Virus record (IMG/VR): IMGVR_UViG_2648501186_000011
Location: 1-19,270 of that record
Direction: 5' to 3' (one strand)
Length of the DNA stretch: 19,270 nt
Source of the DNA: a virus
Taxonomy: Duplodnaviria; Heunggongvirae; Uroviricota; Caudoviricetes
Shown here: positions 1 to 19,270 of the stretch, in pieces
Layout of the letters: each line of letters begins with the position of its first letter
How positions within the stretch are numbered: position 1 is the first letter of the stretch
Translations under genes and position numbers: made by a program
The notes under the pieces: model-generated
Databases searched by the model: none
Seen by the model: only the letters and a program-made list of their open reading frames with translations
Told to the model about the DNA's origin: nothing

Positions 1-960
1 TCCACCAGACGCATAACGGAAAGTAAATCCGCGACCGTGCGCTTTGCCGGCAGAATGAGGAACGTTAAGAGTTAGATCCATGAGTCCATCTTGACCATTG
101 GTACGGAAAGCACCAAAGTAGTTAAGATCTCTCGCTGTCTGGTCTTCCAAATAGTTAGCTGTTTTGGTTAACAGATACCCACCATGCTTAGTATTGGTAT
201 TCTTCTTGATGTAAGCAGCATCGGCACTACCTTCAATAGAATCAATTCGCTGATTAGCTGCGGCAATTGCGGCATCAGTAGAAGATTTATTCTGGTCTAC
301 CTTGTTGTTAATTGCTGTATGGTTGCTATTAACTGTCCCCGTAAGATTGGTGATCTTCGTGTCGGCATCGCGTTTATTATTTGCTACGGTCGTTTCTATG
401 GATGATTTATTTGCTGCGATAGTATTCGTTAAGTTAGTAACGTTGGTATTAGTCTGATCAACTCGTGCATTAATATCTGTCTTGTTCTTGTTAATTGTTG
501 CGTTGATAGTATCGCGGGTTGAAGTAATAGTCTGATTCAGTTCAGTCTTAGCAGCCGCCAGAGCGTTAGCCGCTTCGGTTTTATTGTTACCTACTGTGGT
601 AGTCAAAGCATCAATTCGTTTGTTGGCTGCGGTGTCGCCAGCAGTGATTGAAGCATTGAGAGCATCACGGGTAGAAGTGATAGTCTGATTCAGTTCAGCT
701 TTAGCACTAGCCAGATTATTAGCGGCTTCTTGTTTGTTGGAAGCAATAACACGGTCAGTGCTAGTTTTGTTATTGTCTACTTTCGTATTCAGTTCAGCGT
801 GTTTTTCTGGAGAAACACTAATTTGGACTACGTTATTATTTTTGTCTTTGGTGTAAATCACATGATCCGCCAACTGTAAGGCGATCTCACCCTGTGATAA
901 TTGTTCCGGCGTTGGTTTTTTACCAGCCGTTTGTGTGCGTTTAAATTGGATCGACTGCAT
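1..960 (-). CDS. Tail-fibre-like protein, N-terminal 320 codons (3' end runs off the window)
   Basis: Absent from the ORF track because there is no stop inside the window. Manual minus-strand translation from ATG (plus 958-960) stays open for 320 codons to base 1: MQSIQFKRTQTAGKKPTPEQLSQGEIALQLADHVIYTKDKNNNVVQISVSPEKHAELNTK... SD AGGTGA 4 nt upstream. The N-terminus resembles the conserved start of many phage tail-fibre proteins; the body is Asn/Thr/Ala-rich and repetitive. Confidence 0.6.
   Translation of the reverse strand, partial: MQSIQFKRTQTAGKKPTPEQLSQGEIALQLADHVIYTKDKNNNVVQISVSPEKHAELNTKVDNNKTSTDRVIASNKQEAANNLASAKAELNQTITSTRDALNASITAGDTAANKRIDALTTTVGNNKTEAANALAAAKTELNQTITSTRDTINATINKNKTDINARVDQTNTNVTNLTNTIAANKSSIETTVANNKRDADTKITNLTGTVNSNHTAINNKVDQNKSSTDAAIAAANQRIDSIEGSADAAYIKKNTNTKHGGYLLTKTANYLEDQTARDLNYFGAFRTNGQDGLMDLTLNVPHSAGKAHGRGFTFRYASGG
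511..740. repeat. Imperfect ~152-bp tandem repeat inside the tail-fibre gene
   Basis: Plus 511-590 and 663-740 align at roughly 80% identity by eye (shared core tagtctgattcagttcag). In the protein this gives two copies of AKxELNQTITSTRDxxNAxI about 51 residues apart. Confidence 0.7.
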
Positions 961-974
961 CGAATCACCTCACT

Positions 975-1007
975 ATAAAACAGGAATAAGGGAGGCGTTA
1001 ACCTCCC
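975..1007 (-). terminator. Intrinsic terminator-like hairpin between the 277-aa gene and the fibre gene
   Basis: Palindrome GGGAGG-cgttaa-CCTCCC (plus 990-1007); on the minus-strand RNA it is followed by UUAUUCCUGUUUUAU. Confidence 0.5.
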
Positions 1008-1039
1008 AACGTTCATGTTTTATTTAGGTAGGAGAATCC

Positions 1040-1873
1040 TTAGTAATAACCGAAATCGATCCGGTCATGAATCGAAACTACTTCGAGTTCAGCGGCAGTA
1101 GGTTTCTCATTGGTGGAATATACCTTGATCCATTCAGAACGACCGTTTTCCTGAATATTTCGGACACGTAAACGCGGTGCGCCAGAAGTATTACAGGTTA
1201 ATTGCCATGCGCCATGCTCATTAGCTTGAAGGTGAATTAATGATGTATCAGCACCATAAGGGTTAGTGCTAGCCGTTCCTTTGTAGGTTACGAAGCGGTT
1301 TCCTGCTAATGCCTCGCTATCAATACCGCCCGTGAATGGATGTACACCAGCACCGATTCCAAAATCACCCTGACGTAAGATCTTACCTTCGGTAGCAATA
1401 CCCCTTGCCAGAATCCCGCCATCTGGTTCAAGTTTAAATTCCAGTGTTACCGCTTTGTTATCACTACCACGGGTTTTATGTGATGTGACGTAAGCATCGA
1501 ATATACAAAAGTACCCTGTGTTAGCAGCACTATAGCCAGAGTTCACAACATAGAACATACGGAAGCGTAAAGGTGTTTTATCCTCTACCGCTTTCATCAA
1601 CATTGCTTGATGTTCATCGTCAAGAACACGGTTTAATGTGAGTGTCGTCGGTTCCAGTCTACGATAACCAGCAAGTTTCCCCGTAGCGTCCTGATCGTAC
1701 TCTTCCAGAGTTTCTATCTCTGTGGATTCTGTTAACGTAGGGAATGTGGCGATGTTCTCAATAGAACTAAAGCTGGGATCGAAAAAGTCGACCTGATTGG
1801 TAAGCTGATCAGAGATTGAAATCTCTACATGGCTTCCAGTAAAAATATCTAAGTTATCATGCGTAATATTCAT
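1040..1873 (-). CDS. Hypothetical virion structural protein (277 aa), possibly a tail component
   Basis: ORF track; SD AAGGGG 5 nt upstream of the ATG (minus strand). Lies in the structural block between capsid and fibre genes. No family recognised by eye. Confidence 0.6.
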   Translation of the reverse strand: MNITHDNLDIFTGSHVEISISDQLTNQVDFFDPSFSSIENIATFPTLTESTEIETLEEYDQDATGKLAGYRRLEPTTLTLNRVLDDEHQAMLMKAVEDKTPLRFRMFYVVNSGYSAANTGYFCIFDAYVTSHKTRGSDNKAVTLEFKLEPDGGILARGIATEGKILRQGDFGIGAGVHPFTGGIDSEALAGNRFVTYKGTASTNPYGADTSLIHLQANEHGAWQLTCNTSGAPRLRVRNIQENGRSEWIKVYSTNEKPTAAELEVVSIHDRIDFGYY

Positions 1874-1882
1874 TATTACCCC

Positions 1883-2305
1883 TTAAAAACGCGCTTGATA
1901 GTCAATTTTTAATGTTAGAGTTGCGACTACATAACCATCGCTAGAATCATCTTCCCATGCTGTTTTACTTGCTACGGGGTTAATATCCATGATGCGAATA
2001 CCAGTTTCGATCAATCTAGGGTTGGTTGCGTCAATTTTAATTAGATCATAAACGGCTTTATGAACGGCTGTTTCACCGCGACTAGAGAAGACCTGAAATT
2101 CGATATTCAACGAGGATAATTGACCGTTACCACTACCACGAATAGGGGTAAATGTTTCATCCATTTCTACGATCCATACAGTAGCGTCTGTATCGCTCGA
2201 TAGCTTCGCGTGTTCAGCATTAAGGTCTAATCCTAGCTGGTCGGTAATAATATCCATAAAAGCGCGTTTAAGAGCTAATCGAGGCATATTATTCATACTT
2301 GCCAT
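1883..2305 (-). CDS. Hypothetical structural protein (140 aa)
   Basis: ORF track; SD AGGGGG 5 nt upstream of ATG at 2305. Overlaps the upstream gene by 17 nt, suggesting translational coupling. Function not recognised. Confidence 0.6.
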   Translation of the reverse strand: MASMNNMPRLALKRAFMDIITDQLGLDLNAEHAKLSSDTDATVWIVEMDETFTPIRGSGNGQLSSLNIEFQVFSSRGETAVHKAVYDLIKIDATNPRLIETGIRIMDINPVASKTAWEDDSSDGYVVATLTLKIDYQARF

Positions 2306-2579
2306 GTTTACCCCCTACTACAGTAATATAGGCTTCAATAAGGCCGGATCTGTCATCTTTAATATAATTAACCTTATTACGCACACCTTCGATAATGACA
2401 ATATCACCGGACTTTAGATCACCTCGTGCACAAATCAGATATTCACTTTCAGTAACACCACCATCCGGTGTATCAATATGATTAAACTCGTGATGTGCTT
2501 TGATGATTTTCCCGTCTGATTTTTGAAATTCTTCTGCAAATTTTAAAGCCCTGCGAATCTGGCTATCAGTTAATTTCAT
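2289..2579 (-). CDS. Hypothetical small structural protein (96 aa; start refined from the ORF-track 2624)
   Basis: The ORF-track start at 2624 has no SD and lies inside the terminator hairpin. The internal ATG at 2577-2579 (MKLTDSQIRR...) is preceded by AGGGGG with a 5-nt spacer. Confidence 0.55.
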   Translation of the reverse strand: MKLTDSQIRRALKFAEEFQKSDGKIIKAHHEFNHIDTPDGGVTESEYLICARGDLKSGDIVIIEGVRNKVNYIKDDRSGLIEAYITVVGGKHGKYE

Positions 2580-2609
2580 GAGTACCCCCTTTATGGAGTA
2601 TTTACATAC

Positions 2610-2635
2610 AAAAAAGCCCCGCACTAGGCAGGGCT
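2610..2635 (-). terminator. Intrinsic terminator downstream of the capsid gene
   Basis: Minus-strand RNA: AGCCCUGC-CUAGU-GCGGGGCU followed by UUUUUU (8-bp stem with one G.U). Sits about 110 nt after the 684-aa ORF stop, a typical place for a terminator after a highly expressed capsid gene. Confidence 0.65.
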
Positions 2636-2742
2636 AATTATCATTCTTTAGGCTTGCGGCCTCGTTTTGCTGTGGCTTTCGCCTTAACCGTCTGGGGTTC
2701 TTCCCCCAAATCGGGGGAAGGAATAGAAGGTTCTACAGGAGT

Positions 2743-4797
2743 TCATTCACCTTTTTTCTGAACTACGGTCAGTGCGCTATGGTCCATAACAGCCCAATCA
2801 AGGTCAGCCCATACGCGGAAGTACAGGTTGCCAGCCGCGCGACCTGTGGTATCGTCGCAATCCAGTTCCAGCGATCCGAAGTCTGCAATAACAAGGGAGC
2901 TAAAGTCACCAAACAGCATGGTATCCTGAGCAACTACACCAGAGCCATAGATCGGACGGTTAACCAGCTTGTCACCTTCTACCAGGAAGCCCGGAACGTT
3001 AGCAGCTTTGAGTTGCGCTGCCAGTTCAGCTTTAACAACACCACGGGTAGCAAATGCCAGATCCGCTTCGTTATAACCTTTATCGGTCAGTTCAGCTACC
3101 AGTTTCAGGAACTCGGCATAAGTCCAATCAATCTGTTTAACTTTGCCAGCATCGGTCAGCATCTTAGTCAGGCCATCACGAGCGTTAGTGTTAGCAGCAT
3201 TGGACAGAATCGCTTTTTCCAGAGCGATAGCACTATGTTTCAGCATGTGCTCACCAACGATAGCACCGATGTTAGGCAGAGTGATAGCGGCCTGGCGAGT
3301 TACAGGAACAATTCCATTGAATGTCTTAAGAGTCATCGGCTGTGCTGCAAACTTGATAGTACCTTCACCAGCGGATTGGCCTTCTGCAACAAAACCGAAG
3401 TTTTCCAGATTGCTAGAAGTCAGAGACGGCAGAGAAACAGGACCAGTTGCGTTAATGGTACGAGCGCCCAATTTACCCAGAATCGAGCGTTCCATGATCA
3501 TATCAACGAAGCAATCATGGCGGATTTCTTCACCAACTACTGGTTTCAGGGATTCCATGTTCTGACCAGCACGCAGAGCAGACGCCGGAATGAATACGGA
3601 GTTAGAACGCTGTGCGCGACCACGCGCTGCGGCTTTACGTGCTTCTTCCTGAGAATATTCAGCTTCTGCGCCAGTCAGGGCTTTACCCTCTGCGATTGCA
3701 CGCACAGCCTTATTAAGATCGAAACGGGATTCCAGAGTTTTAATGGTATCGGTCATGGTAATTTTTCCTTTAACAAAAGTTTTAGATTCGGTAGTATTTA
3801 GTGCGCGTGCTTTTTCTTTAAAATTTTCAATAGTCACGGCACTATCTTTAATTGCAGCTTCAATTACGTCTTCGGAGATATTTAGATGTTTTCCGATAGC
3901 ACGAATTTCGGCGGTATCTTCGCGAGAACGTTCAAACGGTTTTTCGTCGTCTTCAATCTTTTCTTCTTCGACTGGTTCGGATGTATTTTCCGTTTCGTCG
4001 TTCTCGTCTGTATCTTTATTTAGTTCTTCTGTTTCTTCCGGTTCATCTTCGGAACGTTCTTCTTTTTCTTCTGGCGTTACTTCTTGCGGTTCTTCCACAT
4101 CTTCGCCACTGTCAGCACTATTTCCAGAATCGGAATCAATTTCTTCATTTTCTTGTTCCTCTTTCTCTTCTTCGGAACGTTTTTCTTCATCTTCCGGTTT
4201 AATTTCTTCGACCGGAGTATCTTTAATTTCGTCTTCCACTTGTTCACCCTCCAAAACAATCATTTCGTTGTCTGTATTTAGAGAGCGTCCAACACCCGCA
4301 TTAAATGGATCTGCGGCACACGTTACAAGACTGCATTCGAAAGGTTGCCAGCGTGTAACATAATAGATCCCTTTGTTAAAATCGGCTTTGCCATCAAGAA
4401 CGTTATAACCGACGCTAACTTGTGAAAGTGTTCCCTCTTTTACCTTCTCAAAGCATTCATTAGCCAGTTGGCCTACTTTGGAGAATTGGACAAGGCAACG
4501 ACCTATACGGTCTTCGTCAATACGAGCGGAGCCAGGAACAATCTTACCGATATGAAGATCCAGATTGTGATTAAACAGAAGACTTGCGTTAGTCTCGTTT
4601 AAAACGGATAGATCAACCGCTGATTCATCGTGTACGAGAATCTCTTTTAATTCGACTTGCTCGCCGTCCTGATTCATGTAATAACGTGTATAAGGAGCCT
4701 CGCTTGAGAAAGCCAATTCAATAATTCGTTCGTCTTTTTCTTCGATAAAATCAGGGGTATCTACCGCAACACTACGACGGAATTGTTTTGTTGTCAT
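2743..4797 (-). CDS. Prohead protease / acidic linker / major capsid protein (HK97 fold) fusion, 684 aa
   Basis: N-terminal ~175 aa carry motifs I associate with HK97-type prohead proteases (LLFNHNLDLHIGK, VSVGY, ECSLVTCAADPFNAG). Residues ~185-300 are extremely Glu/Asp-rich low complexity. The C-terminal ~320 aa look like an HK97-fold capsid domain and the gene sits where a capsid gene belongs, after the portal. SD AAGGTG 4 nt upstream. Confidence 0.7.
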   Translation of the reverse strand: MTTKQFRRSVAVDTPDFIEEKDERIIELAFSSEAPYTRYYMNQDGEQVELKEILVHDESAVDLSVLNETNASLLFNHNLDLHIGKIVPGSARIDEDRIGRCLVQFSKVGQLANECFEKVKEGTLSQVSVGYNVLDGKADFNKGIYYVTRWQPFECSLVTCAADPFNAGVGRSLNTDNEMIVLEGEQVEDEIKDTPVEEIKPEDEEKRSEEEKEEQENEEIDSDSGNSADSGEDVEEPQEVTPEEKEERSEDEPEETEELNKDTDENDETENTSEPVEEEKIEDDEKPFERSREDTAEIRAIGKHLNISEDVIEAAIKDSAVTIENFKEKARALNTTESKTFVKGKITMTDTIKTLESRFDLNKAVRAIAEGKALTGAEAEYSQEEARKAAARGRAQRSNSVFIPASALRAGQNMESLKPVVGEEIRHDCFVDMIMERSILGKLGARTINATGPVSLPSLTSSNLENFGFVAEGQSAGEGTIKFAAQPMTLKTFNGIVPVTRQAAITLPNIGAIVGEHMLKHSAIALEKAILSNAANTNARDGLTKMLTDAGKVKQIDWTYAEFLKLVAELTDKGYNEADLAFATRGVVKAELAAQLKAANVPGFLVEGDKLVNRPIYGSGVVAQDTMLFGDFSSLVIADFGSLELDCDDTTGRAAGNLYFRVWADLDWAVMDHSALTVVQKKGE

Positions 4798-4817
4798 AGA
4801 TCACCTTGAAAATTATT

Positions 4818-4834
4818 GGGGGCATTGCGCCCCC
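4818..4834 (-). other. Perfect hairpin between portal and capsid genes
   Basis: GGGGGC-attgc-GCCCCC palindrome in the 43-bp gap, immediately upstream of the capsid-gene SD. No U-tract, so a processing or stability element is more likely than a terminator. Confidence 0.4.
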
Positions 4835-4840
4835 GTTGGG

Positions 4841-6364
4841 TTATTCATTTTGAGTATAAGGCGATTTTTCTTTTTCAGTTTCACCCTCACTCACGACGCA
4901 TGTATTTAGCATGTGTTTTTCAGATTCAATTTGTTTGAAAGTCTGAGCAACGTCATAACCCATTTCAGTGATAATCTGAGATTTGGATTTTAAGCCATTT
5001 TCTAACATCATTATTTCGGCTGAGATATCTTTCACCGGATCAACAGACTCAACTTTCGGCCTACTTACCGAAGTAACATCAATAATTGATTCGATCTGAG
5101 TCATTCGAATATTGAGTTTCGAATTAATCACCGCATGTTCAAGGAATGCTTGGAATAACGGTAGAATAACGGTATCAATTAAGCGATCTTGATGCGCTTT
5201 GAAGCGGTTCTTTTCCATTAATGAGCCAAATCTCGCTGCGGAGAAATTCACTGAGCTAGTATCACCAGTCAATGCGGTTTTATAGCTGGAGAGACCCATA
5301 CTAATGGACGTTAGCATTGCCTCGTTAAACGTTTCGAAGTCATCGCCGCCTTGTGTGCTTTGCACCGTCTTAATATCTTGCCCCGGTTCCAAAACGTTAA
5401 TAGTACCCGGTTCGAAATCGGTGATCATCGTCGGCGGTTGATAGTTTTCCGGTTCTTCTTCACCAACATCAAAGGAGTCTTGATTTTCTTTTTCGCTTGT
5501 GATAAACGCCATGCTACTTGCGTGCACGCGTTTGCCAATGATTACGGTTTCGCGGAATGCTTCAAGGTGAGCTATATCTTTGATTATTGGCAGAAAATCC
5601 GTACATCCGCGTAAGGCTTCGGCTGTGCTGGGGATAAAGTAATGCAGCACTCGTTCCGCTGGGATTCGTACACGTTCACCGATGAAGGATTGAGTAAACA
5701 GATCGCGCCGTCTAAACCAGTATGCAACAGGTTTTTCATCTTCGTACTCGATACCAGCATAAACGACATTACCGTTATCTAGAGTACGCTGGTCCGCCCA
5801 ATCAACATGATCCGCGCCATAGATGGACACTTGCAGATCTTTACCATCTTCATGGAGTACCAGAAACGCATCACCGCCCATCACACGCTCTTTTTCCATC
5901 AGCTTTAAGCACTCAAGGAAGTTAATCTTTCCGTTGCGTGAGAATCGTTTCTGAGAGCTAGCCCAACGCCAGAAAGCATTCTCGATTGCTGTGTTAGTGG
6001 TTGCGTCCAGCTTTTCCCCTTTCATAACGAAGGTTCGAGGCTGTAAACCAGTACCTACCACGGAATCGATGACATGTTGGCAATAACGGGAGCCGATAGA
6101 AGTGTTTAACGCAAGGTGTCGCCCTTGATTGTATAAACGTGATGCAGATCCCTTGATCGCGGCGTTAATGCTGCCAGTGATAACCTGACGCGCTGTGCTG
6201 CCTTCAATGCGATCTGATTCAACCAATCCTAATGATCGTTGATGTAGAGCCTTCGTAAATTGTTCAATCTTACGATCTACGAATAATTTGCGGTGCTGGC
6301 GAATACCGATTTTCTTAACCGGATTCACTGGCAATTCTTTTTTACGTTTGAAAAAATTAAACAT
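4841..6364 (-). CDS. Portal protein (lambda gpB-like position and size), 507 aa
   Basis: Size and position between the terminase large subunit and the capsid gene match a lambda-type portal. SD AAGGA 6 nt upstream. Family called from context, not from a motif I can pinpoint. Confidence 0.6.
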   Translation of the reverse strand: MFNFFKRKKELPVNPVKKIGIRQHRKLFVDRKIEQFTKALHQRSLGLVESDRIEGSTARQVITGSINAAIKGSASRLYNQGRHLALNTSIGSRYCQHVIDSVVGTGLQPRTFVMKGEKLDATTNTAIENAFWRWASSQKRFSRNGKINFLECLKLMEKERVMGGDAFLVLHEDGKDLQVSIYGADHVDWADQRTLDNGNVVYAGIEYEDEKPVAYWFRRRDLFTQSFIGERVRIPAERVLHYFIPSTAEALRGCTDFLPIIKDIAHLEAFRETVIIGKRVHASSMAFITSEKENQDSFDVGEEEPENYQPPTMITDFEPGTINVLEPGQDIKTVQSTQGGDDFETFNEAMLTSISMGLSSYKTALTGDTSSVNFSAARFGSLMEKNRFKAHQDRLIDTVILPLFQAFLEHAVINSKLNIRMTQIESIIDVTSVSRPKVESVDPVKDISAEIMMLENGLKSKSQIITEMGYDVAQTFKQIESEKHMLNTCVVSEGETEKEKSPYTQNE

Positions 6365-6373
6365 TTTAAATCC

Positions 6374-6871
6374 TTATCGAGTTAAGCGTACTTTAATCGG
6401 TGTGATCGGTGAGTAATTCCCAGCTTTGCGGCGTTCTTGCTGAATCAGTTTTACGAGTTGTTTTTCGTAATCCTTTTTCAGTTGCTGCAATACCGCAAGG
6501 GATTCATAGGCGAAAGAATTGCCTTTGATCGTGAGAGAACTCAACGCGCTTTCATCATTGTCTAGACGTGCAAAAATAACTTGTTCGATTAAAGAAATGG
6601 TATTTCGAAGATATTCTTTCTTTGTTTCTTTAACGAAGACTGGCAATACGGTTAATTCCTGCATGGATACCAGTTCTTCATCAAGAGTAATAACAATGGT
6701 CATCTTCCCTTCTGGAAAGTCTAACGTTTTAATCTCGTGATTTTCCGGTGCATCATCGACCTGATAGACAATGCCTTTGCTATTACCTACCTGAATGGTT
6801 ACACCCTCTTCATTCGCCAGCGTGATTTTTTCGCCTTTACGAATTACTAAGGGAATTAGTTCTAAACTCAT
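6374..6871 (-). CDS. Hypothetical protein (165 aa) in the lambda gpW position
   Basis: ORF track; SD AAGGGG 5 nt upstream. Lies between terminase and portal where lambda has gpW, but is much longer; no confident similarity. Confidence 0.55.
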   Translation of the reverse strand: MSLELIPLVIRKGEKITLANEEGVTIQVGNSKGIVYQVDDAPENHEIKTLDFPEGKMTIVITLDEELVSMQELTVLPVFVKETKKEYLRNTISLIEQVIFARLDNDESALSSLTIKGNSFAYESLAVLQQLKKDYEKQLVKLIQQERRKAGNYSPITPIKVRLTR

Positions 6872-6920
6872 AATTACCCCTTATTTAATTGTTATTGGAT
6901 TAACAATATTTAGGAGTAAA

Positions 6921-6940
6921 GCCGCCCCGCAGGACGGCAT
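6921..6940 (-). other. Hairpin immediately after the terminase large subunit stop
   Basis: Minus-strand RNA GCCGUCC-UGCG-GGGCGGC (7-bp stem with one G.U) followed by UUUACUCCU. The GCCCCGCAGG core recurs at 12944-12959. Confidence 0.4.
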
Positions 6941-6944
6941 GTGA

Positions 6945-8870
6945 TTAGAAGTTATTAACCCAGCTATTACGACGCACAGGACGCGCCATAGGACGACGAT
7001 TAGGCTTATTGTGAGGGATTGGCTTAGTTTCCTGTTTTTGCTCGTCAGAATGCGATTTAGGAGCTTCTACGGCGGTTTCTGTTTCACGGTTCAGCTTTTC
7101 TTTCAGTGCAATGAGTTTATCCCATGACATTTTTGAAAGAACATAGCGAGAAGCAGCCAGACAATACACAAAACAGTCGAGGCATTCGTTCCTCTGCGAT
7201 CCGGGATTTTTCACCCAACGTGTTCCGGTAGCGGTGCGCTTGATGGACTCACTAAGAAGCTGATCGAGATAGTCATCAGGAACGGTGTGTGATATCTCTA
7301 AGCCAATATGCGGATTATCCTTCAAGTTGCGTGTTAATAGCTCACGAACAGCGGTTTTACCGACGTTTACACCCAACATAAGCAATTCGTGACCACCCGT
7401 GGTAGTTGGCTTAACCGGAATCAGTGGAGCGTTACCGGAGGAACTCCCTTTAATGGCATGAAGATTTTTCCATTTGGTGCAAATGCGGTAGCCAGCTTGT
7501 GTAAATTTACCGTTCGAAGTATCAAGGAAACTAGCCAGAACAGGAACACGCTGGCCTGATACCGTGGTAAACCTGCTTTTCTGGAAGTTGATTAGCTTAT
7601 CCCATACAGGTGATTCGTATCTCTCACAGTTATAATCTCGGAAGACACGGTGATCGAGGATGTAAATCTTATCTTTCGCGATGCCTAGCATAGTTGACTC
7701 GACGCGATCCAACTGCTGGTCCACGCCAAATGTGGCGAAAATAACATCATCTGGGATATTTTCTACACAAACTTCGGTTTTCAGTTGTTCCAGTTCGTTG
7801 ACTTCTACCGCTGTTTCTGCGTCATCGTACACAGTGCCGAGAACTGTATTGTAAAAACTTTGTAAATCAAAGGTTTGCCACGCTTGCGAGAAGTCAGAAA
7901 CACATGATTTGATAGAGCTAAAAGGTGAATACAGACGGCTGATCCAGAATCCTGCTACATCACTTTCACGGGTAGCTCTCCATTCTCCTTGTGCAACCGC
8001 TCTAATGCGATCCCCTTCTGACCAATCACTCTGGCAATGAGGGCAAACATAACGGGCGCTTTCAACACATGGCAGATTGCGACCATCCTGATTTTTCCAC
8101 TCGAACTTAACATTTTCCCACTCGATCACCTGGTGTTTCCCGCAATGCGGACAAGGAACAAAGAATTTACGCTGATCACTTGATAACCATTGTTGATTAA
8201 TCGGTCCCAGCTTAGTGGTCGGGGTACTGGAAACGATAATTCTTGCTTCATCCCCGAAAGTGGTTGCGCGGTTAGCCGCAAGTGCAATCGGATCGCCCTC
8301 TTCACTAGCACTGGCAGCATCACATTCATCAAGCAGAATCAACGGGCTGGTTTTTGAACGCAAGGTTGATGGGCTAGTAAGCGATACCATGTAAAGAAAA
8401 TGATTAGTCTTAAGCTGAATCTGGCTATTGTTATTAACAGCGTTGCGATCATTCTTGTCGGTGATTGCTTCGCGTAATGCCGGACATGCTTCAATGGCTG
8501 GTCGGATCTTCCCGCTTAGGTACTGAGCGGTTTCCTTCGTGGTTGCTTGGCCTATGATGATATTGCTGGGATCGTTAGCTATCTTATTGAATAATATACC
8601 ATTAAGGATGGAAGTTTTGCCGATCTGGGCACTTGTACAAAAAATGTACTTTTTCTTATTCTCTAAGAAAGGAGCATCAATCATGCCTTTCTGAAAGCTG
8701 GTTAATTTAATTTTAGCGCCAGCTTGTGGTCCATCCACTAGGATCATGTTTTCCTCGCACCATTCAGATGGTAAACGCTTAATTGGCGGTCGGATATGTT
8801 TTGATACTTCGTTAAAAATTCGCTTGAGTTTAAATTTATTTGAGAGTTTTTTCACCGTGATTATCCTCAT
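6945..8870 (-). CDS. Terminase large subunit, lambda gpA family (641 aa)
   Basis: Similar in length to lambda gpA as I recall it. Walker A-like [10 protein letters not shown], Walker B-like [11 protein letters not shown], a Cys pair [13 protein letters not shown], and a C-terminal [16 protein letters not shown] that resembles the lambda gpA C-terminus (from memory). No SD before the ATG, and an in-frame stop 18 nt upstream excludes a longer N-terminus. Confidence 0.85.
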
Positions 8871-8925
8871 ATCAACAATATGTTGTATTTAGATAAATAC
8901 GGGTATTAAGATTTAAGGGGGTTGT

Positions 8926-9531
8926 ATGCTAATTAATCAGCAACAAAGAGATGAATTAGAATTAGCATTTTCTTATTGTACCGGTCATGAATATCGTTTA
9001 CCAGTTAAGCACAAGCATTTAAAAACAGATATAACCACTTCTGGCTTTAGTCGTGATGAAGCGAAACAGATTTTAATCGAGTTGTATCGCGATCATGGGT
9101 ATACCGATATTCATAACTTCTTTAAGAAGCATCGCACATCACAGACAGAGTTCCAGAGAGTCCGTGAATGGTTTGATTTTGATATCAAGCGTTATTATCG
9201 AGTGGATGACGGTCCTATCTATCGGTTGCAGTGGACACCGATCAGGGAAGTGTTGAAACAGAAGAGATTGAATCATGCCATTACACGCTATCGTAACGAG
9301 GCTTTCAAGAAAGGCTATGGTGATACAAGGGAACTATTCGTTGAACTCGCTAACGTGAAATATAGCCACTATTACAACGATCCTACAGGGTTCTTCGAAG
9401 TGCTTCGCAAGGTTGATATTAGTCGGGGTACATATTATTCACGGCTGAGGAAGTACGGGATTAAGGCAGAGTTCTTTATGTCGGTTGACGACTCACCCAT
9501 GTTCAAGATAAAATCTAAGTCCTCTAAATAA
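8926..9531 (+). CDS. Hypothetical basic protein (201 aa) with C-terminal HTH-like motif
   Basis: ORF track; SD AAGGGGG 5 nt upstream. The C-terminal VDISRGTYYSRLRKYGIK resembles the recognition helix of the two small GRP-HTH proteins in this window. Confidence 0.6.
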   Translation: MLINQQQRDELELAFSYCTGHEYRLPVKHKHLKTDITTSGFSRDEAKQILIELYRDHGYTDIHNFFKKHRTSQTEFQRVREWFDFDIKRYYRVDDGPIYRLQWTPIREVLKQKRLNHAITRYRNEAFKKGYGDTRELFVELANVKYSHYYNDPTGFFEVLRKVDISRGTYYSRLRKYGIKAEFFMSVDDSPMFKIKSKSSK

Positions 9532-9566
9532 TATTGAGAAATCACTATTGTTTGGAGGAAACTACT

Positions 9567-9794
9567 ATGACTACTAAAGCTACTCGCGGTCGCCCTGCCC
9601 GTTTTACCCGTGAACAGATGGCTGATATTGCCTACGCTTACTATACAGCGGATCGCGGGAAGGAATCGAAAGAACAGATTCTTAGTGAACATGGGATTTC
9701 AGTAGCCCAATTCTATAAGAATATGAAGAAGTTAGACATTAAATTCTATGTTCAGATCGATGACGGTCAGATCGTAGAAGCAACAGGTTTTTGA
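9567..9794 (+). CDS. Small DNA-binding protein, GRP arm plus resolvase/Hin-type HTH (75 aa; start refined from 9534)
   Basis: ATG at 9567 has SD GGAGGA 7 nt upstream. The N-terminal TRGRPARFT is an AT-hook/Hin-like minor-groove arm and HGISVAQFYKNMKKL is a resolvase-type HTH. Paralogous to the 14077..14292 product. Confidence 0.6.
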   Translation: MTTKATRGRPARFTREQMADIAYAYYTADRGKESKEQILSEHGISVAQFYKNMKKLDIKFYVQIDDGQIVEATGF

Positions 9795-9809
9795 GTTTTG
9801 ATTCTCTTT

Positions 9810-9833
9810 GCCACTCTTCGGAGTGGCTTTTTT
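9810..9833 (+). terminator. Intrinsic terminator after the 8926-9794 module
   Basis: GCCACUC-UUCG-GAGUGGC followed by UUUUUU. Confidence 0.75.
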
Positions 9834-9877
9834 GTATATAAAACAATCTGAGCAAAACTGCGCACATCTCCATATAC

Positions 9878-9905
9878 AAAAAGCCCCACCATTACGGCAG
9901 GGCTT
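9878..9905 (-). terminator. Intrinsic terminator after the 214-aa gene
   Basis: Minus-strand RNA AGCCCUGCC-GUAAU-GGUGGGGCU followed by UUUUU. Closely related in sequence to the terminator at 2610-2635. Confidence 0.6.
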
Positions 9906-9909
9906 CTAA

Positions 9910-10554
9910 TCAGATTCCGAAGATAGCAAGGTCAATACAGTTTTCACTATCAAGCAAATCACCAGGACATTTCTTAGTCTTAGGCTTTCTAACACGCGTT
10001 TTAACGGCTTTAACCTTAATGGTCGTGGGGTTGGCTTCCTGTAACTTGATTTTCGCTCTCATGGCCTCGGCAGCAGCCATAATTTCTTCTTCTATTCTAT
10101 TTCTTTGTTCTTTCTCTCTTTGTGCTTGAAACAGTGCCAGCCTCATCCATTCTATCTTCTGGTGTTCTGGATCTGCATTAGCAAGAGCATCCTTCAAACG
10201 AAGATATTCAACCTTATCCGCATCACTCAAAGAATTATAGAAAGCAAGTTCTTTATTATTTCGTTGTTCTAGTTCCTCTTCCATACGGCGAATATCTTTG
10301 ACGATCATGTAAGCGATGTTAGCACTTAATCCCATCATGATAATCAACACGGATCGCTTTCCACCTCTACCTTCAAAGACATAATCACCATCGGTCTTAG
10401 TTGGCTTTTCTTTTAATGCATCCCAACATCTAAGCAATTCCTCTTCCGCCTTCTGATATGACACCTCACATACAACAGCAACCTCGCTTAAAAGCATAGA
10501 TTTAACGCTATCATCACGCATAGCACGGGTAATATCTTCAATAGTCAGATTCAT
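9910..10554 (-). CDS. Hypothetical protein (214 aa)
   Basis: ORF track; SD GAGGA 6 nt upstream. One moderately hydrophobic segment (SVLIIMMGLSANIAYMIV) and a charged coiled-coil-like C-terminal half. Confidence 0.6.
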   Translation of the reverse strand: MNLTIEDITRAMRDDSVKSMLLSEVAVVCEVSYQKAEEELLRCWDALKEKPTKTDGDYVFEGRGGKRSVLIIMMGLSANIAYMIVKDIRRMEEELEQRNNKELAFYNSLSDADKVEYLRLKDALANADPEHQKIEWMRLALFQAQREKEQRNRIEEEIMAAAEAMRAKIKLQEANPTTIKVKAVKTRVRKPKTKKCPGDLLDSENCIDLAIFGI

Positions 10555-10567
10555 AGTGTTCTATCCT

Positions 10568-10593
10568 CAATAAAAGCCCCATATTTCAGGGGC
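10568..10593 (-). terminator. Intergenic hairpin with U-tract between the Rha gene and the 214-aa gene
   Basis: Minus-strand RNA GCCCC-UGAAAUAU-GGGGC followed by UUUUAUUGAGGA, immediately before the SD of the next gene; more likely an attenuator than a full stop. Confidence 0.5.
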
Positions 10594-10607
10594 AAAATAA
10601 TAAAAAA

Positions 10608-11480
10608 TTAAATTCCAAAGTATTCCAGCGATCCGGCGTTCTTACGAATCAGTGCGGCAGTATTATTGACGATTGCACGAGCATTGTTAGGCTGCGGTAA
10701 TTTCAAAGTTGCTCGTTGTTCTTCTTCAATCAATCCCAATTTAACCAGCACAGGTAAACAGTCAGTTGTGAACTCAAGCTGACCATGTGCTGATTGTCGA
10801 GCGTACATGTAAGCAGGAGGAAGAACATCATAGCCGTTAGGCTTACCAGAAGCATCCAGACGACGCTCAATGTGTTTAGCCTCACATAACCCTTTCAGAA
10901 TGCGCTGTACCTTGCCAGAGCCTCGTTTTTCGCCCAATAAGCGGGTTAAGCTGTGTGCGTCAATGGCACGGCGAACATGGAGATCAACTAATTGTTGATT
11001 CTCGTGAAGCAATTGTTCTTTTTCTTCTTCAAGTTTAACCGCTTCGCGCATCCAGTCGAGCTTAGTCATCTTGCTTGCGTCTGGGAACGGATTAGCTTCT
11101 TTGTTTGCCAATTCTGTTAGTAAACGTGCGTTTTCCTCTTTCAGAATCTTCCATTCTTTAATTACACGATTACGAATCGGTGTGCTATATCCAGTGACAA
11201 GAGTCATGCAAAGTTCTTCGTTCAAATGGCATACCGGATCTTTAACAACAATACCTAAGCCATTGATTTTCTCCACAAGACCAAAATTGGACTCCTGCGG
11301 GATACCCAATTCTTTGTACATCACGCGAATGTCACGCAAAACATGTTTATGTTTCTTTCCGGTAAACTCGGCGATCTGGAAAGATGACATAGTTAATTCT
11401 TTTTCTACAGAGTCGTTTGCAGCAACCAGAGACACGGAAGCAGTTTTAACAGCAGTATTCATAGTAGTAACAGTATTCAT
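10608..11480 (-). CDS. Rha-family phage regulatory protein / antirepressor-like (290 aa)
   Basis: N-terminal FQIAEFTGKKHKHVLRDIRVMYKELGI matches the HxxVLRDI signature I associate with the Rha family. The start is ambiguous between M1 (11480, SD AAGGGG 10 nt upstream) and M7 because of an 18-bp tandem duplication. Confidence 0.65.
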   Translation of the reverse strand: MNTVTTMNTAVKTASVSLVAANDSVEKELTMSSFQIAEFTGKKHKHVLRDIRVMYKELGIPQESNFGLVEKINGLGIVVKDPVCHLNEELCMTLVTGYSTPIRNRVIKEWKILKEENARLLTELANKEANPFPDASKMTKLDWMREAVKLEEEKEQLLHENQQLVDLHVRRAIDAHSLTRLLGEKRGSGKVQRILKGLCEAKHIERRLDASGKPNGYDVLPPAYMYARQSAHGQLEFTTDCLPVLVKLGLIEEEQRATLKLPQPNNARAIVNNTAALIRKNAGSLEYFGI

Positions 11481-11522
11481 AGTAGTAATTCCCCTTTCGG
11501 TTTAGTGATATTGATCCTCCTA

Positions 11523-11554
11523 GTTCCGGCATCACCACCGGAACATTTTTATTT
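11523..11554 (+). terminator. Palindromic hairpin with plus-strand U-tract
   Basis: GTTCCGG-catcacca-CCGGAAC followed by ATTTTTATTT on the plus strand. Oriented to stop plus-strand (antisense) transcription entering the minus-strand operon. Confidence 0.45.
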
Positions 11555-11568
11555 ATGATAGAAATTTA

Positions 11569-11901
11569 TTACCAATCGATTTCTACTTGGTCTTCTTCAT
11601 AATAAGGAATCGCATATTCATAACGCCAATTTTCGATGATTTCACGTTCTTCATTAGTAAGAAGGTGATTGTTAACTGGAGTCGCATTGTGATTACCAGC
11701 TTCGAATTGCTCGCGAACTTCCAGCATTGCATGAATACCAGTTAAGGACATCAGATCAAACGGAACATGCATACTACGGGAGATAGTTTCACGGGATACG
11801 CCCCAATCATTTTCTACATGGCTAGGGGTTACAGAAACGGTTTTGCCGGAGATTTTAACAGTCCAGTCATACAGGGATTTAGTGATGGTAAATTCTTTCA
11901 T
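11569..11901 (-). CDS. Hypothetical protein (110 aa)
   Basis: ORF track; SD AGAGGA upstream; promoter-like sequence immediately upstream. Confidence 0.6.
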   Translation of the reverse strand: MKEFTITKSLYDWTVKISGKTVSVTPSHVENDWGVSRETISRSMHVPFDLMSLTGIHAMLEVREQFEAGNHNATPVNNHLLTNEEREIIENWRYEYAIPYYEEDQVEIDW

Positions 11902-11957
11902 GTTACATCCTCTTTACAAATCTAGGTCAAATAGGTTCAAAGTTGTCAAGTGCGATA

Positions 11958-11986
11958 ATCATAAAAAAGTTTGAAGATATTGTCAA
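11958..11986 (-). promoter_or_regulatory. Sigma70-like promoter: TTGACA, 17-nt spacer, TATGAT
   Basis: Read on the minus strand: -35 at plus 11981-11986, -10 at plus 11958-11963. The -35 overlaps the palindrome at 11980-12000. Confidence 0.6.
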
Positions 11987-12000
11987 ATACCCCTTGACAA
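11980..12000. promoter_or_regulatory. Operator-like palindrome TTGTCAA-N7-TTGACAA
   Basis: Perfect 7-bp inverted repeat with a 7-bp spacer. Further TTGTCAAG, GGTCAAA, GTTCAAA and GTTGACC half-site-like copies between 11923 and 12018. Confidence 0.5.
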
Positions 12001-12022
12001 GACGCCAAAGGGTTGACCTAAC

Positions 12023-12490
12023 TTACAGCATATCTAAGCCTTCATCGTAACCATAGAAGCCATTCTGAGAAGAGAAACAGATTGGAGCGTAGTCGTCGTC
12101 ATCTTCGTCTTGTTCATCGCGTTCTGGTGCTTTCTGAGCGGTTTCTTTGCCGTAGTTAAACATTGCTTCATCCAGTTCATAGACAGTAACGAAGCTACCC
12201 AGGTCAATGTCACCGGAACGGACTTCAAACGGAAGATCATCACGAACAATAATTGCTGGTAGATTCTGGTACTTTAAGCGTTCTTCATCGGTGAAGACGT
12301 TAACAACAATGGTCGGCTTCTTATTACGGCAAAACGCATACCATGCACTAGAGAAATGAGATTCATCAGAGTTGAAAAGAATGTTGTAACCACGTTCACG
12401 GAACATCTTCATTAACTTGTCATTGTGGAAGCTATCAGCATCAAAACCTAACAGGATGAAAGGAGTAGTGGTAGTCATTTTATGGTTCAT
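12023..12490 (-). CDS. Hypothetical acidic protein (155 aa)
   Basis: ORF track; SD AGAGGA 8 nt upstream. First gene leftward of the repeat hub. An inverted repeat AGTGAA-N9-TTCACT (12512-12532) lies in its leader. Confidence 0.6.
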   Translation of the reverse strand: MNHKMTTTTPFILLGFDADSFHNDKLMKMFRERGYNILFNSDESHFSSAWYAFCRNKKPTIVVNVFTDEERLKYQNLPAIIVRDDLPFEVRSGDIDLGSFVTVYELDEAMFNYGKETAQKAPERDEQDEDDDDYAPICFSSQNGFYGYDEGLDML

Positions 12491-12564
12491 AGTGGAAATC
12501 CTCTAAAAGAAAGTGAATCAAGTAAGTTCACTATTATTTATAAAGAGAAAATTCTTGTTATTAT

Positions 12565-12882
12565 GAAAAGAGTGATCTGGTAGAGTCCAAAACTGGTCTG
12601 TACTTGAAAGGTGATTGGATTCAGTCGGGCTAAAGCCCTCCTTCATAGATTTTGATTAAATCATCACCAAAACGAAGAAGTATCTTTAGAATATAAGAAT
12701 CTTTCTTTTGAAGAAATAATAATAATCAAACAAGATGGACGCTCCCTGAGCGTCTGCGAAGCATATCTAATTCCTTCCAGTATCATCAAAGTGATCTAGA
12801 ATCAGTTTGTAATCATTATCTTCAAAGTGATTGTAATATCTTTATCTTGAAAGTGATTATAACTACCTTCTTCAAAGTGATC
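12565..12882. repeat. Direct-repeat family (A/T)TCTTSAAAGTGAT, four good and two degenerate copies
   Basis: Cores at 12787-12795, 12823-12831, 12849-12857 and 12873-12881 spaced 24-36 bp; degenerate copies near 12565-12577 and 12603-12616. Confidence 0.7.
12738..12754. other. Perfect palindrome GACGCTC-cct-GAGCGTC
   Basis: 7-bp inverted repeat with a 3-nt spacer in non-coding DNA. Confidence 0.4.
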
Positions 12883-12943
12883 TTGAATCATCATGTAAAC
12901 CAGATTAAAATCCCTTCCTGAATGATTTCAAAACAGATTACTC

Positions 12944-12959
12944 GCGCCCCGCAGGGCGC
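12944..12959 (+). other. Hairpin GCGCCC-CGCA-GGGCGC followed by a T-rich stretch
   Basis: 6-bp stem then ATAATATTCTTTTCTTTT on the plus strand; terminator-like, sharing the GCCCCGCAGG core with 6921-6940. Confidence 0.4.
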
Positions 12960-13074
12960 ATAATATTCTTTTCTTTTATCTACAATCTCTTTCATACCAA
13001 CTCTTTACTATTAACTATTACATATTACATATGACACCCTTCTAAGCCTTGTCCTGTCTGGGTTTCCGTGATTT

Positions 13075-13166
13075 TTGTACATCCTTGTACATCGTAGTAC
13101 ATGTGTTGTACATCCTTGTACATCCTTGTACACGTCACGTACATAGATGTACATCCTTGTACATCT
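13075..13166. repeat. Helically phased array of nine TTGTACATCC-type repeats
   Basis: GTACA begins at 13077, 13087, 13097, 13108, 13118, 13128, 13139, 13149 and 13159, a 10-11 bp period, so every copy is on one face of the helix. Confidence 0.8.
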
Positions 13167-13249
13167 AGGTTAAAAACCAATCAAAAATAGCCATAAAATC
13201 ACCATTTTGAGGGTGTATTTGCTCAATATTTCATCGTGTTTTTGTGATT

Positions 13250-13322
13250 CTGTACAGCAAATCTGTGTCTTGTACACCTTGTACATCTAATACATGTCTT
13301 GTACACCTTGTACATCTAATAC
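13250..13322. repeat. Second TGTACA cluster with two ~28-bp direct repeats
   Basis: gtcttgtacaccttgtacatctaatac occurs twice (about 13267-13293 and 13296-13322). GTACA at 13252, 13272, 13281, 13301 and 13310. Confidence 0.75.
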
Positions 13323-13495
13323 CGGGGAATAGCCCCCCTAATACCGGGGGATTTGTGGATACTAATACCGGGGAAAAAAAACCTAATACCGGGGGATTTT
13401 TATGTGGATGAATGATGGCCTAATCCGGGGGATTCTCTTACAGGACGGTTATCATTTACCCCCTAATACCGGGGAAATTAACCTAATCCGGGGGA
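13316..13495. repeat. Seven iteron-like direct repeats CTAAT(A)CCGGGG(G)A with DnaA-box-like motifs
   Basis: Copies start at 13316, 13338, 13362, 13383, 13420, 13463 and 13483, mostly 20-24 bp apart. TGTGGATAc (13353-13361) and TGTGGATGA (13403-13411) resemble the DnaA box TGTGGATAA. An AT-rich stretch follows at 13540-13640. Confidence 0.75.
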
Positions 13496-13643
13496 TTTTT
13501 GCTTCCAAAACGGGGATATCGCGGGGAAACCCTTAAATTCATTCAAATATTTTGATAGAAAATTCTTGTATATTATTTAACCAAAAAATCATCAAAAATC
13601 GCTGTAGCTTAATGATTTAAAAGGAATTTTCAAAAGGTCACCG

Positions 13644-13652
13644 TGCTATAAT
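13644..13652 (+). promoter_or_regulatory. Possible extended -10 promoter element (TGcTATAAT)
   Basis: TATAAT at 13647-13652 with TG at 13644-13645; only a weak -35 (TTTTCA region). Confidence 0.35.
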
Positions 13653-13732
13653 AGGTTATAAAGGTTGATAATCATTATTCGCCATTTTCACACAAAAATT
13701 TTGATAGTCTTTTCTCGCTTAGGTCAAGGGTA

Positions 13733-13761
13733 TTGACATCTGTCAAGGATTATTTTATGCT
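13733..13761 (+). promoter_or_regulatory. Sigma70-like promoter TTGACA, 17-nt spacer, TATGCT, with overlapping palindrome
   Basis: -35 at 13733-13738, -10 at 13756-13761. The palindrome TTGACA-tc-TGTCAA (13733-13746) recalls the 11980-12000 operator-like site. Confidence 0.5.
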
Positions 13762-13942
13762 TTTTCTCGTTGGTAGGGGTTGAAATTTTCAAAACAATCC
13801 CCATATAGATGATAAGCAAGATTTTCTCGCTACTAAATACATGTGAGCGATGATTATGACTCACTGACCTGAAAAGCTGAAACAGCATAAAATTCTAAAA
13901 AATGCGGTTTTCAGTTTTTCAAAAAGGGGTACAGGAGTCAGA

Positions 13943-13984
13943 ATGATTAAAAAATCGCCAGATAATATTCTGTCTATAGCGTAA
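13943..13984 (+). other. 13-codon mini-ORF (MIKKSPDNILSIA) with a strong SD
   Basis: AGGAG (13932-13936) 6 nt before the ATG at 13943; stop at 13982-13984. It is followed about 35 nt later by the terminator hairpin at 14021-14041, a leader-peptide-like arrangement. Confidence 0.35.
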
Positions 13985-14020
13985 AACTAAGCGCATTACA
14001 GAATAATATAAATATCATCG

Positions 14021-14041
14021 AGAGCGGTTAACGCTCTTTTT
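14021..14041 (+). terminator. Intrinsic terminator/attenuator upstream of the first rightward gene
   Basis: AGAGCG-GUUAA-CGCUCU followed by UUUUU, 20 nt upstream of the SD for the 14077 gene. Confidence 0.6.
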
Positions 14042-14076
14042 AATAAGAAAGATTTGTCTCTTAAGGGGAAGAAACT

Positions 14077-14292
14077 ATGAAAAACTCAATCATGGGGCGT
14101 CCGGTTAAAATCACCGAAGAAAAATACAAAGAAATCCTGATTGCTTACCACTCACAAGTTAATGCAACGAATGCTGATCGTGATGCACTTCTGGCAAAAT
14201 ATGGAATTACTCGCCGGACGTTTTCAAGGCTAGCTCATCGTTACCCAAATGTGAAAGTCGTAACTAAAGTGGTGAATGTAGAAATAGCATAA
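14077..14292 (+). CDS. Small DNA-binding protein, GRP arm plus resolvase/Hin-type HTH (71 aa)
   Basis: SD AAGGGG 8 nt upstream. MGRPVKIT...LLAKYGITRRTFSRLAHRY is paralogous to the 9567..9794 product. Confidence 0.65.
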   Translation: MKNSIMGRPVKITEEKYKEILIAYHSQVNATNADRDALLAKYGITRRTFSRLAHRYPNVKVVTKVVNVEIA

Positions 14293-14327
14293 ATCGCTTA
14301 CTGAGAATTACATTATGAAACTTTTAA

Positions 14328-14363
14328 CCAATAAAAAAGCCCCCTTGCGGCAACAAGGAGGCT
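14328..14363 (-). terminator. Strong hairpin with U-tract, oriented for the minus strand, between two plus-strand genes
   Basis: Minus-strand RNA AGCCUCCUUG-UUGCCG-CAAGGGGGCU (10-bp stem with one G.U) followed by UUUUUUAUU. On the plus strand the A-tract precedes the hairpin, so it may work bidirectionally. Confidence 0.5.
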
Positions 14364-14396
14364 TGAAATGAAGATTTGATACGGAGATAAAAAGAA

Positions 14397-15512
14397 ATGT
14401 CTAACAAGAATAACACTTCAATTGTATTTATTAACTTCAAAAACGACGAAAGCATTCTGAGCAACAATGAACAGATCGTGATGAAAGATTGTGGTGAAAA
14501 TGTCACTACCGTTTTCAAAGAAACTGCAAACACTCTAACCGAACTGGTTGCTAAAGTTCGCGGATATGGTGCTGTTCGTAAAGCTGAGTTTGAGATGGTT
14601 CAAAACTATACCCGCTCTGTTACGGTTGGCGACAAGAAATATAACAAAAACACACATAAGCTGATCGCTAATGATGAAATCAAACTGGTACAGATTTGCA
14701 CTACCGACAAAAACGCTATTTTCTTGTTGGTTGTTCTTGAAAATGAAGCTGGTTTACGTCGCGGTGTTCTGCGTCACCGTTCCATGCGTAATGAAGCTGG
14801 TGTGATTGGTTCTAAAATCCATAACCGCGCATACACTTCTACTTCCAACTGGATCATTGCTGGCGAGAACGAAGGTAAAACAGGCGAGACTTTCAACATT
14901 GCTTTCTTCTCTGCTTTTGACGAAAAGAAACATGTTAAATGGAAACTGAATAATGAAGCCGTAGAAGCTCCTGTGCGCGATTCTGAGAAACAATCTGTTG
15001 AAATCGATGAATCCCACATCATGGCTATGATTCGCGGCGTAGAGAAGCGTTTACGTGATGAATTTAACGCTAAACTTGAAGCTAAAGACAAAGAGATCGC
15101 GGAACTGAAAGCACGTTTAGAAGCAGTAGAAATCAAGACTATTGACACTACTGAAAATCCTGTTTCTAAAGACGTTGTTGCTGATCTGCAATGCGAGATC
15201 CAGATCGCCAGCGACTTCCAGAAAGCAACCAACAAACTCAATGCAAAATTAGAGCGTCGTGATAATGGTCAGCGTCTGTCTGGTGATGATATTCAGGTTA
15301 TTCTGCGCGGTGATATGAAAGAGATTAATGCTAAGTTTGCACCGAAAGGTGTTTTTGCTAGCAAGATTAACGAAGCCCAGGTCGATGAATTGATGCACGC
15401 GTTAGAAGCAGACACCAACGAGACTGTTAAAGCCGCTAATGATGACGTTGCGGCATCTGCAATCGTTTCTGACGAATATTTGAAAGAATTAGATGCACTT
15501 TTGGCTATGTAA
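14397..15512 (+). CDS. Hypothetical protein A (371 aa): N-terminal globular domain plus C-terminal coiled-coil-like region
   Basis: ORF track; SD GGAG 10 nt upstream. The C-terminal half is rich in charged, heptad-like sequence (KLEAKDKEIAELKARLEAVE). No recognisable family. Confidence 0.7.
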   Translation: MSNKNNTSIVFINFKNDESILSNNEQIVMKDCGENVTTVFKETANTLTELVAKVRGYGAVRKAEFEMVQNYTRSVTVGDKKYNKNTHKLIANDEIKLVQICTTDKNAIFLLVVLENEAGLRRGVLRHRSMRNEAGVIGSKIHNRAYTSTSNWIIAGENEGKTGETFNIAFFSAFDEKKHVKWKLNNEAVEAPVRDSEKQSVEIDESHIMAMIRGVEKRLRDEFNAKLEAKDKEIAELKARLEAVEIKTIDTTENPVSKDVVADLQCEIQIASDFQKATNKLNAKLERRDNGQRLSGDDIQVILRGDMKEINAKFAPKGVFASKINEAQVDELMHALEADTNETVKAANDDVAASAIVSDEYLKELDALLAM

Positions 15513-15539
15513 TTTTAATTTTTAAGAGGAATAACGATT

Positions 15540-16631
15540 ATGAAGACTTACACCGACATTACCAACAAACAATTTTCTACCGCTGATCATTCGGTGGTTA
15601 GGCTTGCTATCTGGTCAGATATGAAATTTACCTTTAAATTTGGGTGTAAAGGATTTAAGATTAATTTTTCAGTTGACCACGTATTACCGGACCGCGCTGA
15701 TGACCTGATTAAGATTTTGCGTTATCGTGGCTATGGCCTAACCAATGGTGAGTTAACCATGATCTACAGCTTCGTTAATAAATCCGGTGATATGCTTGTT
15801 CGTAATATTACTGGTTATGAAATTAACGGTAAAAAAGGTGTTGCTATGACCGTTGTTGGTCGTGGTGGTATGGTTGCCGTTTATACATTCGGGTATAGCG
15901 CATTTTATAGCAAGAAAAATGATTACTATTATGGCAAGCGCACTAAACTAGATCATTACGGTCGTTATAGCCTGGGTGTTGCGGCTAAATATGAAAGTTG
16001 TATTGTTCTTAAAGATTCGATTCATGGTGAATTTGAAATCATGTCACAATACGACAAAACGCCTTATGACTACTACCGTGTAAAAGTTAAAGTACCGAAA
16101 GTGTTAGAGCCTCACGAATCTCATGTTGAATGCCGTGCTAAAACAATTAAAAAACTGCGTGATGAGAATGACCAGCTTTCTACGCGTCTAAGCAAGTTAA
16201 AAACCAAAGTACGAGATAAACGTAATCGTCACACTATCGAAGAACGTAAAGCTGCATACGATGAATACGTGGTTACTTTAAAGAAACGTGATGCTTTGCG
16301 TGAGTATTTTTGCAAAATCGATGCGATGTGCGCTGGTCGTTTGTACAGAGGAAAGAATGTGGCTGCGGTGAGTTTTGAGGAAATGGCAGAATTAACGCCT
16401 ATCAAGGAAGAGATTCAACTACCGAATGAAAAGGTTGCTTTGGTTAACGAAAAACGTAAACTAGTTGAAAAGGTGGCACAGGTGGATAAAGAGATTAAAA
16501 CTAGCGAAGGAATGGTTAAAGAGGCGTACATCGCTTTGCGTGATTCCTTAGAGATTCAAATCAAGCATATTGACCTTGAGATCTTGAAACTGTCCATGCC
16601 TAACCGCCCTACTCTACGTCTTGTTGCTTAA
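15540..16631 (+). CDS. Hypothetical protein B (363 aa): aromatic-rich N-terminal domain plus basic coiled-coil-like C-terminus
   Basis: ORF track; SD AAGAGGA upstream; 27 nt after gene A, so probably co-transcribed. Ends at the strong terminator at 16644-16676. Confidence 0.7.
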   Translation: MKTYTDITNKQFSTADHSVVRLAIWSDMKFTFKFGCKGFKINFSVDHVLPDRADDLIKILRYRGYGLTNGELTMIYSFVNKSGDMLVRNITGYEINGKKGVAMTVVGRGGMVAVYTFGYSAFYSKKNDYYYGKRTKLDHYGRYSLGVAAKYESCIVLKDSIHGEFEIMSQYDKTPYDYYRVKVKVPKVLEPHESHVECRAKTIKKLRDENDQLSTRLSKLKTKVRDKRNRHTIEERKAAYDEYVVTLKKRDALREYFCKIDAMCAGRLYRGKNVAAVSFEEMAELTPIKEEIQLPNEKVALVNEKRKLVEKVAQVDKEIKTSEGMVKEAYIALRDSLEIQIKHIDLEILKLSMPNRPTLRLVA

Positions 16632-16643
16632 GACAATAAAAAA

Positions 16644-16676
16644 GGGAGTCCCCGACGAAAGAGACTCCCTTTTGAT
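16644..16676 (+). terminator. Intrinsic terminator after the A/B operon
   Basis: GGGAGUC-(12-nt loop)-GACUCCC followed by UUUUGAUUU. Confidence 0.75.
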
Positions 16677-16747
16677 TTAGGATCAACACAACAAACAAAT
16701 TAAGGATTCTAAGGAAATTATAATGAACACTACCGTTACATTATTCT

Positions 16748-16782
16748 TTAAAGCCAGAAAATAACCGCCCCCTTCGGGGCGG
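16748..16782 (-). terminator. Intrinsic terminator downstream of the 92-aa membrane-protein gene
   Basis: Minus-strand RNA CCGCCCC-GAAG-GGGGCGG followed by UUAUUUUCUGGCUUU. Confidence 0.6.
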
Positions 16783-16939
16783 GAGGATTAACACTAATCT
16801 ATACTTGTTATGTTTTTATGATGTATAGACCATCGACTATGAAAACACTGTACTGTATGTGTTTTTATGGCTTTTAATCGGGAATCCTCAAAGAAGACCC
16901 CCTGTTAATAACCATAAGGAGAAAAGGCAGATTACATTA

Positions 16940-17218
16940 TTATTTAGTATCCTTGTTACTTAACACAAGAAACACCAGATAAAACAGAATCAGGATAAAG
17001 CACGTTTTACCAAATCCTTCGGGGTTAACATCAAACAGAATCATAGAGATTAACGCTACCACAAAACTAATCGCTTCGATGATAACTACGATAGCAGAAT
17101 ACCCGATAAACGCGCCTAAGAATAATTCGTACTTCTCTTTATTACTGTCAGAAAGACCGTAAGCGGTAATCATGGAAAGCGCGGTAATGATTACGAGATA
17201 AGTCAGAAAAATAGTCAT
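16940..17218 (-). CDS. Small membrane protein (92 aa, about three predicted TM segments)
   Basis: Three hydrophobic stretches (FLTYLVIITALSMITAYGL, LGAFIGYSAIVVIIEAISFVVALISMILF, CFILILFYLVFLVL) and a short polar C-terminus. SD AGAGG upstream. Holin-like or exclusion-protein-like in shape only. Confidence 0.6.
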   Translation of the reverse strand: MTIFLTYLVIITALSMITAYGLSDSNKEKYELFLGAFIGYSAIVVIIEAISFVVALISMILFDVNPEGFGKTCFILILFYLVFLVLSNKDTK

Positions 17219-17250
17219 TTGTATTTTGCCTCTAGTTAGACAAACATCCT

Positions 17251-17296
17251 CAAAAAATCAAATCAGAAAAATTGGGAGGGGAGCATCTAACTCCCC
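17251..17296 (-). terminator. Intrinsic terminator after the small terminase gene
   Basis: Minus-strand RNA GGGGAG-UUAGAUG-CUCCCC followed by a U-rich tract (AAUUUUUCUGAUUUGAUUUUUUG). Confidence 0.6.
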
Positions 17297-17348
17297 TTAG
17301 ACGTTGACCCGTTCAACATCTTTCTCACTATTATTTAGTATCTAATTT

Positions 17349-17906
17349 TTACGACACATCAAATTCATCGTCTTCTTGTTCTTCTTCCGGTTCTTCCTGC
17401 TTCACTTCCTCATCTTCTGAGTATTCATCGTAGGCATCAAGATCCGGTGAAATCATAATATCCCCGATCTCATTCAAACGAGCGGAAATGATATCCTTCA
17501 ATGTTTCTTTCAAAGTACGCTGATCCGTTGCAGCTTCCATAATTTTTAGAGTGTCTACCGTCGCCACCTGCATCATGGTCTGGCGTACATCACCACAAAA
17601 TCCGGCTAGAACTGTTTCTACATAACCTACAGGAATCAGATCATTTAGTTCGGTGCGGTTCTTAAGTTCGATGGCATCGGCCTCGCCTCTCGCCTTTCTT
17701 AATCGTTCTTGTTGGATCTGCGCTTGTACATCCACTTCCCTAAGTGGGTTAATGATGTTCTCAAGCACCCAGGCGATCGCTCTATCCCGTGGACAACGGC
17801 GGGTATTCGTATTATACGGAAGACCACGATCACGCCATTTCTGAACAGCCGGAAGGGAATACCCATACATTTTAGATAATTCGGTTAAAGTTACTTCTTG
17901 CGTCAT
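17349..17906 (-). CDS. Terminase small subunit, lambda Nu1 family (186 aa; start refined from 17981)
   Basis: ATG at 17904-17906 has SD AGAGGA 7 nt upstream; the ORF-track start has none. N-terminal HTH LTELSKMYGYSLPAVQKWRDRGLPY and central ERLRKARGEADAIELKN...VETVLAGFCGDV parallel lambda Nu1 as I recall it. Acidic C-terminal tail. Confidence 0.65.
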   Translation of the reverse strand: MTQEVTLTELSKMYGYSLPAVQKWRDRGLPYNTNTRRCPRDRAIAWVLENIINPLREVDVQAQIQQERLRKARGEADAIELKNRTELNDLIPVGYVETVLAGFCGDVRQTMMQVATVDTLKIMEAATDQRTLKETLKDIISARLNEIGDIMISPDLDAYDEYSEDEEVKQEEPEEEQEDDEFDVS

Positions 17907-18214
17907 GAAACTATCCTCTGAGCTAAAAATATGCGTAATTGTATTTAGACGAAATACGCAATATAACGGCCTATAACGCAATTTAAGAAAATCCCATGTG
18001 ACGGGGCGTTGAGAAGTGATTTAGCTCGTTGTAGGGCTTGTTTGGTGGCTTAACTAAACCAATTTGAAAAAGGCACAAGCGAGATTTAAACCGCGCCGGG
18101 CAAAACACGCCCTCTTTTGCCACCTATCACAGTACCTTTTTGTTGTCAAGTCTTTTTTATCGAATATTTTAAATTTTTTCATCTTTTTTCTCGTGCATTC
18201 ATCCGTTTTTTTCT

Positions 18215-18283
18215 CGGTCAAAATCAATGACTTGACCAGTTGACACTGATCCGGTCATCAATATAATCGGTCACACTTTGACC
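18215..18283. promoter_or_regulatory. Cluster of CGGTCA / TGACC half-sites around the lipoprotein promoter
   Basis: CGGTCA at 18215, 18252 and 18268; TTGACC at 18232 and 18278. Includes the palindrome GGTCA-cactt-TGACC (18269-18283) just downstream of the -10. Confidence 0.45.
18240..18267 (+). promoter_or_regulatory. Near-consensus sigma70 promoter TTGACA, 16-nt spacer, TATAAT
   Basis: -35 TTGACA at 18240-18245 and -10 TATAAT at 18262-18267, about 115 nt upstream of the lipoprotein start codon. Confidence 0.7.
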
Positions 18284-18383
18284 ATGTAAGGTGTGTTTCG
18301 GATGTGAGGATTAACGATAGATATTTACATAAATAAAGATGTGGTTAATCCATTCATCAATTTAATTCTCTGGAGGATATTCT

Positions 18384-18956
18384 ATGTTTAAAAAGATTGG
18401 TGTTATTGCTGCGGTTGTTCTGTTATCTGGTTGTGCGTCTATGGCTGAACTTGAAAAGCGTAGTGATGGTCTTTCGGCTTATCCTGGCATCAAGTATGAA
18501 CAGTTTCAGGGGTATGAGATTGTAAGTAGCTATACAACTACAAAGGCAACTCGCCCATATAACAAACTTAAAATGCAATCCTGTCTCTATGACACTGTGC
18601 GTAATGACATTATGGTGCATACTGACGCATTCAATGAGATTAAAGATTTAGAAGCTGGTGGTCGTATTGTTGAACGCGCCCGTTCTAATAGTGCTATTTT
18701 TAGTGGCAACTTCGAGCAAACTATTACCTTGCGTACTATTGTAGGTGACACTCCCTATACTCAATATGTGAAGTATAAAGGTATTGCTTTACCGTCCGGT
18801 GATAAGACACAGTTCACATTTACCGGATTGAGTGTTAAGCCTAAATCTGGTGGCGAGCATCCACTATGGTCACGTAAAACAAATAGCCCAGAAGAAAGTA
18901 TTAAAGAACTTGATAAGCTGGCGGATGAGATTGCCGATTGTCTTAATGATGAATAA
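18384..18956 (+). CDS. Lipoprotein (190 aa), candidate superinfection-exclusion factor
   Basis: Signal peptide with lipobox MFKKIGVIAAVVLLSG|C. SD GGAGGA 6 nt upstream. Exclusion role is by analogy only. Confidence 0.75.
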   Translation: MFKKIGVIAAVVLLSGCASMAELEKRSDGLSAYPGIKYEQFQGYEIVSSYTTTKATRPYNKLKMQSCLYDTVRNDIMVHTDAFNEIKDLEAGGRIVERARSNSAIFSGNFEQTITLRTIVGDTPYTQYVKYKGIALPSGDKTQFTFTGLSVKPKSGGEHPLWSRKTNSPEESIKELDKLADEIADCLNDE

Positions 18957-18973
18957 AGAATAACTGATTATAT

Positions 18974-18999
18974 AGCCTCGCTAAATGCGGGGCTTTTTT
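18974..18999 (+). terminator. Intrinsic terminator after the lipoprotein gene
   Basis: AGCCUCGC-UAAAU-GCGGGGCU (one G.U) followed by UUUUUU. Confidence 0.75.
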
Positions 19000-19039
19000 G
19001 TGTCTAAATACCATCAAGTTAATTGATGAGGAACACGAC

Positions 19040-19270
19040 ATGACCAAAGAAGAATTTTTGAAGCTGTCCGTTAAAGAGCAGAAGTCACTGGTTAATGACA
19101 TGCTTAATGAGCGTGGCTGGAAGGTGGTTGAAACAGAAGAGTATGGAACTGATTGGCATCAACGGATCATGATCATCAATACTGGTGGTGATGAATGGCG
19201 TGATTGGTGTCTTCGTACTGTTACCCCGCTTTCCCTTGTTACTGGCGTTGGCTTTCTGGAAAGAGAGTAA
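19040..19270 (+). CDS. Hypothetical protein (76 aa; start refined from 18998)
   Basis: ATG at 19040 has SD GAGGAA 6 nt upstream; the ORF-track start overlaps the preceding terminator. Stop is the last codon of the window. Confidence 0.5.
   Translation: MTKEEFLKLSVKEQKSLVNDMLNERGWKVVETEEYGTDWHQRIMIINTGGDEWRDWCLRTVTPLSLVTGVGFLERE

What the first reader, a model, noticed from the sequence alone, without database searches (positions are those of the whole stretch)
1..960. Tail-fibre-like gene missed by the ORF track, with an internal 152-bp repeat
The gene has no stop inside the window and so is absent from the ORF list, but the frame is open for 320 codons from a good SD and ATG. Its Asn/Thr/Ala-rich body contains two copies of a ~26-residue motif 51 residues apart, the kind of modular shaft where recombination changes host range.
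Basis: seen in the sequence. Interest (0 to 1): 0.4.

Follow-up and report, generated by a model that had tools for sequence, protein, structure and literature searches.

The report
Prophage tail fibre with coiled-coil rod
This is the first third of a real tail-fibre gene from an uncultured E. coli-type prophage: an attachment knob, then a long helical rod containing an old in-register duplication, then a body almost identical to the long-tail-fibre protein of virulent T4-like phages. It is a clear but ordinary example of fibre-gene shuffling between phages.

Summary
On the minus strand, an ATG at 960 (GAGGTG 5 nt upstream, in-frame stop 4 codons upstream) opens a frame that runs 320 codons off the window edge. 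The repeat is real, but its offset is 153 bp (51 codons), not 152. Its core is 93 nt/31 aa (77% identical), not 26 residues.

The protein is a chimeric tail fibre:
- aa 1-51 form a gp37-type N-terminal anchor domain.
- aa 54-243 are predicted as one continuous alpha-helix (pLDDT 96-99) with 3.63-residue hydrophobic periodicity, i.e. a coiled-coil rod. The 51-residue duplication spans 14.05 turns, so it keeps register.
- aa 258-320 are 92% identical in protein (96.6% nt over 177 nt) to Krischvirus (RB49-like) gp37.

[quoted passage not shown] Among relatives the rod is a recombination mosaic with 0, 1 or 2 motif copies.

The upstream 277-aa gene is a tail-tube paralogue ending in a gp36-like C-terminus. 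It is a plausible docking adaptor, but this is inferred.

Verdict: the tail-fibre reading is supported; this is a new member of a known kind, of modest interest.

The parts
1..960 (-). 5' third (320 codons, no stop) of a tail-fibre gene; runs off the left edge of the window
   Evidence: open frame, start, stops in the other frames. PHROG tail-fibre hits. Full-length relatives of 1121-1230 aa.
966..971 (-). Shine-Dalgarno GAGGTG, 5 nt before the ATG at 960
   Evidence: Read directly from the sequence. In-frame TGA at 970-972.
808..960 (-). aa 1-51: gp37-type N-terminal anchor domain (small beta domain)
   Evidence: PHROG 1699, aa 3-48, E 1.5e-20. 28-39% identity to gp37 aa 4-54 of phages JSE and ELT4. 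AF2 strands at aa 26-48. BFVD fold hits to gp37 N-termini and Mtd-N-domain proteins: probability about 1.0, rmsd 1.3-3 A, but E only 5e-3 to 7e-2.
232..801 (-). aa 54-243: Asn/Thr/Ala-rich continuous alpha-helix, inferred trimeric coiled-coil rod (about 28 nm). It is absent from Krischvirus gp37.
   Evidence: AF2 helix 54-243 with pLDDT 96-99. Ile/Leu/Val periodicity of 3.63 residues, power 3.85 against a shuffled maximum of 1.46. Self-identity peaks at offsets 11, 18, 29, 51 and 62. Sub-threshold Pfam Apolipoprotein/Filament hits. In gp37 the two flanking segments are only about 12 residues apart.
647..739 (-). Repeat copy 1 (aa 75-105, NKQEAANNLASAKAELNQTITSTRDALNASI)
   Evidence: Present at 65-100% identity in most relatives.
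494..586 (-). Repeat copy 2 (aa 126-156, NKTEAANALAAAKTELNQTITSTRDTINATI), 153 nt (51 codons) downstream of copy 1
   Evidence: Present only in the subgroup window/L001/L004/L005/P0001-P0004.
1..189 (-). aa 258-320: start of the gp37-type fibre body, nearly identical to gp37 aa 67-129 of the Krischvirus-like phage ELT4
   Evidence: 98.8% nt over 165 nt (H1). 96.6% nt over 177 nt. 92% aa over 63 residues. PHROG 8378, aa 245-318.
990..1007 (-). Terminator-like hairpin GGGAGGTTAACGCCTCCC with a T-rich tail, between the upstream gene and the fibre start
   Evidence: Consensus scan only. Function not shown.
1040..1873 (-). 277-aa tail-tube-protein paralogue with a C-terminal extension ending in a gp36-like C-terminus; candidate docking adaptor for the fibre (inferred)
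   Evidence: aa 9-163 are 31% identical (E 1e-15) to the tube protein encoded just after the fibre gene in relatives. The AF2 model matches the lambda gpV, YDC107 and 80alpha tube proteins, E 8e-8 to 1e-6. The last ~30 aa align end-to-end with Krischvirus gp36 C-termini, SW 57 against 18.9 +/- 4.1, 0/2000 shuffles. The (I/V)DFGx(F/Y) end is conserved across the family, with variable fibre-like inserts before it. The same gene order is seen in the distant phage record DCP80.

Best explanation
Window 1-960 (minus strand) encodes the virion-proximal third of a receptor-binding fibre. The phage is an uncultured temperate, siphovirus-type prophage lineage of E. coli and other Enterobacterales.

The protein is a three-part chimera:
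1. aa 1-51: a small beta domain homologous to the N-terminus of T4-type gp37. In T4 this is the part that binds trimeric gp36, so here it is read as the anchor to the virion.
2. aa 54-243: one uninterrupted alpha-helix. In the trimer it would form a mixed hendecad/heptad coiled-coil rod about 28 nm long, acting as a spacer.
3. aa 258 onward: the gp37 body of RB49-like (Krischvirus) phages.

In close relatives the body continues to the C-terminus. There it has a Gp34_trimer-type domain and a self-cleaving Peptidase_S74 intramolecular chaperone, and it is accompanied by a gp38-like adhesin gene.

The 51-residue (153-bp) repeat is an old in-frame duplication of one rod segment. It spans 14.05 helical turns, so it lengthens the rod by about 7.5 nm without breaking coiled-coil register. 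It also supplies internal homology for recombination. Relatives show that the rod is indeed a recombination mosaic of variable length.

Shown here: the ORF, the repeat, the homologies, the helix prediction and periodicity, and the mosaicism.

Inferred: trimeric state, spacer function, and the docking partner. The best candidate partner is the upstream 277-aa tail-tube paralogue, whose C-terminus mimics that of gp36.
For: - ORF and start.
- Repeat statistics.
- Fibre family hits.
- Homology to Krischvirus gp37: N-domain 28-39% identity; aa 258-320 92% aa and 96.6-98.8% nt.
- Relatives' fibres are collinear with gp37 aa 71-920 at up to 92-94% aa and 91-92% nt over 2.5 kb.
- Relatives carry Pfam Gp34_trimer (E 1.4e-26) and Peptidase_S74 (E 9.4e-14), and a Gp38_N protein two genes downstream.
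- Helix 54-243 has pLDDT 96-99, and the hydrophobic periodicity is 3.63 residues.
- Mosaic structure and copy number of 0, 1 or 2 among relatives.
- Synonymous changes exceed non-synonymous ones against relatives (40 vs 18, 22 vs 16, 55 vs 34 codons).
- Phage context in the window: TerL, portal and protease-capsid fusion.
- The upstream gene has a tail-tube fold plus a gp36-like C-terminus.
- Literature: gp36 binds the gp37 N-terminal region (PMC3004832). RB49 gp37 has a self-cleaving C-terminal chaperone and then binds gp38 (PMC9569957). Fibres with an N-terminal coiled coil plus S74 occur among cultured coliphages (RBPseg class TC7, PMC12143355).
Against: - Only 320 codons lie in the window. 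Everything distal (S74 domain, adhesin, receptor specificity) is read from relatives that are 88-95% identical, and fibres are exactly where relatives differ.
- The structure model is a monomer. A long single helix is what AF2 gives for any coiled-coil-like sequence, so oligomeric state is not shown.
- aa 246-320 are modelled at low confidence (pLDDT 30-50).
- No Pfam or NCBIfam model covers the N-domain or the rod, and no solved structure matches by sequence.
- The BFVD fold matches to the N-domain have E values of only 5e-3 to 7e-2.
- The KPT-type motif shared with gp36 recurs several times inside fibre proteins. The adaptor similarity could therefore reflect a common structural element rather than a specific docking surface.
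- Some relatives are damaged by IS elements, so activity of this particular prophage is unproven.
Confidence: 0.8

Rival explanations
1. It is a neck or collar fibre (a whisker-like appendage) rather than a tail-tip side fibre. On this reading the fibre hangs from a tube-like ring at the head-proximal end of the tail, as T4 fibritin and phi29 neck appendages do. Its long coiled coil serves to reach down along the tail.
For: - Gene position: the fibre gene and its tube-paralogue neighbour sit between the head-completion genes and the tail-tube gene. That is where the tail-terminator gene normally lies, not after the tape-measure and tip genes.
- An N-terminal anchor followed by a long alpha-helical coiled coil is the fibritin layout.
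- The upstream protein has a tube/terminator-type fold.
Against: - In relatives the distal 900 residues are a complete gp37 homologue with a gp38-type adhesin, i.e. a bona fide receptor-binding fibre.
- Gene order is weak evidence for position on the virion.
- There is no sequence similarity to fibritin.
- This rival concerns only the attachment site, not the identity as a receptor-binding fibre.
Confidence: 0.15
2. It is a decaying remnant: a truncated or inactive fibre gene of a defective prophage with no present function.
For: - The window ends inside the gene, so intactness cannot be checked.
- Some relatives carry IS2 or ISKpn26 insertions in neighbouring structural genes.
- Many database homologues are partial.
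Against: - 320 codons are open with an intact start and SD.
- Ten relatives have intact 1121-1230-aa genes.
- Differences from relatives are mostly synonymous.
- The partial homologues are consistent with contig ends and mis-called starts.
- The neighbouring head genes in the window are intact.
Confidence: 0.05
3. The 'repeat' is only a by-product of low-complexity Asn/Thr/Ala composition, or it is a template/variable repeat pair of a diversity-generating retroelement.
For: The composition is strongly biased (49% N+T+A). Asn-rich codons are typical of DGR targets.
Against: - Composition-preserving shuffles never reach the observed self-alignment (152 against a maximum of 108; z = 8.4 at offset 51).
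- At DNA level 72/93 positions match, and 11 of 18 differing codons are synonymous.
- The mismatches between copies are of all types and are not adenine-specific.
- No reverse transcriptase turned up in the Pfam scans of 18 of the window's larger ORFs.
Confidence: 0.02

Closest known systems
gp37, distal long-tail-fibre subunit of RB49-like phages (Krischvirus: ELT4, JSE, RB49, Phi1) and the S16/T2-type gp37-gp38 system
   Same: - The N-terminal domain is homologous (28-39% identity).
- aa 258-320 are 92% identical in protein, 96.6-98.8% nt.
- Relatives are collinear with gp37 aa 71-920 at up to 94% aa. They share the Gp34_trimer-type domain and the C-terminal Peptidase_S74 self-cleaving chaperone, and have a gp38_N-type adhesin gene nearby (PMC9569957).
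   Different: - A ~206-residue helical coiled-coil segment lies between the N-domain and the body, where gp37 has about 12 residues.
- The host element is a temperate siphovirus-type prophage with lambda-type terminase and portal and, in relatives, a tape-measure/tail-tip module, not a T4-like myovirus.
- No gp34, gp35 or gp36 genes are present.
Coliphage fibres with an N-terminal coiled coil and a C-terminal Peptidase_S74 domain (RBPseg structural class TC7; T5 L-shaped fibre pb1 type)
   Same: Overall architecture, as seen in relatives: an anchor, then a coiled-coil region, then a beta-structured body, then a self-cleaving S74 chaperone (PMC12143355).
   Different: No detectable sequence similarity was established here; the comparison is architectural only. 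In this case the body is a gp37 homologue.
Trimeric alpha-helical coiled-coil fibres: T4 fibritin (wac) and reovirus sigma-1 tail
   Same: An N-terminal attachment element followed by a long parallel coiled coil that acts as a rod. The weakest-of-hits similarity to the sigma-1 coiled coil has E 0.38, which is not significant.
   Different: There is no homology. Fibritin ends in a foldon and is not a receptor-binding adhesin. Here the rod is only the proximal fifth of a ~1150-aa fibre.
Lambda Stf/Tfa, P2 gpH and T4 gp37/gp38 mosaicism (horizontal exchange of fibre modules among unrelated phages)
   Same: The phenomenon is the same: fibre segments are shared between temperate and virulent phages of different morphotypes. 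gp38-like adhesins also occur in Stx prophages (44.6% aa).
   Different: In relatives the shared block is unusually long and recent (2.5 kb at 91-92% nt). The classical examples are from my own knowledge of the literature and were not compared by sequence here.

Membership tests
T4-type distal long-tail-fibre subunit gp37 (RB49/S16 subtype) | N-terminal (gp36-binding) domain homologous to gp37 N-terminus | tested here: met
   PHROG 1699, aa 3-48, E 1.5e-20. 28-39% identity to JSE/ELT4 gp37 aa 4-54, E 1e-10. BFVD fold hits to many gp37 N-termini (E values only 5e-3 to 7e-2).
T4-type distal long-tail-fibre subunit gp37 (RB49/S16 subtype) | gp37 shaft/body homology following the N-domain | tested here: met
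   aa 258-320 against ELT4 gp37 aa 67-129: 92% aa, 96.6% nt over 177 nt. The remainder is outside the window. In relatives the homology is collinear to the C-terminus.
T4-type distal long-tail-fibre subunit gp37 (RB49/S16 subtype) | N-domain directly continuous with the beta-structured body (no long helical insert) | tested here: not met
   About 206 residues (aa 52-257), predicted as a single helix, separate the two parts. gp37 has about 12 residues there.
T4-type distal long-tail-fibre subunit gp37 (RB49/S16 subtype) | C-terminal self-cleaving Peptidase_S74 chaperone and a separate gp38 adhesin | not testable with these tools
   This part lies beyond the window edge. Relatives have PF13884 (E 9.4e-14) and a Gp38_N protein (E 3.6e-15).
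T4-type distal long-tail-fibre subunit gp37 (RB49/S16 subtype) | Partner genes gp34/gp35/gp36 and a myovirus (contractile-tail) context | tested here: not met
   tblastn of JSE gp34 C-terminal part, gp35 and gp36 against the window and the 28-kb relative L001 finds only a 17-28-aa KPT motif. The context is lambda-type TerL and portal in the window, and tube protein, tape measure and tail tip in relatives.
Trimeric alpha-helical coiled-coil fibre rod | Long uninterrupted alpha-helix | tested here: met
   AF2 helix aa 54-243, pLDDT 96-99.
Trimeric alpha-helical coiled-coil fibre rod | Hydrophobic periodicity between 3.5 (heptad) and 3.67 (hendecad) | tested here: met
   The Ile/Leu/Val spectrum peaks at 3.63 residues, power 3.85 against a shuffled maximum of 1.46. 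Self-identity peaks at offsets 11, 18, 29 and 51.
Trimeric alpha-helical coiled-coil fibre rod | Parallel homotrimer | not testable with these tools
   Only monomer prediction is available. The trimeric state is inferred from the fibre context.
Tandem DNA repeat array | Head-to-tail copies detectable as an array | tested here: not met
   TRF finds nothing at score >= 30. Only a 93-nt core of each 153-nt unit is well conserved (77%), although the offset-51 alignment extends weakly over 119 residues.
Diversity-generating retroelement target | Adenine-specific differences between repeat copies and a nearby reverse transcriptase | tested here: not met
   Mismatches are of all ten types. No reverse transcriptase turned up in the Pfam scans of 18 of the window's larger ORFs.
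Lambda Stf-type side tail fibre | Sequence homology to Stf and a Tfa-type assembly chaperone | not tested
   No Stf or Tfa sequence was compared. No Pfam hit pointing to it appeared in the window part or in the relatives.

The most novel reading that the evidence does not exclude
A temperate siphovirus lineage has captured essentially the whole distal half-fibre of virulent RB49-like myoviruses. In relatives the shared block is 91-92% nt identical over 2.5 kb; in this window it is 96.6-98.8% over the visible 165-177 nt. The lineage mounts this fibre without gp34, gp35 or gp36, using two adaptations. One is a tail-tube paralogue that has acquired a gp36-like C-terminal stub as the socket. The other is a ~28-nm hendecad coiled coil inserted behind the gp37 N-domain, which replaces the reach of the missing proximal half-fibre. 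On this reading, prophages of this lineage are a standing reservoir from which T-even-like phages exchange host-range modules, and the rod's in-register 51-residue units are the length-tuning element.
Probability: 0.3. Interest if true: 0.5.

Novelty: new member of a known kind. Interest (0 to 1): 0.3.

Why it matters
- Annotation: it shows that a gene-sized feature was lost from the ORF track purely because it runs off the window. It also assigns that gene firmly as a tail fibre.
- Gene flow: it documents very recent exchange between a prophage fibre and the gp37 of virulent Krischvirus phages. Those phages are candidates for phage therapy, so resident prophages may supply or receive host-range modules.
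- Mechanism: the coiled-coil insert plus the gp36-like tail on a tube-protein paralogue gives a concrete, testable model of how a myovirus long-tail-fibre module can be fitted onto a non-contractile tail.

None of this overturns current understanding. Fibre mosaicism, coiled-coil shafts, S74 chaperones and gp38-like adhesins in temperate phages are all established.

Tried and rejected
- Tandem Repeats Finder on 1-1100 found nothing, so the repeat is a dispersed in-frame duplication core, not a scored array.
- Pfam on the N-terminal 60 aa and on aa 248-320 at E <= 10 gave no hit. NCBIfam on the fragment, a full-length relative and the 277-aa ORF gave no hit.
- The PDB sequence search of the 320 aa gave nothing significant (best E 0.38, reovirus sigma-1 coiled coil).
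- The PDB fold search with the fibre model gave no meaningful match, because the model is dominated by one helix.
- tblastn of the rod alone (aa 52-259) against phages gave no match. This is inconclusive because BLAST's low-complexity filter is on.
- An apparent rod match in phage FL37 (H24) proved to be an over-extended alignment onto the gp37 N-domain. Krischvirus gp37 has no rod.
- The plasmid collection gave no match.
- Rfam and tRNA scans of the window found nothing.
- The DGR idea was rejected.
- gp35/gp36 homologues in the prophage were not found.
- The YDC107 tail tube (best fold hit of the 277-aa ORF) is not related by sequence to the relatives' tube protein.
- The promoter scan was no better than shuffles (6 sites against 6.8 expected).

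Full report
**1. Observation**

The minus strand of window 1-960 carries an ATG at 960-958. It is preceded by GAGGTG (971-966, 5-nt spacer) and by an in-frame TGA four codons upstream. The frame stays open for 320 codons to base 1, while the other five frames contain 9-43 stops. The gene is missing from the ORF list only because ORFs that run off the source are not reported.

The body (aa 52-257) is 49% Asn+Thr+Ala.

The repeat exists. The two copies are 647-739 and 494-586, 93 nt each, 72/93 identical, with starts 153 nt (51 codons) apart. The protein copies are aa 75-105 and 126-156, 24/31 identical.

The repeat is far beyond chance:
- Identity at offset 51 has z = 8.4.
- The best ungapped self-alignment scores 152, against 55 +/- 9 (maximum 108) in composition-preserving shuffles.
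- The copies differ at 11 synonymous and 7 non-synonymous codons. This is an old duplication kept in frame, not a recent slip.

**2. What the protein is**

PHROGs places aa 3-48 in 'long tail fiber distal subunit' (phrog_1699, E 1.5e-20) and aa 245-318 in 'tail fiber protein' (phrog_8378, E 6.9e-15). Pfam and NCBIfam have no model for any part of it.

Against cultured phages, two ends of the fragment match gp37 of RB49-like Krischvirus phages:
- aa 1-51 match gp37 aa 4-54 at 28-39% identity.
- aa 258-320 match gp37 aa 67-129 of phage ELT4 at 92% aa identity (98.8% nt over 165 nt; 96.6% over 177 nt).

In gp37 these two pieces are about 12 residues apart. In the window protein they are about 206 residues apart. 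The Asn/Thr/Ala-rich segment that holds the repeat is therefore an insertion relative to gp37.

**3. The inserted segment is a coiled-coil rod**

AlphaFold2, run with a 19-sequence alignment, predicts one uninterrupted helix from aa 54 to 243 at pLDDT 96-99. It is preceded by a small beta domain (strands at aa 26-48) and followed by a low-confidence region.

Ile/Leu/Val positions have a sharp periodicity of 3.63 residues (power 3.85, against at most 1.46 in 300 shuffles). Self-identity peaks at offsets 11, 18, 29, 51 and 62. This is the signature of a coiled coil built from hendecads and heptads.

Using the standard helical rise of about 0.148 nm per residue, 190 residues give about 28 nm and one 51-residue unit gives about 7.5 nm. 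Since 51/3.63 = 14.05 turns, the duplication preserves register. Trimerisation is inferred from the fibre context and was not tested.

**4. Relatives and what lies beyond the window**

Twenty of 5426 complete E. coli genomes carry near matches to the 960 nt, all chromosomal. There is no plasmid match.

In ten relatives examined, the gene order is conserved:
- portal
- protease-capsid fusion
- two small genes
- 277-aa gene
- fibre (1121-1230 aa)
- lambda-like tail-tube protein
- Gp38_N-domain protein
- two small genes
- tape measure
- tip genes

The relative in strain RMDEC332 is 94% identical over the 320 aa. It continues with a Pfam Gp34_trimer domain (E 1.4e-26) and a C-terminal Peptidase_S74 intramolecular chaperone (E 9.4e-14).

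From aa ~262 to the C-terminus, the relatives' fibres are collinear with Krischvirus gp37 aa 71-920. Two of them (39EVA and 14EC007) reach 92-94% aa and 91-92% nt identity over 2.5 kb to ELT4.

RB49-type gp37 is known to carry a self-cleaving C-terminal chaperone and then to bind a gp38 adhesin monomer (PMC9569957). The relatives have both elements. gp38-like adhesins are also present in Stx prophages (44.6% aa). For this window, these distal features are extrapolation.

**5. Recombination in the rod**

The N-domain and the junction 'AAYIKKNTNT-H-GYLL-KTANY' are conserved among relatives, but the rod between them is a patchwork:
- The window is 100% identical to L004 over gene nt 121-540, 67-80% over 541-720 and 98-100% over 721-960.
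- Against L001, identity falls to 73-85% exactly where the window becomes ELT4-like (nt 781-960).
- The rod end ('YIKK') falls at residue 231, 250, 273 or 278 in complete proteins. The 31-aa motif occurs 0, 1 or 2 times, and the second copy is confined to the window's subgroup.
- Apparently shorter forms in the protein database are N-terminally truncated fragments.

Differences from relatives are predominantly synonymous, which is consistent with a functional gene.

However, this shaft is at the virion-proximal end. Its recombination changes length and links modules, whereas receptor specificity resides distally.

**6. How the fibre may be mounted (inference)**

In T4, trimeric gp36 binds the N-terminal region of gp37 (PMC3004832). 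No gp34, gp35 or gp36 homologue is present in the window or in 28 kb of the relative L001.

The 277-aa gene immediately upstream (1040-1873, minus) is the best candidate partner, for these reasons:
- It is a paralogue of the tail-tube protein encoded just after the fibre gene (31% identity, E 1e-15).
- Its model has the lambda gpV-type tube fold (E 8e-8 to 1e-6).
- Its last ~30 residues align without gaps, and end-to-end, with the C-terminus of Krischvirus gp36 ('...KPT(P/A)AE-x-x-V.....(I/V)DFGx(F/Y)-COOH'). The Smith-Waterman score is 57 against 18.9 +/- 4.1, with 0 of 2000 shuffles reaching it.
- Across the family (Escherichia, Shigella, Salmonella, Providencia, Edwardsiella, Proteus, Enterobacter) this end is conserved. 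More distant members insert extra fibre-like modules before it.
- The phage record DCP80, the closest cultured relative by capsid (36.5% aa), has the same triplet: tube paralogue with a long extension ending in IDFG, then a fibre with a gp37-like N-domain, then a tube protein.

I therefore propose that the tube paralogue supplies a gp36-like socket and the coiled coil supplies reach.

Caveats: the KPT motif recurs inside fibre proteins. Ring-versus-trimer stoichiometry and the position on the tail (tip or neck) are unknown. The gene's position before the tube gene keeps a neck-attached arrangement possible.

**7. Comparison with known systems and novelty**

The fragment meets the gp37 criteria that can be tested (N-domain and start of the body). 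It fails two: direct continuity between N-domain and body, and the gp34-36/myovirus context.

Functionally it resembles known fibres that combine an N-terminal coiled coil with a C-terminal S74 domain (RBPseg class TC7; PMC12143355). Its rod resembles fibritin or sigma-1-type coiled coils, without homology.

PHROG families annotated as tail fibres already align across the N-domain plus rod (phrog_19966 and phrog_20242). No cultured-phage record covers 80% or more of the fragment.

Exchange of fibre modules between temperate and virulent phages is a classical observation. The extent and recency here are notable but not categorically new.

Verdict: a real tail-fibre gene with a real in-register duplication. 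It is a new member of a known kind, of modest interest (0.3). The adaptor model is the part most worth testing.

Noticed in passing
window 12500-14080: A ~1.6-kb stretch has no ORF of 60 aa or more, is AT-rich (GC 0.30-0.37), and is packed with three iteron-like direct-repeat families. TTGTACATCC occurs about 10 times (13075-13177 and 13251-13308). CTAATACCGGGG(G/A)A occurs about 7 times (13312-13499). TCTTCAAAGTGAT occurs about 5 times (12783-12898). It looks like a replication origin, partition site or operator array of the prophage. There is no Rfam hit.
   Followed up: partly
window 1040-1873 (-) and L001:18584-19057: In relatives, the fibre gene is flanked by two paralogous tail-tube-fold proteins: the 277-aa one upstream and a 157-aa one downstream (31% identity, E 1e-15). 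Which is the major tube protein is unknown. The 277-aa one carries a ~110-aa C-terminal extension ending like gp36.
   Followed up: yes
window 990-1007 (-): A GC-rich hairpin (GGGAGGTTAACGCCTCCC) with a T-rich tail lies between the 277-aa gene and the fibre start. It may be a partial terminator setting fibre stoichiometry. This comes from a consensus scan only.
   Followed up: no
window 2743-4797 (-): A single 684-aa ORF fuses a Peptidase_S78 prohead protease domain (aa 59-162) to an HK97-type capsid domain (aa 427-680). The linker region (about window 3750-4350) has extreme AT skew and generates long shadow ORFs on the plus strand.
   Followed up: no
whole window; L014 (PQ671644.1 1-30000): The prophage lineage has no close cultured relative. 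The best capsid match is 36.5% aa, to phage record DCP80. That record is classified as a T4-like Gaprivervirus (141 kb), yet its first ~22 kb encodes a lambda-type terminase, portal and capsid-fusion, plus a tube-paralogue, fibre, tube and tape-measure module like this prophage. It may be a chimeric assembly or an unusual genome.
   Followed up: partly
L004:9230-9736 and equivalents in L001, L006, L007, L009, L010: Relatives encode a 168-aa protein with a T2/S16-type Gp38 N-terminal domain between the tail-tube gene and the tail-chaperone genes. Its nearest phage homologues (44.6% aa) are the 'tail fibre adhesins' of short-tailed Stx phages such as P13374 and phi191.
   Followed up: partly
L010:1-337 and L011:1889-2869: Two relatives have IS elements inside the structural module: IS2 abutting a shortened capsid gene, and ISKpn26 splitting the 140-aa gene. 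Some members of the lineage are therefore defective prophages.
   Followed up: no
P0001-P0024: Most database homologues of the fibre are partial proteins ending at contig edges or starting inside the rod. This suggests that this gene routinely breaks short-read assemblies, probably because fibre segments are shared among co-resident prophages.
   Followed up: partly

What the first reader, a model, noticed from the sequence alone, without database searches (positions are those of the whole stretch)
2743..4797. Prohead protease, acidic linker and major capsid protein encoded as one 684-aa polypeptide
HK97-type systems normally have separate protease and capsid genes. Here the protease motifs, a ~110-residue Glu/Asp-rich segment and the capsid domain are one ORF with no stop or frameshift. 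The acidic segment could act as a built-in scaffold or DNA mimic removed during maturation.
Basis: partly seen in the sequence, partly recalled or inferred. Interest (0 to 1): 0.6.

Follow-up and report, generated by a model that had tools for sequence, protein, structure and literature searches.

The report
Phage protease–capsid fusion gene, probably nested
This is a real but already well-known kind of phage gene in which the head-maturation protease, a flexible acidic spacer and the major capsid protein share one reading frame; sequence evidence suggests that most capsid protein is made from a second start codon inside the gene.

Summary
A 684-codon ORF lies on the minus strand at 2743-4797. 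It encodes an S78 (HK97-type) prohead serine protease domain with its catalytic His77 and Ser128, a disordered 114-residue linker (49% Asp/Glu, net charge -44), a small three-helix module, a short propeptide and an HK97-fold capsid domain. Five independent complete E. coli genomes examined carry the same uninterrupted ORF, so it is not an assembly error.

The claim of unusualness is not supported. Protease-(scaffold)-capsid fusions are a named, widespread architecture: NCBIfam NF045541, PHROG 617 and 4523, the SEA-PHAGES 'major capsid and protease fusion', and at least 541 IMG/VR loci.

The new point is that the ORF is probably not read as one polypeptide only. Codon adaptation doubles (0.33 to 0.66) exactly at in-frame ATG Met348. 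That ATG has a Shine-Dalgarno-like AAAGGA 9 nt upstream, conserved in diverged relatives. It marks a recombination junction and starts a product the same length as stand-alone capsid proteins of other phages. A second internal start follows the protease domain (GTG187 here) and is enriched across the whole family.

The likely mechanism is a lambda C/Nu3-like nested gene. Bulk capsid protein would come from Met348, and a minority full-length fusion would carry the protease into the prohead. This is inferred, not shown.

The parts
2743..4797 (-). Complete 684-codon ORF (ATG 4797-4795, TGA 2745-2743): protease, acidic linker, helical module, propeptide and HK97-fold capsid protein.
   Evidence: PHROG 617 matches the full length (E=1.2e-68). 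The ORF is intact in five other E. coli genomes examined.
4799..4807 (-). Shine-Dalgarno-like AAGGTGATC, ending 1 nt before the first ATG (full-length product).
   Evidence: Sequence read. Duplex energy with the 16S 3' end is -4.1 kcal/mol.
4273..4740 (-). S78 (HK97-type) prohead serine protease domain, about aa 20-175. Catalytic His77 is at 4569-4567 and Ser128 at 4416-4414.
   Evidence: Pfam PF04586 is above its cut-off. NF045541 matches the N-terminal part (E=3e-38). His77 and Ser128 align with HK97 gp4 His65 and Ser114 and are invariant in relatives down to 25% identity. The AlphaFold model of aa 1-182 (pLDDT 77) has T4 gp21 protease 5jbl as its best PDB match (prob 0.98, TM 0.5).
4237..4252 (-). 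Candidate internal start A: GGAGGGTGA (4252-4244) followed by in-frame GTG187 (4239-4237), directly after the protease domain.
   Evidence: It has the strongest SD pairing of any in-frame start in the ORF (-9.8 kcal/mol). Equivalent SD plus start sites occur in R4C, VP882 and DCP80. Such sites are enriched family-wide: 48% against 7% per equal-sized control window, n=62.
3910..4251 (-). Acidic, disordered linker, aa 183-296 (49% D/E, net charge -44).
   Evidence: An in-frame 6-aa indel occurs here among E. coli copies. There is no significant tandem repeat.
3778..3909 (-). Conserved three-helix module, aa 297-340 (EIRAIGKHLNISEDVIEAAIKD..FKEKA), function unknown. It is a possible scaffold-like or capsid-binding element.
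   Evidence: Helices at 292-304, 309-317 and 323-333, with pLDDT about 68-78. Ile298, Ala315 and Phe326 are invariant across relatives at 25-73% identity. The same module forms the N-terminus of a stand-alone 409-aa capsid protein, P0147.
3754..3771 (-). Candidate internal start B: AAAGGA (3771-3766), a 9-nt spacer, then in-frame ATG Met348 (3756-3754). This is the proposed start of the bulk capsid precursor (337 aa).
   Evidence: It has the best SD of all in-frame ATGs. SD plus ATG is conserved in four enteric relatives and in DCP80, even where the protein sequence differs. The codon-adaptation change-point is at codon 347. The local RNA is weakly structured. The site lies in a predicted disordered stretch, aa 334-350.
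3547..3756 (-). Short delta-like propeptide, aa 348 to about 417, predicted to be helical and probably cleaved off.
   Evidence: TIGR01554 aligns from model position 47. Helices at 352-391. The R4C virion chain begins at a position equivalent to about aa 417.
2746..3546 (-). HK97-fold major capsid domain, aa about 418-684 (presumed mature protein).
   Evidence: Pfam PF05065. phmmer against 8gta gives E=2.9e-11. Foldseek best hits are 8gta and HK97 proheads or heads.
2615..2635 (-). Intrinsic-terminator-like hairpin plus T-run about 110 nt after the stop codon.
   Evidence: HK97 has an annotated putative terminator in the same place after gp5.
4818..4834 (-). G+C-rich hairpin between the portal gene and the fusion gene.
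   Evidence: HK97 has an annotated putative terminator in the equivalent place before gp4.
4841..8870 (-). Upstream head module: gpA-type large terminase (6945-8870), a 165-aa head-tail joining-like protein (6374-6871) and a lambda-family portal (4841-6364).
   Evidence: The gene order is the same in R4C, ECO1230-10 and VP882.

Best explanation
Identity (near certain). This is the head-maturation protease / major capsid protein fusion gene of an E. coli prophage with a lambda-type terminase and portal. It is an ordinary member of a large family of such fusions.

Mechanism (inferred). The ORF works as a nested gene, in these steps:
1. Ribosomes starting at ATG1 make a minority 684-aa protein. 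It consists of the S78 protease, a roughly 114-aa acidic flexible tether, a three-helix module, a propeptide and the capsid domain.
2. Ribosomes starting at the internal ATG Met348, which has its own Shine-Dalgarno-like sequence, make the bulk 337-aa capsid precursor. GTG187 may give a third, protease-less product.
3. The few full-length molecules co-assemble into the prohead through their capsid domain. This places tethered protease inside the shell at a stoichiometry set by the ratio of initiation events.
4. After assembly the protease cuts the roughly 70-aa propeptide from every subunit, cuts its own tether and degrades itself. This leaves a mature capsid protein of about 268 aa (from about aa 417).

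The ORF, the domains and the sequence signals are shown. Use of the internal starts, co-assembly and the cleavage sites are inferred.
For: Identity:
- The domain hits, the catalytic His77/Ser128 and the fold matches support the assignment.
- The fusion is conserved in E. coli and Salmonella prophages and in sequenced phages.

Nested translation:
1. Codon adaptation was measured without Glu/Lys/Asp codons, using weights derived here from 30 E. coli K-12 ribosomal-protein, elongation-factor and rpoA genes. It is 0.33 (aa 1-186), 0.33 (aa 187-296), 0.34 (aa 297-347) and 0.66 (aa 348-684). The six neighbouring phage genes measured score 0.29-0.34. The best change-point is codon 347, and Mann-Whitney p=2.5e-10 for the protease domain against aa 348-684.
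2. The same step occurs at the equivalent ATG in four relatives whose capsid modules are only about 50-60% identical in DNA: 0.33 to 0.65, 0.32 to 0.79, 0.31 to 0.68 and 0.31 to 0.81. Rare Gly codons GGA/GGG fall from 31-50% of Gly codons upstream to 0-12% downstream.
3. Control: in HK97, where the genes are separate, gp4 protease scores 0.34 and gp5 0.51-0.53. The discarded delta domain scores 0.51. Adaptation therefore follows the translation unit and not retention in the virion.
4. Met348 has the best SD of all in-frame ATGs. AAAGGA or AAGGTGA plus ATG is conserved even where the peptide differs.
5. Recombination junctions sit at this point. Identity to L010 is about 100% up to codon 330 and about 55-60% after it.
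6. Stand-alone capsid proteins of 341-347 aa in other phages start at the same position as Met348.
7. An SD plus ATG directly after the protease domain is found in 48% of 62 diverse fusion genes, against 7% per equal-sized control window.
8. The mature R4C capsid chain contains only the C-terminal 268 residues.
Against: - No protein, ribosome-profiling or N-terminal sequencing data are available for this gene or for any relative. No paper describing internal initiation in such fusions was found in ten literature searches.
- The first ATG also has a good ribosome-binding sequence, so nothing in the sequence shows that the full-length product is rare.
- Glu-rich coding sequence generates GGAG/GAGG motifs by chance, which weakens the evidence for the GTG187 site in this particular gene.
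- Codon adaptation does not rise at GTG187 in this lineage, so that start may be little used here.
- The sequences used for the enrichment test are related, so the binomial p-values are overstated.
Confidence: 0.6

Rival explanations
1. Single-polypeptide model. Every capsid subunit is synthesised as the 684-aa fusion. The acidic linker and helical module act as a built-in scaffold at 1:1 stoichiometry. Each subunit's protease then removes the whole N-terminal part of about 417 aa after assembly.
For: - The ORF is uninterrupted and the fusion is conserved in hundreds of relatives.
- The literature describes such genes as protease-scaffold-capsid fusions (PMC7302621).
- The first ATG has a good SD.
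- My own estimate, not a tool result: about 415 copies of a 40-46 kDa N-terminal part would fill roughly half of a T=7 prohead interior. This is crowded but not impossible.
Against: - A twofold step in codon adaptation inside a single translation unit is not expected. HK97's discarded delta domain is as well adapted as its mature capsid part.
- The step, the SD plus ATG and the recombination junction all coincide at Met348 in five lineages.
Confidence: 0.28
2. The codon-usage step is only a historical trace of mosaic recombination. A capsid module from a phage with a separately expressed capsid gene was recently joined to a protease-linker module, and no internal start is in use today.
For: Sharp recombination junctions lie near codon 335-360 between otherwise near-identical prophages.
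Against: Three capsid modules that differ by 40-50% in DNA are each highly adapted, and each is joined to a poorly adapted N-terminal part. The contrast is therefore maintained and not transient. Junctions at that point are what is expected at a functional gene boundary.
Confidence: 0.08
3. Artefact: a sequencing or assembly error hides a stop codon or frameshift between separate protease and capsid genes.
For: None found.
Against: The same ORF occurs in five independent complete genomes from different countries and hosts. The indels are only in-frame. More than 100 homologues have the same length.
Confidence: 0.01
4. The acidic linker is a DNA mimic (Ocr/ArdA-like) with an anti-restriction or DNA-exclusion role, rather than a flexible tether or spacer.
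For: It has a high negative charge density (net -44 over 114 residues).
Against: - It is predicted to be fully disordered, whereas known DNA mimics are folded (the second part is my own knowledge).
- Its length varies by indels.
- Most family members have non-acidic linkers.
- It has no Pfam, NCBIfam or PHROG match of its own.
- Its poorly adapted codons argue for low abundance.
Confidence: 0.03

Closest known systems
Prohead protease / major capsid protein fusion genes: Pfam architecture Peptidase_S78 + Phage_capsid; PHROG 617 and 4523; NCBIfam NF045541; SEA-PHAGES 'major capsid and protease fusion protein'. Examples: roseophage R4C gp6, E. coli phages ECO1230-10 and ep3, Vibrio VP882, Halomonas phiHAP-1, actinophage clusters EE/AN/EL, thaumarchaeal proviruses.
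   Same: - The domain order is the same: an N-terminal S78 protease with the catalytic His and Ser, a low-complexity linker, a helical module and a C-terminal HK97-fold capsid domain.
- The gene sits in the same place, directly after a lambda-family portal and a gpA-type terminase.
- The R4C virion retains only the C-terminal capsid part.
   Different: - Only 25-36% identical to any sequenced phage, and no megablast match in the phage collection.
- The linker is among the longest and most acidic of 65 examined.
- It scores 131.8 bits against NF045541, far below that narrow model's cut-off of 525.
- The enteric subgroup has an additional internal ATG plus SD (Met348) with a sharp codon-usage step. 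No paper found here describes this.
Phage HK97 gp4 (protease) and gp5 (capsid protein with delta domain)
   Same: - Same protease family and catalytic residues (His65/Ser114 align with His77/Ser128).
- Same capsid fold.
- An N-terminal propeptide acts as the scaffold and is cut off.
- Hairpin or terminator-like elements flank the protease-capsid unit.
- The capsid part is codon-optimised relative to the protease.
   Different: - HK97 has two separate genes. Its protease enters the prohead through its own C-terminal targeting region (my knowledge of Duda et al. 2013, not tested here).
- HK97's delta domain is 102-103 aa of coiled coil. Here the propeptide downstream of Met348 is only about 70 aa.
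- Whether the capsid is cross-linked as in HK97 was not examined.
Phage lambda C / Nu3 and other nested protease-scaffold genes (Mu I/Z, P2 gpO); from my own knowledge of the literature
   Same: An in-frame internal start inside a protease ORF gives an abundant protease-less assembly protein and a rare full-length protease with the same C-terminus. The shared C-terminus carries the protease into the prohead. The SD plus start found after the protease domain across this family matches that layout.
   Different: In lambda the nested product is a scaffold and the capsid protein gpE is a separate gene. Here the shared C-terminal part would be the capsid protein itself. The protease family also differs: lambda gpC is an S49/ClpP-like peptidase and not S78 (my knowledge). 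Use of the internal starts is unproven here.

Membership tests
S78 protease - HK97-fold capsid fusion (Peptidase_S78 + Phage_capsid architecture) | N-terminal domain matches Peptidase_S78 above the curated cut-off | tested here: met
   PF04586 scores 39.1 bits against a cut-off of 21, E=1.1e-9. The fold model's best PDB hit is T4 gp21 protease.
S78 protease - HK97-fold capsid fusion (Peptidase_S78 + Phage_capsid architecture) | Catalytic His and Ser of the HK97 gp4-type protease are present | tested here: met
   His77 and Ser128 align with HK97 gp4 His65 and Ser114. They are invariant in 9 relatives down to 25% identity. That His65 and Ser114 are the catalytic residues is from my own knowledge.
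S78 protease - HK97-fold capsid fusion (Peptidase_S78 + Phage_capsid architecture) | C-terminal HK97-fold major capsid domain | tested here: met
   PF05065 scores 55.6 bits against a cut-off of 24.2. TIGR01554 scores 50.9 against 27.5. Foldseek best hits are 8gta and HK97.
S78 protease - HK97-fold capsid fusion (Peptidase_S78 + Phage_capsid architecture) | Both domains lie in one uninterrupted ORF, reproducibly | tested here: met
   The ORF is intact in the window and in five other E. coli genomes examined. More than 100 homologues have a similar length.
S78 protease - HK97-fold capsid fusion (Peptidase_S78 + Phage_capsid architecture) | N-terminal part is removed, so the virion holds only the capsid domain | not testable with these tools
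   Known only by analogy: the R4C gene encodes 629 aa and its virion chain has 268 aa.
NCBIfam NF045541 (scaf_prot_MCP2, 'prohead protease/major capsid protein fusion protein') | Whole-protein score at or above the curated cut-off of 525 bits | tested here: not met
   The score is 131.8 bits, and only model positions 3-298 of 634 match. The protein shares the architecture but is not a member of that narrow 'exception' model.
PHROG 617 (major head protein; fusion-length profile of 626 positions) | Full-length match to the profile | tested here: met
   E=1.2e-68; aa 12-680 match profile positions 15-622.
Nested protease/assembly-protein genes (lambda C/Nu3 type) | In-frame internal start codon with a ribosome-binding sequence inside the protease ORF | tested here: met
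   GTG187 with GGAGGGTGA and ATG348 with AAAGGA. The post-protease site is enriched family-wide.
Nested protease/assembly-protein genes (lambda C/Nu3 type) | Two or more co-terminal protein products are actually made | not testable with these tools
   Only indirect evidence is available: the codon-adaptation step at codon 347-348 in five lineages, with the HK97 control.
HK97-type capsid with delta domain and covalent cross-links | Coiled-coil delta domain of about 100 aa at the N-terminus of the capsid protein | tested here: inconclusive
   TIGR01554 aligns only from model position 47. Helices at 352-391 are predicted, but the propeptide after Met348 is only about 70 aa.
HK97-type capsid with delta domain and covalent cross-links | Lys-Asn isopeptide cross-link residues and the catalytic Glu | not tested
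   The pairwise alignment to gp5 was too weak (25% identity over 83 residues) to map these positions.

The most novel reading that the evidence does not exclude
The fusion ORF is a three-in-one nested gene. Its co-terminal products would start at ATG1 (protease-tether-capsid), GTG187 (tether/scaffold-capsid) and ATG348 (capsid precursor). The protease would be packaged by being covalently part of a few capsid subunits, so the protease-to-capsid ratio would be set purely by competing translation starts. If the post-protease internal start is used across the family, most annotated 'protease-capsid fusions' would be nested genes of the lambda C/Nu3 type extended to the capsid protein itself. I found no description of this.
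Probability: 0.5. Interest if true: 0.5.

Novelty: new member of a known kind. Interest (0 to 1): 0.33.

Why it matters
As reported, the finding is ordinary. It is one more prophage copy of a known fusion architecture, and annotation pipelines already name it.

Its modest value lies in the added inference. Fusion genes of this type are routinely annotated as a single protein. That raises an unanswered question: how can a shell of about 415 subunits tolerate 415 proteases and linkers? The codon-usage step, the conserved internal ribosome-binding sites and the recombination junction give a specific, cheap-to-test answer, namely nested initiation.

If confirmed, three things would follow:
- The annotation of hundreds of phage capsid genes would need correcting.
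- It would explain how the protease is targeted without a separate targeting tail.
- It would be useful to anyone expressing these capsids as nanocontainers. Expression from Met348 should give protease-free shells.

Tried and rejected
- Megablast of the gene against 50,697 phage records found nothing. Only protein-level search found relatives.
- Ten literature searches were run. They confirmed that the fusion is known, but none described internal initiation in it. The CBASS escape preprint concerns protease-scaffold fusions of T1-like phages, not capsid fusions. The R4C structure paper does not mention the protease or any cleavage. A 2026 ribosome-profiling preprint on HFTV1 could not be opened.
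- Binning SD plus start sites by column of a 70-sequence alignment failed, because the linkers do not align (1625 columns). I replaced it with motif anchors. The regex anchor for the second site (the RYSL motif) was found in only part of the sequences. No family-wide statistic is therefore given for the Met348-type site. It appears confined to the enteric subgroup and a few others.
- The first codon-adaptation table was recalled from memory. It was checked against weights computed from 30 K-12 genes (r=0.976), and the result held.
- Raw CAI of the acidic linker is inflated, because GAA and AAA are both the optimal and the A+T-rich codons. Glu, Lys and Asp codons were therefore excluded.
- No sigma-70-like promoter was found on the coding strand inside the ORF. 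No meaningful tandem repeat was found in the linker.
- Foldseek with the full-length model returned only capsid hits, so the protease domain had to be modelled separately.
- An assembly-error explanation was considered and rejected.
Full report
**1. Checking the observation**

The window holds a 684-codon ORF at exactly 2743-4797, but on the minus strand (ATG 4797-4795, TGA 2745-2743).

- Pfam places Peptidase_S78 on aa 59-162 (E=1.1e-9, 39.1 bits, cut-off 21).
- Pfam places Phage_capsid on aa 427-680 (E=7e-15, 55.6 bits, cut-off 24.2).
- NCBIfam TIGR01554 (HK97-family major capsid) matches the last 337 residues. TIGR01543 (HK97 proheadase) matches aa 67-163 below its own cut-off.
- Residues 183-296 (114 aa) are 49% Asp/Glu with net charge -44.

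**2. Not an artefact**

Megablast found the gene in E. coli chromosomes only: 7 of 5,426 complete genomes have at least 80% coverage. Five of these were fetched. All are annotated with one CDS of 684-693 aa at 98-99% identity to the window protein. The only length changes are an in-frame six-residue indel (PEEEIK) inside the acidic linker and the last few residues. The 120 best-scoring of 449 homologues in the protein collection, mostly from Salmonella and E. coli, are 616-694 aa. All but one carry both Pfam domains. A hidden frameshift or mis-assembly is excluded.

**3. Domain anatomy**

- *Protease.* HK97 gp4 aligns so that its His65 and Ser114 fall on His77 and Ser128. That these are the catalytic residues of gp4 is from my own knowledge. 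Both are invariant in nine relatives down to 25% identity, as are Glu154 and Asp163.
- *Full-length AlphaFold model* (21-sequence alignment, mean pLDDT 63):
  - a beta-rich domain at aa 20-158 (pLDDT 70-85);
  - disorder from 160 to 286 (pLDDT about 25-30);
  - three helices at 292-333;
  - a second disordered stretch at 334-350;
  - helices at 352-391;
  - then the capsid fold.
- *Capsid fold.* Foldseek against the PDB gives the R4C capsid (8gta) as the best hit, with HK97 proheads and heads, P4/SaPI procapsids and encapsulins among the other top hits.
- *Protease fold.* The N-terminal 182 residues modelled alone (pLDDT 77) have the T4 gp21 prohead protease (5jbl) as their only specific hit: prob 0.98, TM about 0.5, with later hits below prob 0.3.
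- *Gene context.* Upstream lie a gpA-type large terminase, a small head-tail joining-like protein and a lambda-family portal. Roseophage R4C, E. coli phage ECO1230-10 and Vibrio phage VP882 have the same order.

**4. The architecture is already known**

- PHROG 617 (626 positions) matches the full length (E=1.2e-68). PHROG 4523 is named 'major head and protease protein'.
- NCBIfam NF045541 is named 'prohead protease/major capsid protein fusion protein'. It matches the N-terminal half (E=3e-38), although far below its narrow cut-off.
- tblastn finds fusion-length matches in 64 phage records, several annotated 'major capsid protein and protease'.
- An IMG/VR scan found at least 541 related loci.
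- Of the 149 cluster representatives (50% identity level) closest to the capsid part, 109 are of fusion length. Of 78 scanned, all have Phage_capsid and 42 have Peptidase_S78.
- Published descriptions include thaumarchaeal proviruses (PMC6563490), Rhodobacter cluster RcC (PMC8601537), Arthrobacter cluster AN (PMC6606914) and Microbacterium phages. The last paper calls a 'protease-scaffold-capsid fusion' a common feature of small siphoviruses (PMC7302621).

**5. The acidic linker**

All 65 fusion genes examined have an inter-domain segment of 71-184 aa (median 126). Only 15 of them, the window's nearer relatives, reach 40% Asp/Glu over a 60-residue stretch. The window's linker is among the longest and most acidic. 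It is predicted to be disordered, varies by in-frame indels, has no significant repeat structure and has no family match of its own. The general requirement therefore seems to be a flexible spacer. Strong negative charge is a lineage-specific elaboration. Nothing supports a DNA-mimic role.

**6. Evidence that the ORF is not translated only as one polypeptide**

*(a) Codon adaptation.* Weights were computed here from 30 E. coli K-12 ribosomal-protein, elongation-factor and rpoA genes. Glu, Lys and Asp codons were left out, because their optimal codons are also the A+T-rich ones.

| Segment | Adaptation index |
|---|---|
| aa 1-186 | 0.33 |
| aa 187-296 | 0.33 |
| aa 297-347 | 0.34 |
| aa 348-684 | 0.66 |
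| Six neighbouring phage genes measured | 0.29-0.34 |

The best single change-point is codon 347 (t=-7.9). Mann-Whitney p=2.5e-10 for the protease domain against aa 348-684.

*(b) The step is conserved.* It recurs at the equivalent position in four relatives: 0.33 to 0.65, 0.32 to 0.79, 0.31 to 0.68 and 0.31 to 0.81. Their capsid modules differ from the window's by 40-50% in DNA. Rare Gly codons GGA/GGG make up 31-50% of Gly codons upstream and 0-12% downstream.

*(c) Control.* In HK97, where the genes are separate, gp4 scores 0.34 and gp5 0.51-0.53. The delta domain, which is cut off and discarded, scores 0.51. Adaptation therefore follows the translation unit and not retention in the virion.

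*(d) An internal ribosome-binding site.* Codon 348 is an in-frame ATG preceded by AAAGGA with a 9-nt spacer. This is the best Shine-Dalgarno pairing of all in-frame ATGs in the ORF. The signal is kept in three of the four enteric relatives. In P0008 the local peptide differs (SKSKGDNM), but the DNA still reads AAAAGGTGATAAC-ATG. In DCP80 it reads AAAGGAAATTCGTACT-ATG. The surrounding RNA is weakly structured (z=+0.5).

*(e) A recombination junction.* The window is about 100% identical to L010 over codons 31-330 and about 55-60% identical after that. It is about 90% identical to L013 up to codon 360 and about 50% after that. In mosaic phages such junctions typically fall at gene boundaries (my own knowledge).

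*(f) Equivalence to stand-alone capsid genes.* Stand-alone capsid proteins of 341-347 aa in other phages begin at the same position relative to the conserved RYSL/RFDL motif as Met348.

**7. A second internal start**

GTG187 has the strongest Shine-Dalgarno pairing in the ORF (GGAGGGTGA, -9.8 kcal/mol). It lies directly after the protease domain. Equivalent sites occur in R4C (ATG189, -9.5), VP882 (ATG185, -7.1) and DCP80 (ATG180, -6.2).

In 62 diverse fusion genes, an in-frame ATG with pairing of -5.5 kcal/mol or stronger lies 2-35 codons after the protease's GxGR motif in 48%. The rate per equal-sized window elsewhere is 7% (nominal binomial p about 1e-18). For -7 kcal/mol and any start codon the figures are 26% against 3%. 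The sequences are related, so these p-values are overstated, but the enrichment is large.

In DCP80 the codon-adaptation step falls at this first site, not the second. In the window's lineage adaptation does not rise at codon 187, so that start is probably minor here.

**8. Most likely mechanism**

The pattern matches nested protease/assembly genes such as lambda C/Nu3 (my own knowledge), extended to the capsid protein itself.

1. A minority full-length protein carries the protease on a long acidic tether.
2. The bulk 337-aa capsid precursor starts at Met348.
3. The full-length molecules co-assemble through their capsid domain, which places protease inside the prohead.
4. The protease then removes the roughly 70-aa propeptide from all subunits and frees and destroys itself.

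By analogy with R4C (gene 629 aa, virion chain 268 aa aligned to aa 421-672), the mature protein would start near residue 417.

The ORF, the domains, the sequence signals and the codon statistics are shown. Use of the internal starts, co-assembly and the cleavage sites are inferred. I put the nested model at about 0.6, the single-polypeptide model at about 0.3 and the remaining explanations at about 0.1.

**9. Verdict**

This gene is a new member of it, from an E. coli prophage lineage not represented at the DNA level among sequenced phages. The only element that might interest a specialist is the indirect but consistent evidence for nested initiation, which is easily tested. Interest is modest.

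Noticed in passing
window 4818-4834 (-) and 2615-2635 (-): G+C-rich hairpins flank the fusion gene. The downstream one is a good intrinsic-terminator candidate (8-bp stem plus a T-run). HK97 has annotated putative terminators in the same two places around gp4-gp5.
   Followed up: partly
L010 8286-9323 and 261-1247 (relative carrying P0008): In this close relative a 345-aa gene with weak CapR (PF21817) and faint DUF723 hits is inserted directly after the fusion gene. A 328-aa paralogue-like gene lies upstream of the terminase. Both are absent from the window. They look like morons placed next to the capsid gene.
   Followed up: no
H2 (E. coli HCP5S3_I4, NZ_CM149869.1 2468050-2471712): In one genome the matched stretch is interrupted by an IS2 (IS3-family) element, so that prophage copy looks inactivated.
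   Followed up: no
L006 (Escherichia phage DCP80, PQ671644.1 1.7-7.8 kb): This 141-kb record is classified as Straboviridae (T4-like). It nevertheless carries a terminase, a 513-aa ORF in the portal position and a protease-capsid fusion in the same order as the window, mostly annotated 'hypothetical protein'. The fusion is the best phage match to the window protein (36% identity). The record may be chimeric or misclassified.
   Followed up: no
window 8926-9531 (+): A 201-aa ORF is divergently oriented from the large terminase and has no Pfam match. A 201-aa gene on the opposite strand sits in the same place in relatives L010 and L012.
   Followed up: no
window 17349-17981 (-): A 210-aa ORF has a weak, sub-threshold Nu1 (small terminase) match (E=1.1e-4). 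It lies about 8.5 kb from the large terminase gene, and no small-terminase gene is evident next to TerL.
   Followed up: no
window 1-1040: This stretch matches the 5' part of a 'tail fiber domain-containing protein' gene in E. coli prophages (88-95% identity). That ORF runs off the window's end, so it is missing from the ORF list.
   Followed up: partly
window 3778-3909 (-), aa 297-340: A conserved three-helix module (EI.aiG....i....i..Ai.dg.t.e.F) lies between the linker and Met348 in all fusion relatives examined. It also forms the N-terminus of a stand-alone 409-aa capsid protein (P0147). Its role is unknown, and under the nested model it would be absent from the bulk capsid precursor.
   Followed up: partly

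Follow-up and report, generated by a model that had tools for sequence, protein, structure and literature searches.

In the 19,270 nt of DNA analysed here (the window), the genes for the large and small subunits of a lambda-type terminase (TerL and TerS) are both on the minus strand, are co-oriented, and have ~8.49 kb between them. The split is an inherited family trait and is neither a recent insertion nor an annotation error. The block between the two genes is the only visible control region of the phage and not an accessory island. Our reading as a whole, which we hold with good confidence, is that of a prophage with a Nu1/gpA terminase split by its control region, where the split has a single origin and cos is probably on the terS side.

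Prophage context

The window covers the left third of a temperate siphovirus-type E. coli prophage of ~40 kb. The prophage sits in hicB, of which both halves were found, and at its far end has an integrase gene, which encodes a large serine recombinase that inserts the prophage into hicB. The phage gene set is complete, i.e., TerL with portal, capsid, tail and lysis genes. TerL is followed downstream by a gpW-like protein and then by a lambda-family portal, and the head gene encodes a fused S78 protease-capsid protein. Outside the terS-terL block there are only structural, lysis, helicase, nuclease and integrase genes; a search of the rest of the prophage found no regulators and no immunity or replication-initiation function, and no second TerS was found in the ~40 kb. 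A moron-like unit adjoins the prophage end and is placed between hicB' and terS (18240..18994, plus strand). It has a perfect sigma-70 consensus promoter (18240-18267), a gene for lipoprotein p190, whose translation contains the lipobox LSGC (18384-18956), and a terminator (18974-18994). The family of these enterobacterial prophages is little studied, and the phage collection has no isolate of the split clade except for one chimeric record.

The two terminase subunit genes

terL is at positions 6945..8855 (minus strand) and encodes a gpA-type protein of 636 aa from GTG 8855, as identified by Pfam, PHROG and BLASTP. The protein matches Pfam GpA_ATPase (2.7e-59), GpA_nuclease (6.7e-44) and phrog_15 (4.4e-140), and its BLASTP alignment with lambda gpA covers the full length (22% identity, E 1e-23). 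The longest open reading frame is 6945-8870 on the minus strand; its ATG at 8870 is inside the conserved Shine-Dalgarno block. The ATG start of the relatives aligns with GTG 8855-8853 of the window, and gene callers give 634–637 aa for the TerL of relatives. Alignment with the relatives fixes the true start at GTG 8855. The original prediction stated that the large-subunit gene has no Shine-Dalgarno sequence. This is incorrect: GAGGA is read at 8864..8868 (minus strand) with an 8-nt spacer to the GTG, and the sequence before the start, TGAGG(A/G)TAAT, does not vary among the E. coli, Salmonella and Providencia relatives. The lack of an obvious promoter was correctly described, as the gap of 55–70 bp upstream of TerL has no strong sigma-70 promoter and contains only weak 9/12 matches. 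The divergent TerL/p201 intergenic gap has a conserved block, TTAATACCCGTATTTATC (8892..8909, minus strand), which is kept in E. coli and Salmonella relatives, is present as a single copy in the window, and may represent a promoter or a regulator site of the late operon.

The Nu1-type terS gene is at 17349..17906 (minus strand) and encodes 185 aa. The protein has an N-terminal winged helix-turn-helix (HTH), a coiled-coil and helical middle part, and a disordered acidic tail that ends in the conserved motif EF(D/E)(V/L/I)S. Residues 2–172 match phrog_57, 'terminase small subunit' (1.5e-17). PDB sequence matches are to lambda Nu1 only; hhalign with Nu1 residues 2–107 gives a probability of 94.7% (E 6e-8), and the homology also takes in the coiled-coil assembly region that follows the HTH (Nu1 residues 82–107). 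The top three Foldseek PDB matches of the AF2 model (pLDDT 74.5) are Nu1 DNA-binding domains, with E-values that are not significant taken alone, and the best structural matches include the Rpp-Nu1 complex 6hn7. The winged HTH fold is common to MerR, Xis and BldC proteins. The Pfam Phage_Nu1 score is 23 bits vs. a gathering threshold of 30, and no NCBIfam model matches; Phage_Nu1 is matched by 57 of 100 remote members of the TerS family. Comparison with the TerS of the sister clade by hhalign gives 99.9% (E 1.8e-36) over 148 of ~182 columns, and the genes of these homologues overlap the 5' end of a gpA-type TerL, as is canonical for TerS. The profile searches and structure prediction (phrog_57, hhalign, AF2/Foldseek) all point to Nu1, and on this evidence the product of 17349-17906 is a small terminase subunit. 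With the assignment upheld, a Nu1-fold transcription factor at this position and a TerS encoded elsewhere, which the original prediction had set against its own assignment, is not what was found.

In all five genera looked at, the distance of terS to the prophage end is 0.4–1.7 kb. Terminators bracket the terS unit. Downstream of terS, and sharing its transcription unit, is p92 (16940..17218, minus strand), which by translation is a small hydrophobic protein for which about three membrane helices are predicted; it has a weak DUF997 match and is found in some relatives only. Two strong intrinsic terminators at 16673-16640 and 16782-16765 (minus strand), with 14-bp and 7-bp stems followed by T-runs, close the predicted terS-p92 transcript and are convergent with p363.

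Conservation and origin of the split

The split is seen in 48 of 48 loci of the clade that has it (the in-group), with terS on the same strand and 4.9–8.6 kb upstream of terL. These loci (40, plus 8 added) are from E. coli, Salmonella, Providencia, Atlantibacter and Buttiauxella; two more loci have no TerL in the 2.6–3.2 kb of sequence available downstream of terS. The most distant in-group members are the Atlantibacter and Buttiauxella prophages, with TerL 48% and TerS 40% identical. The unusual packaging layout proposed for this lineage thus extends over five enterobacterial genera.

The synteny comparison gives the opposite picture for the sister clade, where terS and terL are adjacent in 80 of 80 loci with a gap of -85 to +44 nt, and a serine integrase comes first, followed by early genes and then terS-terL. 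In lambda there is a 26-nt overlap of Nu1 with A, and these observations agree with the original statement that Nu1- and gpA-type genes are normally adjacent or overlapping. Distant TerL relatives in the phage database have TerS under the same match. An NJ tree of TerL, drawn without support values, has the split and adjacent clades as reciprocally monophyletic. The split in all in-group loci, together with adjacency in all sister-clade loci, indicates that the layout is a derived, clade-defining rearrangement, which put the control region between terS and terL at the base of the clade.

The region between terL and terS

The block has genes on the plus strand at 8926-9794 and 14077-16631 and on the minus strand at 9910-12490 and 16940-17218, and terminator-like sites are enriched (20 found vs. 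9.2 +/- 3.1 in shuffles). With both open reading frames identified and the strands mapped, the predicted distance of about 8.5 kb over mixed-orientation DNA is confirmed, as are the opposite-strand modules, repeat hub and terminators between the genes.

Divergent from TerL is p201 (8926..9531, plus strand), which has no Pfam, PHROG or NCBIfam match and is conserved at 84–100% in most E. coli relatives and at 48% in Salmonella. It is followed by p86 (9534..9794, plus strand), a small predicted DNA-binding protein, probably of 75 aa from ATG 9567, with homologues of 73–75 aa by PGAP and other callers, and by the intrinsic terminator of the p201-p86 unit (9810..9827, plus strand), a 7-bp GC-rich stem and then TTTTTTG. 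In relatives from E. coli, Salmonella and Providencia, p86 sits beside TerL and is read from the other strand. Its paralogue is p71, and blastp with p86 in relatives matches both TerL-proximal and hub-proximal small genes.

The leftward operon is on the minus strand. Its first gene on leaving the hub is p155 (12023..12490), which has an acidic C-terminus. Then come p110 (11569..11901), preceded by a promoter-like TTGACA-17-TATGAT at 11986-11958, a Rha/Ant-family regulator of 290 aa (10608..11480; Pfam Phage_pRha 5e-12, phrog_63 anti-repressor Ant 1.2e-17), and p214 (9910..10554), which is patchy, being present in some relatives only, and gave no match in searches with Pfam, PHROG and NCBIfam. 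In one of the comparisons of in-group loci, Rha is matched in every locus except DCP80, Atlantibacter and Buttiauxella; the Atlantibacter and Buttiauxella prophages have in its place an Ant-like gene on the opposite strand. A hairpin and T-run directly 3' of the p214 stop (9878..9905, minus strand), read by eye and absent from the list of the terminator scan, is a probable terminator. It would close the p155-p110-Rha-p214 operon, so that simple read-through into TerL is unlikely. On the plus strand, p71 (14077..14292), a small predicted HTH protein, heads the rightward operon. It is followed by p371 (14397..15512), with a globular N-terminal half and a coiled-coil C-terminal half, and p363 (15540..16631), which is variable among relatives. 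p371 has no profile match in Pfam, PHROG or NCBIfam and is replaced in relatives by unrelated proteins of 300–400 aa.

Between the divergent operons is a non-coding hub of ~1.6 kb (12500..14076) that has three repeat arrays: four copies of TCTTCAAAGTGAT (12783-12895), TGTACA-containing 10-bp repeats (13075-13170 and 13251-13308), and six to seven CTAATACCGGGG iterons (13312-13500). Divergent promoters are present around the hub, which probably serves as an origin, as a set of immunity operators, or as both. Salmonella, Providencia, Atlantibacter and Buttiauxella have equivalent hubs whose iterons are different. The iteron type varies among prophages with identical TerS, and also among those with a second TerS type; the hub recombines independently of the terminase genes. 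The hub is probably not a TerS recognition site, because iteron type is uncoupled from TerS type.

A conserved non-coding element beside terS

Alignments reveal a conserved non-coding leader upstream of terS (17926..18160, minus strand). The ~90-bp core of the leader (18054-18139, minus strand) has the arrangement AAAGGTACTGT ... GTTTTG ... TTTAAA ... TTGTGCCTTTTTCAAA. The core is also upstream of terS in the sister clade and is kept across clades with TerS proteins that are only ~30% identical. One copy per locus is found by nhmmer, always near terS and never near TerL; in sub-lineage L154 the element is just downstream of terS. No conserved RNA structure was found in alignments of the leader element, and neither its dyad symmetry nor any terminator-like hairpin exceeds what shuffled controls give. 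The in-group element contains a TTGACA box, without a -10 box that is both credible and properly spaced. This circumstantial evidence makes the ~90-bp element the best candidate for cos or terminase recognition; the element could also be a promoter, an operator or a terS control site.

Proposed explanation

In the explanation that we propose, a lambda-type two-subunit terminase would be encoded by two separate transcription units. terS, at the prophage edge, has its own conserved upstream element and strong terminators after it, and terL, 8.5 kb away, would open the head-tail late operon. Between them is a control and probable replication region, in which two divergent operons flank the 1.6 kb hub and encode the Rha/Ant regulator, the two paralogous HTH proteins and the variable 300–400 aa proteins. 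Relatives freely exchange parts of this region by recombination, and their terminase genes keep their places. The arrangement would have arisen once, at the base of the enterobacterial clade, from an ancestor with overlapping terS and terL like the sister clade, and the ~90-bp element would have moved along with terS. TerS would be made in trans, and its Nu1-like winged helix would bind the element beside terS. The acidic C-terminal tail of TerS and the basic N-terminal peptide of TerL may bring about recruitment of TerL by TerS, as for Nu1 with gpA in lambda. The first ~16 residues of TerL track TerS type, and the TerL body recombines, with a breakpoint after residue ~16; the co-variation of TerS tail and TerL N-terminus comprises three or four types, and population structure could explain it. 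If the explanation is true, cos would be on the stretch from attP to terS, and the chromosome in the virion would be almost collinear with the prophage map.

Alternative explanations

It is very unlikely that the Nu1-like protein acts outside the terminase as a winged-helix regulator, i.e., as an excisionase/recombination directionality factor for the serine integrase or as a transcription factor, in which case packaging would be by TerL alone or with an unrecognised small subunit. Being near the prophage end in five genera, terS would flank attP opposite the integrase in the circular form, and the N-terminal fold is also like that of Xis, MerR and BldC; one relative has a weak match to phrog_66 'excisionase' (E 0.003), and the Pfam Nu1 score is under threshold. 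However, the 185 aa with a TerS-like helical body are far above typical Xis size, the Nu1 homology continues past the HTH into the coiled-coil region, and both the 99.9% hhalign match to proteins in the canonical TerS position and the Phage_Nu1 matches of 57/100 remote relatives are in favor of TerS. The gpA-type enzymes require a small subunit, and the 40 kb prophage offers no other candidate. In addition, terS of the DCP80 relative follows the lysis genes, and the annotation of the adjoining 32 kb includes no integrase. A minor but appreciable probability is given to a different explanation, where the split is genuine, the recognition site is in the hub or just upstream of TerL, and the element beside terS is a promoter/operator, in keeping with its in-group TTGACA box. 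The simplest relatives have the order hub, endonuclease VII, TerL, with the hub directly upstream of the TerL operon. Short-repeat arrays are known at pac and cosB, e.g., the P1 pac hexamers and the lambda R sites, and the short repeats of the hub resemble these sites. Yet prophages that share the same TerS and TerL N-termini differ in their iterons, and the same iterons go with different TerS types, which is not expected of a terminase recognition site, and the terS-side element is kept between clades with ~30% identical TerS and has no credible -10. The contig of DCP80 begins 1.7 kb upstream of TerL and stops just past terS, which would fit genome ends or an assembly break located between terS and TerL, but this record is a scrambled chimera and its ends are uninformative.

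That the 8.5 kb block is a dispensable accessory or mobile island (a moron cluster, satellite or defence island) inserted between terS and terL, as the original prediction offered for its second possibility, is extremely unlikely. The block does have a GC content of 0.35–0.40 vs. 0.41–0.48 for the late genes, and it is highly mosaic, with proteins and iterons swapped among close relatives whose flanking genes are >90% identical. Some of its genes are patchy (p214 and p92; AbiTii in Providencia), and the sister clade points to adjacency as the ancestral state. However, the same architecture, a divergent operon, an iteron hub of 1.2–1.6 kb and an operon toward TerL, is found in 48/48 in-group loci. 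No integrase, transposase or flanking direct repeats were found in the block, and it holds the only regulators of the prophage together with the iteron arrays. The sister clade has an equivalent early region between integrase and terS; core modules therefore appear to have been reshuffled, rather than foreign cargo gained. A recent or dispensable insertion is thus not upheld.

Comparison with known systems

The satellite proteins SaPI TerS and PICI Rpp are alike in that a terS-like gene is away from any terL and acts in trans. They differ in that terS here is in a complete phage with matching TerL, portal, capsid, tail and lysis genes, and the gene content of this phage has no signs of helper-phage hijacking. 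Among phages, P2 has its terminase genes M and P in divergent operons with O and N between them, and T7 has 18.5/18.7 between genes 18 and 19. In PaP3 the terminase genes are reported to be p01 and p03, which are non-adjacent (PMC3488191). P2, T7 and PaP3 are precedents for small and large subunits that are not adjacent or co-transcribed, but the intervening genes number from one to a few, cover ~2.6 kb at most, and belong to a morphogenetic or lysis module. To our knowledge, none of the three has an immunity/replication region between the subunits and none has a Nu1/gpA pair.

Parallels in the proteins themselves are seen with lambda (gpNu1 + gpA, cos) and the sister clade. Both gpA domains are present in TerL, which can be aligned with gpA over its entire length, TerS has the winged-helix DNA-binding domain and the following coiled-coil segment of Nu1, and the order TerL, gpW-like protein, lambda-family portal is that of lambda A-W-B. 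Lambda differs in that Nu1 and A overlap and are on a single late transcript, whereas here 8.5 kb with the control region separates terS from terL, and the two are in separate units bounded by terminators; in place of lambda C/Nu3/E the head has a fused S78 protease-capsid protein, and the cos site is a candidate. The sister clade (IMG/VR uncultured and prophage contigs, TerS group P0074-P0082) has a TerS that is homologous over its full length, a TerL that is 36–48% identical, a serine integrase and the ~90-bp element upstream of terS. It differs in gene order, in that terS overlaps or abuts terL in all 80 loci and the early region is upstream of terS and not between the two subunit genes.

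Identity of the terminase subunits

The Nu1-like ORF at positions 17349–17906 (terS) shares its strand with terL and lies 8.49 kb upstream of it. The two terminase genes are genuinely split, and the separation of about 8.5 kb given in the original prediction stands. TerS matches PHROG 57 ("terminase small subunit") over nearly its whole length (1.5e-17), and Nu1 is the only match in a sequence search of the PDB (6hn7, 1j9i, 7lw0). A comparison of the TerS family profile (20 members) with residues 2–107 of lambda Nu1 by hhalign gives 94.7% and an E-value of 6e-8; the alignment spans the winged helix and the coiled coil that follows (IQQERLRKARGEADAIELKN vs IEYERHRLTRAQADAQELKN). The AlphaFold model of TerS (pLDDT 74.5) displays a winged helix-turn-helix (wHTH) and a long helix, together with a helical bundle and an acidic tail that is disordered. 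The best three Foldseek matches of the model in the PDB are Nu1 DNA-binding domains with a probability of 0.96–0.98, at E-values that are weak, given the small size of the domain.

Searched with the family profile, 1.84 billion representatives yield only 175 relatives, mostly 150–200 aa in length. The window TerS is below the gathering threshold of Pfam Phage_Nu1 (PF07471; 23.0 bits vs 30, residues 57–117 only) and has no match in NCBIfam, yet 57 of 100 remote homologues match PF07471 (E <= 1e-3, best 9e-28). This makes TerS a divergent Nu1-superfamily member. DUF1441 is matched by 15 of the same 100 proteins. The family is also homologous over 148 columns (99.9%, E 1.8e-36) to proteins of a sister clade whose genes abut or overlap terL. 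With the PHROG, PDB, hhalign and model results, the small-subunit assignment, for which HMM and structure comparisons had been proposed as a check, is sound. No other TerS candidate was found in the prophage. A co-oriented 150-aa gene upstream of TerL was considered and rejected: it is an endonuclease VII gene in Atlantibacter and Buttiauxella, and p155, an ORF of the window, is unrelated to the endonuclease VII gene and has no HTH.

TerL matches PF05876 (GpA_ATPase) with 201 bits (cut-off 25.6, E 2.7e-59) and PF20454 (GpA_nuclease) with 151 bits (cut-off 22.5, E 6.7e-44), and aligns end to end with lambda gpA. Judged by sequence, its identity as a gpA-type large subunit is unambiguous.

The terL gene and its upstream region

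The minus strand of the 19.27 kb window carries a head-tail late operon that consists of terL (6945–8855/8870), genes for a gpW-like protein (6374–6871), a lambda-family portal (4841–6364), a fused S78 protease/HK97-fold capsid protein (2743–4797) and three small proteins, and a tail-fibre gene (1–960) that continues past the left end of the window. In the capsid gene the S78 prohead protease is joined to the HK97-fold major capsid protein by an extremely acidic linker of about 170 residues.

The ATG of relatives aligns with the GTG at position 8855 and is preceded by an invariant TGAGG(A/G)TAAT. TerL therefore has a good, conserved SD sequence and is 636 aa in length, and the earlier statement that the gene has no SD is incorrect. 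The accompanying statement, that there is no recognisable terL promoter in the short upstream gap, is borne out. The co-oriented operon upstream of terL appears to terminate after p214, where a hairpin and a T-run, read by eye, directly follow the gene. In the Atlantibacter and Buttiauxella relatives (comparison loci L041, 9351–10000, and L042, 9302–10000) the endonuclease VII gene is directly upstream of terL. After this gene come a conserved stem-loop, GCATCCAAAACG...CGTTTTGGATG, and a strong intrinsic terminator 30–40 bp before the terL start, an arrangement that resembles the promoter-proximal terminator of an antitermination-controlled late operon.

Conservation and origin of the split layout

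Two plus-strand units, p201-p86 and p71-p371-p363 (ORFs named by aa length), and the minus-strand units p155-p110-Rha-p214 and terS-p92 make up the genes of the interval, together with a 1.6 kb non-coding hub (12500–14076) that has three repeat arrays. Terminator-like sites are in excess (20 vs 9.2 +/- 3.1 expected). In the lambda type, terS is directly upstream of terL, overlaps it and shares one late transcript with it; here opposite-strand genes and terminators intervene. The last gene of the terS unit (p92, 16940–17218, downstream of terS) encodes a strongly hydrophobic 92-aa protein with about three predicted membrane helices. In Providencia an AbiTii-domain gene is found near this position instead.

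Synteny comparison supports an unusual packaging-gene layout of the lineage. The layout is split in all 48 in-group loci, which come from E. coli (with two TerS types), Salmonella, Providencia, Atlantibacter, Buttiauxella and further viral contigs, and in each of them terS and terL share a strand, with terS 4.9–8.6 kb upstream. This includes prophages of Atlantibacter and Buttiauxella in which TerL is only 48% and TerS only 40% identical. Two further loci, outside the 48, have no TerL within the 2.6–3.2 kb of DNA downstream of terS. In all 80 viral contigs of the sister clade, terS abuts or overlaps a gpA-type terL with a gap of -85 to +44 nt. In a neighbour-joining tree of TerL rooted with lambda gpA and drawn with no support values, the split and adjacent layouts are reciprocally monophyletic, so the split is derived and probably arose once. 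One sister-clade contig has a serine integrase first, next an HNH endonuclease and other early genes, and last terS-terL; the in-group order is attL, (morons), terS, control region and terL, continuing to lysis, helicase, integrase and attR. The event was thus a reshuffling of core modules.

The intervening block, a probable control region

The block has a constant architecture, with first a divergent operon whose leading gene encodes a small HTH protein, then a 1.2–1.6 kb non-coding iteron hub and an operon directed towards terL. Its content is highly mosaic, and the proteins of 300–400 aa encoded beside the hub vary among relatives. The only regulators detected in the prophage, Rha/Ant (10608–11480, minus strand) and the paralogous p71 and p86, are in the block, as are the prophage's only iterons. 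No mobility genes were found there. The original prediction had offered an accessory island inserted between the terminase genes as one explanation. This is contradicted by the presence of the architecture in every in-group locus, by the lack of mobility genes, and by the regulators and iterons of the prophage being confined to the block; the block is therefore read as the phage control region and probable origin region. This reading is an inference, since most proteins of the block lack detectable homologues: p371, p363, p201, p214, p155 and p110 gave no match in Pfam, PHROGs, NCBIfam or the PDB, and p371 and p363 are not paralogues of each other. The p86 (9534–9794) and p71 (14077–14292) proteins are small predicted HTH proteins and are candidates for lysis-lysogeny or late-gene regulators. 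One paralogue is always divergent from terL and the other heads the rightward operon beside the hub.

Positions 12783–13500 have three repeat arrays side by side: four copies of TCTTCAAAGTGAT, about a dozen TGTACA palindromes with a 10-bp periodicity, and six to seven CTAATACCGGGG iterons at a spacing of roughly 21–45 bp. Relatives have other iterons at the same hub position. Prophages with an identical TerS carry CTAATACCGGGG iterons, CTAATCCGGGGG iterons or neither, and where prophages have the second TerS type of E. coli, the iterons are TTTTGCCCCTGAA, AAACCTACACT or ACAAGACAAG. This uncoupling of iteron type from TerS type points to the iterons as sites of immunity or replication specificity, and the possibility that they are TerS sites (cosB/pac) was rejected.

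A conserved non-coding element beside terS

A region of about 250 bp upstream of terS is conserved across genera. With an nhmmer profile of this element, each locus gives a single copy, in all cases next to terS and not near terL. The element's core of about 90 bp, AAAGGTACT ... GTTTCG ... CTTTT ... GTGTGA.TTTTTAAA, is also present 60–700 bp upstream of terS in twelve sister-clade loci, where the TerS proteins are only about 30% identical. A structured RNA in the terS leader was rejected, as RNAalifold gave no consensus structure for the leader or element and an Rfam search of the window found nothing. Dyad symmetry or a terminator hairpin at the conserved GTTTCG core is not a general feature either (mean arm 3.74 nt vs 3.52 nt in shuffled sequences).

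The conservation of the 90-bp element and its having moved with terS would fit a terminase recognition site (cos); alternatively, it may be a terS promoter or operator. A further proposal, which we consider rather improbable, is that cos and terS moved together to a position beside attP and were uncoupled from the late operon. The virion chromosome would then be collinear with the prophage. Control of terS would be independent of terL, or its product might even also serve as directionality factor for the serine integrase, so that excision and the onset of packaging would be coupled. The wHTH fold of TerS is compatible with the excisionase/recombination directionality factor family, but the protein is 185 aa in length and its sister-clade homologues overlap TerL. 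Both E. coli TerS types are found with the same serine integrase family, which is uninformative on whether TerS follows the integrase. If cos and terS did move together to attP, the clade would offer a natural case of a Nu1-type subunit that has to reach its gpA partner in trans only.

The prophage and its distribution

Many E. coli assemblies encode the exact TerS protein, and its neighbours are always tehAB-ydcP-yncJ-hicA-hicB. One locus (L003, GCA_001005685.1) has a 100% match to every window protein. In strain RMDEC332 (complete genome) the element forms a prophage of about 40 kb that splits hicB and has tail, lysis, helicase and nuclease genes, with a 559-aa serine recombinase at the far end. 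The prophage ends (L008, 33793–34104; L009, 9824–9943) are outside the window. The integration site is within the antitoxin gene hicB, and hicA stays intact; PGAP marks a partial hicB fragment at each of the two prophage ends, and excision should restore hicB. IMG/VR metagenome contig ends were ruled out as cos ends, because the contigs start exactly at the hicB start codon and are trimmed prophages.

Relatives are present in 63 of 5426 complete E. coli genomes (about 1%), and the clade is also found in Salmonella, Providencia, Atlantibacter and Buttiauxella. A first scan of genome contigs with TerS patterns gave no match. No plasmid match and no description of the family in the literature were found, and a search of isolate phages gave no relative except the chimeric record of Escherichia phage DCP80. 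This sole relative in phage databases (GenBank PQ671644.1; loci L001 and L072) is titled "complete genome", is 141 kb and is filed under Gaprivervirus. It starts with a 26 kb contig from a phage related to this prophage clade, and it has T4-like genes out of order and a fragment annotated as terminase large subunit. The record appears to be a scrambled T4-like scaffold to which the 26 kb contig is foreign, and it was rejected as a source of synteny or genome ends.

At the DNA level, the C-terminal tip of the tail fibre (window 1–177) shares 98.8% identity with gp37, the distal long-tail-fibre gene of T4-like phages, e.g., ELT4, and 82–89% with RB49-like phages. This indicates that a temperate siphovirus-type prophage and lytic T-even phages have recently exchanged a receptor-binding module. 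A chimeric window (misassembly or a phage inside a phage), suspected from the 98.8% identity of bases 1–165 to gp37, was rejected because the match is the tip of the prophage's own minus-strand tail-fibre gene, i.e., tail-fibre mosaicism. Between terS and the prophage end, a unit at 18240–18994 consists of a perfect sigma-70 consensus promoter (TTGACA-16-TATAAT), a lipoprotein gene and a terminator. The 190-aa lipoprotein has the lipobox LSGC and matches phrog_29243. The unit looks like a lysogen-expressed moron, possibly with a role in superinfection exclusion.

Subunit interface and comparison with lambda

It is difficult to recognise small terminase genes, which annotation pipelines and many analyses expect to lie next to terL. 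The clade demonstrates that a whole control region can stably separate the members of a Nu1/gpA pair. Together with the adjacent sister clade it provides a natural comparison of whether co-translation or stoichiometric coupling of the subunits matters, and it bears on the position of cos relative to terS and on the organisation of late transcription where terL lacks a partner upstream.

TerS has an acidic tail with a conserved ending, EF(D/E)(V/L/I)S, and TerL a basic N-terminus. Among the E. coli and Salmonella loci, about 16 residues at the start of TerL track the TerS type, and the remainder of the protein recombines between variants of 54% and 77%. Comparison of codons 1–20 (window 8796–8855) across loci reveals a recurrent recombination breakpoint after about residue 16; the same N-terminal peptide, MKLISNKAKLKKIL, precedes two TerL bodies, which have 54% and 77% identity to the window TerL. 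In lambda, the gpA N-terminus binds the Nu1 C-terminus, and the TerL N-terminus following the TerS type matches this rule. The co-variation, seen in a few types, is suggestive of the same contact between TerS tail and TerL N-terminus. The split layout is a comparative-genomics curiosity and not a new mechanism. The clade has a lambda-type terminase with both genes stably unlinked by the phage's own control region, and the sister clade represents the ancestral adjacency.

What the first reader, a model, noticed from the sequence alone, without database searches (positions are those of the whole stretch)
9567..14292. Two paralogous stand-alone GRP-arm plus Hin/resolvase-type HTH proteins
The 75-aa and 71-aa products share a GRP minor-groove arm followed by a recognition helix resembling the DNA-binding domain of serine recombinases, but no catalytic domain. 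Each sits at the head of a rightward module, one directly beside the repeat hub, making them candidate binders of the repeats.
Basis: partly seen in the sequence, partly recalled or inferred. Interest (0 to 1): 0.5.

Follow-up and report, generated by a model that had tools for sequence, protein, structure and literature searches.

The report
Orphan phage HTH proteins, not iteron binders
The two small genes are real, related members of an undescribed family of helix-turn-helix DNA-binding proteins in an uncharacterised E. coli/Salmonella prophage lineage, but comparison with related phages indicates that the nearby DNA repeats belong to the larger proteins encoded downstream, not to them.

Summary
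Both ORFs (9567-9794, 75 aa; 14077-14292, 71 aa) are real genes under purifying selection. They are homologous (hhalign E 1.3e-7). Each has a flexible N-terminal R-P arm, a three-helix homeodomain-like HTH and a C-terminal beta-hairpin.

The 201-aa ORF just upstream of the 75-aa gene holds two more copies of the module.

The resemblance to the Hin/resolvase DNA-binding domain is real in pattern only. It stays below every curated threshold, so this is an orphan family: 11 hits among 1.84 billion representatives.

The window is a chromosomal prophage. A 92.7%-identical relative lies inside hicB and carries a serine integrase.

The 71-aa gene heads a portable cassette: iterons, promoter, leader, terminator hairpin, small HTH, large protein(s). 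The 75-aa gene heads nothing. It is the second gene of a conserved two-gene operon divergent from terL.

Across 39 related loci the iteron family tracks the downstream large protein perfectly. The HTH alleles, although encoded between iterons and large protein, reassort freely. The repeat-binder idea is therefore not supported.

Most likely these are regulators acting at conserved non-iteron sites. Modest interest.

The parts
9567..9794 (+). P75: 75-aa stand-alone HTH protein. RGRP arm, three helices (15-27, 32-41, 46-55), beta-hairpin (61-71).
   Evidence: ORF and SD. 22 homologue clusters, all from E. coli, Shigella or Salmonella prophages. AF2 model. dN/dS about 0.2-0.3.
14077..14292 (+). 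P71: 71-aa paralogue (allele E of the positional 'MARPVKFTRE' family). First gene of the rightward cassette.
   Evidence: ORF. Two close clusters only. hhalign to the P75 family E 1.3e-7. A 59-72 aa homologue occupies the same position in every related locus. dN 0.097, dS 1.3 against Salmonella.
8926..9531 (+). p201: 201-aa protein with two tandem copies of the same HTH + beta-hairpin module but no GRP arm. First gene of the p201-P75 operon, divergent from terL.
   Evidence: P75 matches residues 41-98 and 134-189, each E 2e-5. The joint profile hits the homologue P0033 in two stretches. AF2 shows two H-H-H-hairpin modules. 35 homologue clusters of constant length. Present next to terL in all loci.
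8896..8907 (.). AATACGGGTATT near-palindrome, 19 nt upstream of the p201 start. Candidate operator of the p201-P75 operon (inferred).
   Evidence: Invariant in the E. coli and Salmonella loci while the flanks vary; partial in the Proteus-like L045. No other intergenic copy with 2 or fewer mismatches.
9810..9835 (+). Intrinsic terminator ending the p201-P75 operon.
   Evidence: GCCACTCttcgGAGTGGC followed by TTTTTT.
12783..12881 (+). Repeat family 1 (AAAGTGAT, 4 copies), in the conserved left part of the hub.
   Evidence: 4 of the 5 window copies lie here; 1.27 expected. Related motifs occur in the hubs of other loci.
13075..13312 (+). Repeat family 2: TGTACAYC iterons (~15 copies), specific to this cassette.
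   Evidence: Replaced by other iterons wherever the large protein differs.
13316..13497 (+). Repeat family 3: CTAATACCGGGG iterons (8 copies). Related CGGGGA iterons occur in L001/L013/L034, which carry a homologue of the 363-aa protein.
13733..13761 (+). Conserved sigma-70-like promoter (TTGACA N17 TATGCT) whose -35 lies inside the palindrome TTGACAtcTGTCAA (13733-13746).
   Evidence: Conserved in related loci whatever the HTH allele; the central dinucleotide varies.
13776..13802 (+). Conserved imperfect hairpin GGGGTTG...CAATCCCC at the start of the leader.
   Evidence: Alignment; sequence.
14020..14041 (+). Terminator-like hairpin (AGAGCG gttaa CGCTCT) plus a T-run, about 35 nt before the P71 ATG.
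   Evidence: Folded. An equivalent hairpin + T-run with a different stem sequence is present in 10 of 10 loci examined, including the T4-like L043. Not listed by the consensus scan (borderline T-run).
14397..15512 (+). 371-aa large protein (LP): conserved N-terminal domain plus coiled coil. Inferred iteron-binding protein.
   Evidence: Weakly homologous to the LPs of other cassettes (E 1e-5 to 1e-16). No Pfam, PHROG, PADLOC or PDB family. Perfect linkage with iteron type.
15540..16631 (+). 363-aa second large protein: N-terminal domain, coiled coil, C-terminal PTLRLVA.
   Evidence: 29% identical to L001_333, E 5e-29. Cassettes with two iteron families have two large proteins.

Best explanation
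P75 and P71 are paralogous members of a small, previously undescribed family of stand-alone homeodomain-like HTH proteins. The fold class is the one shared by the HTH domains of Hin, Tc3 and IS3 proteins. Each protein has a flexible N-terminal [G/A]-R-P arm, three helices and a short C-terminal beta-hairpin. The window holds four such modules, because the 201-aa protein upstream of P75 is a tandem duplicate of the module.

They belong to an uncharacterised enterobacterial prophage lineage in which a ~8.5-kb early/replication region lies between a Nu1-like terS and a gpA-like terL.

Most likely mechanism (inferred, not shown): both are sequence-reading DNA-binding regulators that act at conserved, non-iteron sites.

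- P71 is the first gene of a portable cassette: iterons, sigma-70 promoter, leader, terminator hairpin, small HTH, large protein(s). It most plausibly acts as a Cro- or Cop-like regulator of that cassette's promoter/leader, or as a specificity-neutral helper of the large protein.
- The iterons themselves are read by the N-terminal domains of the downstream large proteins: 371 aa for TGTACAYC and 363 aa for CTAATACCGGGG/CGGGGA.
- P75 and p201 form a separate, always-conserved operon that diverges from terL. They most plausibly bind the invariant AATACGGGTATT element at their own 5' end (autoregulation) and possibly the conserved early promoters.

Shown: coding status, homology, fold class, operon structure, and the iteron-to-large-protein linkage. 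Inferred: DNA binding, the target sites, and the regulatory role.
For: Homology and fold:
- Sequence and profile comparisons.
- AF2 models.
- Sub-threshold Pfam hits are confined to HTH_Tnp_1, HTH_7, HTH_23 and HTH_28.
- The register with the Hin DNA-binding domain is consistent: GRP aligns on GRP and GI..ST.Y on GI..STLY (pairwise E 9e-4).

Real genes: dN/dS well below 1.

Context:
- The lineage is a chromosomal prophage found in 63 of 5426 complete E. coli genomes.
- In the closest relative it sits in hicB and carries a 559-aa serine recombinase.
- p201 and P75 lie next to terL in all 33 IMG/VR loci and in the Salmonella and other loci.
- A P71-type gene is the first ORF right of the hub in every locus.

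Iterons belong to the large protein: LP type and iteron family agree in 39 of 39 loci, while HTH alleles A, C and E each occur with two different iteron families. Cassettes with two iteron families have two large proteins.

Portability: the same cassette layout (iterons GCGATTAC, TTGACA promoter, hairpin + T-run, 64-aa HTH, 204-aa LP, 80-aa coiled coil) is inserted between gp3-like and gp2 genes of a T4-like phage contig.

Conserved candidate sites: AATACGGGTATT upstream of p201; TTGACAnnTGTCAA at the cassette promoter; GGGTATT occurs 7 times against 2.0 expected, three copies being in the three promoter regions.
Against: - No direct evidence of DNA binding.
- No family-level assignment passes a curated cut-off.
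- No non-coding element was found that co-varies with the P71-type alleles. Promoter palindrome and leader type are independent of allele. A Cro-like operator relationship is therefore unproven, and the divergent recognition helices (QSTFHKLLKKY against RRTFSRLAHRY) are unexplained.
- The GGGTATT and KGTCAA enrichments overlap -35 hexamers and are not well conserved in other loci.
- The large protein's N-terminal domain has no recognisable DNA-binding fold by sequence.
Confidence: 0.55

Rival explanations
1. One reading: P71 and/or P75 are the proteins that bind the repeat families of the hub, as iteron- or centromere-binding proteins.
For: P71 is the small HTH gene nearest to the repeats. Proteins made of tandem arrays of related HTH modules exist (P0027, P0028, P0030, P0032), as does the two-module p201. 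This hints that the module can read tandem DNA repeats. The conserved AAAGTGAT family has no assigned binder. In L042 an iteron array (TCAGATGCCAtttt, 7 copies) lies directly upstream of the p201-like gene.
Against: Nearly identical P71-type alleles occur with entirely different iterons. Allele A goes with TTTCAGGGGC and with TAGTGTAGG. Allele E goes with TGTACATC/CTAATACCGGGG and with GCTAGGGAT. Conversely, the same GCTAGGGATA iterons occur with allele E and with a C-like allele. Iterons track the large protein 39 of 39 times even though the HTH gene lies between them. P75 is conserved across all iteron types.
Confidence: 0.1
2. p201 and P75 serve the late/packaging functions. Either they activate the terL-portal-capsid operon from the 55-bp divergent intergenic region, or they are accessory cos-recognition proteins working with the Nu1-like TerS.
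For: They are always adjacent to and divergent from terL. No good sigma-70 promoter for terL is visible in the 55-bp gap; this is my reading of the sequence. The leftward early operon appears to terminate before P75 (sequence), so terL needs its own, probably activator-dependent, promoter. The invariant AATACGGGTATT element lies in that gap. Nu1-type TerS proteins use a winged HTH to read repeated sites (established knowledge).
Against: There is no similarity to known late activators or to small terminases. A separate TerS is present at 17349-17981. No repeated copies of the element were found near the presumed cos region upstream of terS.
Confidence: 0.15
3. The small proteins are not classical DNA-binding regulators. 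They act through protein or RNA contacts, for example by controlling read-through of the conserved terminator hairpin in front of P71, by acting as adaptors of the large proteins, or as directionality factors for the serine integrase.
For: A terminator-like hairpin just upstream of the P71-type RBS is conserved in structure but not in sequence in 10 of 10 loci, so expression of the cassette needs read-through. P71-type alleles are interchangeable between cassettes, as expected for a factor that contacts something common to them. The integrase of the closest relative is a large serine recombinase, whose directionality factors are small and diverse (established knowledge).
Against: The fold and the arm are those of DNA-binding HTH domains. 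P71 lies downstream of the terminator, so it cannot be the first trigger of read-through. The genes are far from the integrase, and the T4-like phage cassette has no integrase nearby.
Confidence: 0.1

Closest known systems
C-terminal DNA-binding domain of small serine recombinases (Hin, gamma-delta resolvase; Pfam HTH_7, PF02796)
   Same: An N-terminal G-R-P arm is followed by a three-helix HTH. The alignment keeps one register throughout (GRP on GRP; G-I-x-x-S-T-x-Y recognition helix). The best Pfam hit of P75 is HTH_7.
Transposase-type homeodomain-like HTH domains (IS3 OrfA/HTH_Tnp_1, HTH_23, HTH_28; Tc3, CENP-B, Brinker/psq, IstA)
   Different: No hit reaches a curated cut-off. There is no transposase context. 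The beta-hairpin extension is not part of those domains.
Cro-type first gene of a phage early-right operon that precedes the replication genes (lambda cro-cII-O-P logic); small Cop/regulator genes ahead of rep in iteron plasmids
   Same: P71 is a small DNA-binding-type protein and the first gene after a strong promoter. It is followed by the proteins that match the iterons. Regulator alleles reassort relative to replication modules, as in lambdoid mosaics.
   Different: The fold is different. No operator co-variation with allele was found. A terminator hairpin sits between promoter and gene. No CI-like partner is annotated in the closest relative.
AlpA-type small HTH activators ahead of replication genes in P4-like satellites and PICIs (Pfam Phage_AlpA, PF05930)
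   Same: Similar size, and the same position at the head of a replication-type operon in a mobile element (from knowledge of these elements).
   Different: No sequence hit to Phage_AlpA. HTH_17 was hit by only one of 20 members, at E 0.029. AlpA is a MerR-like winged helix, a different fold.

Membership tests
HTH_7 (resolvase/invertase DNA-binding domain, PF02796) | Score at or above Pfam's gathering threshold (23.8 bits) | tested here: not met
   P75 scores 15.2 bits, E 0.023. P71 gives no HTH_7 hit. Only 5 of 20 family members match at E up to 1, the best being E 0.023.
HTH_7 (resolvase/invertase DNA-binding domain, PF02796) | N-terminal G-R-P minor-groove arm directly preceding helix 1 | tested here: met
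   RGRP is invariant in the P75 family and MGRP is present in P71. The arm is unstructured in AF2. Positional homologues of P71 have M-A-R-P, M-A-K-P or M-A-R-T instead, and the p201 modules lack the arm.
HTH_7 (resolvase/invertase DNA-binding domain, PF02796) | Covalently linked to a serine-recombinase catalytic domain | tested here: not met
   The proteins are 75 and 71 aa in total. Homologues are 59-75 aa with no other domain.
HTH_7 (resolvase/invertase DNA-binding domain, PF02796) | Binds recombination half-sites | not testable with these tools
   Needs EMSA or footprinting.
Homeodomain-like three-helix HTH fold | Three-helix bundle with an HTH, significantly similar to solved members | tested here: inconclusive
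Iteron-binding (initiator or centromere) proteins of this hub | Protein specificity co-varies with the iteron sequence across related elements | tested here: not met
   HTH alleles A, C and E each occur with two different iteron families. The downstream large protein matches the iteron family in 39 of 39 loci.
Cro-like regulator of the cassette promoter | First gene downstream of the promoter it would regulate | tested here: met
   A conserved TTGACA N17 TATRCT promoter lies ~340 nt upstream, and P71-type is the first ORF in all loci.
Cro-like regulator of the cassette promoter | Operator sequence co-varies with the regulator allele | tested here: not met
   The palindrome TTGACAnnTGTCAA and the leader type do not follow the allele.

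The most novel reading that the evidence does not exclude
The four-module family could be the dedicated control system of an unstudied prophage lineage in whose closest relative no CI-type repressor is annotated. In this reading p201 and P75 are the master switch, phase-variable in some members through a (CTTGT)n tract. The P71-type protein is a specificity-neutral licensing factor of a self-contained, terminator-gated iteron cassette that moves between temperate enterobacterial prophages and virulent T4-like phages.
Probability: 0.15. Interest if true: 0.6.

Novelty: new member of a known kind. Interest (0 to 1): 0.35.

Why it matters
The family adds an undescribed, very narrowly distributed group of stand-alone HTH proteins with an N-terminal arm, present as four modules in one phage. 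It also corrects the assignment of the repeat hub: the iterons belong to the large coiled-coil proteins downstream.

The comparative result yields a clean, testable map of an unstudied E. coli/Salmonella prophage lineage: who binds what, which part is a swappable cassette, and where expression is gated. That lineage is present in about 1% of complete E. coli genomes.

The broader interest lies less in the two small proteins than in the portable iteron cassette they accompany. That cassette also occurs in a T4-like phage.

Tried and rejected
Family and structure searches that assigned nothing:
- Pfam, NCBIfam, PHROGs and PADLOC gave no family at threshold for P75, P71, p201 or the large proteins.
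- Profile searches of PDB sequences with A1, A2, A4 and A6 gave only chance or coiled-coil hits.

Searches for relatives or prior description:
- tblastn of P75 against 50,697 phage records found nothing, and the closest isolated phage by TerL is only 46% identical.
- There is no near match among plasmids.
- The literature search by protein accession, and by prophage/hicB/serine recombinase, found nothing relevant.

Searches for binding sites:
- I looked for an operator that co-varies with the P71-type alleles. Promoter palindrome, leader type and flanks are all independent of allele.
- The GGTCAA/TTGACC cluster at 18216-18285 looked like a shared operator, but it belongs to a cargo gene present in only three loci.
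- KGTCAA enrichment in intergenic DNA is confounded by -35 hexamers.

Other:
- Rfam at gathering and at E-value thresholds found no RNA family in the hub.
- A scan for further (CTTGT)n carriers found only the two loci already known.


Full report
**What the window is.**
- The 19.3-kb window is part of a chromosomal prophage. Megablast finds related sequence in 63 of 5426 complete E. coli genomes, always on chromosomes. The best match covers 80% at 92.7% identity. Nothing similar is found in plasmids. In isolated phages the only match is a 177-bp tail-fibre tip.
- In the closest relative the ~40-kb element is inserted in hicB and has a 559-aa 'recombinase family protein' (large serine recombinase) at its far end.
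- The window layout is as follows.
  - Structural genes on the minus strand, ending with a gpA-type terL at 6945-8870.
  - A plus-strand pair: a 201-aa ORF at 8926-9531 and the 75-aa ORF at 9567-9794, closed by a terminator.
  - Four minus-strand genes, including a Rha-family gene.
  - A 1.6-kb non-coding hub at 12491-14076.
  - Plus-strand genes of 71, 371 and 363 aa.
  - A minus-strand Nu1-like terS at 17349-17981.
- The early/replication-type region therefore lies between terS and terL.

**The observation.**
- Both ORFs are real. Each has a Shine-Dalgarno sequence.
- Homologues begin at the same residue.
- Substitution patterns show purifying selection. P75 gives dN ~0.03 and dS 0.12-0.17. 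P71 against its Salmonella allele gives dN 0.097 and dS 1.3.
- The two proteins are homologous:
  - BLASTP gives a pairwise E of 8e-6.
  - hhalign of the two family alignments gives 94% probability and E 1.3e-7.
  - A 64-aa protein from a T4-like phage is hit by both queries.
  - A joint profile retrieves both families from 1.84 billion representatives.
- AlphaFold2 of P75 (pLDDT 78.8) shows an unstructured arm at residues 1-14, helices at 15-27, 32-41 and 46-55, and a beta-hairpin at 61-71.

- P75 also matches two separate stretches of the upstream 201-aa protein, residues 41-98 and 134-189, each at E 2e-5.
- The joint profile hits a p201 homologue in two stretches.
- AlphaFold2 of p201 (pLDDT 71) shows two helix-helix-helix-hairpin modules joined by disordered linkers.
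- The window therefore encodes four copies of the module. P75 is the second gene of an operon, not the head of one.

**How close it is to the Hin/resolvase domain.**
- The pattern is right: G-R-P, then helix 1, then G-I-x-x-S/T-x-F/Y in the recognition helix. A profile-to-sequence alignment with the Hin DNA-binding domain keeps this register.
- Nothing passes a curated threshold.
  - HTH_7 scores 15.2 bits against 23.8 for P75, and P71 gives no HTH_7 hit.
  - Across 20 diverse family members the sub-threshold hits spread over HTH_Tnp_1, HTH_7, HTH_23 and HTH_28.
- Structure searches are equally weak.
  - Foldseek and PDB sequence profiles give nothing significant.
- The family is tiny. The profile search of 1.84 billion representatives returned 11 hits. 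These were the two families, p201, two distant small proteins, and a few proteins built of tandem arrays of similar HTH modules.
- I file it as a new family of the homeodomain-like HTH class, not as a member of HTH_7.

**Who owns the repeats.** I fetched 33 related loci from IMG/VR, six Salmonella loci carrying an 86%-identical P71 and two more distant loci.
- p201 and P75 sit next to terL in all of them.
- In all of them the first ORF to the right of the hub is a 59-72 aa protein of the P71 type. Most begin MARPVKFTRE, and the window's P71 is a divergent allele.
- The right part of each hub carries iterons that differ between loci. The iteron family agrees with the type of the large protein encoded after the small HTH gene in 39 of 39 loci:

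| Large protein | Iteron family | Loci |
|---|---|---|
| 313-319 aa (MLFSANFF) | TTTCAGGGGC | 15/15 |
| 328-341 aa (MKNSKRITFN) | TAGTGTAGG | 13/13 |
| 333-340 aa (MKQNNFS) | CGGGGA type | 3/3 |
| 304-330 aa (NTKFTINVHN) | GCTAGGGATA | 8/8 |
| 371 aa (the window) | TGTACAYC | 1 |

- The small HTH gene lies physically between iterons and large protein, yet its alleles reassort.
  - Allele A occurs with two iteron families, and so does allele C.
  - The window's allele E occurs with TGTACAYC/CTAATACCGGGG here and with GCTAGGGAT in Salmonella.
- Cassettes with two iteron families (the window; L001, L013 and L034) encode two large proteins. The 363-aa protein's homologue goes with related CGGGGA-type iterons.
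- The large proteins share a weakly conserved N-terminal domain followed by a coiled coil, and belong to no known family.
- This is strong comparative evidence that the large proteins, not P71 or P75, read the variable iterons.
- P75 is conserved across every iteron type, so it cannot be specific for any of them.

**The cassette.**
- A sigma-70-like promoter lies upstream of every P71-type gene. Its -35 hexamer sits in the palindrome TTGACAnnTGTCAA (window 13733-13761). A conserved imperfect hairpin follows, then a leader of mosaic type.
- A GC hairpin with a T-run lies 25-40 nt before the start codon. Its stem sequence differs between loci while the structure is kept, in 10 of 10 loci. Expression of P71 and the large proteins therefore seems to need read-through of a terminator.
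- The same layout is inserted between gp3-like and gp2 genes in a 168-kb T4-like phage contig. There it reads: GCGATTAC iterons, TTGACA promoter, hairpin + T-run, 64-aa HTH, 204-aa large protein, 80-aa coiled-coil protein. The cassette is therefore portable.

**Candidate targets of the small proteins (inferred).**
- An AATACGGGTATT near-palindrome lies 19 nt upstream of the p201 start. It is invariant in the E. coli and Salmonella loci while its flanks vary.
- The cassette promoter palindrome is conserved whatever the HTH allele.
- GGGTATT occurs 7 times against 2.0 expected (0 of 200 shuffles reach 7). Three copies lie in the three promoter regions (8901+, 11992-, 13728+), all oriented towards the downstream gene. 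This motif is not well conserved in the other loci.
- The AAAGTGAT repeats at 12788-12881 lie in the conserved left part of the hub and have no assigned binder.
- I found no element that co-varies with the P71-type alleles, so a Cro-like operator relationship remains unproven.

**Verdict.**
- The structural analogy to Hin-type domains is reasonable, but membership is not established.
- The placement 'at the head of a module' is wrong for P75.
- The functional idea of repeat binding is contradicted for the variable iterons by comparative evidence.
- The most likely role is regulatory DNA binding at conserved sites: P71 within a terminator-gated, portable iteron cassette, and P75 with p201 as a conserved operon beside terL.
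- No literature on this lineage was found.

Noticed in passing
window 13075-13497 with 14397-16631; loci L001-L046: Iteron family and downstream large-protein type are in perfect linkage across 39 loci, although the small HTH gene between them reassorts. Cassettes with two iteron families encode two large proteins. The large proteins (conserved N-terminal domain plus coiled coil) belong to no known family and are the likely iteron readers.
   Followed up: yes
L043 4894-6625 (T4-like phage contig, 168 kb): A complete cassette is inserted between gp3-like and gp2 genes of a T4-like phage. It comprises GCGATTAC iterons, a TTGACA promoter, a hairpin + T-run, a 64-aa P71-type protein, a 204-aa large protein and an 80-aa coiled-coil protein. 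A temperate-phage module is thus shared with a virulent phage.
   Followed up: partly
window 14020-14041; equivalent positions in L001, L003, L004, L005, L008, L036, L042, L043, L045: A terminator-like GC hairpin plus T-run lies 25-40 nt upstream of every P71-type start codon. The stem sequences differ but the structure is kept. Together with the conserved promoter and a ~290-nt leader, this suggests regulated read-through or a leader RNA. No Rfam family matches.
   Followed up: partly
L031 9369-9413 and L035 9379-9413 (5' part of the p201 homologue): A (CTTGT)n tract replaces 13 nt of the p201 coding sequence. With n = 9 and n = 7 the gene is out of frame in both loci, while n = 8 would be in frame. 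This looks like slipped-strand phase variation of p201. Only these two carriers were found in IMG/VR.
   Followed up: partly
window 16611-16631 (C-terminus of the 363-aa protein); L001_333, L005_80, L036_98 and the large proteins of other loci: The second cassette proteins all end in ...(P)(T/K)LR(L/I)VA. Several large proteins end in ...AA (YAYAA, LDFAA, LNIAA). These ssrA-like C-termini suggest protease (ClpXP-type) control or a shared docking motif.
   Followed up: no
window 6945-8870 and 17349-17981: The gpA-like terL and the Nu1-like terS are on the same strand but separated by ~8.5 kb holding the whole early/replication region. A conserved element CAGTACCTTTTnnTTTGTCAAGTCTTTTTTAT (window ~18127-18160) lies upstream of terS in all loci. 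It could be a promoter or part of cos.
   Followed up: partly
window 1-177: The end of the tail-fibre gene is 98.8% identical to tail-fibre genes of T4-like coliphages (ELT4, PTE-Eco09), while the rest of the prophage has no close relative among isolated phages. This points to exchange of a receptor-binding tip.
   Followed up: no
window 12491-12990; hubs of L001-L036: The left ~450 nt of the hub is conserved between loci. It is packed with short GC-rich hairpins (e.g. GACGCTCagggAGCGTC, CGCGCCCCGCAGGGCGCA) and with AAAGTGAT / AATCCCTTC motifs. Function unknown: structured RNA, terminators or binding sites.
   Followed up: no
L042 1-3325 (Logan contig): A distant lineage carries, within 3.3 kb, TCAGATGCCAtttt iterons (7 copies), a p201-like gene, a P75-type gene (P0031), two AP2-domain proteins ending in ...AVAA/...ALAA, a leader and a P71-type gene. 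The P75-type and P71-type genes therefore co-occur outside the E. coli/Salmonella prophages.
   Followed up: partly
window 18216-18285: A cluster of GGTCAA/TTGACC half-sites, including GGTCAA-N10-TTGACC, lies upstream of the 190-aa lipoprotein-like cargo gene. It is present only in the loci that carry that gene (the window, L001, L013).
   Followed up: partly

What the first reader, a model, noticed from the sequence alone, without database searches (positions are those of the whole stretch)
11445..11480. 18-bp tandem duplication at the start of the Rha gene
The sequence ACTACTATGAATACTG occurs twice in tandem, giving MNTVTTMNTAV with two in-frame ATGs and leaving the SD 10 nt from the first and 28 nt from the second. 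It may be a recent slippage event that tunes translation initiation.
Basis: seen in the sequence. Interest (0 to 1): 0.25.

Follow-up and report, generated by a model that had tools for sequence, protein, structure and literature searches.

The report
Variable 18-bp repeat at Rha start
The start of a prophage regulator gene carries a perfect 18-base tandem duplication that includes the start codon; related E. coli prophages carry one, two or three copies, so it is an ordinary, probably near-neutral slippage polymorphism and not a regulatory device.

Summary
On the minus strand, TTACTACTATGAATACTG occurs twice head to tail at 11453-11488, 8 bases off the stated coordinates. It spans the last 8 nt of the 5' UTR and the first 10 nt of the Rha-family gene (10608-11480), giving MNTVTTMNTAV.

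It is not an assembly artefact: the exact 290-aa product is indexed in 113 blocks of public assemblies. It is also not private to this genome. Of 260 distinct relatives, 225 have two Met six codons apart and 23 have one.

Slippage is supported:
- A 1-copy allele has flanks 100% identical to the window.
- 3-copy alleles occur in two backgrounds.
- Other start-codon duplications (12-nt unit, or another register) occur at the same spot.
- Distant relatives have a single ATG.

"Tunes translation initiation" is not supported:
- The unit carries its own 8-nt spacer, so the distance from the SD-like GGGG to ATG1 stays at 9-10 nt in all 31 loci.
- Predicted RBS opening energy is 5.3, 5.0 and 5.7 kcal/mol for 1, 2 and 3 copies.
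- The extra residues fall in a tail (residues 1-26) that AlphaFold2 models with low confidence, ahead of the Rha domain.

Verdict: an in-frame mini-VNTR, probably near neutral, of low interest.

The parts
11453..11488 (-). Perfect 18-bp x 2 tandem repeat (unit TTACTACTATGAATACTG on the gene strand). Copy 1 is 11488-11471 and copy 2 is 11470-11453.
   Evidence: TRF, 100% matches, score 72; exact-match search finds only these two adjacent copies in the window.
11478..11480 (-). ATG1, the SD-proximal start codon; the most likely initiation codon.
   Evidence: Sequence. The distance from GGGGAA to the first ATG is 7-8 nt in all 31 related loci, whatever the number of ATGs.
11460..11462 (-). ATG2, an in-frame Met7 codon created by the duplication, with no SD of its own (28 nt from GGGG).
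   Evidence: Sequence; translation.
11489..11497 (-). Shine-Dalgarno-like AAAGGGGAA.
   Evidence: Sequence; AAGGGGAA is conserved in the 31 related loci tabulated.
10608..11480 (-). Rha-family regulator gene, 290 aa. It has an N-terminal tail with no confident structure (residues 1-26), a Rha DNA-binding domain (residues 31-114), a long helical linker and a C-terminal domain.
   Evidence: Pfam PF09669, E = 5e-12, 46.7 bits against a cut-off of 29.9; PHROGs anti-repressor/Rha families; AlphaFold2 model with pLDDT below 50 for residues 1-26.
11523..11544 (.). Conserved 7-9 bp GC-rich hairpin in the intergenic leader. On the + strand it is followed by ATTTTTATTT, so it looks like a terminator for antisense transcription. 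It marks the upstream edge of the conserved 5' block.
   Evidence: Terminator scan; RNA folds, where it is the only stable structure; the stem is conserved and the loop varies in relatives.
11958..11986 (-). Sigma-70 promoter-like site (TTGACA-17-TATGAT, 11 of 12), upstream of the 110-aa gene that precedes Rha. Probably the promoter of the unit made of the 110-aa gene and Rha.
   Evidence: Consensus scan only.
10576..10593 (-). Terminator-like hairpin plus T-run just after the Rha stop codon.
   Evidence: Consensus scan only.

Best explanation
The feature is an in-frame mini-VNTR made by replication slippage (or unequal recombination) between short ACT-rich direct repeats at the 5' end of a prophage Rha-family regulator gene. 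The 18-nt unit consists of the 8-nt SD-to-ATG spacer plus ATGAATACTG. Each added copy therefore recreates the same ribosome-binding context for the first ATG and adds six residues (MNTVTT) to an N-terminal tail with no confident predicted structure, ahead of the DNA-binding domain. Translation most likely starts at ATG1 in every allele. Because unit lengths are multiples of three and the tail tolerates length changes, alleles with 1, 2 or 3 copies all persist in E. coli prophage populations with little or no functional consequence. Shown here: the repeat, the copy-number polymorphism with identical flanks, the invariant SD-ATG1 spacing, the low-confidence tail and the unchanged predicted accessibility. 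Inferred: the slippage mechanism, initiation at ATG1 and near-neutrality.
For: - The repeat is perfect: 18 bp x 2.
- The exact 290-aa product is indexed in 113 blocks of assemblies, including complete chromosomes.
- The 1-copy allele L007 has flanks 100% identical to the window over 308 nt upstream and 400 nt downstream.
- 3-copy alleles occur in two different backgrounds, L014 and L018.
- Other duplications hit the same spot: a perfect 12-nt unit (L030/L031, MNTTMNT), a mixed 18 + 12 form (L028/L029), and a different register (L024/L025, ATGAATACTGTTAAAACT | ATGAATACTGCTGTTAAAACT). All observed units are multiples of 3.
- One-Met members sit inside 6 of the 10 90%-identity clusters examined and are common (P0137 on 24 contigs, P0233 on 42, P0123 on 10), so both states are viable.
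- Census: 225 two-Met, 23 one-Met, 1 three-Met and 1 with 4-codon spacing among 260 distinct proteins.
- The more distant relatives L032 and L033 have a single ATG, so the duplication is derived.
- The distance from GGGGAA to the first ATG is 7-8 nt in all 31 loci.
- RNA folds show no structure in the RBS/ATG region (z about 0). Opening energy of -20..+15 is 5.3, 5.0 and 5.7 kcal/mol for 1, 2 and 3 copies.
- The AlphaFold2 model gives pLDDT below 50 and no secondary structure for residues 1-26. The Pfam Rha domain starts at residue 31.
Against: - Two-Met alleles form about 90% of distinct sequences.
- Met7 is retained in every E. coli-type two-copy allele although codons 4-6 vary (VTT, VTA, VTV, VKT, ISV, VIA, VTN).
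- At least two or three differently phased duplications all include the ATG.
These points could reflect selection for a second start codon rather than neutrality. The sequences are not independent samples, so this cannot be tested statistically here. No expression, read-level or N-terminal data were available. The predicted-accessibility argument is thermodynamic only.
Confidence: 0.78

Rival explanations
1. The second (and third) ATG is selected. Tandem in-frame start codons in an unstructured, A/U-rich leader would give either two N-terminal isoforms (290 and 284 aa) or a backup/standby start that raises or buffers Rha synthesis. Copy number would then act as a heritable expression dial.
For: The two-Met state is the majority (225 of 260). 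Met7 is retained while neighbouring codons vary. Differently phased duplications (18-nt, 12-nt and an 18/21-nt register) all include the ATG. AUG2 and AUG3 are predicted to be as accessible as AUG1 (P unpaired 0.72-0.74).
Against: ATG2 lies 28 nt from the only SD-like element and has no purine-rich motif upstream. One-copy alleles are frequent and recur in many backbones. The more distant relatives have one ATG. Predicted opening energy at ATG1 is essentially unchanged. The extra residues lie in a low-confidence tail. Duplications that did not include the ATG in frame would disrupt spacing or frame and be removed, so the pattern may be survivorship.
Confidence: 0.12
2. The repeat acts at the DNA or RNA level. 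It would be either a pair of direct-repeat binding sites (an operator) for Rha or another regulator, or the target of an antisense RNA that ends at the + strand terminator just upstream, as with P22 sar/ant or P1 c4/ant.
For: A terminator-like hairpin with a T-run on the + strand sits 35 nt upstream of the repeat, oriented antisense to Rha. It is conserved in relatives, with the stem kept and the loop variable. PHROGs place the protein with anti-repressor families.
Against: No sigma-70-like promoter was found on the + strand anywhere between 10500 and 12224. No Rfam family hits the window. The 18-mer, and even its 10-nt core, does not recur significantly elsewhere in the window. Copy number and spacer sequence vary freely among relatives, which a specific operator or pairing target would not tolerate.
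Confidence: 0.05
3. The duplication is an assembly or sequencing artefact.
For: Nothing beyond the general possibility. Short tandem repeats are occasionally mis-assembled.
Against: The identical 2-copy protein is indexed in 113 blocks of the collection from NCBI and Logan assemblies, including complete chromosomes. Six independent loci show the same DNA. A 36-bp repeat is much shorter than a read.
Confidence: 0.01

Closest known systems
Bacterial VNTR / in-frame coding tandem-repeat polymorphism (the kind of locus used in MLVA typing)
   Same: Perfect head-to-tail repeat units. Copy number differs (1, 2 or 3) between strains with otherwise identical flanks. Unit length is a multiple of 3, so the reading frame is kept. 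The most plausible mechanism is replication slippage.
   Different: Very low copy number. The unit straddles the 5' UTR and the start codon, so each copy adds another in-frame ATG. It lies in a prophage regulator gene rather than a surface protein.
Simple-sequence contingency loci (phase variation by repeat-number change)
   Same: A repeat tract at the 5' end of a gene whose copy number changes by slippage.
   Different: Contingency loci switch expression on and off by frameshift or by changing promoter spacing. Here the unit is 18 nt (in frame) and carries its own spacer, so neither the frame nor the SD-ATG1 distance changes.
Dual-start motifs (e.g. the lambda S holin/antiholin Met1-Lys2-Met3)
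   Same: Two in-frame Met codons near the 5' end that could give products differing by a few N-terminal residues.
   Different: In dual-start genes both starts are within reach of one RBS and are regulated by an RNA structure. Here ATG2 is 18 nt downstream, 28 nt from the SD-like element, with no structure, and many relatives have only one ATG.
Rha family phage regulatory proteins (Pfam PF09669; phi80 rha)
   Same: The gene product has the Rha DNA-binding domain and sits in a temperate-phage regulatory/late-proximal position.
   Different: It has a family-specific 26-30 residue N-terminal tail and a C-terminal domain without a Pfam match. The prophage lineage has no close characterised relative; its large terminase subunit (TerL) has its best phage hit at 46% identity.

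Membership tests
Rha family regulator (PF09669), for the gene that holds the repeat | Match to the Phage_pRha profile above the gathering threshold | tested here: met
   46.7 bits against a cut-off of 29.9, E = 5e-12, residues 31-114 covering profile positions 1-90 of 91. PHROGs Ant/Rha families, E down to 1e-17.
VNTR / slippage-generated tandem-repeat polymorphism | Head-to-tail copies of one unit with high identity | tested here: met
   18 bp x 2.0, 100% identity.
VNTR / slippage-generated tandem-repeat polymorphism | Copy number differs among otherwise near-identical alleles | tested here: met
   1 copy in L007, with flanks 100% identical to the window. 3 copies in L014 and L018. One-Met and two-Met members occur inside the same 90% clusters.
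Phase-variable contingency locus | A copy-number change shifts the reading frame or alters promoter/RBS spacing, so expression switches | tested here: not met
   Units of 18 and 12 nt are in frame. The distance from GGGGAA to the first ATG is constant at 7-8 nt in 31 loci.
Dual-start gene (two functional initiation codons) | Each start is served by a ribosome-binding site at a functional distance | tested here: not met
   ATG2 is 28 nt from the SD-like element and has no purine-rich motif upstream. Actual initiation is not testable with these tools.
Antisense-RNA control of an antirepressor-like gene (P22 sar, P1 c4) | An antisense promoter plus terminator flanking the RBS, or a match to the known RNA families | tested here: not met
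   The terminator-like hairpin is present, but there is no promoter-like site on the + strand and no Rfam hit.
Conserved upstream ORF / leader peptide (MPELGG..., ATG at 11532) | The reading frame and peptide are conserved among relatives | tested here: not met
   The uORF is out of frame with Rha in the window and fused in frame in P0016, P0041, P0053 and P0209. It has no SD, and its ATG lies inside the hairpin.

The most novel reading that the evidence does not exclude
Prophages of this lineage might be selected to keep two or more tandem, in-frame start codons on their Rha-type regulator. Slippage-driven copy number (1-3) would then act as a heritable dial on Rha dosage or on the ratio of N-terminal isoforms, and through it on the timing of lytic or late gene expression. 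That would be a phage 'contingency' element that works without frameshifting.
Probability: 0.08. Interest if true: 0.45.

Novelty: new member of a known kind. Interest (0 to 1): 0.13.

Why it matters
It matters mainly for annotation. The longer 290-aa call from ATG1 is probably right, and length differences of 6 or 12 residues between near-identical Rha proteins of E. coli prophages are repeat-number variants, not errors or different genes. The locus could serve as a small typing marker for this prophage lineage. If copy number did change Rha output, it would be a simple in-frame tuning device for a phage regulator, but nothing found here supports that.

Tried and rejected
- Antisense sRNA (P22 sar-like): the + strand terminator exists, but there is no promoter-like site and no Rfam hit. 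Unsupported.
- Upstream ORF MPELGG...: the frame is not conserved among alleles. Rejected.
- Structured leader or riboswitch: only the upstream hairpin is stable, and z-scores are about 0. Rejected.
- Operator repeats: the motif recurs nowhere else in the window. Rejected.
- Antisense ORF 11071-11505 (+), 144 aa, TTG start: not called in any of the related assemblies. Ignored.
- Megablast of the gene and of the whole window against the phage collection: no usable relative, only a tail-fibre tip.
- Genome-contig scan for the leader: 0 hits, because there is one genome per species. The viral and metagenome scans gave 4 and 9 loci, one of them (L016) a chance match.
- Literature searches found nothing specific to this repeat or lineage.
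- M31 (start of the Rha domain) as the true start: no SD-like sequence upstream, and residues 10-30 are conserved at the protein level. Considered unlikely.

Full report
**The observation**

The gene lies on the minus strand, in ORF 10608-11480 (290 aa). Read on that strand, the 5' end is ...AAAGGGGAA TTACTACTATGAATACTG TTACTACTATGAATACTG CTGTTAAAACT....
- Tandem Repeats Finder reports an 18-bp unit, 2.0 copies, 100% identity, at 11453-11488.
- With up to three mismatches the 18-mer is expected 0.02 times in shuffles and is found only at these two adjacent places.
- The only error is in the coordinates. The repeat block is 11453-11488, not 11445-11480, and the unit is 18 nt, not 16: 8 nt of untranslated spacer plus ATGAATACTG.

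**What the gene is**

- The product matches Pfam Phage_pRha (PF09669) at residues 31-114, with 46.7 bits against a cut-off of 29.9. It also matches PHROGs anti-repressor/Rha families.
- An AlphaFold2 model built on 31 homologues gives pLDDT below 50 and no secondary structure for residues 1-26. Confident structure begins at about residue 31. The duplication therefore lies in a tail with no confident predicted structure.
- Consensus scans place a strong sigma-70-like site (TTGACA-17-TATGAT) upstream of the preceding 110-aa gene, and a terminator-like hairpin just after the Rha stop codon. This suggests a two-gene unit.
- The surrounding element is an E. coli prophage. Exact copies of the protein lie next to a GpA-type large terminase subunit (TerL) in E. 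coli chromosomes.
- The lineage has no close characterised relative. Megablast of the window against phage records finds only a tail-fibre tip, and the best TerL match is 46% identical.

**It is neither an artefact nor private to this genome**

- The exact 290-aa protein is indexed in 113 blocks of the assembly collection, including complete chromosomes. Six loci show the same DNA, one of them with a single mismatch in the UTR copy.
- Among 260 distinct relatives (120 cluster representatives plus members of ten clusters), 225 have two Met six codons apart. The forms are MNTVTT 118, VTA 35, VTV 25, VKT about 28, ISV 10 and VIA 5.
- Of the rest, 23 have one Met, one has a 4-codon spacing, one has three Met, and nine are truncated.
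- The two-Met leader is also found on proteins whose DNA-binding module is different and has no precomputed Pfam hit (P0047, P0081).

**Evidence for slippage and ongoing copy-number change**

- L007 carries one copy. Its flanks are 100% identical to the window over 308 nt upstream and 400 nt downstream, so the 18-bp indel is the only difference.
- L014, from the complete chromosome of E. coli CFSAN061761, carries three perfect copies.
- L018, from a food metagenome, carries three copies in a different UTR background. L023 has the same background with two copies.
- One-Met members occur inside 6 of the 10 90%-identity clusters examined. They are not rare: P0137 is on 24 contigs, P0233 on 42 and P0123 on 10.
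- The same spot carries other duplications that also include the ATG:
  - a perfect 12-nt unit (ACTACTATGAAT x 2, giving MNTTMNTAVK; L030/L031);
  - a mixed 18 + 12 form (MNTVTNMNTTMNT; L028/L029);
  - a duplication in a different register (ATGAATACTGTTAAAACT | ATGAATACTGCTGTTAAAACT, giving MNTVKTMNTAVKT; L024/L025).
- In some lineages the two copies have diverged. L008/L012 have UTR CTTAATT and spacer ATTTCTGTA; L009 has UTR TTTAATT.
- The more distant relatives L032 and L033 have a single ATG.
- The simplest history is a single start ancestrally, then a duplication old enough to have spread through the mosaic E. coli clade and to have decayed in places. Alleles whose copies are still perfect, such as this window's, continue to gain and lose units.

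**Does it tune initiation?**

- The unit carries its own 8-nt spacer. In all 31 loci the first ATG sits 7-8 nt after GGGGAA, whatever the number of ATGs.
- ATG2 and ATG3 have no SD-like sequence upstream.
- RNA folding of the 1-, 2- and 3-copy leaders shows only the upstream hairpin as a stable structure, with z-scores near 0.
- The ensemble energy needed to open -20..+15 around ATG1 is 5.3, 5.0 and 5.7 kcal/mol. This predicts at most a marginal effect.
- All observed indels are multiples of three, which fits translation from ATG1.
- I therefore infer that ATG1 is the start, that each extra unit adds MNTVTT to a tail with no confident predicted structure, and that the polymorphism is near neutral.

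**What remains open**

- Three things could reflect selection for a second start: the dominance of two-Met alleles, the invariance of Met7 while codons 4-6 vary, and the recurrence of ATG-containing duplications.
- The sample is phylogenetically non-independent. Survivorship also explains part of the pattern, because duplications that broke spacing or frame would be lost. I give this rival about 0.12.
- An antisense-RNA or operator reading is weak, at about 0.05. A + strand terminator-like hairpin lies just upstream (11523-11544), and its stem is conserved in relatives. However, no + strand promoter, no Rfam family and no recurrence of the motif was found.
- The upstream ORF MPELGG... is not conserved in frame and is rejected.

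**Verdict**

This is a real, perfectly repeated 18-bp duplication enclosing the start codon. It is one allele of a low-copy, in-frame VNTR that is widespread in an uncharacterised E. coli prophage lineage. The slippage idea is right. 'Recent in this genome' and 'tunes translation initiation' are not supported. The finding is ordinary and of low interest. Its practical value is for annotation (start-codon choice, and 6-residue length variants) and as a possible typing marker.

Noticed in passing
window 11523-11544 (plus the T-run to about 11554 on the + strand): A GC-rich hairpin between the 110-aa gene and Rha is followed by ATTTTTATTT only on the + strand, so it looks like a terminator for transcription antisense to Rha. 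Relatives keep the stem while the loop varies (TGGTGATG, TGATGCTG, TTGAGATG). L026/L027 carry a different GC-rich sequence, possibly another hairpin (not folded), at the same place. No + strand promoter was found, so its role is unknown; insulation and an RNA processing or stability element are both possible.
   Followed up: partly
window about 11519-11527 (minus strand CTAGGAGGA): A strong AGGAGG motif is conserved (GGAGG in most relatives) about 37 nt upstream of ATG1, with no canonical start codon behind it. It could be a ribosome standby site or part of a protein-binding site (ATCAAT follows it).
   Followed up: no
window 13075-13316 and 13317-13395: There is a dense array of TTGTACA(T/C)(C/G) repeats: 10 exact copies in 240 bp and 12 in the whole window, against 0.65 expected for the window. 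Four copies of CTAATACCGGGG follow, in a stretch of roughly 0.9 kb (13155-14076) with only short ORFs (44-55 aa). This looks like iterons or operators of an origin or regulatory region.
   Followed up: partly
window 12807-12881: Three copies of a roughly 26-bp repeat (TTATCTTCAAAGTGAT...) lie just upstream of the iteron region.
   Followed up: no
window 1-177: The first 165-177 bases are 98.8% identical to the distal long-tail-fibre gene of T4-like E. coli phages (ELT4, vB_EcoM_PTE-Eco09) and 82-89% identical to RB49-like phages. The rest of the window has no near match in the phage collection. This suggests a receptor-binding tip exchanged between a temperate prophage and virulent myoviruses.
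   Followed up: partly
window 6945-8870 (-) and the whole window: The prophage lineage is uncharacterised. The GpA-type large terminase subunit (TerL) has its best phage hit at only 46% identity (Escherichia phage DCP80). Most neighbouring proteins (110, 155, 214, 201, 371 and 363 aa) have no PHROGs hit, and those tested (110, 155 and 214 aa) have no Pfam hit. The leader region is present in 44 of 5426 complete E. coli genomes.
   Followed up: partly
Rha homologues P0047, P0054, P0068, P0081, P0100; loci L030/L031: The same leader and MNT... N-terminus and the same C-terminal domain are joined to an alternative middle module (APTFFASPVAANEDYSDVRMTL...) with no precomputed Pfam hit. This looks like module swapping at a conserved 5' junction.
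   Followed up: no
codons 10-13 of the Rha gene (window about 11440-11452) in relatives: A second small indel hot spot lies just downstream of the repeat. Variants include NTAVKTAS, NTAKTAS, NTVKTAS and NTKTAS (3-nt steps), and P0042, P0098, P0118 and P0130 carry an insertion of about 17-23 residues (AATVSFDASLTATKKEWQI...).
   Followed up: no

What the first reader, a model, noticed from the sequence alone, without database searches (positions are those of the whole stretch)
11902..12022. Operator-like TTGTCAA-N7-TTGACAA palindrome overlapping a strong leftward promoter
The -35 of the TTGACA/17/TATGAT promoter is the left arm of a perfect 7-bp inverted repeat, with four more half-site-like copies within 100 bp. 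A related palindrome (TTGACA-tc-TGTCAA) overlaps the rightward promoter at 13733-13746, so one regulator could control divergent early transcription.
Basis: seen in the sequence. Interest (0 to 1): 0.45.

Follow-up and report, generated by a model that had tools for sequence, protein, structure and literature searches.

The report
Operator half-sites around prophage early promoters
The palindrome is real: it belongs to a conserved set of TTGAC(A/C) protein-binding-like sites around three strong promoters of an uncharacterised E. coli/Salmonella prophage, most likely repressor operators whose binding protein is still unknown.

Summary
The 121-bp gap between two leftward genes contains TTGACA/17/TATGAT (11986->11958, minus strand), the perfect TTGTCAA-N7-TTGACAA repeat (11980-12000), and four further TTGAC(A/C)-like copies. 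No dinucleotide shuffle of the window reached five copies in 121 bp (0 of 1000).

The window is part of a roughly 35-40 kb prophage integrated in hicB. The family occurs in about 1% of complete E. coli genomes and in Salmonella, and has no recognisable CI/Cro.

In 36 distinct variants, 23 of 24 columns of the four non-promoter half-sites are invariant, against 29 of 72 other intergenic columns. In a complete 40.8-kb prophage, half-site clusters occur only at three promoters: this one, 13722-13761 and 18216-18283. Diverged paralogous promoters in relatives and a Salmonella orthologue keep the half-sites while the surrounding sequence has changed. None of the extra copies has a -10 hexamer at promoter distance.

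Best reading: these are operators of a phage-family regulator that occlude the -35, spacer and +1 regions. The two palindromes have opposite polarity, arm spacing varies (2-3, or 5-8), and the binding protein is not identified. One conserved small helix-turn-helix protein (9570-9794) is only a candidate.

This is a new member of a known kind, of moderate interest.

The parts
11902..12022 (-). Control region A: the whole gap between the stop codon of the 155-aa gene and the start codon of the 110-aa gene
   Evidence: ORF map. Mean pairwise identity is 0.93 here, against 0.68 and 0.78 in the flanking coding sequences, across 37 sequences.
11981..11986 (-). -35 hexamer TTGACA of promoter A. It is also the right-pointing arm of the palindrome.
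   Evidence: 4 of its 6 columns are invariant in 36 variants.
11958..11963 (-). -10 hexamer TATGAT of promoter A (17-nt spacer). The transcription start is inferred at about 11950-11951.
   Evidence: All 6 columns are invariant. The start site is inferred, not measured.
11980..12000 (.). Perfect inverted repeat TTGTCAA-N7-TTGACAA. The spacer is N6 in most relatives and N8 in paralogue A'.
11993..11999 (+). Half-site CTTGACA, read as TGTCAAG on the promoter strand, just upstream of the -35
   Evidence: Invariant in 36 variants. Kept in paralogue A' and in Salmonella L060-62.
12013..12020 (+). Outer upstream half-site TTGACCTA (TAGGTCAA on the promoter strand), directly after the stop codon of the 155-aa gene
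   Evidence: Kept in A' but absent in Salmonella L060-62.
11944..11950 (-). Half-site CTTGACA at about +2 to +7 of the inferred transcript
   Evidence: Invariant. A TTGAC[AC] copy sits at the same place (7-10 nt after the -10) in A', promoter C, Salmonella A and Salmonella L062 promoter B.
11935..11940 (-). Weak copy TTGAAC
   Evidence: Only 2 of 6 columns are invariant, and it is replaced in L029 and L031. Probably not essential.
11923..11930 (-). Outer downstream half-site TTGACCTA, 19 bp after the +2 site
13720..13761 (+). Promoter B with half-sites: GGTCAA (13722-13727; variable in relatives), -35 TTGACA (13733-13738), TGTCAAG (13741-13747; in the spacer; invariant) and -10 TATGCT (13756-13761)
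   Evidence: Alignment of 19 sequences. The same TTGAC-N2-3-TGTCAAG arrangement occurs in Salmonella L062 and L063.
18216..18283 (+). Promoter C (TTGACA/16/TATAAT, 12 of 12 consensus positions; 18240-18267) with flanking copies: GGTCAA at 18216-18221, TTGACC at 18232-18237 and TTGACC at 18278-18283. It drives a 190-aa lipoprotein gene.
   Evidence: The half-sites are kept in the diverged variant L048 while the flanks differ.
18144..18150 (-). Isolated CTTGACA copy upstream of terS, in the same intergenic region as promoter C
   Evidence: Kept in L048.
9570..9794 (+). p86, a 75-aa protein with an RGRP arm, three helices and a beta-hairpin. It is a candidate (not shown) trans-acting factor.
   Evidence: Present in every relative that reaches this far. 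The arm and third helix are conserved at 59-99% overall identity. Model pLDDT is 68 and no fold match is significant. Pfam HTH_7 scores below threshold, E 0.034.
10608..11480 (-). Rha/Ant-like regulator gene, the second gene of the operon driven by promoter A
   Evidence: Pfam Phage_pRha, 5e-12. PHROG 63 'anti-repressor Ant', 1.2e-17.
11569..11901 (-). The 110-aa first gene of the promoter A operon. In about half of the relatives it is replaced by an unrelated 48-64-aa gene, with no change in the control region.

Best explanation
Region 11902-12022 is the control region of a strong sigma-70 promoter. That promoter drives the leftward operon made up of the 110-aa protein, a Rha/Ant-like regulator and a 214-aa protein, in an uncharacterised temperate phage family of E. 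coli and Salmonella. Besides the -35 and -10 hexamers, it carries four conserved copies of a short recognition element, YTTGAC(A/C), with longer forms CTTGACA and TTGACCTA. Two copies lie upstream of the -35 and point away from it. Two lie downstream, at +2 and +21. I propose these are operators for a repressor encoded by the phage family. When occupied, the repressor covers the -35 and the transcription start and keeps the promoter shut in the lysogen, or shuts it off again after early expression. The same element marks promoter B (13733; the replication-type module), promoter C (18240; the right-end lipoprotein operon) and the promoters of inserted accessory ('moron') genes in relatives. One regulator, or a few paralogous ones, could therefore set the state of all of them.

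Shown: the sites exist, they are clustered, they are conserved above background, they are restricted to promoters, and they are not promoters themselves.

Inferred: that a protein binds them, that the effect is repression, and which protein it is. Because orientation and spacing vary, binding is more likely by individually recognised half-sites (a monomeric or flexibly linked HTH, or paralogues with different geometry) than by one rigid dimer. The conserved 75-aa HTH-like protein p86 is my first candidate, at about 0.2.
For: 1. Clustering: 5 copies in 121 bp, and 0 of 1000 shuffles reach this. 15 of the 21 copies in the window lie in the 21% that is non-coding.
2. Prophage-wide restriction: in a complete 40.8-kb prophage the only clusters are at A, B and C. 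The longer forms CTTGACA (4 copies) and TTGACCTA (3 copies) occur nowhere else in it. A uniform-composition estimate predicts about 6 copies of the two words over the whole 40.8 kb, so their absence outside the promoters is suggestive.
3. Footprint: 23 of 24 half-site columns are invariant, against 29 of 72 other intergenic columns (Fisher p = 7e-7). The palindrome spacer and the -35/-10 spacer vary freely.
4. The gap is more conserved (0.93) than both flanking genes. It stays the same whichever first gene follows it.
5. Diverged paralogues and orthologues keep the sites: A' in L053, the moron promoters in L051, L052, L062 and L065, Salmonella promoter A (L060-62) and Salmonella promoter B (L062, L063).
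6. In 832 kb of related loci, the two composite arrangements occur only where the right-pointing copy has a -10 hexamer at 16-18 bp.
7. The extra copies have no -10 at promoter distance, on either strand (read directly).
8. The positions (-35, spacer, +2 to +9) are classic occlusion positions, and the promoters match 10-12 of 12 consensus positions, so they need repression rather than activation (established promoter logic).
9. The family has no recognisable CI/Cro. It does have three paralogous small HTH-like proteins.
10. Distant relatives identified through the large terminase subunit (TerL), in other genera, lack both p86/p201 and the clusters.
Against: - There is no binding or expression data of any kind, and transcription start sites are inferred.
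- The element is identical to the sigma-70 -35 consensus, so RNA polymerase itself is a possible binder.
- Orientation and spacing are inconsistent (arms facing outward with N5-8, or inward with N2-3), which is unlike well-studied dimeric operators.
- The upstream copy at B is variable in relatives.
- Relatives with other B modules lack the palindrome, and Salmonella L063/L064 have a different A region.
- The candidate protein's fold match is not significant, and its own promoter region (8871-8925) carries no half-site.
- The inverted copies also allow a stable RNA hairpin at the 3' end of the upstream gene's mRNA.
- The half-site motif was defined from these same regions, so the enrichment statistics for the 7- and 8-mers are partly circular. 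Only their absence elsewhere is informative.
Confidence: 0.6

Rival explanations
1. There is no dedicated regulator. The extra TTGAC(A/C) copies are supernumerary -35-like elements bound by sigma-70 region 4 of RNA polymerase. They might capture or stack polymerase near strong early promoters, or compete with productive binding and so tune promoter strength.
For: The element equals the -35 consensus. The copies accompany only strong sigma-70-type promoters. They are kept across phages whose proteins are all mosaic, which would fit an invariant host partner.
Against: The preferred flanks (C before TTGACA; TA after TTGACC) go beyond what the -35 consensus requires. Copies at +2 to +9 and on the opposite strand have no -10 partner. 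To my knowledge, no such mechanism is established for E. coli promoters. TTGACA is rarer than expected across the window as a whole (8 copies against 13.9), so the copies at these promoters are selected specifically.
Confidence: 0.15
2. The inverted copies upstream of the -35 exist to form an RNA hairpin at the 3' end of the 155-aa gene's mRNA. The hairpin would act as a weak terminator, insulator or stabiliser separating that gene from promoter A. The operator-like look would be a by-product.
For: The minus-strand RNA 12030->11975 folds at -19 kcal/mol with z = -3.9. The Salmonella orthologue also has a hairpin right after the stop codon, ACCCCC-TGTCAA-GGGGGT, at -14 kcal/mol.
Against: No U-tract follows the stem, and the terminator scan does not report it. 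RNAalifold gives a covariation term of -0.13 and no compensatory pair. The variable positions of the 3' arm (GGGG becoming GTGG, GGTG, GGAG or GGTA) mostly break pairs without compensation. The hairpin idea explains nothing about the copies at +2 and +21, or those at B, C, A' and the moron promoters.
Confidence: 0.1
3. A host transcription factor of E. coli and Salmonella binds the sites, linking prophage early promoters to host physiology. For example, an FNR/CRP-family protein could bind TTGAC-N4-GTCAA at promoter B.
For: The sites are invariant in both host genera. The B palindrome matches 8 of 10 positions of the FNR core TTGAT-N4-ATCAA (my own comparison against the consensus as I recall it).
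Against: The palindrome is centred at about -28, not at an activating position. Its spacing changes to N3 in L063. The A-type arrangement has the opposite polarity. I could not match the half-site set to any host factor consensus I know, and no tool here can test host factors.
Confidence: 0.08
4. The conservation reflects a recombination 'linker' at a mosaic module boundary, not protein binding.
For: Gene replacements begin exactly at the start codon downstream of the region. High identity extends about 140 bp into the 3' end of the 155-aa gene.
Against: Within the gap, conservation is patterned by half-site rather than uniform. Paralogous promoters with otherwise unrelated sequence keep the same sites.
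Confidence: 0.05

Closest known systems
Lambdoid CI/Cro operators (lambda OR/OL, 434, P22)
   Same: Short inverted repeats overlap the -35, -10 and +1 of strong early promoters, and the same recognition sequence is shared by leftward and rightward early promoters (established knowledge).
   Different: There is no CI/Cro-like gene next to the sites. There is no tandem O1-O2-O3 array of fixed-length palindromes. Arm spacing and polarity vary. The two promoters are 1.75 kb apart.
P22 immI region: Pant controlled by Arc and Mnt
   Same: A near-consensus promoter drives a small first gene followed by an antirepressor-type gene; here that gene is Rha/Ant-like. Operators lie over the promoter core (P22 details are from my own knowledge).
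   Different: The first gene is interchangeable and has no detected ribbon-helix-helix domain. There is no divergent mnt-like gene. The site sequences and layout differ.
P2 / WPhi / 186 type immunity repressor C operators
   Same: Repeated half-sites separated by several helical turns flank the core elements of the early promoter. Here the -35 copy and the +2 copy are direct repeats 36-38 bp apart. The P2 and WPhi layout is from my own knowledge; PMC1904263 appears.
   Different: Inverted copies are also present here. No C-like repressor gene or convergent Pe/Pc switch is seen.
Aca-controlled anti-CRISPR promoters
   Same: Consensus TTGACA/17/TATACT promoters overlap inverted repeats, and near-identical repeats occur at two separate operons of one element, bound by a small HTH autorepressor (PMC12658196).
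   Different: Those repeats are long (11-bp arms, 2-nt spacer) and distinct from the -35. Here the half-site is the -35 hexamer itself. No Aca or Acr homology was found or tested.

Membership tests
Lambdoid CI/Cro-type operator | Inverted repeat overlapping core promoter elements | tested here: met
   TTGTCAA-N7-TTGACAA includes the -35. TTGACA-NN-TGTCAA covers the -35 and spacer of promoter B.
Lambdoid CI/Cro-type operator | Fixed half-site spacing and polarity across all operators of one phage | tested here: not met
   Spacing is 5, 6, 7 or 8 with arms facing outward and 2-3 with arms facing inward. Both polarities occur in one prophage.
Lambdoid CI/Cro-type operator | Adjacent repressor gene of the CI/Cro (HTH_3 / XRE) type | tested here: not met
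   No Pfam, PHROG or NCBIfam hit of that type in the window or at the prophage left end.
Lambdoid CI/Cro-type operator | Demonstrated repressor binding | not testable with these tools
   Requires EMSA, footprinting or ChIP.
P22 immI-type antirepressor control (Pant/Arc/Mnt) | Strong promoter driving an antirepressor-family gene | tested here: met
   The second gene of the operon hits Phage_pRha (5e-12) and PHROG 63 'anti-repressor Ant' (1.2e-17). Antirepressor activity itself has not been tested.
P22 immI-type antirepressor control (Pant/Arc/Mnt) | Small ribbon-helix-helix autoregulator as the first gene, and a divergent mnt-like repressor gene | tested here: not met
   The first gene varies (110, 48, 64 or 72 aa) and has no family hit. 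The upstream neighbour is co-directional, not divergent.
Intrinsic (rho-independent) terminator | Stable GC-rich hairpin | tested here: met
   -19 kcal/mol, z = -3.9, for 12030->11975 on the minus strand.
Intrinsic (rho-independent) terminator | U-tract immediately after the stem | tested here: not met
   The stem is followed by AAUAUCUUCAAAC. The terminator scan does not report it.
Intrinsic (rho-independent) terminator | Stem maintained by compensatory changes | tested here: inconclusive
   There are no compensatory pairs and the covariation term is -0.13. Most paired columns never vary, and the variable ones mostly break pairs.
Tandem or overlapping sigma-70 promoters | Each -35-like hexamer has a -10-like hexamer 16-18 bp downstream | tested here: not met
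   Only 11986->11958 qualifies in this gap. The other copies lack a -10 on either strand (and direct reading).
FNR/CRP-family site (for the palindrome at promoter B) | TTGAT-N4-ATCAA with fixed spacing, centred at -41.5 or -61.5 for activation | tested here: not met
   8 of 10 bases match, but the centre lies at about -28. Spacing becomes N3 between hexamers in L063. The consensus is from my own knowledge.
Known RNA families (Rfam) | Match to a covariance model | tested here: not met
   No match with E <= 1 in the whole window.

The most novel reading that the evidence does not exclude
A previously undescribed family of small proteins (p86, p71 and the C-terminal part of p201, each with an RGRP arm and three helices) forms the lysogeny and early-gene switch of a CI/Cro-less temperate phage family. 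These proteins would recognise single YTTGAC(A/C) half-sites, that is, the host -35 hexamer itself, in flexible arrangements. Any consensus promoter could then be brought under phage control simply by adding one or two extra -35-like copies nearby. That would explain why inserted moron and homing-endonuclease-like genes in relatives carry the same signature.
Probability: 0.2. Interest if true: 0.6.

Novelty: new member of a known kind. Interest (0 to 1): 0.4.

Why it matters
This prophage family sits in about 1% of complete E. coli genomes and also in Salmonella, yet almost none of its early proteins belong to a named family and it has no recognisable repressor. The half-site set gives a concrete, testable handle on its genetic switch: three promoters in one prophage, with defined bases to mutate. 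If the binder is one of the small orphan HTH-like proteins, that would define a new regulator family and a simple rule for how newly acquired genes are wired into phage control. If nothing binds, the sites would be an unusual case of conserved extra -35 elements. In either case the result concerns phage regulation and is not a new kind of biology.

Tried and rejected
1. DNA searches of phage and plasmid collections found no related record. The closest large terminase subunit (TerL) is 46% identical, in what looks like a chimeric record.
2. A genome-contig scan with the 155-aa protein found nothing. The TerL scan found only distant prophages in other genera, which lack both the region and p86. 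Footprinting was therefore limited to E. coli and Salmonella.
3. Pfam, PHROG and NCBIfam scans gave no family for p71, p86, p110, p155, p201, p214, p363 or p371.
4. PDB sequence searches with p71 and with the p86 profile found nothing relevant.
5. The AlphaFold model of p86 shows three helices plus a beta-hairpin (pLDDT 68). Foldseek against the PDB gave only non-significant homeodomain-like hits, with the best E-value at 1. The HTH assignment therefore stays an inference.
6. I tested whether p71 binds the B palindrome by looking for co-variation. L063 has the L021-type HTH protein but also has the palindrome, whereas L021 lacks the palindrome, so the idea is rejected.
7. I tested whether the first gene of the promoter A operon is the autoregulator. 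That gene is swapped among relatives with no change in the sites, so it is unlikely to be the sole binder.
9. Literature searches for this prophage (hicB integration), for 'CapR' and for TTGACA-type operators returned nothing specific.
10. Resemblances to a NarL heptamer, an IHF site, a Pho box and the P22 Mnt operator were considered from memory. I dropped them because the matching bases are not the conserved ones, or the spacing does not fit.

Full report
**What the sequence shows**

On the minus strand, the 121-bp gap 12022->11902 reads GTTAGGTCAACCCTTTGGCGTCTTGTCAAGGGGTATTTGACAATATCTTCAAACTTTTTTATGATTATCGCACTTGACAACTTTGAACCTATTTGACCTAGATTTGTAAAGAGGATGTAAC, followed by ATG. It lies between the stop codon of a 155-aa gene (12023-12490, minus) and the start codon of a 110-aa gene (11569-11901, minus).

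- TTGACA/17/TATGAT (11986->11958), which matches 11 of 12 consensus positions and is the second-best promoter match in the window.
- The perfect repeat TTGTCAA-N7-TTGACAA (11980-12000), whose left arm is the complement of the -35.
- Further copies at 12013-12018, 11944-11949, 11935-11940 (TTGAAC) and 11925-11930.
- TTGACA-TC-TGTCAA at 13733-13746, overlapping TTGACA/17/TATGCT.

**Is it more than chance?**

The window holds 21 TTGAC[AC] hexamers, which is about the number chance predicts. Their distribution is not what chance predicts:
- 15 of the 21 lie in the 21% of the window that is non-coding.
- Five lie in this gap, and none of 1000 dinucleotide shuffles placed five in any 121-bp stretch.

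A promoter match of 11 of 12 or better is not rare on its own: the window has 2, shuffles average 0.6, and 11% of shuffles reach 2. The promoter assignment therefore rests on position, orientation towards a gene with a good ribosome-binding site, and conservation.

**Where the window comes from**

- No phage or plasmid record matches the DNA.
- The proteins flanking the gap occur on about 35-kb viral contigs from isolate genomes, and inside E. coli chromosomes.
- In strain RMDEC332 the element is a roughly 40-kb prophage that splits hicB. It carries a large serine recombinase and a UvsW-like helicase at one end. The window's right end lies close to the other attachment site.
- The gap itself is found in 54 of 5426 complete E. 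coli genomes. Salmonella enterica carries relatives.
- Apart from the large terminase subunit (TerL), portal, capsid, the small terminase subunit (TerS) and a Rha/Ant-like protein, the genes around the finding have no family assignment. No CI/Cro-type repressor is detectable.

**Conservation of the gap**

- Across 37 sequences, mean pairwise identity is 0.93 in the gap, against 0.68 and 0.78 in the flanking genes.
- The conservation inside the gap follows a pattern. In 36 distinct variants, 23 of 24 columns of the four non-promoter TTGAC(A/C) copies are invariant, and so are 6 of 6 columns of the -10. Only 29 of 72 other columns are invariant (Fisher p = 7e-7).
- The spacer inside the palindrome (GGGGTA, GGTGTG, GGTATA, GGGGCA and others) and the -35/-10 spacer vary freely.
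- The weak TTGAAC copy is not well kept.
- The arm spacing is 6 in most relatives, 7 in the window and a few others, and 7 through an extra G in some.
- The downstream gene is exchanged for an unrelated 48-64-aa gene in about half of the relatives, with no change in the gap.

**Other places with the same element**

In the complete RMDEC332 prophage, only three clusters of half-sites exist:
- The finding (promoter A).
- Promoter B (window 13722-13746).
- Promoter C (window 18216-18283; TTGACA/16/TATAAT, a 12 of 12 match, in front of a lipoprotein gene).

The longer forms CTTGACA (4 copies) and TTGACCTA (3 copies) occur only in these regions. They are absent from the remaining 40 kb. A uniform-composition estimate predicts about 6 copies of the two words over the whole 40.8 kb, so this absence is suggestive. 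Because I defined the motif on these same sites, only the absence elsewhere is informative.

At B, the -35 and the TGTCAAG in the spacer are invariant in 19 sequences, while the upstream GGTCAA varies. At C, the diverged variant L048 keeps the copies while the flanks differ.

**Paralogues and orthologues**

- A diverged copy of the whole layout (A') precedes a CapR/DUF723-type accessory ('moron') gene in L053: GTTAGGTCAA-N13-TGTCAAG-N8-TTGACA-17-TAATAT-N7-TTGACC. The rest of the sequence has changed.
- Other moron promoters carry TGTCAAG-N8-TTGACA (L051), GGTCA-N5-TGACC (L065) or TTGACC-NN-TGTCAA (L052, L062).
- Salmonella L060-62 keep TGTCAA-N7-TTGACA, then 16-17 nt, a -10, then N9-TTGACA, in an otherwise diverged gap.
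- Salmonella L062 and L063 keep the B-type palindrome. L062 adds a TTGACA copy 8 nt after the -10.
- In 832 kb of related loci, the two composite arrangements occur only where the right-pointing copy has a -10 hexamer 16-18 bp downstream.
- Distant relatives found through TerL, in other genera, have neither the clusters nor the small HTH-like proteins.

**What it is not**

- *Not tandem promoters.* The extra copies have no -10 partner on either strand.
- *No known RNA family.* Nothing in the window matches Rfam.
- *A hairpin is possible but unsupported.* The inverted copies do allow a stable RNA hairpin at the end of the 155-aa gene's mRNA (-19 kcal/mol, z = -3.9), and the Salmonella orthologue also has a hairpin there. 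Against this, no U-tract follows the stem, no pair shows compensatory change, and variable stem positions mostly break pairs. The hairpin also cannot account for the copies downstream of the promoter or at the other promoters.
- *Not only a recombination linker.* That idea does not explain conservation patterned by half-site, or the paralogues.

**Most likely mechanism**

The promoters match 10-12 of 12 consensus positions, so they should fire without help and must be held off in a lysogen. The conserved copies sit at the -35, in the spacer (at B), and at +2 to +9 (at A, A', C, Salmonella A and L062 B). These are the classic positions for repression by occlusion. I therefore read them as operators of a regulator specific to this phage family. 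That regulator would control:
- The leftward Rha/Ant-type operon (A).
- The replication-type module (B).
- The right-end operon (C).
- Inserted morons in relatives.

The sites, their clustering, their conservation and their restriction to promoters are shown. Binding, the direction of the effect and the identity of the protein are inferred.

- The palindromes at A and B have opposite polarity: arms pointing outward at A, inward at B.
- Spacing varies (5-8, or 2-3), so a single rigid dimer is unlikely to bind both in the same way.
- Recognition of individual half-sites by a monomeric or flexibly linked HTH, or by paralogues with different geometry, fits better.
- B's palindrome is module-specific. 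Relatives with another iteron/initiator module have tandem consensus promoters flanked by a different direct repeat (TGTAGGTTTG) and no palindrome.
- A and B are 1.75 kb apart, not back to back.

**Candidate binders**

Three paralogous small proteins share a G-R-P arm followed by three helices: p71 (14077-14292), p86 (9570-9794) and the C-terminal part of p201 (8926-9531).
- Pfam hits to HTH_7, HTH_23 and HTH_Tnp_1 are below threshold.
- The p86 model shows three helices plus a beta-hairpin at pLDDT 68, and its fold matches are not significant.
- p71 does not co-vary with the B palindrome.
- p86 is present in every relative that reaches that far. Its arm and third helix are conserved even at 59-70% overall identity, which matches the invariance of the sites. 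It is my first candidate, but only at about 0.2.
- A host factor, or RNA polymerase itself, cannot be excluded.

**Comparison with known systems**

- It works like lambdoid operators. It fails two defining features of that family: fixed geometry, and an adjacent CI/Cro-type gene.
- It resembles the P22 immI arrangement in driving an Ant-family gene from a consensus promoter. It lacks Arc- and Mnt-like genes.
- It resembles P2-type operators in having direct copies several helical turns apart around the core promoter (my own knowledge).
- It resembles Aca-controlled anti-CRISPR promoters in reusing one repeat at separate consensus promoters (PMC12658196).

**Verdict**

This is a new member of a known kind, namely promoter-overlapping operators, in an uncharacterised prophage family. 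The unusual point is that the recognition element is the -35 hexamer itself, used in flexible arrangements. Interest is 0.4.

Noticed in passing
window 12491-14076: This is 1.6 kb of non-coding DNA with three iteron sets: TCTTCAAAGTGAT x4 (12783-12881), CCTTGTACATC x5 or more (13075-13316) and CTAATACCGGGGGAT x7-8 (13315-13500). In relatives the whole block is exchanged together with the downstream small HTH gene and the 313-371-aa gene. The replacement blocks have other iterons: TTTCAGGGGCAAAAAT in L021, CCTCCTAC in L060, CTAGGGAT in L062 and CACATCGCAAA in L063. It looks like an exchangeable replication-origin or incompatibility module.
   Followed up: partly
window 13768-14050 (+): The transcript from promoter B would start with a leader of about 280 nt that folds at -79.9 kcal/mol (z = -6.8). 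The leader ends in a conserved intrinsic terminator (GAGAGCGGTTAACGCTCTTTTT, 14019-14045) just before the ribosome-binding site of p71. Leaders of other module types (159-410 nt) are equally structured (z = -4.4 to -7.9) and end at the same terminator. There is no Rfam match. It could be a regulatory or antitermination RNA, a primer RNA, or DNA-level origin repeats. The variants are too similar (>=93% identical) for a covariation test.
   Followed up: partly
window 13776-13806; also L021 just before its terminator: A hairpin element GGGGTTGAAA...ACAATCCCCATATA is shared between otherwise different leader modules, but at different positions within the leader.
   Followed up: no
window 8926-9794 (+): The genes for p201 and p86 form a rightward pair wedged between the leftward late operon (terL starts at 8870) and the leftward promoter A operon. 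They share a bidirectional terminator at 9810-9827. This orientation is what one expects of an immunity or maintenance cassette. Their 55-bp upstream gap has no TTGAC copy.
   Followed up: partly
window 17349-17906 (-) versus 6945-8870 (-): The small terminase subunit gene (terS) lies 8.5 kb from the large subunit gene (terL), on the far side of the early and replication region, next to the attachment-site end of the prophage.
   Followed up: no
L054/L055 (E. coli RMDEC332), and L046-L053, L060-L064: The prophage is integrated inside hicB in some strains and next to ghrA in others, including Salmonella. It uses a 559-aa large serine recombinase.
   Followed up: partly
L053:19364-20333, L051:16452-16838, L062:16819-17901, L063:2088-3137, L055:8177-10076: Genes with CapR, DUF723 and MUG113/T5orf172 domains, which resemble homing endonuclease genes, are inserted at different positions of the structural and end regions in different relatives. 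Most carry their own consensus promoter with TTGAC-type inverted copies.
   Followed up: partly
window 12023-12490 (-): The 155-aa protein has a very acidic C-terminal tail (EQDEDDDDY...DEGLDML). The tail is much more conserved than the N-terminal part (0.86-0.97 against 0.66-0.79 nucleotide identity). No family was found. This is typical of early anti-host or mimic proteins, but I did not test that.
   Followed up: no
window 11954-11963: GATAAT on the plus strand overlaps the minus-strand -10 TATGAT. A weak antisense, rightward start into the 155-aa gene is therefore conceivable. The three copies GGTCAA, GTTCAA and TGTCAA lie at 9-10-bp spacing over its -35 position.
   Followed up: no

What the first reader, a model, noticed from the sequence alone, without database searches (positions are those of the whole stretch)
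12491..14076. 1.6-kb non-coding hub with three repeat families and DnaA-box-like motifs, between divergent operons
The longest gap in the window holds a 4-6 copy AAAGTGAT family, a phased TGTACA array, and seven ~14-bp iterons at roughly 21-bp spacing interleaved with two DnaA-box-like 9-mers and followed by AT-rich DNA. That is the grammar of an iteron-type replication origin, or alternatively a centromere or packaging site, yet no Rep or ParA/ParM-like gene is recognisable next to it. The element, and whichever adjacent protein binds it, may be undescribed.
Basis: partly seen in the sequence, partly recalled or inferred. Interest (0 to 1): 0.8.

Follow-up and report, generated by a model that had tools for sequence, protein, structure and literature searches.

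The report
Prophage control hub with protein-matched repeat arrays
The 1.6-kb gene-free stretch is the early-control region of an uncharacterised E. coli/Shigella prophage; its repeat arrays change together with a neighbouring protein of no known family, so they are most likely that protein's binding sites at the phage's replication origin, though replication itself was not shown.

Summary
The three repeat families are real, non-random and confined to the gap. The DnaA-box-like 9-mers are no more than chance would give.

The window is the right arm of a ~37-kb chromosomal prophage with a large serine recombinase and a lambda-type terminase. It has no close relative among deposited phages or plasmids.

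I compared about 30 related prophage loci. All keep a 1.3-1.7-kb ORF-free hub with the same layout: a conserved left part with hairpins, lineage-specific repeat arrays, a nearly invariant 78%-AT block, two strong promoters, and a structured leader with tandem terminators. A small HTH gene, orphan protein A and sometimes orphan protein B follow.

Eight repeat motifs pair one-to-one with eight A lineages. The small HTH protein, the small terminase TerS, p110, p155 and p201 do not follow the repeats.

Best reading, at confidence 0.45: the arrays are A's binding sites in a self-regulated lytic replication origin. The main rival is a set of operator arrays in a lysis-lysogeny switch. A packaging site is disfavoured and a centromere is unlikely.

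A and B match no known family by sequence or predicted fold. Which protein binds the window's CTAATACCGGGG array is unresolved.

The parts
12023..12490 (-). p155, first gene of the leftward operon (followed by p110, a Rha/Ant-like protein and p214). It is an acidic-tailed orphan that is often truncated in relatives.
   Evidence: Conserved across array types, so it does not set array specificity.
12491..12960 (.). Conserved left part of the hub. It holds the likely leftward promoter and 5' UTR, and three GC hairpins at 12627-12638, 12738-12754 (terminator-like on the minus strand) and 12944-12959.
   Evidence: About 92% identical in the TO6-type prophage even though the arrays differ. Terminator scan. 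The minus-strand RNA fold has z = -3.6.
12783..12881 (+). AAAGTGAT family. Four copies of TC(W)WSAAAGTGAT at 12788, 12824, 12850 and 12874, lying between two hairpins.
   Evidence: Conserved in types 1 and 2 and partly in the other types. Its binding protein or RNA role is unknown.
13076..13163 (+). TGTACA array, block 1. Nine (N)GTACA sites with a 10.25-bp period; extended unit CCTTGTACATC.
   Evidence: The same core motif fills the hub of Salmonella locus L033, whose protein A is 71% identical to the window's.
13170..13199 (+). Promoter-like site P0 (TTAAAA-18-TAAAAT) in the 85-bp spacer between the two TGTACA blocks.
   Evidence: It is a consensus match only. By eye, a similar TATAAA(A)T-like element follows the phased array in L035, L036 and TO6.
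13251..13314 (+). TGTACA array, block 2. Two copies of a 29-bp unit (TGTCTTGTACACCTTGTACATCTAATACA); the copy number varies from 1 to 6 in near-identical relatives.
13316..13497 (+). Seven direct CTAAT(A)CCGGGG(G/A)A iterons, each followed by an A/T tract.
   Evidence: Copy number runs from 1 to about 8 in relatives that carry an identical protein A. Two copies are also present in the type-2 (TO6) array.
13510..13527 (+). Two type-2-style units, ACGGGGAT and CGCGGGGA, at the right end of the array.
   Evidence: Identical to the TO6 (L011) array end; blast identity 94%.
13543..13640 (.). Nearly invariant AT-rich block (77.6% AT) directly abutting the arrays. It contains TTTTGATAG (13550-13558; a second copy lies at 13699-13707) and TTTAACCAAAA. 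It is the candidate DNA-unwinding element.
   Evidence: In the seven-locus alignment nearly every column from the start of this block (13543) to the end of the conserved stretch (13855) is invariant.
13644..13652 (+). Promoter P1, with an extended -10 element TGCTATAAT.
   Evidence: Read directly from the sequence. Invariant in relatives. It was used as the anchor pattern that recovered 13 further loci.
13710..13829 (+). Three TTTTCTCG motifs at 13710, 13762 and 13822. Two more lie at 18186 and 18209, upstream of another promoter.
   Evidence: 5 copies, all on the + strand, and 0 of 200 shuffles reached that number.
13733..13761 (+). Promoter P2 (TTGACA-17-TATGCT). Its -35 hexamer lies within the palindrome TTGACATCTGTCAA.
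   Evidence: 10 of 12 consensus positions. Conserved in all lineages, including the distant L035 and L036.
13768..14048 (+). Structured leader RNA. It has a 5' hairpin, a terminator-like hairpin with a U run (13877-13919), a long hairpin (13962-14009) and an intrinsic terminator (14021-14041) just before the small HTH gene.
   Evidence: Minimum free energy -79.9 kcal/mol against -50.4 +/- 4.5 for shuffles, z = -6.6. The commoner leader allele in relatives has three terminator hairpins, with substitutions that keep G-U pairing on the + strand.
13856..14300 (+). Allelic cassette. It carries the 3' two-thirds of the leader and the small GRP-HTH gene (14077-14292; a 71-aa allele here, a 60-aa allele elsewhere).
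   Evidence: The cassette swaps independently of array type and of protein A type.
14397..15512 (+). Protein A (371 aa). It has a beta-rich N-terminal domain, a coiled coil and an acidic tail. It is the candidate array-binding protein.
   Evidence: No hit in Pfam, PHROG, NCBIfam, PADLOC or PDB sequences. Only 3 to 7 relatives were found in billions of proteins. Its lineages pair one-to-one with the array motifs.
15540..16631 (+). Protein B (363 aa). It is optional in the family. All B proteins seen end in the invariant peptide RP(T/V)LRLVA.
   Evidence: Absent from types 3 and 6 and from L035 and L036, which still carry arrays.

Best explanation
The hub is the divergent early-control region of a temperate prophage. 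Its repeat arrays are the cognate binding sites of the adjacent, fast-diverging orphan protein A.

Most likely the arrays, together with the abutting invariant AT-rich block, form the phage's lytic replication origin, with A as the origin-binding initiator.

Proposed mechanism (all steps inferred):
1. A coats the 10-bp-phased TGTACA array and occupies the more widely spaced sites.
2. This distorts or melts the neighbouring 78%-AT block, helped by transcription from P0, P1 and P2 running through it.
3. A recruits the host replisome. B, where present, acts as an accessory adaptor through its invariant C-terminal peptide.
4. Because the arrays sit upstream of A's own operon, A also regulates its own synthesis.
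5. The strong promoters followed by two or three terminators keep A and B off in the lysogen.

What is shown: the repeats, the architecture conserved across the family, the one-to-one pairing of motif and A lineage, and the structured leader with terminators.

What is inferred: DNA binding by A, the origin function, and the role of B.
For: Pairing of motif and A lineage. 27 loci fall into 6 clusters of protein A, and each cluster has its own dominant repeat. Three further lineages add TGTACA (A 71% identical to the window's, same core motif), ACACATCGCAAAC and ACTAG(A/T)AA.

This is not plain linkage. The small-HTH cassette that lies between the arrays and the A gene recombines freely, while the arrays and A stay matched.

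Other proteins fail the test:
- TerS: locus L023 has type-2 arrays but the window-type TerS at 98% identity, and types 2, 3 and 6 share TerS at 84-96%.
- p110, p155 and p201 are conserved across array types.
- Arrays exist in lineages that lack B.

Origin-like layout:
- In the E. coli lineages (types 1-4 and 6) the arrays next to the conserved block are direct repeats in one orientation; in the Salmonella locus L018 and in L035 some of the dispersed sites are inverted.
- Spacings are one or two helical turns.
- The arrays end directly at a conserved 78%-AT block.
- The cumulative GC skew reaches its minimum at 13.0-13.5 kb.

The promoters nearest the arrays (P0, P1, P2) belong to A's own operon. 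In L033 and L035, A-type sites also sit at P2 or in the leader. This self-contained autoregulation is what a replicon module looks like.

Two or three terminators ahead of the operon suit a function that must stay off in the lysogen.

No other replication protein is recognisable anywhere in a complete ~37-kb family member.
Against: - No experiment or read-depth data were available. A matches no initiator family, and its predicted fold gave no significant match (model pLDDT about 62).
- No conserved DnaA boxes are present, and GATC is depleted in the hub rather than clustered.
- In the window itself, the array next to the AT-rich block is CTAATACCGGGG. That array is partly shared with the type-2 lineage, whose A is only 25% identical. 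The TGTACA sites that track this A lineage lie 230 bp or more from the block.
- Locus L009 has lost all but one CTAATACCGGGG copy while keeping an identical A.
- No repressor has been identified in this phage either, so A could be that repressor.
- Extreme diversification of a DNA-binding specificity among near-identical phages is also typical of immunity regions.
Confidence: 0.45

Rival explanations
1. The arrays are operator or enhancer sites of a lysis-lysogeny switch. A (perhaps with B) would be a lineage-specific transcription regulator, repressor or activator, and the eight specificities would be heteroimmunity types. Helically phased sites would allow cooperative filament or loop formation over P0, P1 and P2.
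For: - The hub sits between divergent operons and is dense with promoters, a palindromic -35 operator and other shared motifs.
- No CI-like repressor was found anywhere in the prophage.
- Immunity determinants are the classic hypervariable cassettes among otherwise near-identical phages (my own background knowledge).
- A-type sites lie at P2 or in the leader in L033 and L035.
- A and B have C-terminal tails resembling ssrA-type degradation tags (xAA and LVA), which would suit unstable regulators. This is a resemblance only and was not tested.
Against: - In the E. coli lineages the arrays end about 100 bp upstream of P1 and do not overlap P1 or P2, which lie in the type-invariant block.
- The arrays lie about 500 bp from the leftward promoter, with hairpin terminators in between.
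- A sits behind two or three intrinsic terminators, an odd place for a maintenance repressor.
- The only promoters the arrays could plausibly control belong to A's own operon.
Confidence: 0.3
2. The 10-bp-phased TGTACA arrays flanking a promoter form a parC-like centromere, bound by an adaptor protein that drives segregation of an extrachromosomal form of the phage.
For: - The form resembles plasmid R1 parC: two blocks of phased direct repeats (9 and 5 sites) around a promoter-like site.
- A and B have long coiled coils.
Against: - Every family member seen is integrated in the chromosome through a serine recombinase. All 61 matching places in E. coli genomes were chromosomal and none was on a plasmid.
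- No ParA, ParM or TubZ-like NTPase and no ribbon-helix-helix ParR-like protein was detected by sequence or fold.
- A has no homologue on plasmids.
Confidence: 0.05
3. The arrays are the cos or pac recognition region (like lambda cosB), bound by the small terminase.
For: - The phage has a lambda gpA-type large terminase and a Nu1-like TerS.
- TerS and TerL are split, lying on either side of the hub.
Against: - TerS type does not follow array type.
- terS lies 3.3 kb away and has its own 400-bp upstream intergenic region.
- Array copy number varies freely between near-identical relatives.
Confidence: 0.03
4. The repeats are explained by small proteins or by an sRNA gene rather than by protein-binding DNA.
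For: - 13768-14048 does encode a highly structured leader RNA (z = -6.6).
- The left part of the hub also folds better than shuffled sequence (z = -3.6).
Against: - The arrays lie outside the leader.
- Their copy number changes in steps of 10 bp and 29 bp, and the motifs are replaced wholesale between lineages.
- The hub ORFs are not conserved, and the one recurrent antisense ORF has stops or frameshifts in L014, L015 and L026.
- No Rfam family matched.
Confidence: 0.05

Closest known systems
Iteron-type origins with a cognate initiator (plasmids P1 oriR/RepA, F, pSC101, R6K; phage lambda ori/O). Comparison from my own background knowledge.
   Same: - Direct repeats in one orientation at about two-turn spacing, each followed by an A/T tract.
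- The array abuts an AT-rich region.
- The specificity partner is encoded next door and is probably self-regulated.
- Specificity is swapped as a matched pair of protein and sites, as with the O/ori types of lambdoid phages.
   Different: - The protein matches no Rep_3, RepA, TrfA or phage-O family.
- No conserved DnaA boxes are present.
- The origin would lie about 0.9 kb upstream of the gene, not inside it as in lambda.
- There is an extra 10-11-bp phased array.
- The initiator candidate carries a central coiled coil.
Plasmid R1 parC / ParR (type II partition centromere). From my own background knowledge.
   Same: Two blocks of roughly 10-11-bp helically phased direct repeats flanking a promoter-like site. 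This geometry suits a continuous protein filament along one face of the DNA.
   Different: - No ParM-like ATPase and no small ribbon-helix-helix adaptor is present.
- The element is an integrated prophage.
- The motif is a 6-bp palindrome inside an 11-bp unit.
Epstein-Barr virus oriP (family of repeats plus dyad-symmetry element) with EBNA1. An analogy from my own background knowledge.
   Same: One sequence-specific protein would serve two site clusters: a dense tandem array and a looser cluster beside the initiation zone. This is seen most clearly in L018, L035 and L036.
   Different: There is no homology, the host domain of life differs, and the function here is untested.
Phage P4 immunity leader (PLE, CI RNA, premature termination ahead of the replication gene alpha, whose product binds the ori/crr iterons). 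From my own background knowledge.
   Same: A strong constitutive-looking promoter is followed by a structured leader with several terminators, ahead of genes whose product would bind nearby iterons.
   Different: - There is no Rfam C4/CI match.
- No complementary seqA/seqB/seqC-type repeats were found.
- A is not a primase-helicase.

Membership tests
Iteron-type replication origin (plasmid Rep / lambda O class) | Three or more direct repeats of about 17-22 bp, in one orientation, at roughly two-turn spacing | tested here: met
   Seven CTAAT(A)CCGGGG(G/A)A units, all on the + strand, at spacings 22, 24, 21, 37, 43 and 20. Equivalent arrays are present in all related lineages.
Iteron-type replication origin (plasmid Rep / lambda O class) | An adjacent AT-rich DNA-unwinding region | tested here: inconclusive
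   13543-13640 is 77.6% AT, abuts the array and is nearly invariant. Unwinding itself cannot be tested here, and the block also lies upstream of promoter P1.
Iteron-type replication origin (plasmid Rep / lambda O class) | Host DnaA boxes at the origin | tested here: not met
   Only 8/9 matches at chance frequency: 9 in the window against 5.2 expected. They are not conserved in other lineages.
Iteron-type replication origin (plasmid Rep / lambda O class) | A cognate initiator from a known Rep or O family encoded nearby | tested here: not met
   A and B have no hit in Pfam, PHROG, NCBIfam or PDB sequences. Fold searches gave nothing significant. A protein that covaries with the arrays does exist.
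Iteron-type replication origin (plasmid Rep / lambda O class) | The fragment supports autonomous, initiator-dependent replication | not testable with these tools
   This needs cloning or marker-frequency experiments.
Type II partition centromere (parC/ParR/ParM) | Phased 10-11-bp direct repeats in two blocks around the par promoter | tested here: met
   TGTACA blocks of 9 and 5 sites with a 10.25-bp period, and a promoter-like site at 13170-13199 between them. This is a match of form only.
Type II partition centromere (parC/ParR/ParM) | An adjacent actin-like ATPase and a small ribbon-helix-helix adaptor, on an extrachromosomal replicon | tested here: not met
   No such domains or folds were found. 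All copies seen are integrated in the chromosome.
Lambda-type cosB / terminase recognition site | Repeated sites recognised by the phage's own TerS, next to terS | tested here: not met
   TerS type is uncoupled from array type. terS lies 3.3 kb away.
P4/P1-type immunity RNA (Rfam C4 family) | Match to the covariance model | tested here: not met
   No Rfam match at E <= 1 across 9000-19270, apart from one chance-level RsmY hit elsewhere in that stretch.

The most novel reading that the evidence does not exclude
Protein A founds an undescribed family of phage origin-binding initiators, or master regulators. The family would have at least eight orthogonal DNA specificities. Each protein would be matched to its own 6-13-bp motif, laid out as a helically phased tandem array plus looser sites next to a shared AT-rich core. 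That would be a bipartite site layout not described for bacterial viruses, with a second orphan protein (B) that docks onto a conserved partner through the invariant C-terminal peptide RPTLRLVA.
Probability: 0.3. Interest if true: 0.75.

Novelty: new variant of a known kind. Interest (0 to 1): 0.55.

Why it matters
If A is an initiator, this would be a new replication-module family in enterobacterial prophages. These prophages occur in E. coli, Shigella and Salmonella, and one copy sits beside an mcr-1 transposon.

The family would also offer a natural set of eight or more orthogonal protein/DNA-site pairs. These could be used to study how DNA-binding specificity changes step by step, or as synthetic-biology parts.

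If A is instead the switch regulator, the hub would define an unrecognised immunity system in a phage that lacks any CI-like repressor.

Either way, the result shows that roughly 10 kb of 'hypothetical' early genes in this prophage lineage are organised around a single hub that can be tested directly.

Tried and rejected
- Megablast of the hub against phage and plasmid collections found nothing. tblastn of A and B against phages, and of A against plasmids, also found nothing.
- Searches of Pfam, PHROGs, NCBIfam, PADLOC and PDB sequences with A and B found nothing above threshold. The only hints are a sub-threshold winged-helix match in A residues 46-113 (E = 0.1) and weak HTH_7 and HTH_23 matches in the small proteins.
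- A and B are not detectably related to each other by hhalign.
- 'B binds the phased array' was rejected. L035 and L036 have phased arrays but no B, and L015 has B but no phased array.
- 'p110 binds the GGGG-core repeats' was rejected. p110 is 98-100% identical in types 1-3, which carry different motifs.
- The exact-pattern scan of one representative genome per species found nothing.
- The nearest deposited phage record, DCP80 (TerL 46% identical), looks like a chimeric assembly and was not informative.
- Two literature searches found no description of this prophage.
- The recurrent antisense ORF at 13724-13888 was rejected as a gene: it has stops or frameshifts in L014, L015 and L026, and no ribosome-binding site.
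Full report
WHAT THE WINDOW IS

Genes at 1040-8870 on the minus strand encode, in gene order from 8870 down to 1040, a lambda gpA-type large terminase, a lambda-family portal, a protease-capsid fusion and tail proteins. A Nu1-like small terminase lies apart from them at 17349-17906 on the minus strand.

Exact-protein look-ups and E. coli genome searches place the window in a chromosomal prophage of about 37 kb. It is bounded by a large serine recombinase and is inserted next to or into hicB, or into ycdX.

The lineage is rare: 29 of 5426 complete E. coli genomes carry it, one copy each. It has no close relative among deposited phages. The best large-terminase match is 46% identical, in a record that looks chimeric.

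No CI-like repressor and no known replication protein is recognisable anywhere in a complete family member.

CHECKING THE OBSERVATION

The gap 12491-14076 is real and is flanked by divergent genes. The three repeat families fared as follows.
- TGTACA: 12 of the window's 17 sites lie in 13076-13314, against 4.1 expected for the whole window, and 0 of 200 shuffles reached 17. Block 1 holds nine sites at spacings 10,10,11,10,10,11,10,10, so they sit on one face of the helix for about nine turns.
- CTAAT(A)CCGGGG: seven copies, all on the + strand, all between 13316 and 13494, against 0.12 expected. Four of the six spacings are 20-24 bp.
- AAAGTGAT: four copies within 94 bp.

The stretch after the arrays, 13543-13640, is 77.6% AT.

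The DnaA-box-like 9-mers do not hold up. They are 8/9 matches at chance frequency (9 in the window against 5.2 expected), and they are missing from the other lineages.

ORFs inside the hub are not conserved. No Rfam family or tRNA is present.

COMPARATIVE ANATOMY

I assembled about 30 related loci from exact-protein look-ups, E. coli genomes and an IMG/VR pattern scan. All of them keep a 1.3-1.7-kb ORF-free hub with the same order of parts:
1. A conserved left part with GC hairpins and AAAGTGAT/CTAGAATCAG-type repeats.
2. Repeat arrays specific to each lineage.
3. A nearly invariant block. In the window this is 13543-13855. It begins with the AT-rich stretch and carries an extended -10 promoter (TGCTATAAT, 13644-13652), a second promoter whose -35 lies in the palindrome TTGACATCTGTCAA (13733-13761), two TTTTGATAG motifs and three TTTTCTCG motifs.
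4. A structured leader with two or three terminator hairpins.
5. A small GRP-HTH gene.
6. Orphan protein A.
7. Orphan protein B, in some lineages only.

WHICH PROTEIN GOES WITH THE REPEATS

Clustering the A proteins of 27 loci gives six clusters, and each has its own dominant repeat:
- A371: TGTACA and CTAATACCGGGG.
- A337: (A/C)GGGGAT.
- A313-319: TTTCAGGGGCAAAA.
- A320: TGGAATCTTGGGGAT.
- A350: GTTATAGGACA.
- A331-339: TAGTGTAGGTTT.

Three further lineages extend the series:
- A338: ACACATCGCAAAC.
- A328: ACTAG(A/T)AA.
- A Salmonella protein A that is 71% identical to the window's. Its hub is filled with TGTACA and has no CTAATACCGGGG at all.

The A lineages are less than 62% identical to one another, and often undetectable to each other by BLAST. 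The DNA flanking them is 90-100% identical.

Other proteins do not follow the repeats:
- Small HTH protein. The cassette carrying it lies between the arrays and the A gene. Type-1 arrays occur with either the 71-aa or the 60-aa allele. An 84%-identical copy of the 71-aa allele sits beside GTTATAGGACA arrays.
- TerS. L023 combines type-2 arrays with the window-type TerS, and types 2, 3 and 6 share TerS at 84-96% identity.
- p110, p155 and p201 are conserved across array types.
- B is absent from four lineages that still have arrays, including 11-bp-phased ones.

The arrays and A stay matched even though recombination is evident between them. This points to functional coupling rather than simple linkage.

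A COMPLICATION IN THIS WINDOW

This window has two array families. TGTACA follows the A371/A366 lineage.

The CTAATACCGGGG array is homologous to part of the type-2 (TO6) array. The region 13470-13517 is 94% identical to TO6, the terminal ACGGGGAT and CGCGGGGA units are identical, and TO6 carries two CTAAT(A)CCGGGG copies. Its copy number ranges from 1 to about 8 among prophages with an identical A.

The binding protein of this array is therefore unresolved. It could be A371 recognising a second motif, B363, or nothing at all if the array is a recombinational relic.

WHAT A AND B ARE

Neither protein matches Pfam, PHROGs, NCBIfam, PADLOC or PDB sequences. Searches of billions of proteins return only 3 to 7 relatives, all from this prophage family.

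The AlphaFold models are of modest quality (pLDDT about 62). Both show a beta-alpha-alpha-beta-hairpin N-terminal domain, which could be a winged helix, followed by a long coiled coil. Fold searches gave nothing significant.

Most A proteins end in an acidic amphipathic tail with a terminal pair of alanines. Every B protein ends in RP(T/V)LRLVA. These tails recall ssrA-type ClpXP degradation tags or a docking peptide for a host protein. That is a lead from memory and was not tested.

THE LEADER

The RNA from 13768 to 14048 folds to -79.9 kcal/mol, against -50.4 +/- 4.5 for shuffled sequence (z = -6.6). It ends in an intrinsic terminator at 14021-14041, with another terminator-like hairpin at 13877-13919.

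The commoner leader allele in relatives is highly conserved and has three terminator hairpins. Its substitutions keep G-U pairing on the + strand, but there is little true covariation.

So the rightmost ~280 nt of the 'non-coding hub' is a regulatory leader, not origin DNA.

INTERPRETATION

The arrays being A's binding sites is well supported by the covariation; I put it at about 0.75.

For the function, I favour a self-regulated lytic origin, at 0.45, for these reasons:
- In the E. coli lineages the arrays next to the conserved block are direct repeats in helical phase, and they end exactly at a conserved AT-rich block. In L018 and L035 some of the dispersed sites are inverted.
- The only promoters the arrays could plausibly control belong to A's own operon.
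- That operon sits behind tandem terminators, as expected for a function that must be off in the lysogen.
- The phage has no other candidate initiator.
- The cumulative GC skew reaches its minimum here. Divergent transcription would produce the same minimum, so this point is weak.

The main rival, at 0.30, is that A is the missing switch regulator and the eight specificities are immunity types. Both roles could coexist.

A centromere (0.05) and a packaging site (0.03) are disfavoured, as set out above.

COMPARISON WITH KNOWN SYSTEMS

The hub works like an iteron origin with a neighbouring initiator, as in plasmid P1, plasmid F or phage lambda. It fails membership on the protein-family test and the DnaA-box test.

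The TGTACA arrays look like plasmid R1 parC, but the partition proteins are missing.

The promoter-leader-terminator arrangement recalls the P4 immunity leader, but there is no homology.

I therefore rate the hub as a new variant of a known kind, built on protein families that have not been described.

Noticed in passing
window 13710-13829 and 18186-18216: TTTTCTCG occurs five times in the window, always on the + strand. It is found only around promoter P2 of the hub and upstream of the promoter of the lipoprotein-like gene at 18384. None of 200 shuffles reached five copies. It is probably the site of a shared regulator that has not been identified.
   Followed up: partly
window 15540-16631 (B) and 14397-15512 (A); homologues in L011, L015, L018, L033: All B proteins, which share only 20-40% identity, end in the invariant octapeptide RP(T/V)LRLVA. 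Most A proteins end in an acidic amphipathic tail with a terminal AA (LAA, FAA, KAA or EAA). These tails resemble ssrA-type degradation tags or a docking motif for a conserved partner.
   Followed up: partly
window 6945-8870 and 17349-17906: The large terminase and the Nu1-like small terminase are separated by 8.5 kb, which includes the whole early region. terS has its own divergent 400-bp promoter region. The cos site was not located.
   Followed up: no
window 13856-14300: The 3' part of the leader and the small HTH gene form an allelic cassette (71-aa or 60-aa allele) with sharp recombination boundaries. It is shuffled independently of the arrays and of protein A.
   Followed up: yes
window 8926-9794 and 14077-14292: Three proteins share the same small motif of 'GRP' followed by a resolvase-like HTH: the C-terminus of p201, p75 and the 71-aa protein. 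They look like paralogous regulators on both sides of the early region.
   Followed up: no
L014 (E. coli PE15, NZ_CP041628.1) 9060-13172: In this strain an ISApl1-mcr-1-pap2 composite transposon is inserted in the prophage immediately downstream of its protein A gene.
   Followed up: no
L001/L002 (Escherichia phage DCP80, PQ671644.1): The closest deposited phage record is labelled as a T4-like virus. It combines T4-like genes with a block encoding a lambda-type terminase, portal and capsid related to this prophage, so it is probably a chimeric assembly.
   Followed up: partly
L039 (IMGVR_UViG_3300002182_000141) 150-310: An unrelated metagenomic viral contig carries the same 17-mer, TGTACATCCTTGTACAT, twice near a TGCTATAAT promoter. 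TGTACA-N4-TGTACA may be a recurring operator type.
   Followed up: no
window 12491-14076: GATC is depleted in the hub: 3 sites against about 8 expected from the window's density of 98 sites in 19.3 kb. This is the opposite of the GATC clustering seen at oriC-type origins.
   Followed up: no
window 12023-12490; L007, L008, L011: The p155 gene next to the hub is truncated to 46-69 codons in several relatives, so it is dispensable. Its acidic tail and its position as the first gene of the operon suggest an accessory gene, possibly an anti-defence one.
   Followed up: no
window 12944-12959: The loop and closing base pair of this hairpin are inverted between relatives (CCGCAG in some, CTGCGG in others) while the stem is kept. 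The hairpins in this region carry UNCG-like loops in several lineages.
   Followed up: no

What the first reader, a model, noticed from the sequence alone, without database searches (positions are those of the whole stretch)
13921..14076. Leader mini-ORF plus terminator hairpin ahead of the first rightward gene
A 13-codon ORF with a strong SD is followed by a terminator 20 nt upstream of the next SD. This resembles a translation-coupled attenuator or a small-RNA gene gating entry into the rightward operon.
Basis: inference. Interest (0 to 1): 0.4.

Follow-up and report, generated by a model that had tools for sequence, protein, structure and literature searches.

The report
Conserved leader terminator, incidental mini-ORF
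A short GC-rich hairpin followed by a run of T sits just before the first rightward gene of an uncharacterised E. coli prophage and is kept in all related prophages, so it probably acts as a leaky transcription stop, whereas the 13-codon mini-ORF beside it looks accidental.

Summary
The mini-ORF runs 13943-13984 (MIKKSPDNILSIA) behind AGGAG at 13933-13937. The hairpin GAGAGCG-GTTAA-CGCTCTT (14020-14038) carries a T5 run and lies about 23 nt before the SD of the 71-aa gene (ATG 14077).

Only the hairpin stands up.
- A GC-stem plus TTTTT motif is expected 0.04 times per shuffled window and occurs twice.
- The same stem core and T-run lie 30-40 nt before the homologous gene in three otherwise unrelated leader types from E. 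coli and Salmonella prophages.

The mini-ORF does not stand up.
- AGGAG-N4-9-ATG occurs 3 times against 2.8 expected.
- The SD reads AGGGG in nearly all close relatives, and one relative has a frameshift.
- Leader types B and C have no such ORF.
- The SD and AUG lie inside a -34 kcal/mol hairpin.
- Forcing the ORF single-stranded leaves the terminator pairing probability at about 1.

Best reading: a roughly 270-nt structured leader from a conserved sigma-70-like promoter and operator ends in a modest intrinsic terminator that gates a rightward operon of unknown function. A dual sRNA/mRNA role of the IsrK or P4 CI type is not excluded. No transcript data were available. Ordinary in kind, and not in Rfam.

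The parts
13733..13761 (+). Candidate sigma-70 promoter P_R (TTGACA-17-TATGCT), with the palindrome TTGACAtcTGTCAA (13733-13746) over the -35. The presumed leader start is near 13768.
   Evidence: Best promoter-like match in the region, 10/12. Conserved in families A and B, including Salmonella, where it reads TTGACG-17-TATACT. The start site is inferred, not mapped.
13776..13801 (+). Hairpin P1 (GGGGTTG...CAATCCC) at the 5' end of the leader.
   Evidence: Found in the folds. Conserved in E. coli families A and B. In family C the same hairpin lies directly in front of the terminator.
13822..13839 (+). Composite motif TTTTCTCG-CT-ACTAAATA. It is the third copy of TTTTCTCG; the others are at 13710 and 13762.
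   Evidence: TTTTCTCG occurs 5 times in the window against 1.3 expected. The same composite lies before the first leftward gene at 12551-12535 on the minus strand. Its function is unknown.
13849..13948 (+). Long imperfect hairpin H1. Its 3' arm contains the mini-ORF's SD and AUG.
   Evidence: -34.5 kcal/mol. The whole leader has z = -5.3. The architecture is kept in the diverged L035. The changes 13936 A>G and 13940 A>G keep U.G pairs on the + strand only.
13943..13984 (+). 13-codon mini-ORF MIKKSPDNILSIA, with SD AGGAG at 13933-13937. Judged incidental.
   Evidence: The SD is AGGGG in most relatives, and L017 has a +A frameshift that leaves 7 codons. The C-terminus varies in L035 and L036. 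It is absent from families B and C.
13962..14009 (+). Hairpin H2 (ATAATATTCTGT / ACAGAATAATAT arms). The mini-ORF stop codon lies in its apical part.
   Evidence: Inverted repeat I8, 92% complementary. -12.9 kcal/mol. One compensatory pair, and a variable apex in L035 and L036.
14007..14014 (+). TATAAATA motif just upstream of the terminator.
   Evidence: Conserved in all leader families at 69-73 nt from the gene-1 ATG. Its role is unresolved.
14020..14041 (+). Terminator hairpin T: GAGAGCG-GTTAA-CGCTCTT plus a T5 run.
   Evidence: The stem core GAGC/GCTC and T5-6 are present in all 36 related loci matched by pattern and in families A, B, C and Salmonella B. L022 A>G gives G.U on the + strand only.
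14065..14292 (+). SD (GGGGA, 14065-69) and gene 1, a 71-aa three-helix protein. It is the first gene of the rightward operon, followed by 14397-15512 and 15540-16631.
   Evidence: ORF list. No Pfam, PHROG or NCBIfam hit. The AF2 model has three helices at pLDDT 75, with no significant PDB match. It is homologous to the 60-aa alleles and to the paralog at 9534-9794.

Best explanation
The element is the 3' part of a structured, untranslated leader of about 270 nt. The leader belongs to the rightward operon of an uncharacterised temperate phage of about 37 kb that carries a large serine recombinase and is integrated in E. coli.

I infer that transcription starts at a conserved sigma-70-like promoter whose -35 is overlapped by a palindromic operator. 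The RNA then folds into hairpin P1, a long hairpin H1 and hairpin H2. It next meets a short GC-rich hairpin followed by five U (14020-14041). This acts as a modest, leaky intrinsic terminator about 35 nt before the start codon of the first gene.

Only read-through transcripts would express the small three-helix protein and the two unknown proteins of about 365 aa behind it. The hairpin therefore sets or gates how much promoter activity reaches the operon. The 13-codon ORF is a by-product of the sequences that form H1 and H2 and is probably not translated.

Shown: the motifs, their non-randomness, their conservation, and the lack of structural coupling to the ORF.
Inferred: the promoter start site, actual termination and its efficiency, and whether read-through is regulated.
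For: - The terminator motif is non-random: 2 observed against 0.04 expected.
- The same stem core and T5-6 run sit 30-40 nt before the homologous first gene in every relative. This holds for family A (window group, L035, L036), family B (E. coli), family B in Salmonella and family C. It holds although the leaders upstream and the spacers downstream are unrelated.
- The loops differ (GTTAA, GAAAA, GAAAT) while the stem is kept. L022 A>G gives G.U on the + strand only.
- No sigma-70 promoter-like site lies between the terminator and the gene. The gene therefore depends on read-through.
- The promoter and operator are conserved from E. coli to Salmonella.
- The leader folds far better than shuffles, z = -5.3. 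Its architecture is kept in the diverged L035. 97.9% of cells are paired, with eight pairs that change on one side and stay paired through G.U on the + strand.
- Against a role for the mini-ORF.
Against: - There are no transcript data, so termination is unproven.
- The hairpin is short (5-7 bp, -7 to -10 kcal/mol) with only five U. It scores borderline in my rough terminator score and was not listed by the scan tool.
- The stem never covaries; its sequence is simply invariant. That fits a sequence-specific site or a recombination junction equally well.
- Covariation support for the leader structure is nearly nil: 1 compensatory pair in A2 and 0 in the family-B alignment.
- A conserved TATAAATA just upstream, at a fixed distance from the ATG, is not explained by a plain terminator.
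Confidence: 0.55

Rival explanations
1. Dual-function leader. The terminated product (P1-H1-H2-T, about 195-275 nt) is itself a stable regulatory RNA. It would act in trans or in cis on the read-through mRNA or on other phage or host targets. Precedents are Gifsy-1 IsrK and the P4 CI / N15 CA / P1 c4 leader-derived RNAs. On this view the swapped leader cassettes A, B and C would be specificity alleles.
For: - The architecture of promoter, structured RNA, Rho-independent terminator and read-through into downstream genes is the one described for IsrK (PMC4825925).
- The variable leader cassette (13879-14019) is exchanged as a unit between a conserved promoter and a conserved terminator, independently of the gene-1 allele. 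Salmonella has a B leader with an A-type gene.
- An AU-rich single-stranded stretch precedes the terminator, as in many sRNAs.
- The leader is strongly structured.
Against: - No Rfam family, including C4 and isrK, matches at gathering score or at E <= 10.
- No conserved complementarity to a target was found. The 12-nt match of 13910-21 to the gene-1 start (I7) is lost in L035.
- The U-tail is short for Hfq binding. This rests on my own knowledge.
- There are no expression data.
Confidence: 0.2
2. Translation of the 13-codon ORF is coupled to formation of the terminator, as in a classical ribosome-mediated attenuator.
For: - In the window allele the ORF has AGGAG at a 5-nt spacing.
- It stays open in L035 (15 codons) and L036.
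- Its stop lies in H2, 35 nt before the terminator.
Against: - The SD is AGGGG in 12 of 14 distinct close assemblies and in L035. L017 is frameshifted to 7 codons.
- No SD-preceded ORF exists in the leaders of families B and C, which share the terminator.
- The SD-plus-ATG pattern occurs at the chance rate.
- The SD and AUG are paired in H1 at -34.5 kcal/mol. The terminator pair probabilities stay at about 1 when 13930-13999 is forced open. No antiterminator alternative exists.
- There is no run of regulatory codons.
- All substitutions in the ORF are non-synonymous.
Confidence: 0.05
3. The conserved TATAAATA (14007-14014) is the -10-like element of a proximal promoter for gene 1. Such a promoter might need a phage factor. 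The hairpin would then be the 5'-terminal stem-loop of that mRNA and at the same time insulate it from upstream transcription.
For: - TATAAATA lies 5-11 nt before the hairpin and 69-73 nt before the ATG in all families.
- The same 15-mer, TATAAATAATAGTGA, occurs in family C and 47-52 nt before the first leftward gene. There it coincides with a 9/12 sigma-70-like site and no terminator follows.
Against: - There is no -35, and no acceptable sigma-70 -10 in the window allele. TATAAA lacks the -7 T.
- The scan lists no + strand promoter here.
- The invariant T5-6 run has no role in this model.
- A promoter firing straight into a hairpin plus U-run would be self-defeating.
- TATAAATA is not enriched in the window: 2 against 1.2 expected.
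Confidence: 0.1
4. The hairpin and its flanks are conserved mainly at the DNA level. They could be a module boundary or recombination junction of this mosaic phage group, or a protein-binding site next to the iteron-rich region. On this view they have little effect on transcription.
For: - The stem is invariant rather than covarying.
- The breakpoint between the B-type leader and the A-type gene in Salmonella falls at the 3' arm and T-run.
- The region borders 1 kb of iterons.
Against: - One-sided changes keep G.U pairing on the + strand only (L022 in T; 13936 and 13940 in H1), which points to an RNA.
- The T-run sits directly after a GC stem and is oriented with the gene in every relative.
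- This motif class is otherwise found only once in the window, at the end of a gene.
Confidence: 0.1

Closest known systems
Leader (5'-UTR) intrinsic terminators and attenuators that gate phage or operon expression. Examples are lambda tR'/6S RNA downstream of PR' and the terminator between the antitoxin RNA and the toxin gene in type III toxin-antitoxin loci (from my own knowledge).
   Same: A promoter is followed by a non-coding structured RNA and a Rho-independent terminator. The genes lie behind the terminator and can be expressed only by read-through.
   Different: No antiterminator (Q or N type) or qut/nut element was identified. The downstream genes are an uncharacterised small three-helix protein and two unknown proteins. 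The terminator is weaker than tR'. There are no tandem RNA repeats as in type III toxin-antitoxin loci.
Gifsy-1 IsrK (PMC4825925) and the P4 CI RNA system as summarised in that paper.
   Same: A prophage-encoded RNA ends at a Rho-independent terminator. Part of the transcripts read through to give the mRNA of downstream regulatory genes. In both cases a long untranslated leader precedes phage early or regulatory genes.
   Different: There is no sequence or covariance-model similarity (Rfam searches). No conserved intramolecular target sites of the seqA/seqC type were found in the window's leader. Trans action is untested.
Classical ribosome-mediated attenuators (trp, his, thr, leu and pheA leaders).
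   Same: A short ORF is followed by a terminator hairpin ahead of the first structural gene.
   Different: There are no regulatory codon run, no competing antiterminator hairpin and no conservation of the ORF or its SD. The ORF start is sequestered in a stable stem.

Membership tests
Intrinsic (Rho-independent) terminator | GC-rich stem-loop immediately followed by a U-tract on the transcribed strand. | tested here: met
   GAGCG/CGCTC core, extendable to 7 bp, with a 5-nt loop, -10 kcal/mol and T5. The motif class is expected 0.04 times per window and occurs twice.
Intrinsic (Rho-independent) terminator | Strength typical of efficient terminators (long stem, at least 6-8 U). | tested here: inconclusive
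   My rough score, with the formula recalled from memory, gives -17 to -1 against +21 for a trpA control and +10 for the family-C variant. The hairpin was not listed by the scan tool.
Intrinsic (Rho-independent) terminator | Transcript 3' ends map to the U-tract. | not testable with these tools
   No transcriptome or Term-seq data were available.
Ribosome-mediated leader-peptide attenuator | A leader ORF with a functional RBS that is conserved among relatives. | tested here: not met
   The SD is AGGGG in most relatives, L017 is frameshifted, and families B and C have no such ORF. The pattern occurs at the chance rate.
Ribosome-mediated leader-peptide attenuator | Mutually exclusive antiterminator and terminator structures whose choice depends on ribosome position. 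| tested here: not met
   The terminator pair probabilities are 0.85-1.0 whether or not 13930-13999 is held single-stranded.
Ribosome-mediated leader-peptide attenuator | A cluster of codons for the sensed amino acid. | tested here: not met
   MIKKSPDNILSIA has no residue more than twice.
C4 / P4 CI antisense RNA and IsrK (Rfam families) | A match to the family covariance model. | tested here: not met
   cmscan found nothing at gathering score and nothing relevant at E <= 10 in 12400-14600. Loci with family B, C and diverged A leaders also gave none.
C4 / P4 CI antisense RNA and IsrK (Rfam families) | Conserved complementarity between the leader RNA and target sites in the same transcript. | tested here: inconclusive
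   Only short matches were found (I2, I4, I7). I7 to the gene-1 start is not kept in L035.
Lambda-type nut site (boxA + boxB) | boxA (CGCUCUUA-like) followed by a boxB hairpin, together with an N-like protein. | tested here: inconclusive
   The 3' arm plus tail, CGCUCUUUUUAA, resembles boxA by eye only. No conserved hairpin follows it. No N- or Q-like protein was recognised.

The most novel reading that the evidence does not exclude
The leader cassettes are exchangeable. Type A is in this window; types B and C are in relatives. They lie between a conserved promoter/operator and a conserved terminator. They could encode allelic regulatory RNAs, a new unclassified family. Such RNAs would control read-through or translation of the early operon, or immunity, in a previously undescribed lineage of Enterobacteriaceae prophages that carry a serine recombinase. 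This would be analogous in logic to P4 CI or IsrK but unrelated in sequence.
Probability: 0.15. Interest if true: 0.55.

Novelty: new member of a known kind. Interest (0 to 1): 0.3.

Why it matters
If the hairpin is a working attenuator, it is the control point for the rightward operon of a prophage lineage whose regulatory and replication genes have no annotated homologues. None of them has a Pfam, PHROG or NCBIfam hit, and there is no nucleotide match in phage or plasmid collections. That gives an experimental handle on how this phage decides to express those genes.

The mosaic pattern is also a tidy example of module exchange at a terminator. The promoter and terminator are conserved, while the RNA cassette between them is swapped. 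It would matter more if the cassettes turn out to be specificity-determining RNAs.

The mini-ORF itself should not be annotated as a gene.

Tried and rejected
- **Nucleotide searches:** 12400-15500 against phage and plasmid collections gave no informative match.
- **Searches for more relatives:** The search for related loci with gene 1 or gene 2 in viral contigs found nothing. The genome-contig scans by protein pattern and by terminator pattern were empty, as was the viral-contig scan by terminator pattern.
- **RNA families:** Rfam at gathering score and at E <= 10 gave nothing. tRNA/tmRNA search gave none.
- **Protein function:** Pfam, PHROGs and NCBIfam found nothing for the rightward genes. 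Gene 2 has only 3 homologue clusters, all unnamed. The gene-1 model has three helices but no significant PDB match, and the profile against PDB sequences gave only noise.
- **Minus-strand promoter:** a promoter-like site in the terminator loop (TTAACC-17-TATTAT) was rejected because it is absent from families B and C.
- **Complementarity:** the matches I2, I4 and I7 were considered as P4-like target sites and rejected as not conserved in L035.
- **boxA reading of CGCTCTTTTTAA:** kept only as an untested lead.
- **Covariation:** the tests gave almost no compensatory changes, so structure claims rest on thermodynamics and wobble-compatible changes.

Full report
**Context**

The window is part of an E. 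coli prophage.
- The leftward genes include a Rha-family protein (10608-11480), a gpA-type large terminase (6945-8870), a lambda-type portal (4841-6364) and a protease-capsid fusion (2743-4797).
- The rightward genes after the finding are 14077-14292 (71 aa), 14397-15512 (371 aa) and 15540-16631 (363 aa). None has a Pfam, PHROG or NCBIfam match.
- In a complete genome, E. coli TO6, a related element spans about 37 kb and is inserted in ycdX. It carries a large 'recombinase family protein' at the far end.
- In the window's closest relatives the right end abuts hicAB/yncJ/ydcP.
- No phage or plasmid record matches the region at nucleotide level. The best TerL match in phage records is 46%. The lineage is therefore uncharacterised.

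**Observation**

- AGGAG lies at 13933-13937.
- ATG 13943 to TAA 13984 encodes MIKKSPDNILSIA.
- The hairpin GAGAGCG-GTTAA-CGCTCTT runs 14020-14038, with the T-run at 14037-14041.
- The next SD is at 14065-69 and the next ATG at 14077.

The hairpin is not a chance feature.
- A perfect 5-bp stem with at least 4 G/C, a loop of 3-8 and an immediate TTTTT occurs twice in the window on both strands. The mean over 100 dinucleotide shuffles is 0.04.
- The other instance, 9810-9832, lies right after a gene.
- The hairpin is modest, at -10 kcal/mol. It is borderline in my rough terminator score and was missed by the scan tool.

The SD-plus-ATG pattern is at the chance rate, 3 against 2.77 expected.

**Relatives**

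The exact 71-aa protein is encoded on many E. coli draft assemblies. Across 13500-14400 these differ from the window at only a few sites.
- 13936 is A only in the window, L004 and L011. Everywhere else it is G, which turns AGGAG into AGGGG.
- L008, L015 and L016 add a G at 13938.
- L017 has an extra A in the A-run at 13953, which cuts the mini-ORF to 7 codons.

Two more diverged type-A leaders were found (L035, L036).
- They keep an open frame, but with different C-termini: ...SREHD (15 codons) and ...FKS.
- All substitutions inside the ORF are non-synonymous.

The region is mosaic.
- 13538-13878 (promoter and operator) and 14300 onward are shared.
- 13879-14299 is replaced by an unrelated leader plus a 60-aa allele of gene 1 in L013, L014, L018, L021-L024 and L040-L044. 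I call this family B.
- Salmonella prophages combine a B-type leader with an A-type gene 1 that is 86% identical.
- A third leader, family C (L039), has a different promoter region.

All of these carry the same hairpin core (A/G)AGAGC(G)...(C)GCTCT followed by T5-6, 30-40 nt before the gene-1 ATG.
- The loops differ: GTTAA, GAAAA or GAAAT.
- The spacers downstream are unrelated.
- L022 has A>G in the 5' arm. That gives G.U on the + strand and a C/A mismatch on the minus strand.
- A search for SD-preceded ORFs of at least 5 codons finds one only in the window allele. Other type-A alleles and families B and C have none.

**Structure**

- From the presumed start (about 13768) to 14080 the RNA folds at -84 kcal/mol, with z = -5.3.
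- The fold has four elements: hairpin P1 (13776-13801), a long hairpin H1 (13849-13948, -34.5 kcal/mol), H2 (13962-14009, -12.9 kcal/mol) and the terminator.
- The mini-ORF's SD and the A and U of its AUG are paired in H1.
- The majority G at 13936 and a second A>G in L035 keep U.G pairs.
- The three-hairpin architecture is retained in L035.
- On the type-A alignment 97.9% of cells pair. Eight pairs change on one side and stay paired, and one pair is compensatory.
- The family-B alignment has no compensatory pair.
- Structure is therefore supported by energy and by wobble changes specific to the + strand, not by covariation.
- Forcing 13930-13999 or parts of it single-stranded, to mimic ribosomes, leaves the terminator pair probabilities unchanged at 0.85-1.0. 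No antiterminator alternative appears.

**Promoter side**

- TTGACA-17-TATGCT (13733-13761) is the best sigma-70-like site, at 10/12. Its -35 lies within the perfect palindrome TTGACAtcTGTCAA.
- It is conserved in families A and B, including Salmonella.
- No + strand promoter-like site lies between the terminator and gene 1. I therefore infer that gene 1 is expressed by read-through.

**Interpretation**

The most economical reading is a leaky intrinsic terminator at the end of a structured leader, gating the rightward operon. The mini-ORF is an accident of the H1 and H2 sequences.

Whether read-through is regulated, and by what, is unknown. No N-, Q- or Psu-like protein was recognised.

The architecture also fits a dual-function RNA of the IsrK type. 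There, a prophage sRNA ends at its terminator and read-through gives the mRNA of downstream genes (PMC4825925). That paper also summarises P4, where a leader-derived CI RNA causes premature termination. The exchange of the leader cassette as a unit is suggestive of such a role. However, Rfam models do not match and I found no conserved target complementarity.

One feature remains unexplained. TATAAATA lies just upstream of the hairpin, at 69-73 nt from the ATG in every family. A related composite, TTTTCTCG-NN-TA(C/T)TAAATA, occurs at 13822-13839 and, on the other strand, before the first leftward gene. This keeps alive a rival in which a proximal promoter abuts the hairpin.

**Verdict**

The hairpin is real and conserved. 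The mini-ORF reading is not supported. The kind of element is ordinary, a leader terminator in a phage operon. It sits in an unstudied prophage lineage, and its leader RNA belongs to no described family.

Noticed in passing
window 12490-13540: About 1 kb between the divergent operons is filled with three iteron families. TCTTCAAAGTGAT occurs about 4 times (12790-12885). TTGTACATCC occurs about 9 times (13075-13165) and about 5 more times (13251-13322). CTAATACCGGGG(G)A occurs about 8 times (13320-13500). The region could be an origin, a packaging site or a partition-like site.
   Followed up: no
window 13710, 13762, 13822, 18186, 18209 (+); 12544-12551 (-): The octamer TTTTCTCG occurs 5 times against 1.3 expected, and no shuffle reaches 5. 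The copies flank the candidate promoter at 13733-61 and lie upstream of a consensus TTGACA-17-TATAAT at 18241-18269, before the lipoprotein gene at 18384. A TTTTCTCT variant precedes the first leftward gene. These are probably sites for a phage regulator.
   Followed up: partly
window 14337-14364: A 12-bp GC-rich hairpin lies between gene 1 and gene 2 and is conserved in all E. coli families examined. Its T-run is only on the minus strand. One pair is C/A on the + strand and T.G on the minus strand. It therefore looks like a terminator for leftward transcription, possibly of an antisense RNA across the gene-2 start. No convincing minus-strand promoter was found.
   Followed up: partly
window 14077-14292, 9534-9794, 8926-9531: The small three-helix domain of gene 1 (GRPxKxTxE...GI...F..L..Y) occurs four times in the window. 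It is in gene 1, in the 86-aa ORF at 9534-9794 (E = 2e-6), and apparently twice in the 201-aa ORF at 8926-9531 (by eye from the translation). A metagenome contig (L037) has the same 201-aa plus small-ORF pair.
   Followed up: partly
window 12551-12520 (-): TTTTCTCTTTATAAATAATAGTGAAC lies 47-52 nt before the ATG of the first leftward gene and is conserved from E. coli to Salmonella. It coincides with a 9/12 sigma-70-like site (ATAACA-17-AATAAT). The 15-mer TATAAATAATAGTGA recurs directly before the terminator in leader family C.
   Followed up: partly
L021 8440-8645 and other family-B loci (not in the window): The family-B leader carries three hairpins in a row, each followed by T-runs. Two share GATATACAGTG, and several competing CACTG segments are present. 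RNAalifold predicts a multibranch fold but finds no compensatory changes.
   Followed up: partly
window 13851-13868: A 5-codon ORF (ATGATTATGACTCACTGA) lies at the 5' base of H1. E. coli family-B leaders have ATGATTGTTCACTTCTGA at the same place. It sits at the border between conserved and swapped sequence and is probably fortuitous.
   Followed up: no
window 13812-13824 and 14043-14055: The 13-nt direct repeat ATAAGCAAGATTT / ATAAGAAAGATTT brackets the H1-H2-terminator segment. In family C the P1 hairpin and the terminator are adjacent. The type-A segment may therefore have arisen by insertion or duplication.
   Followed up: no
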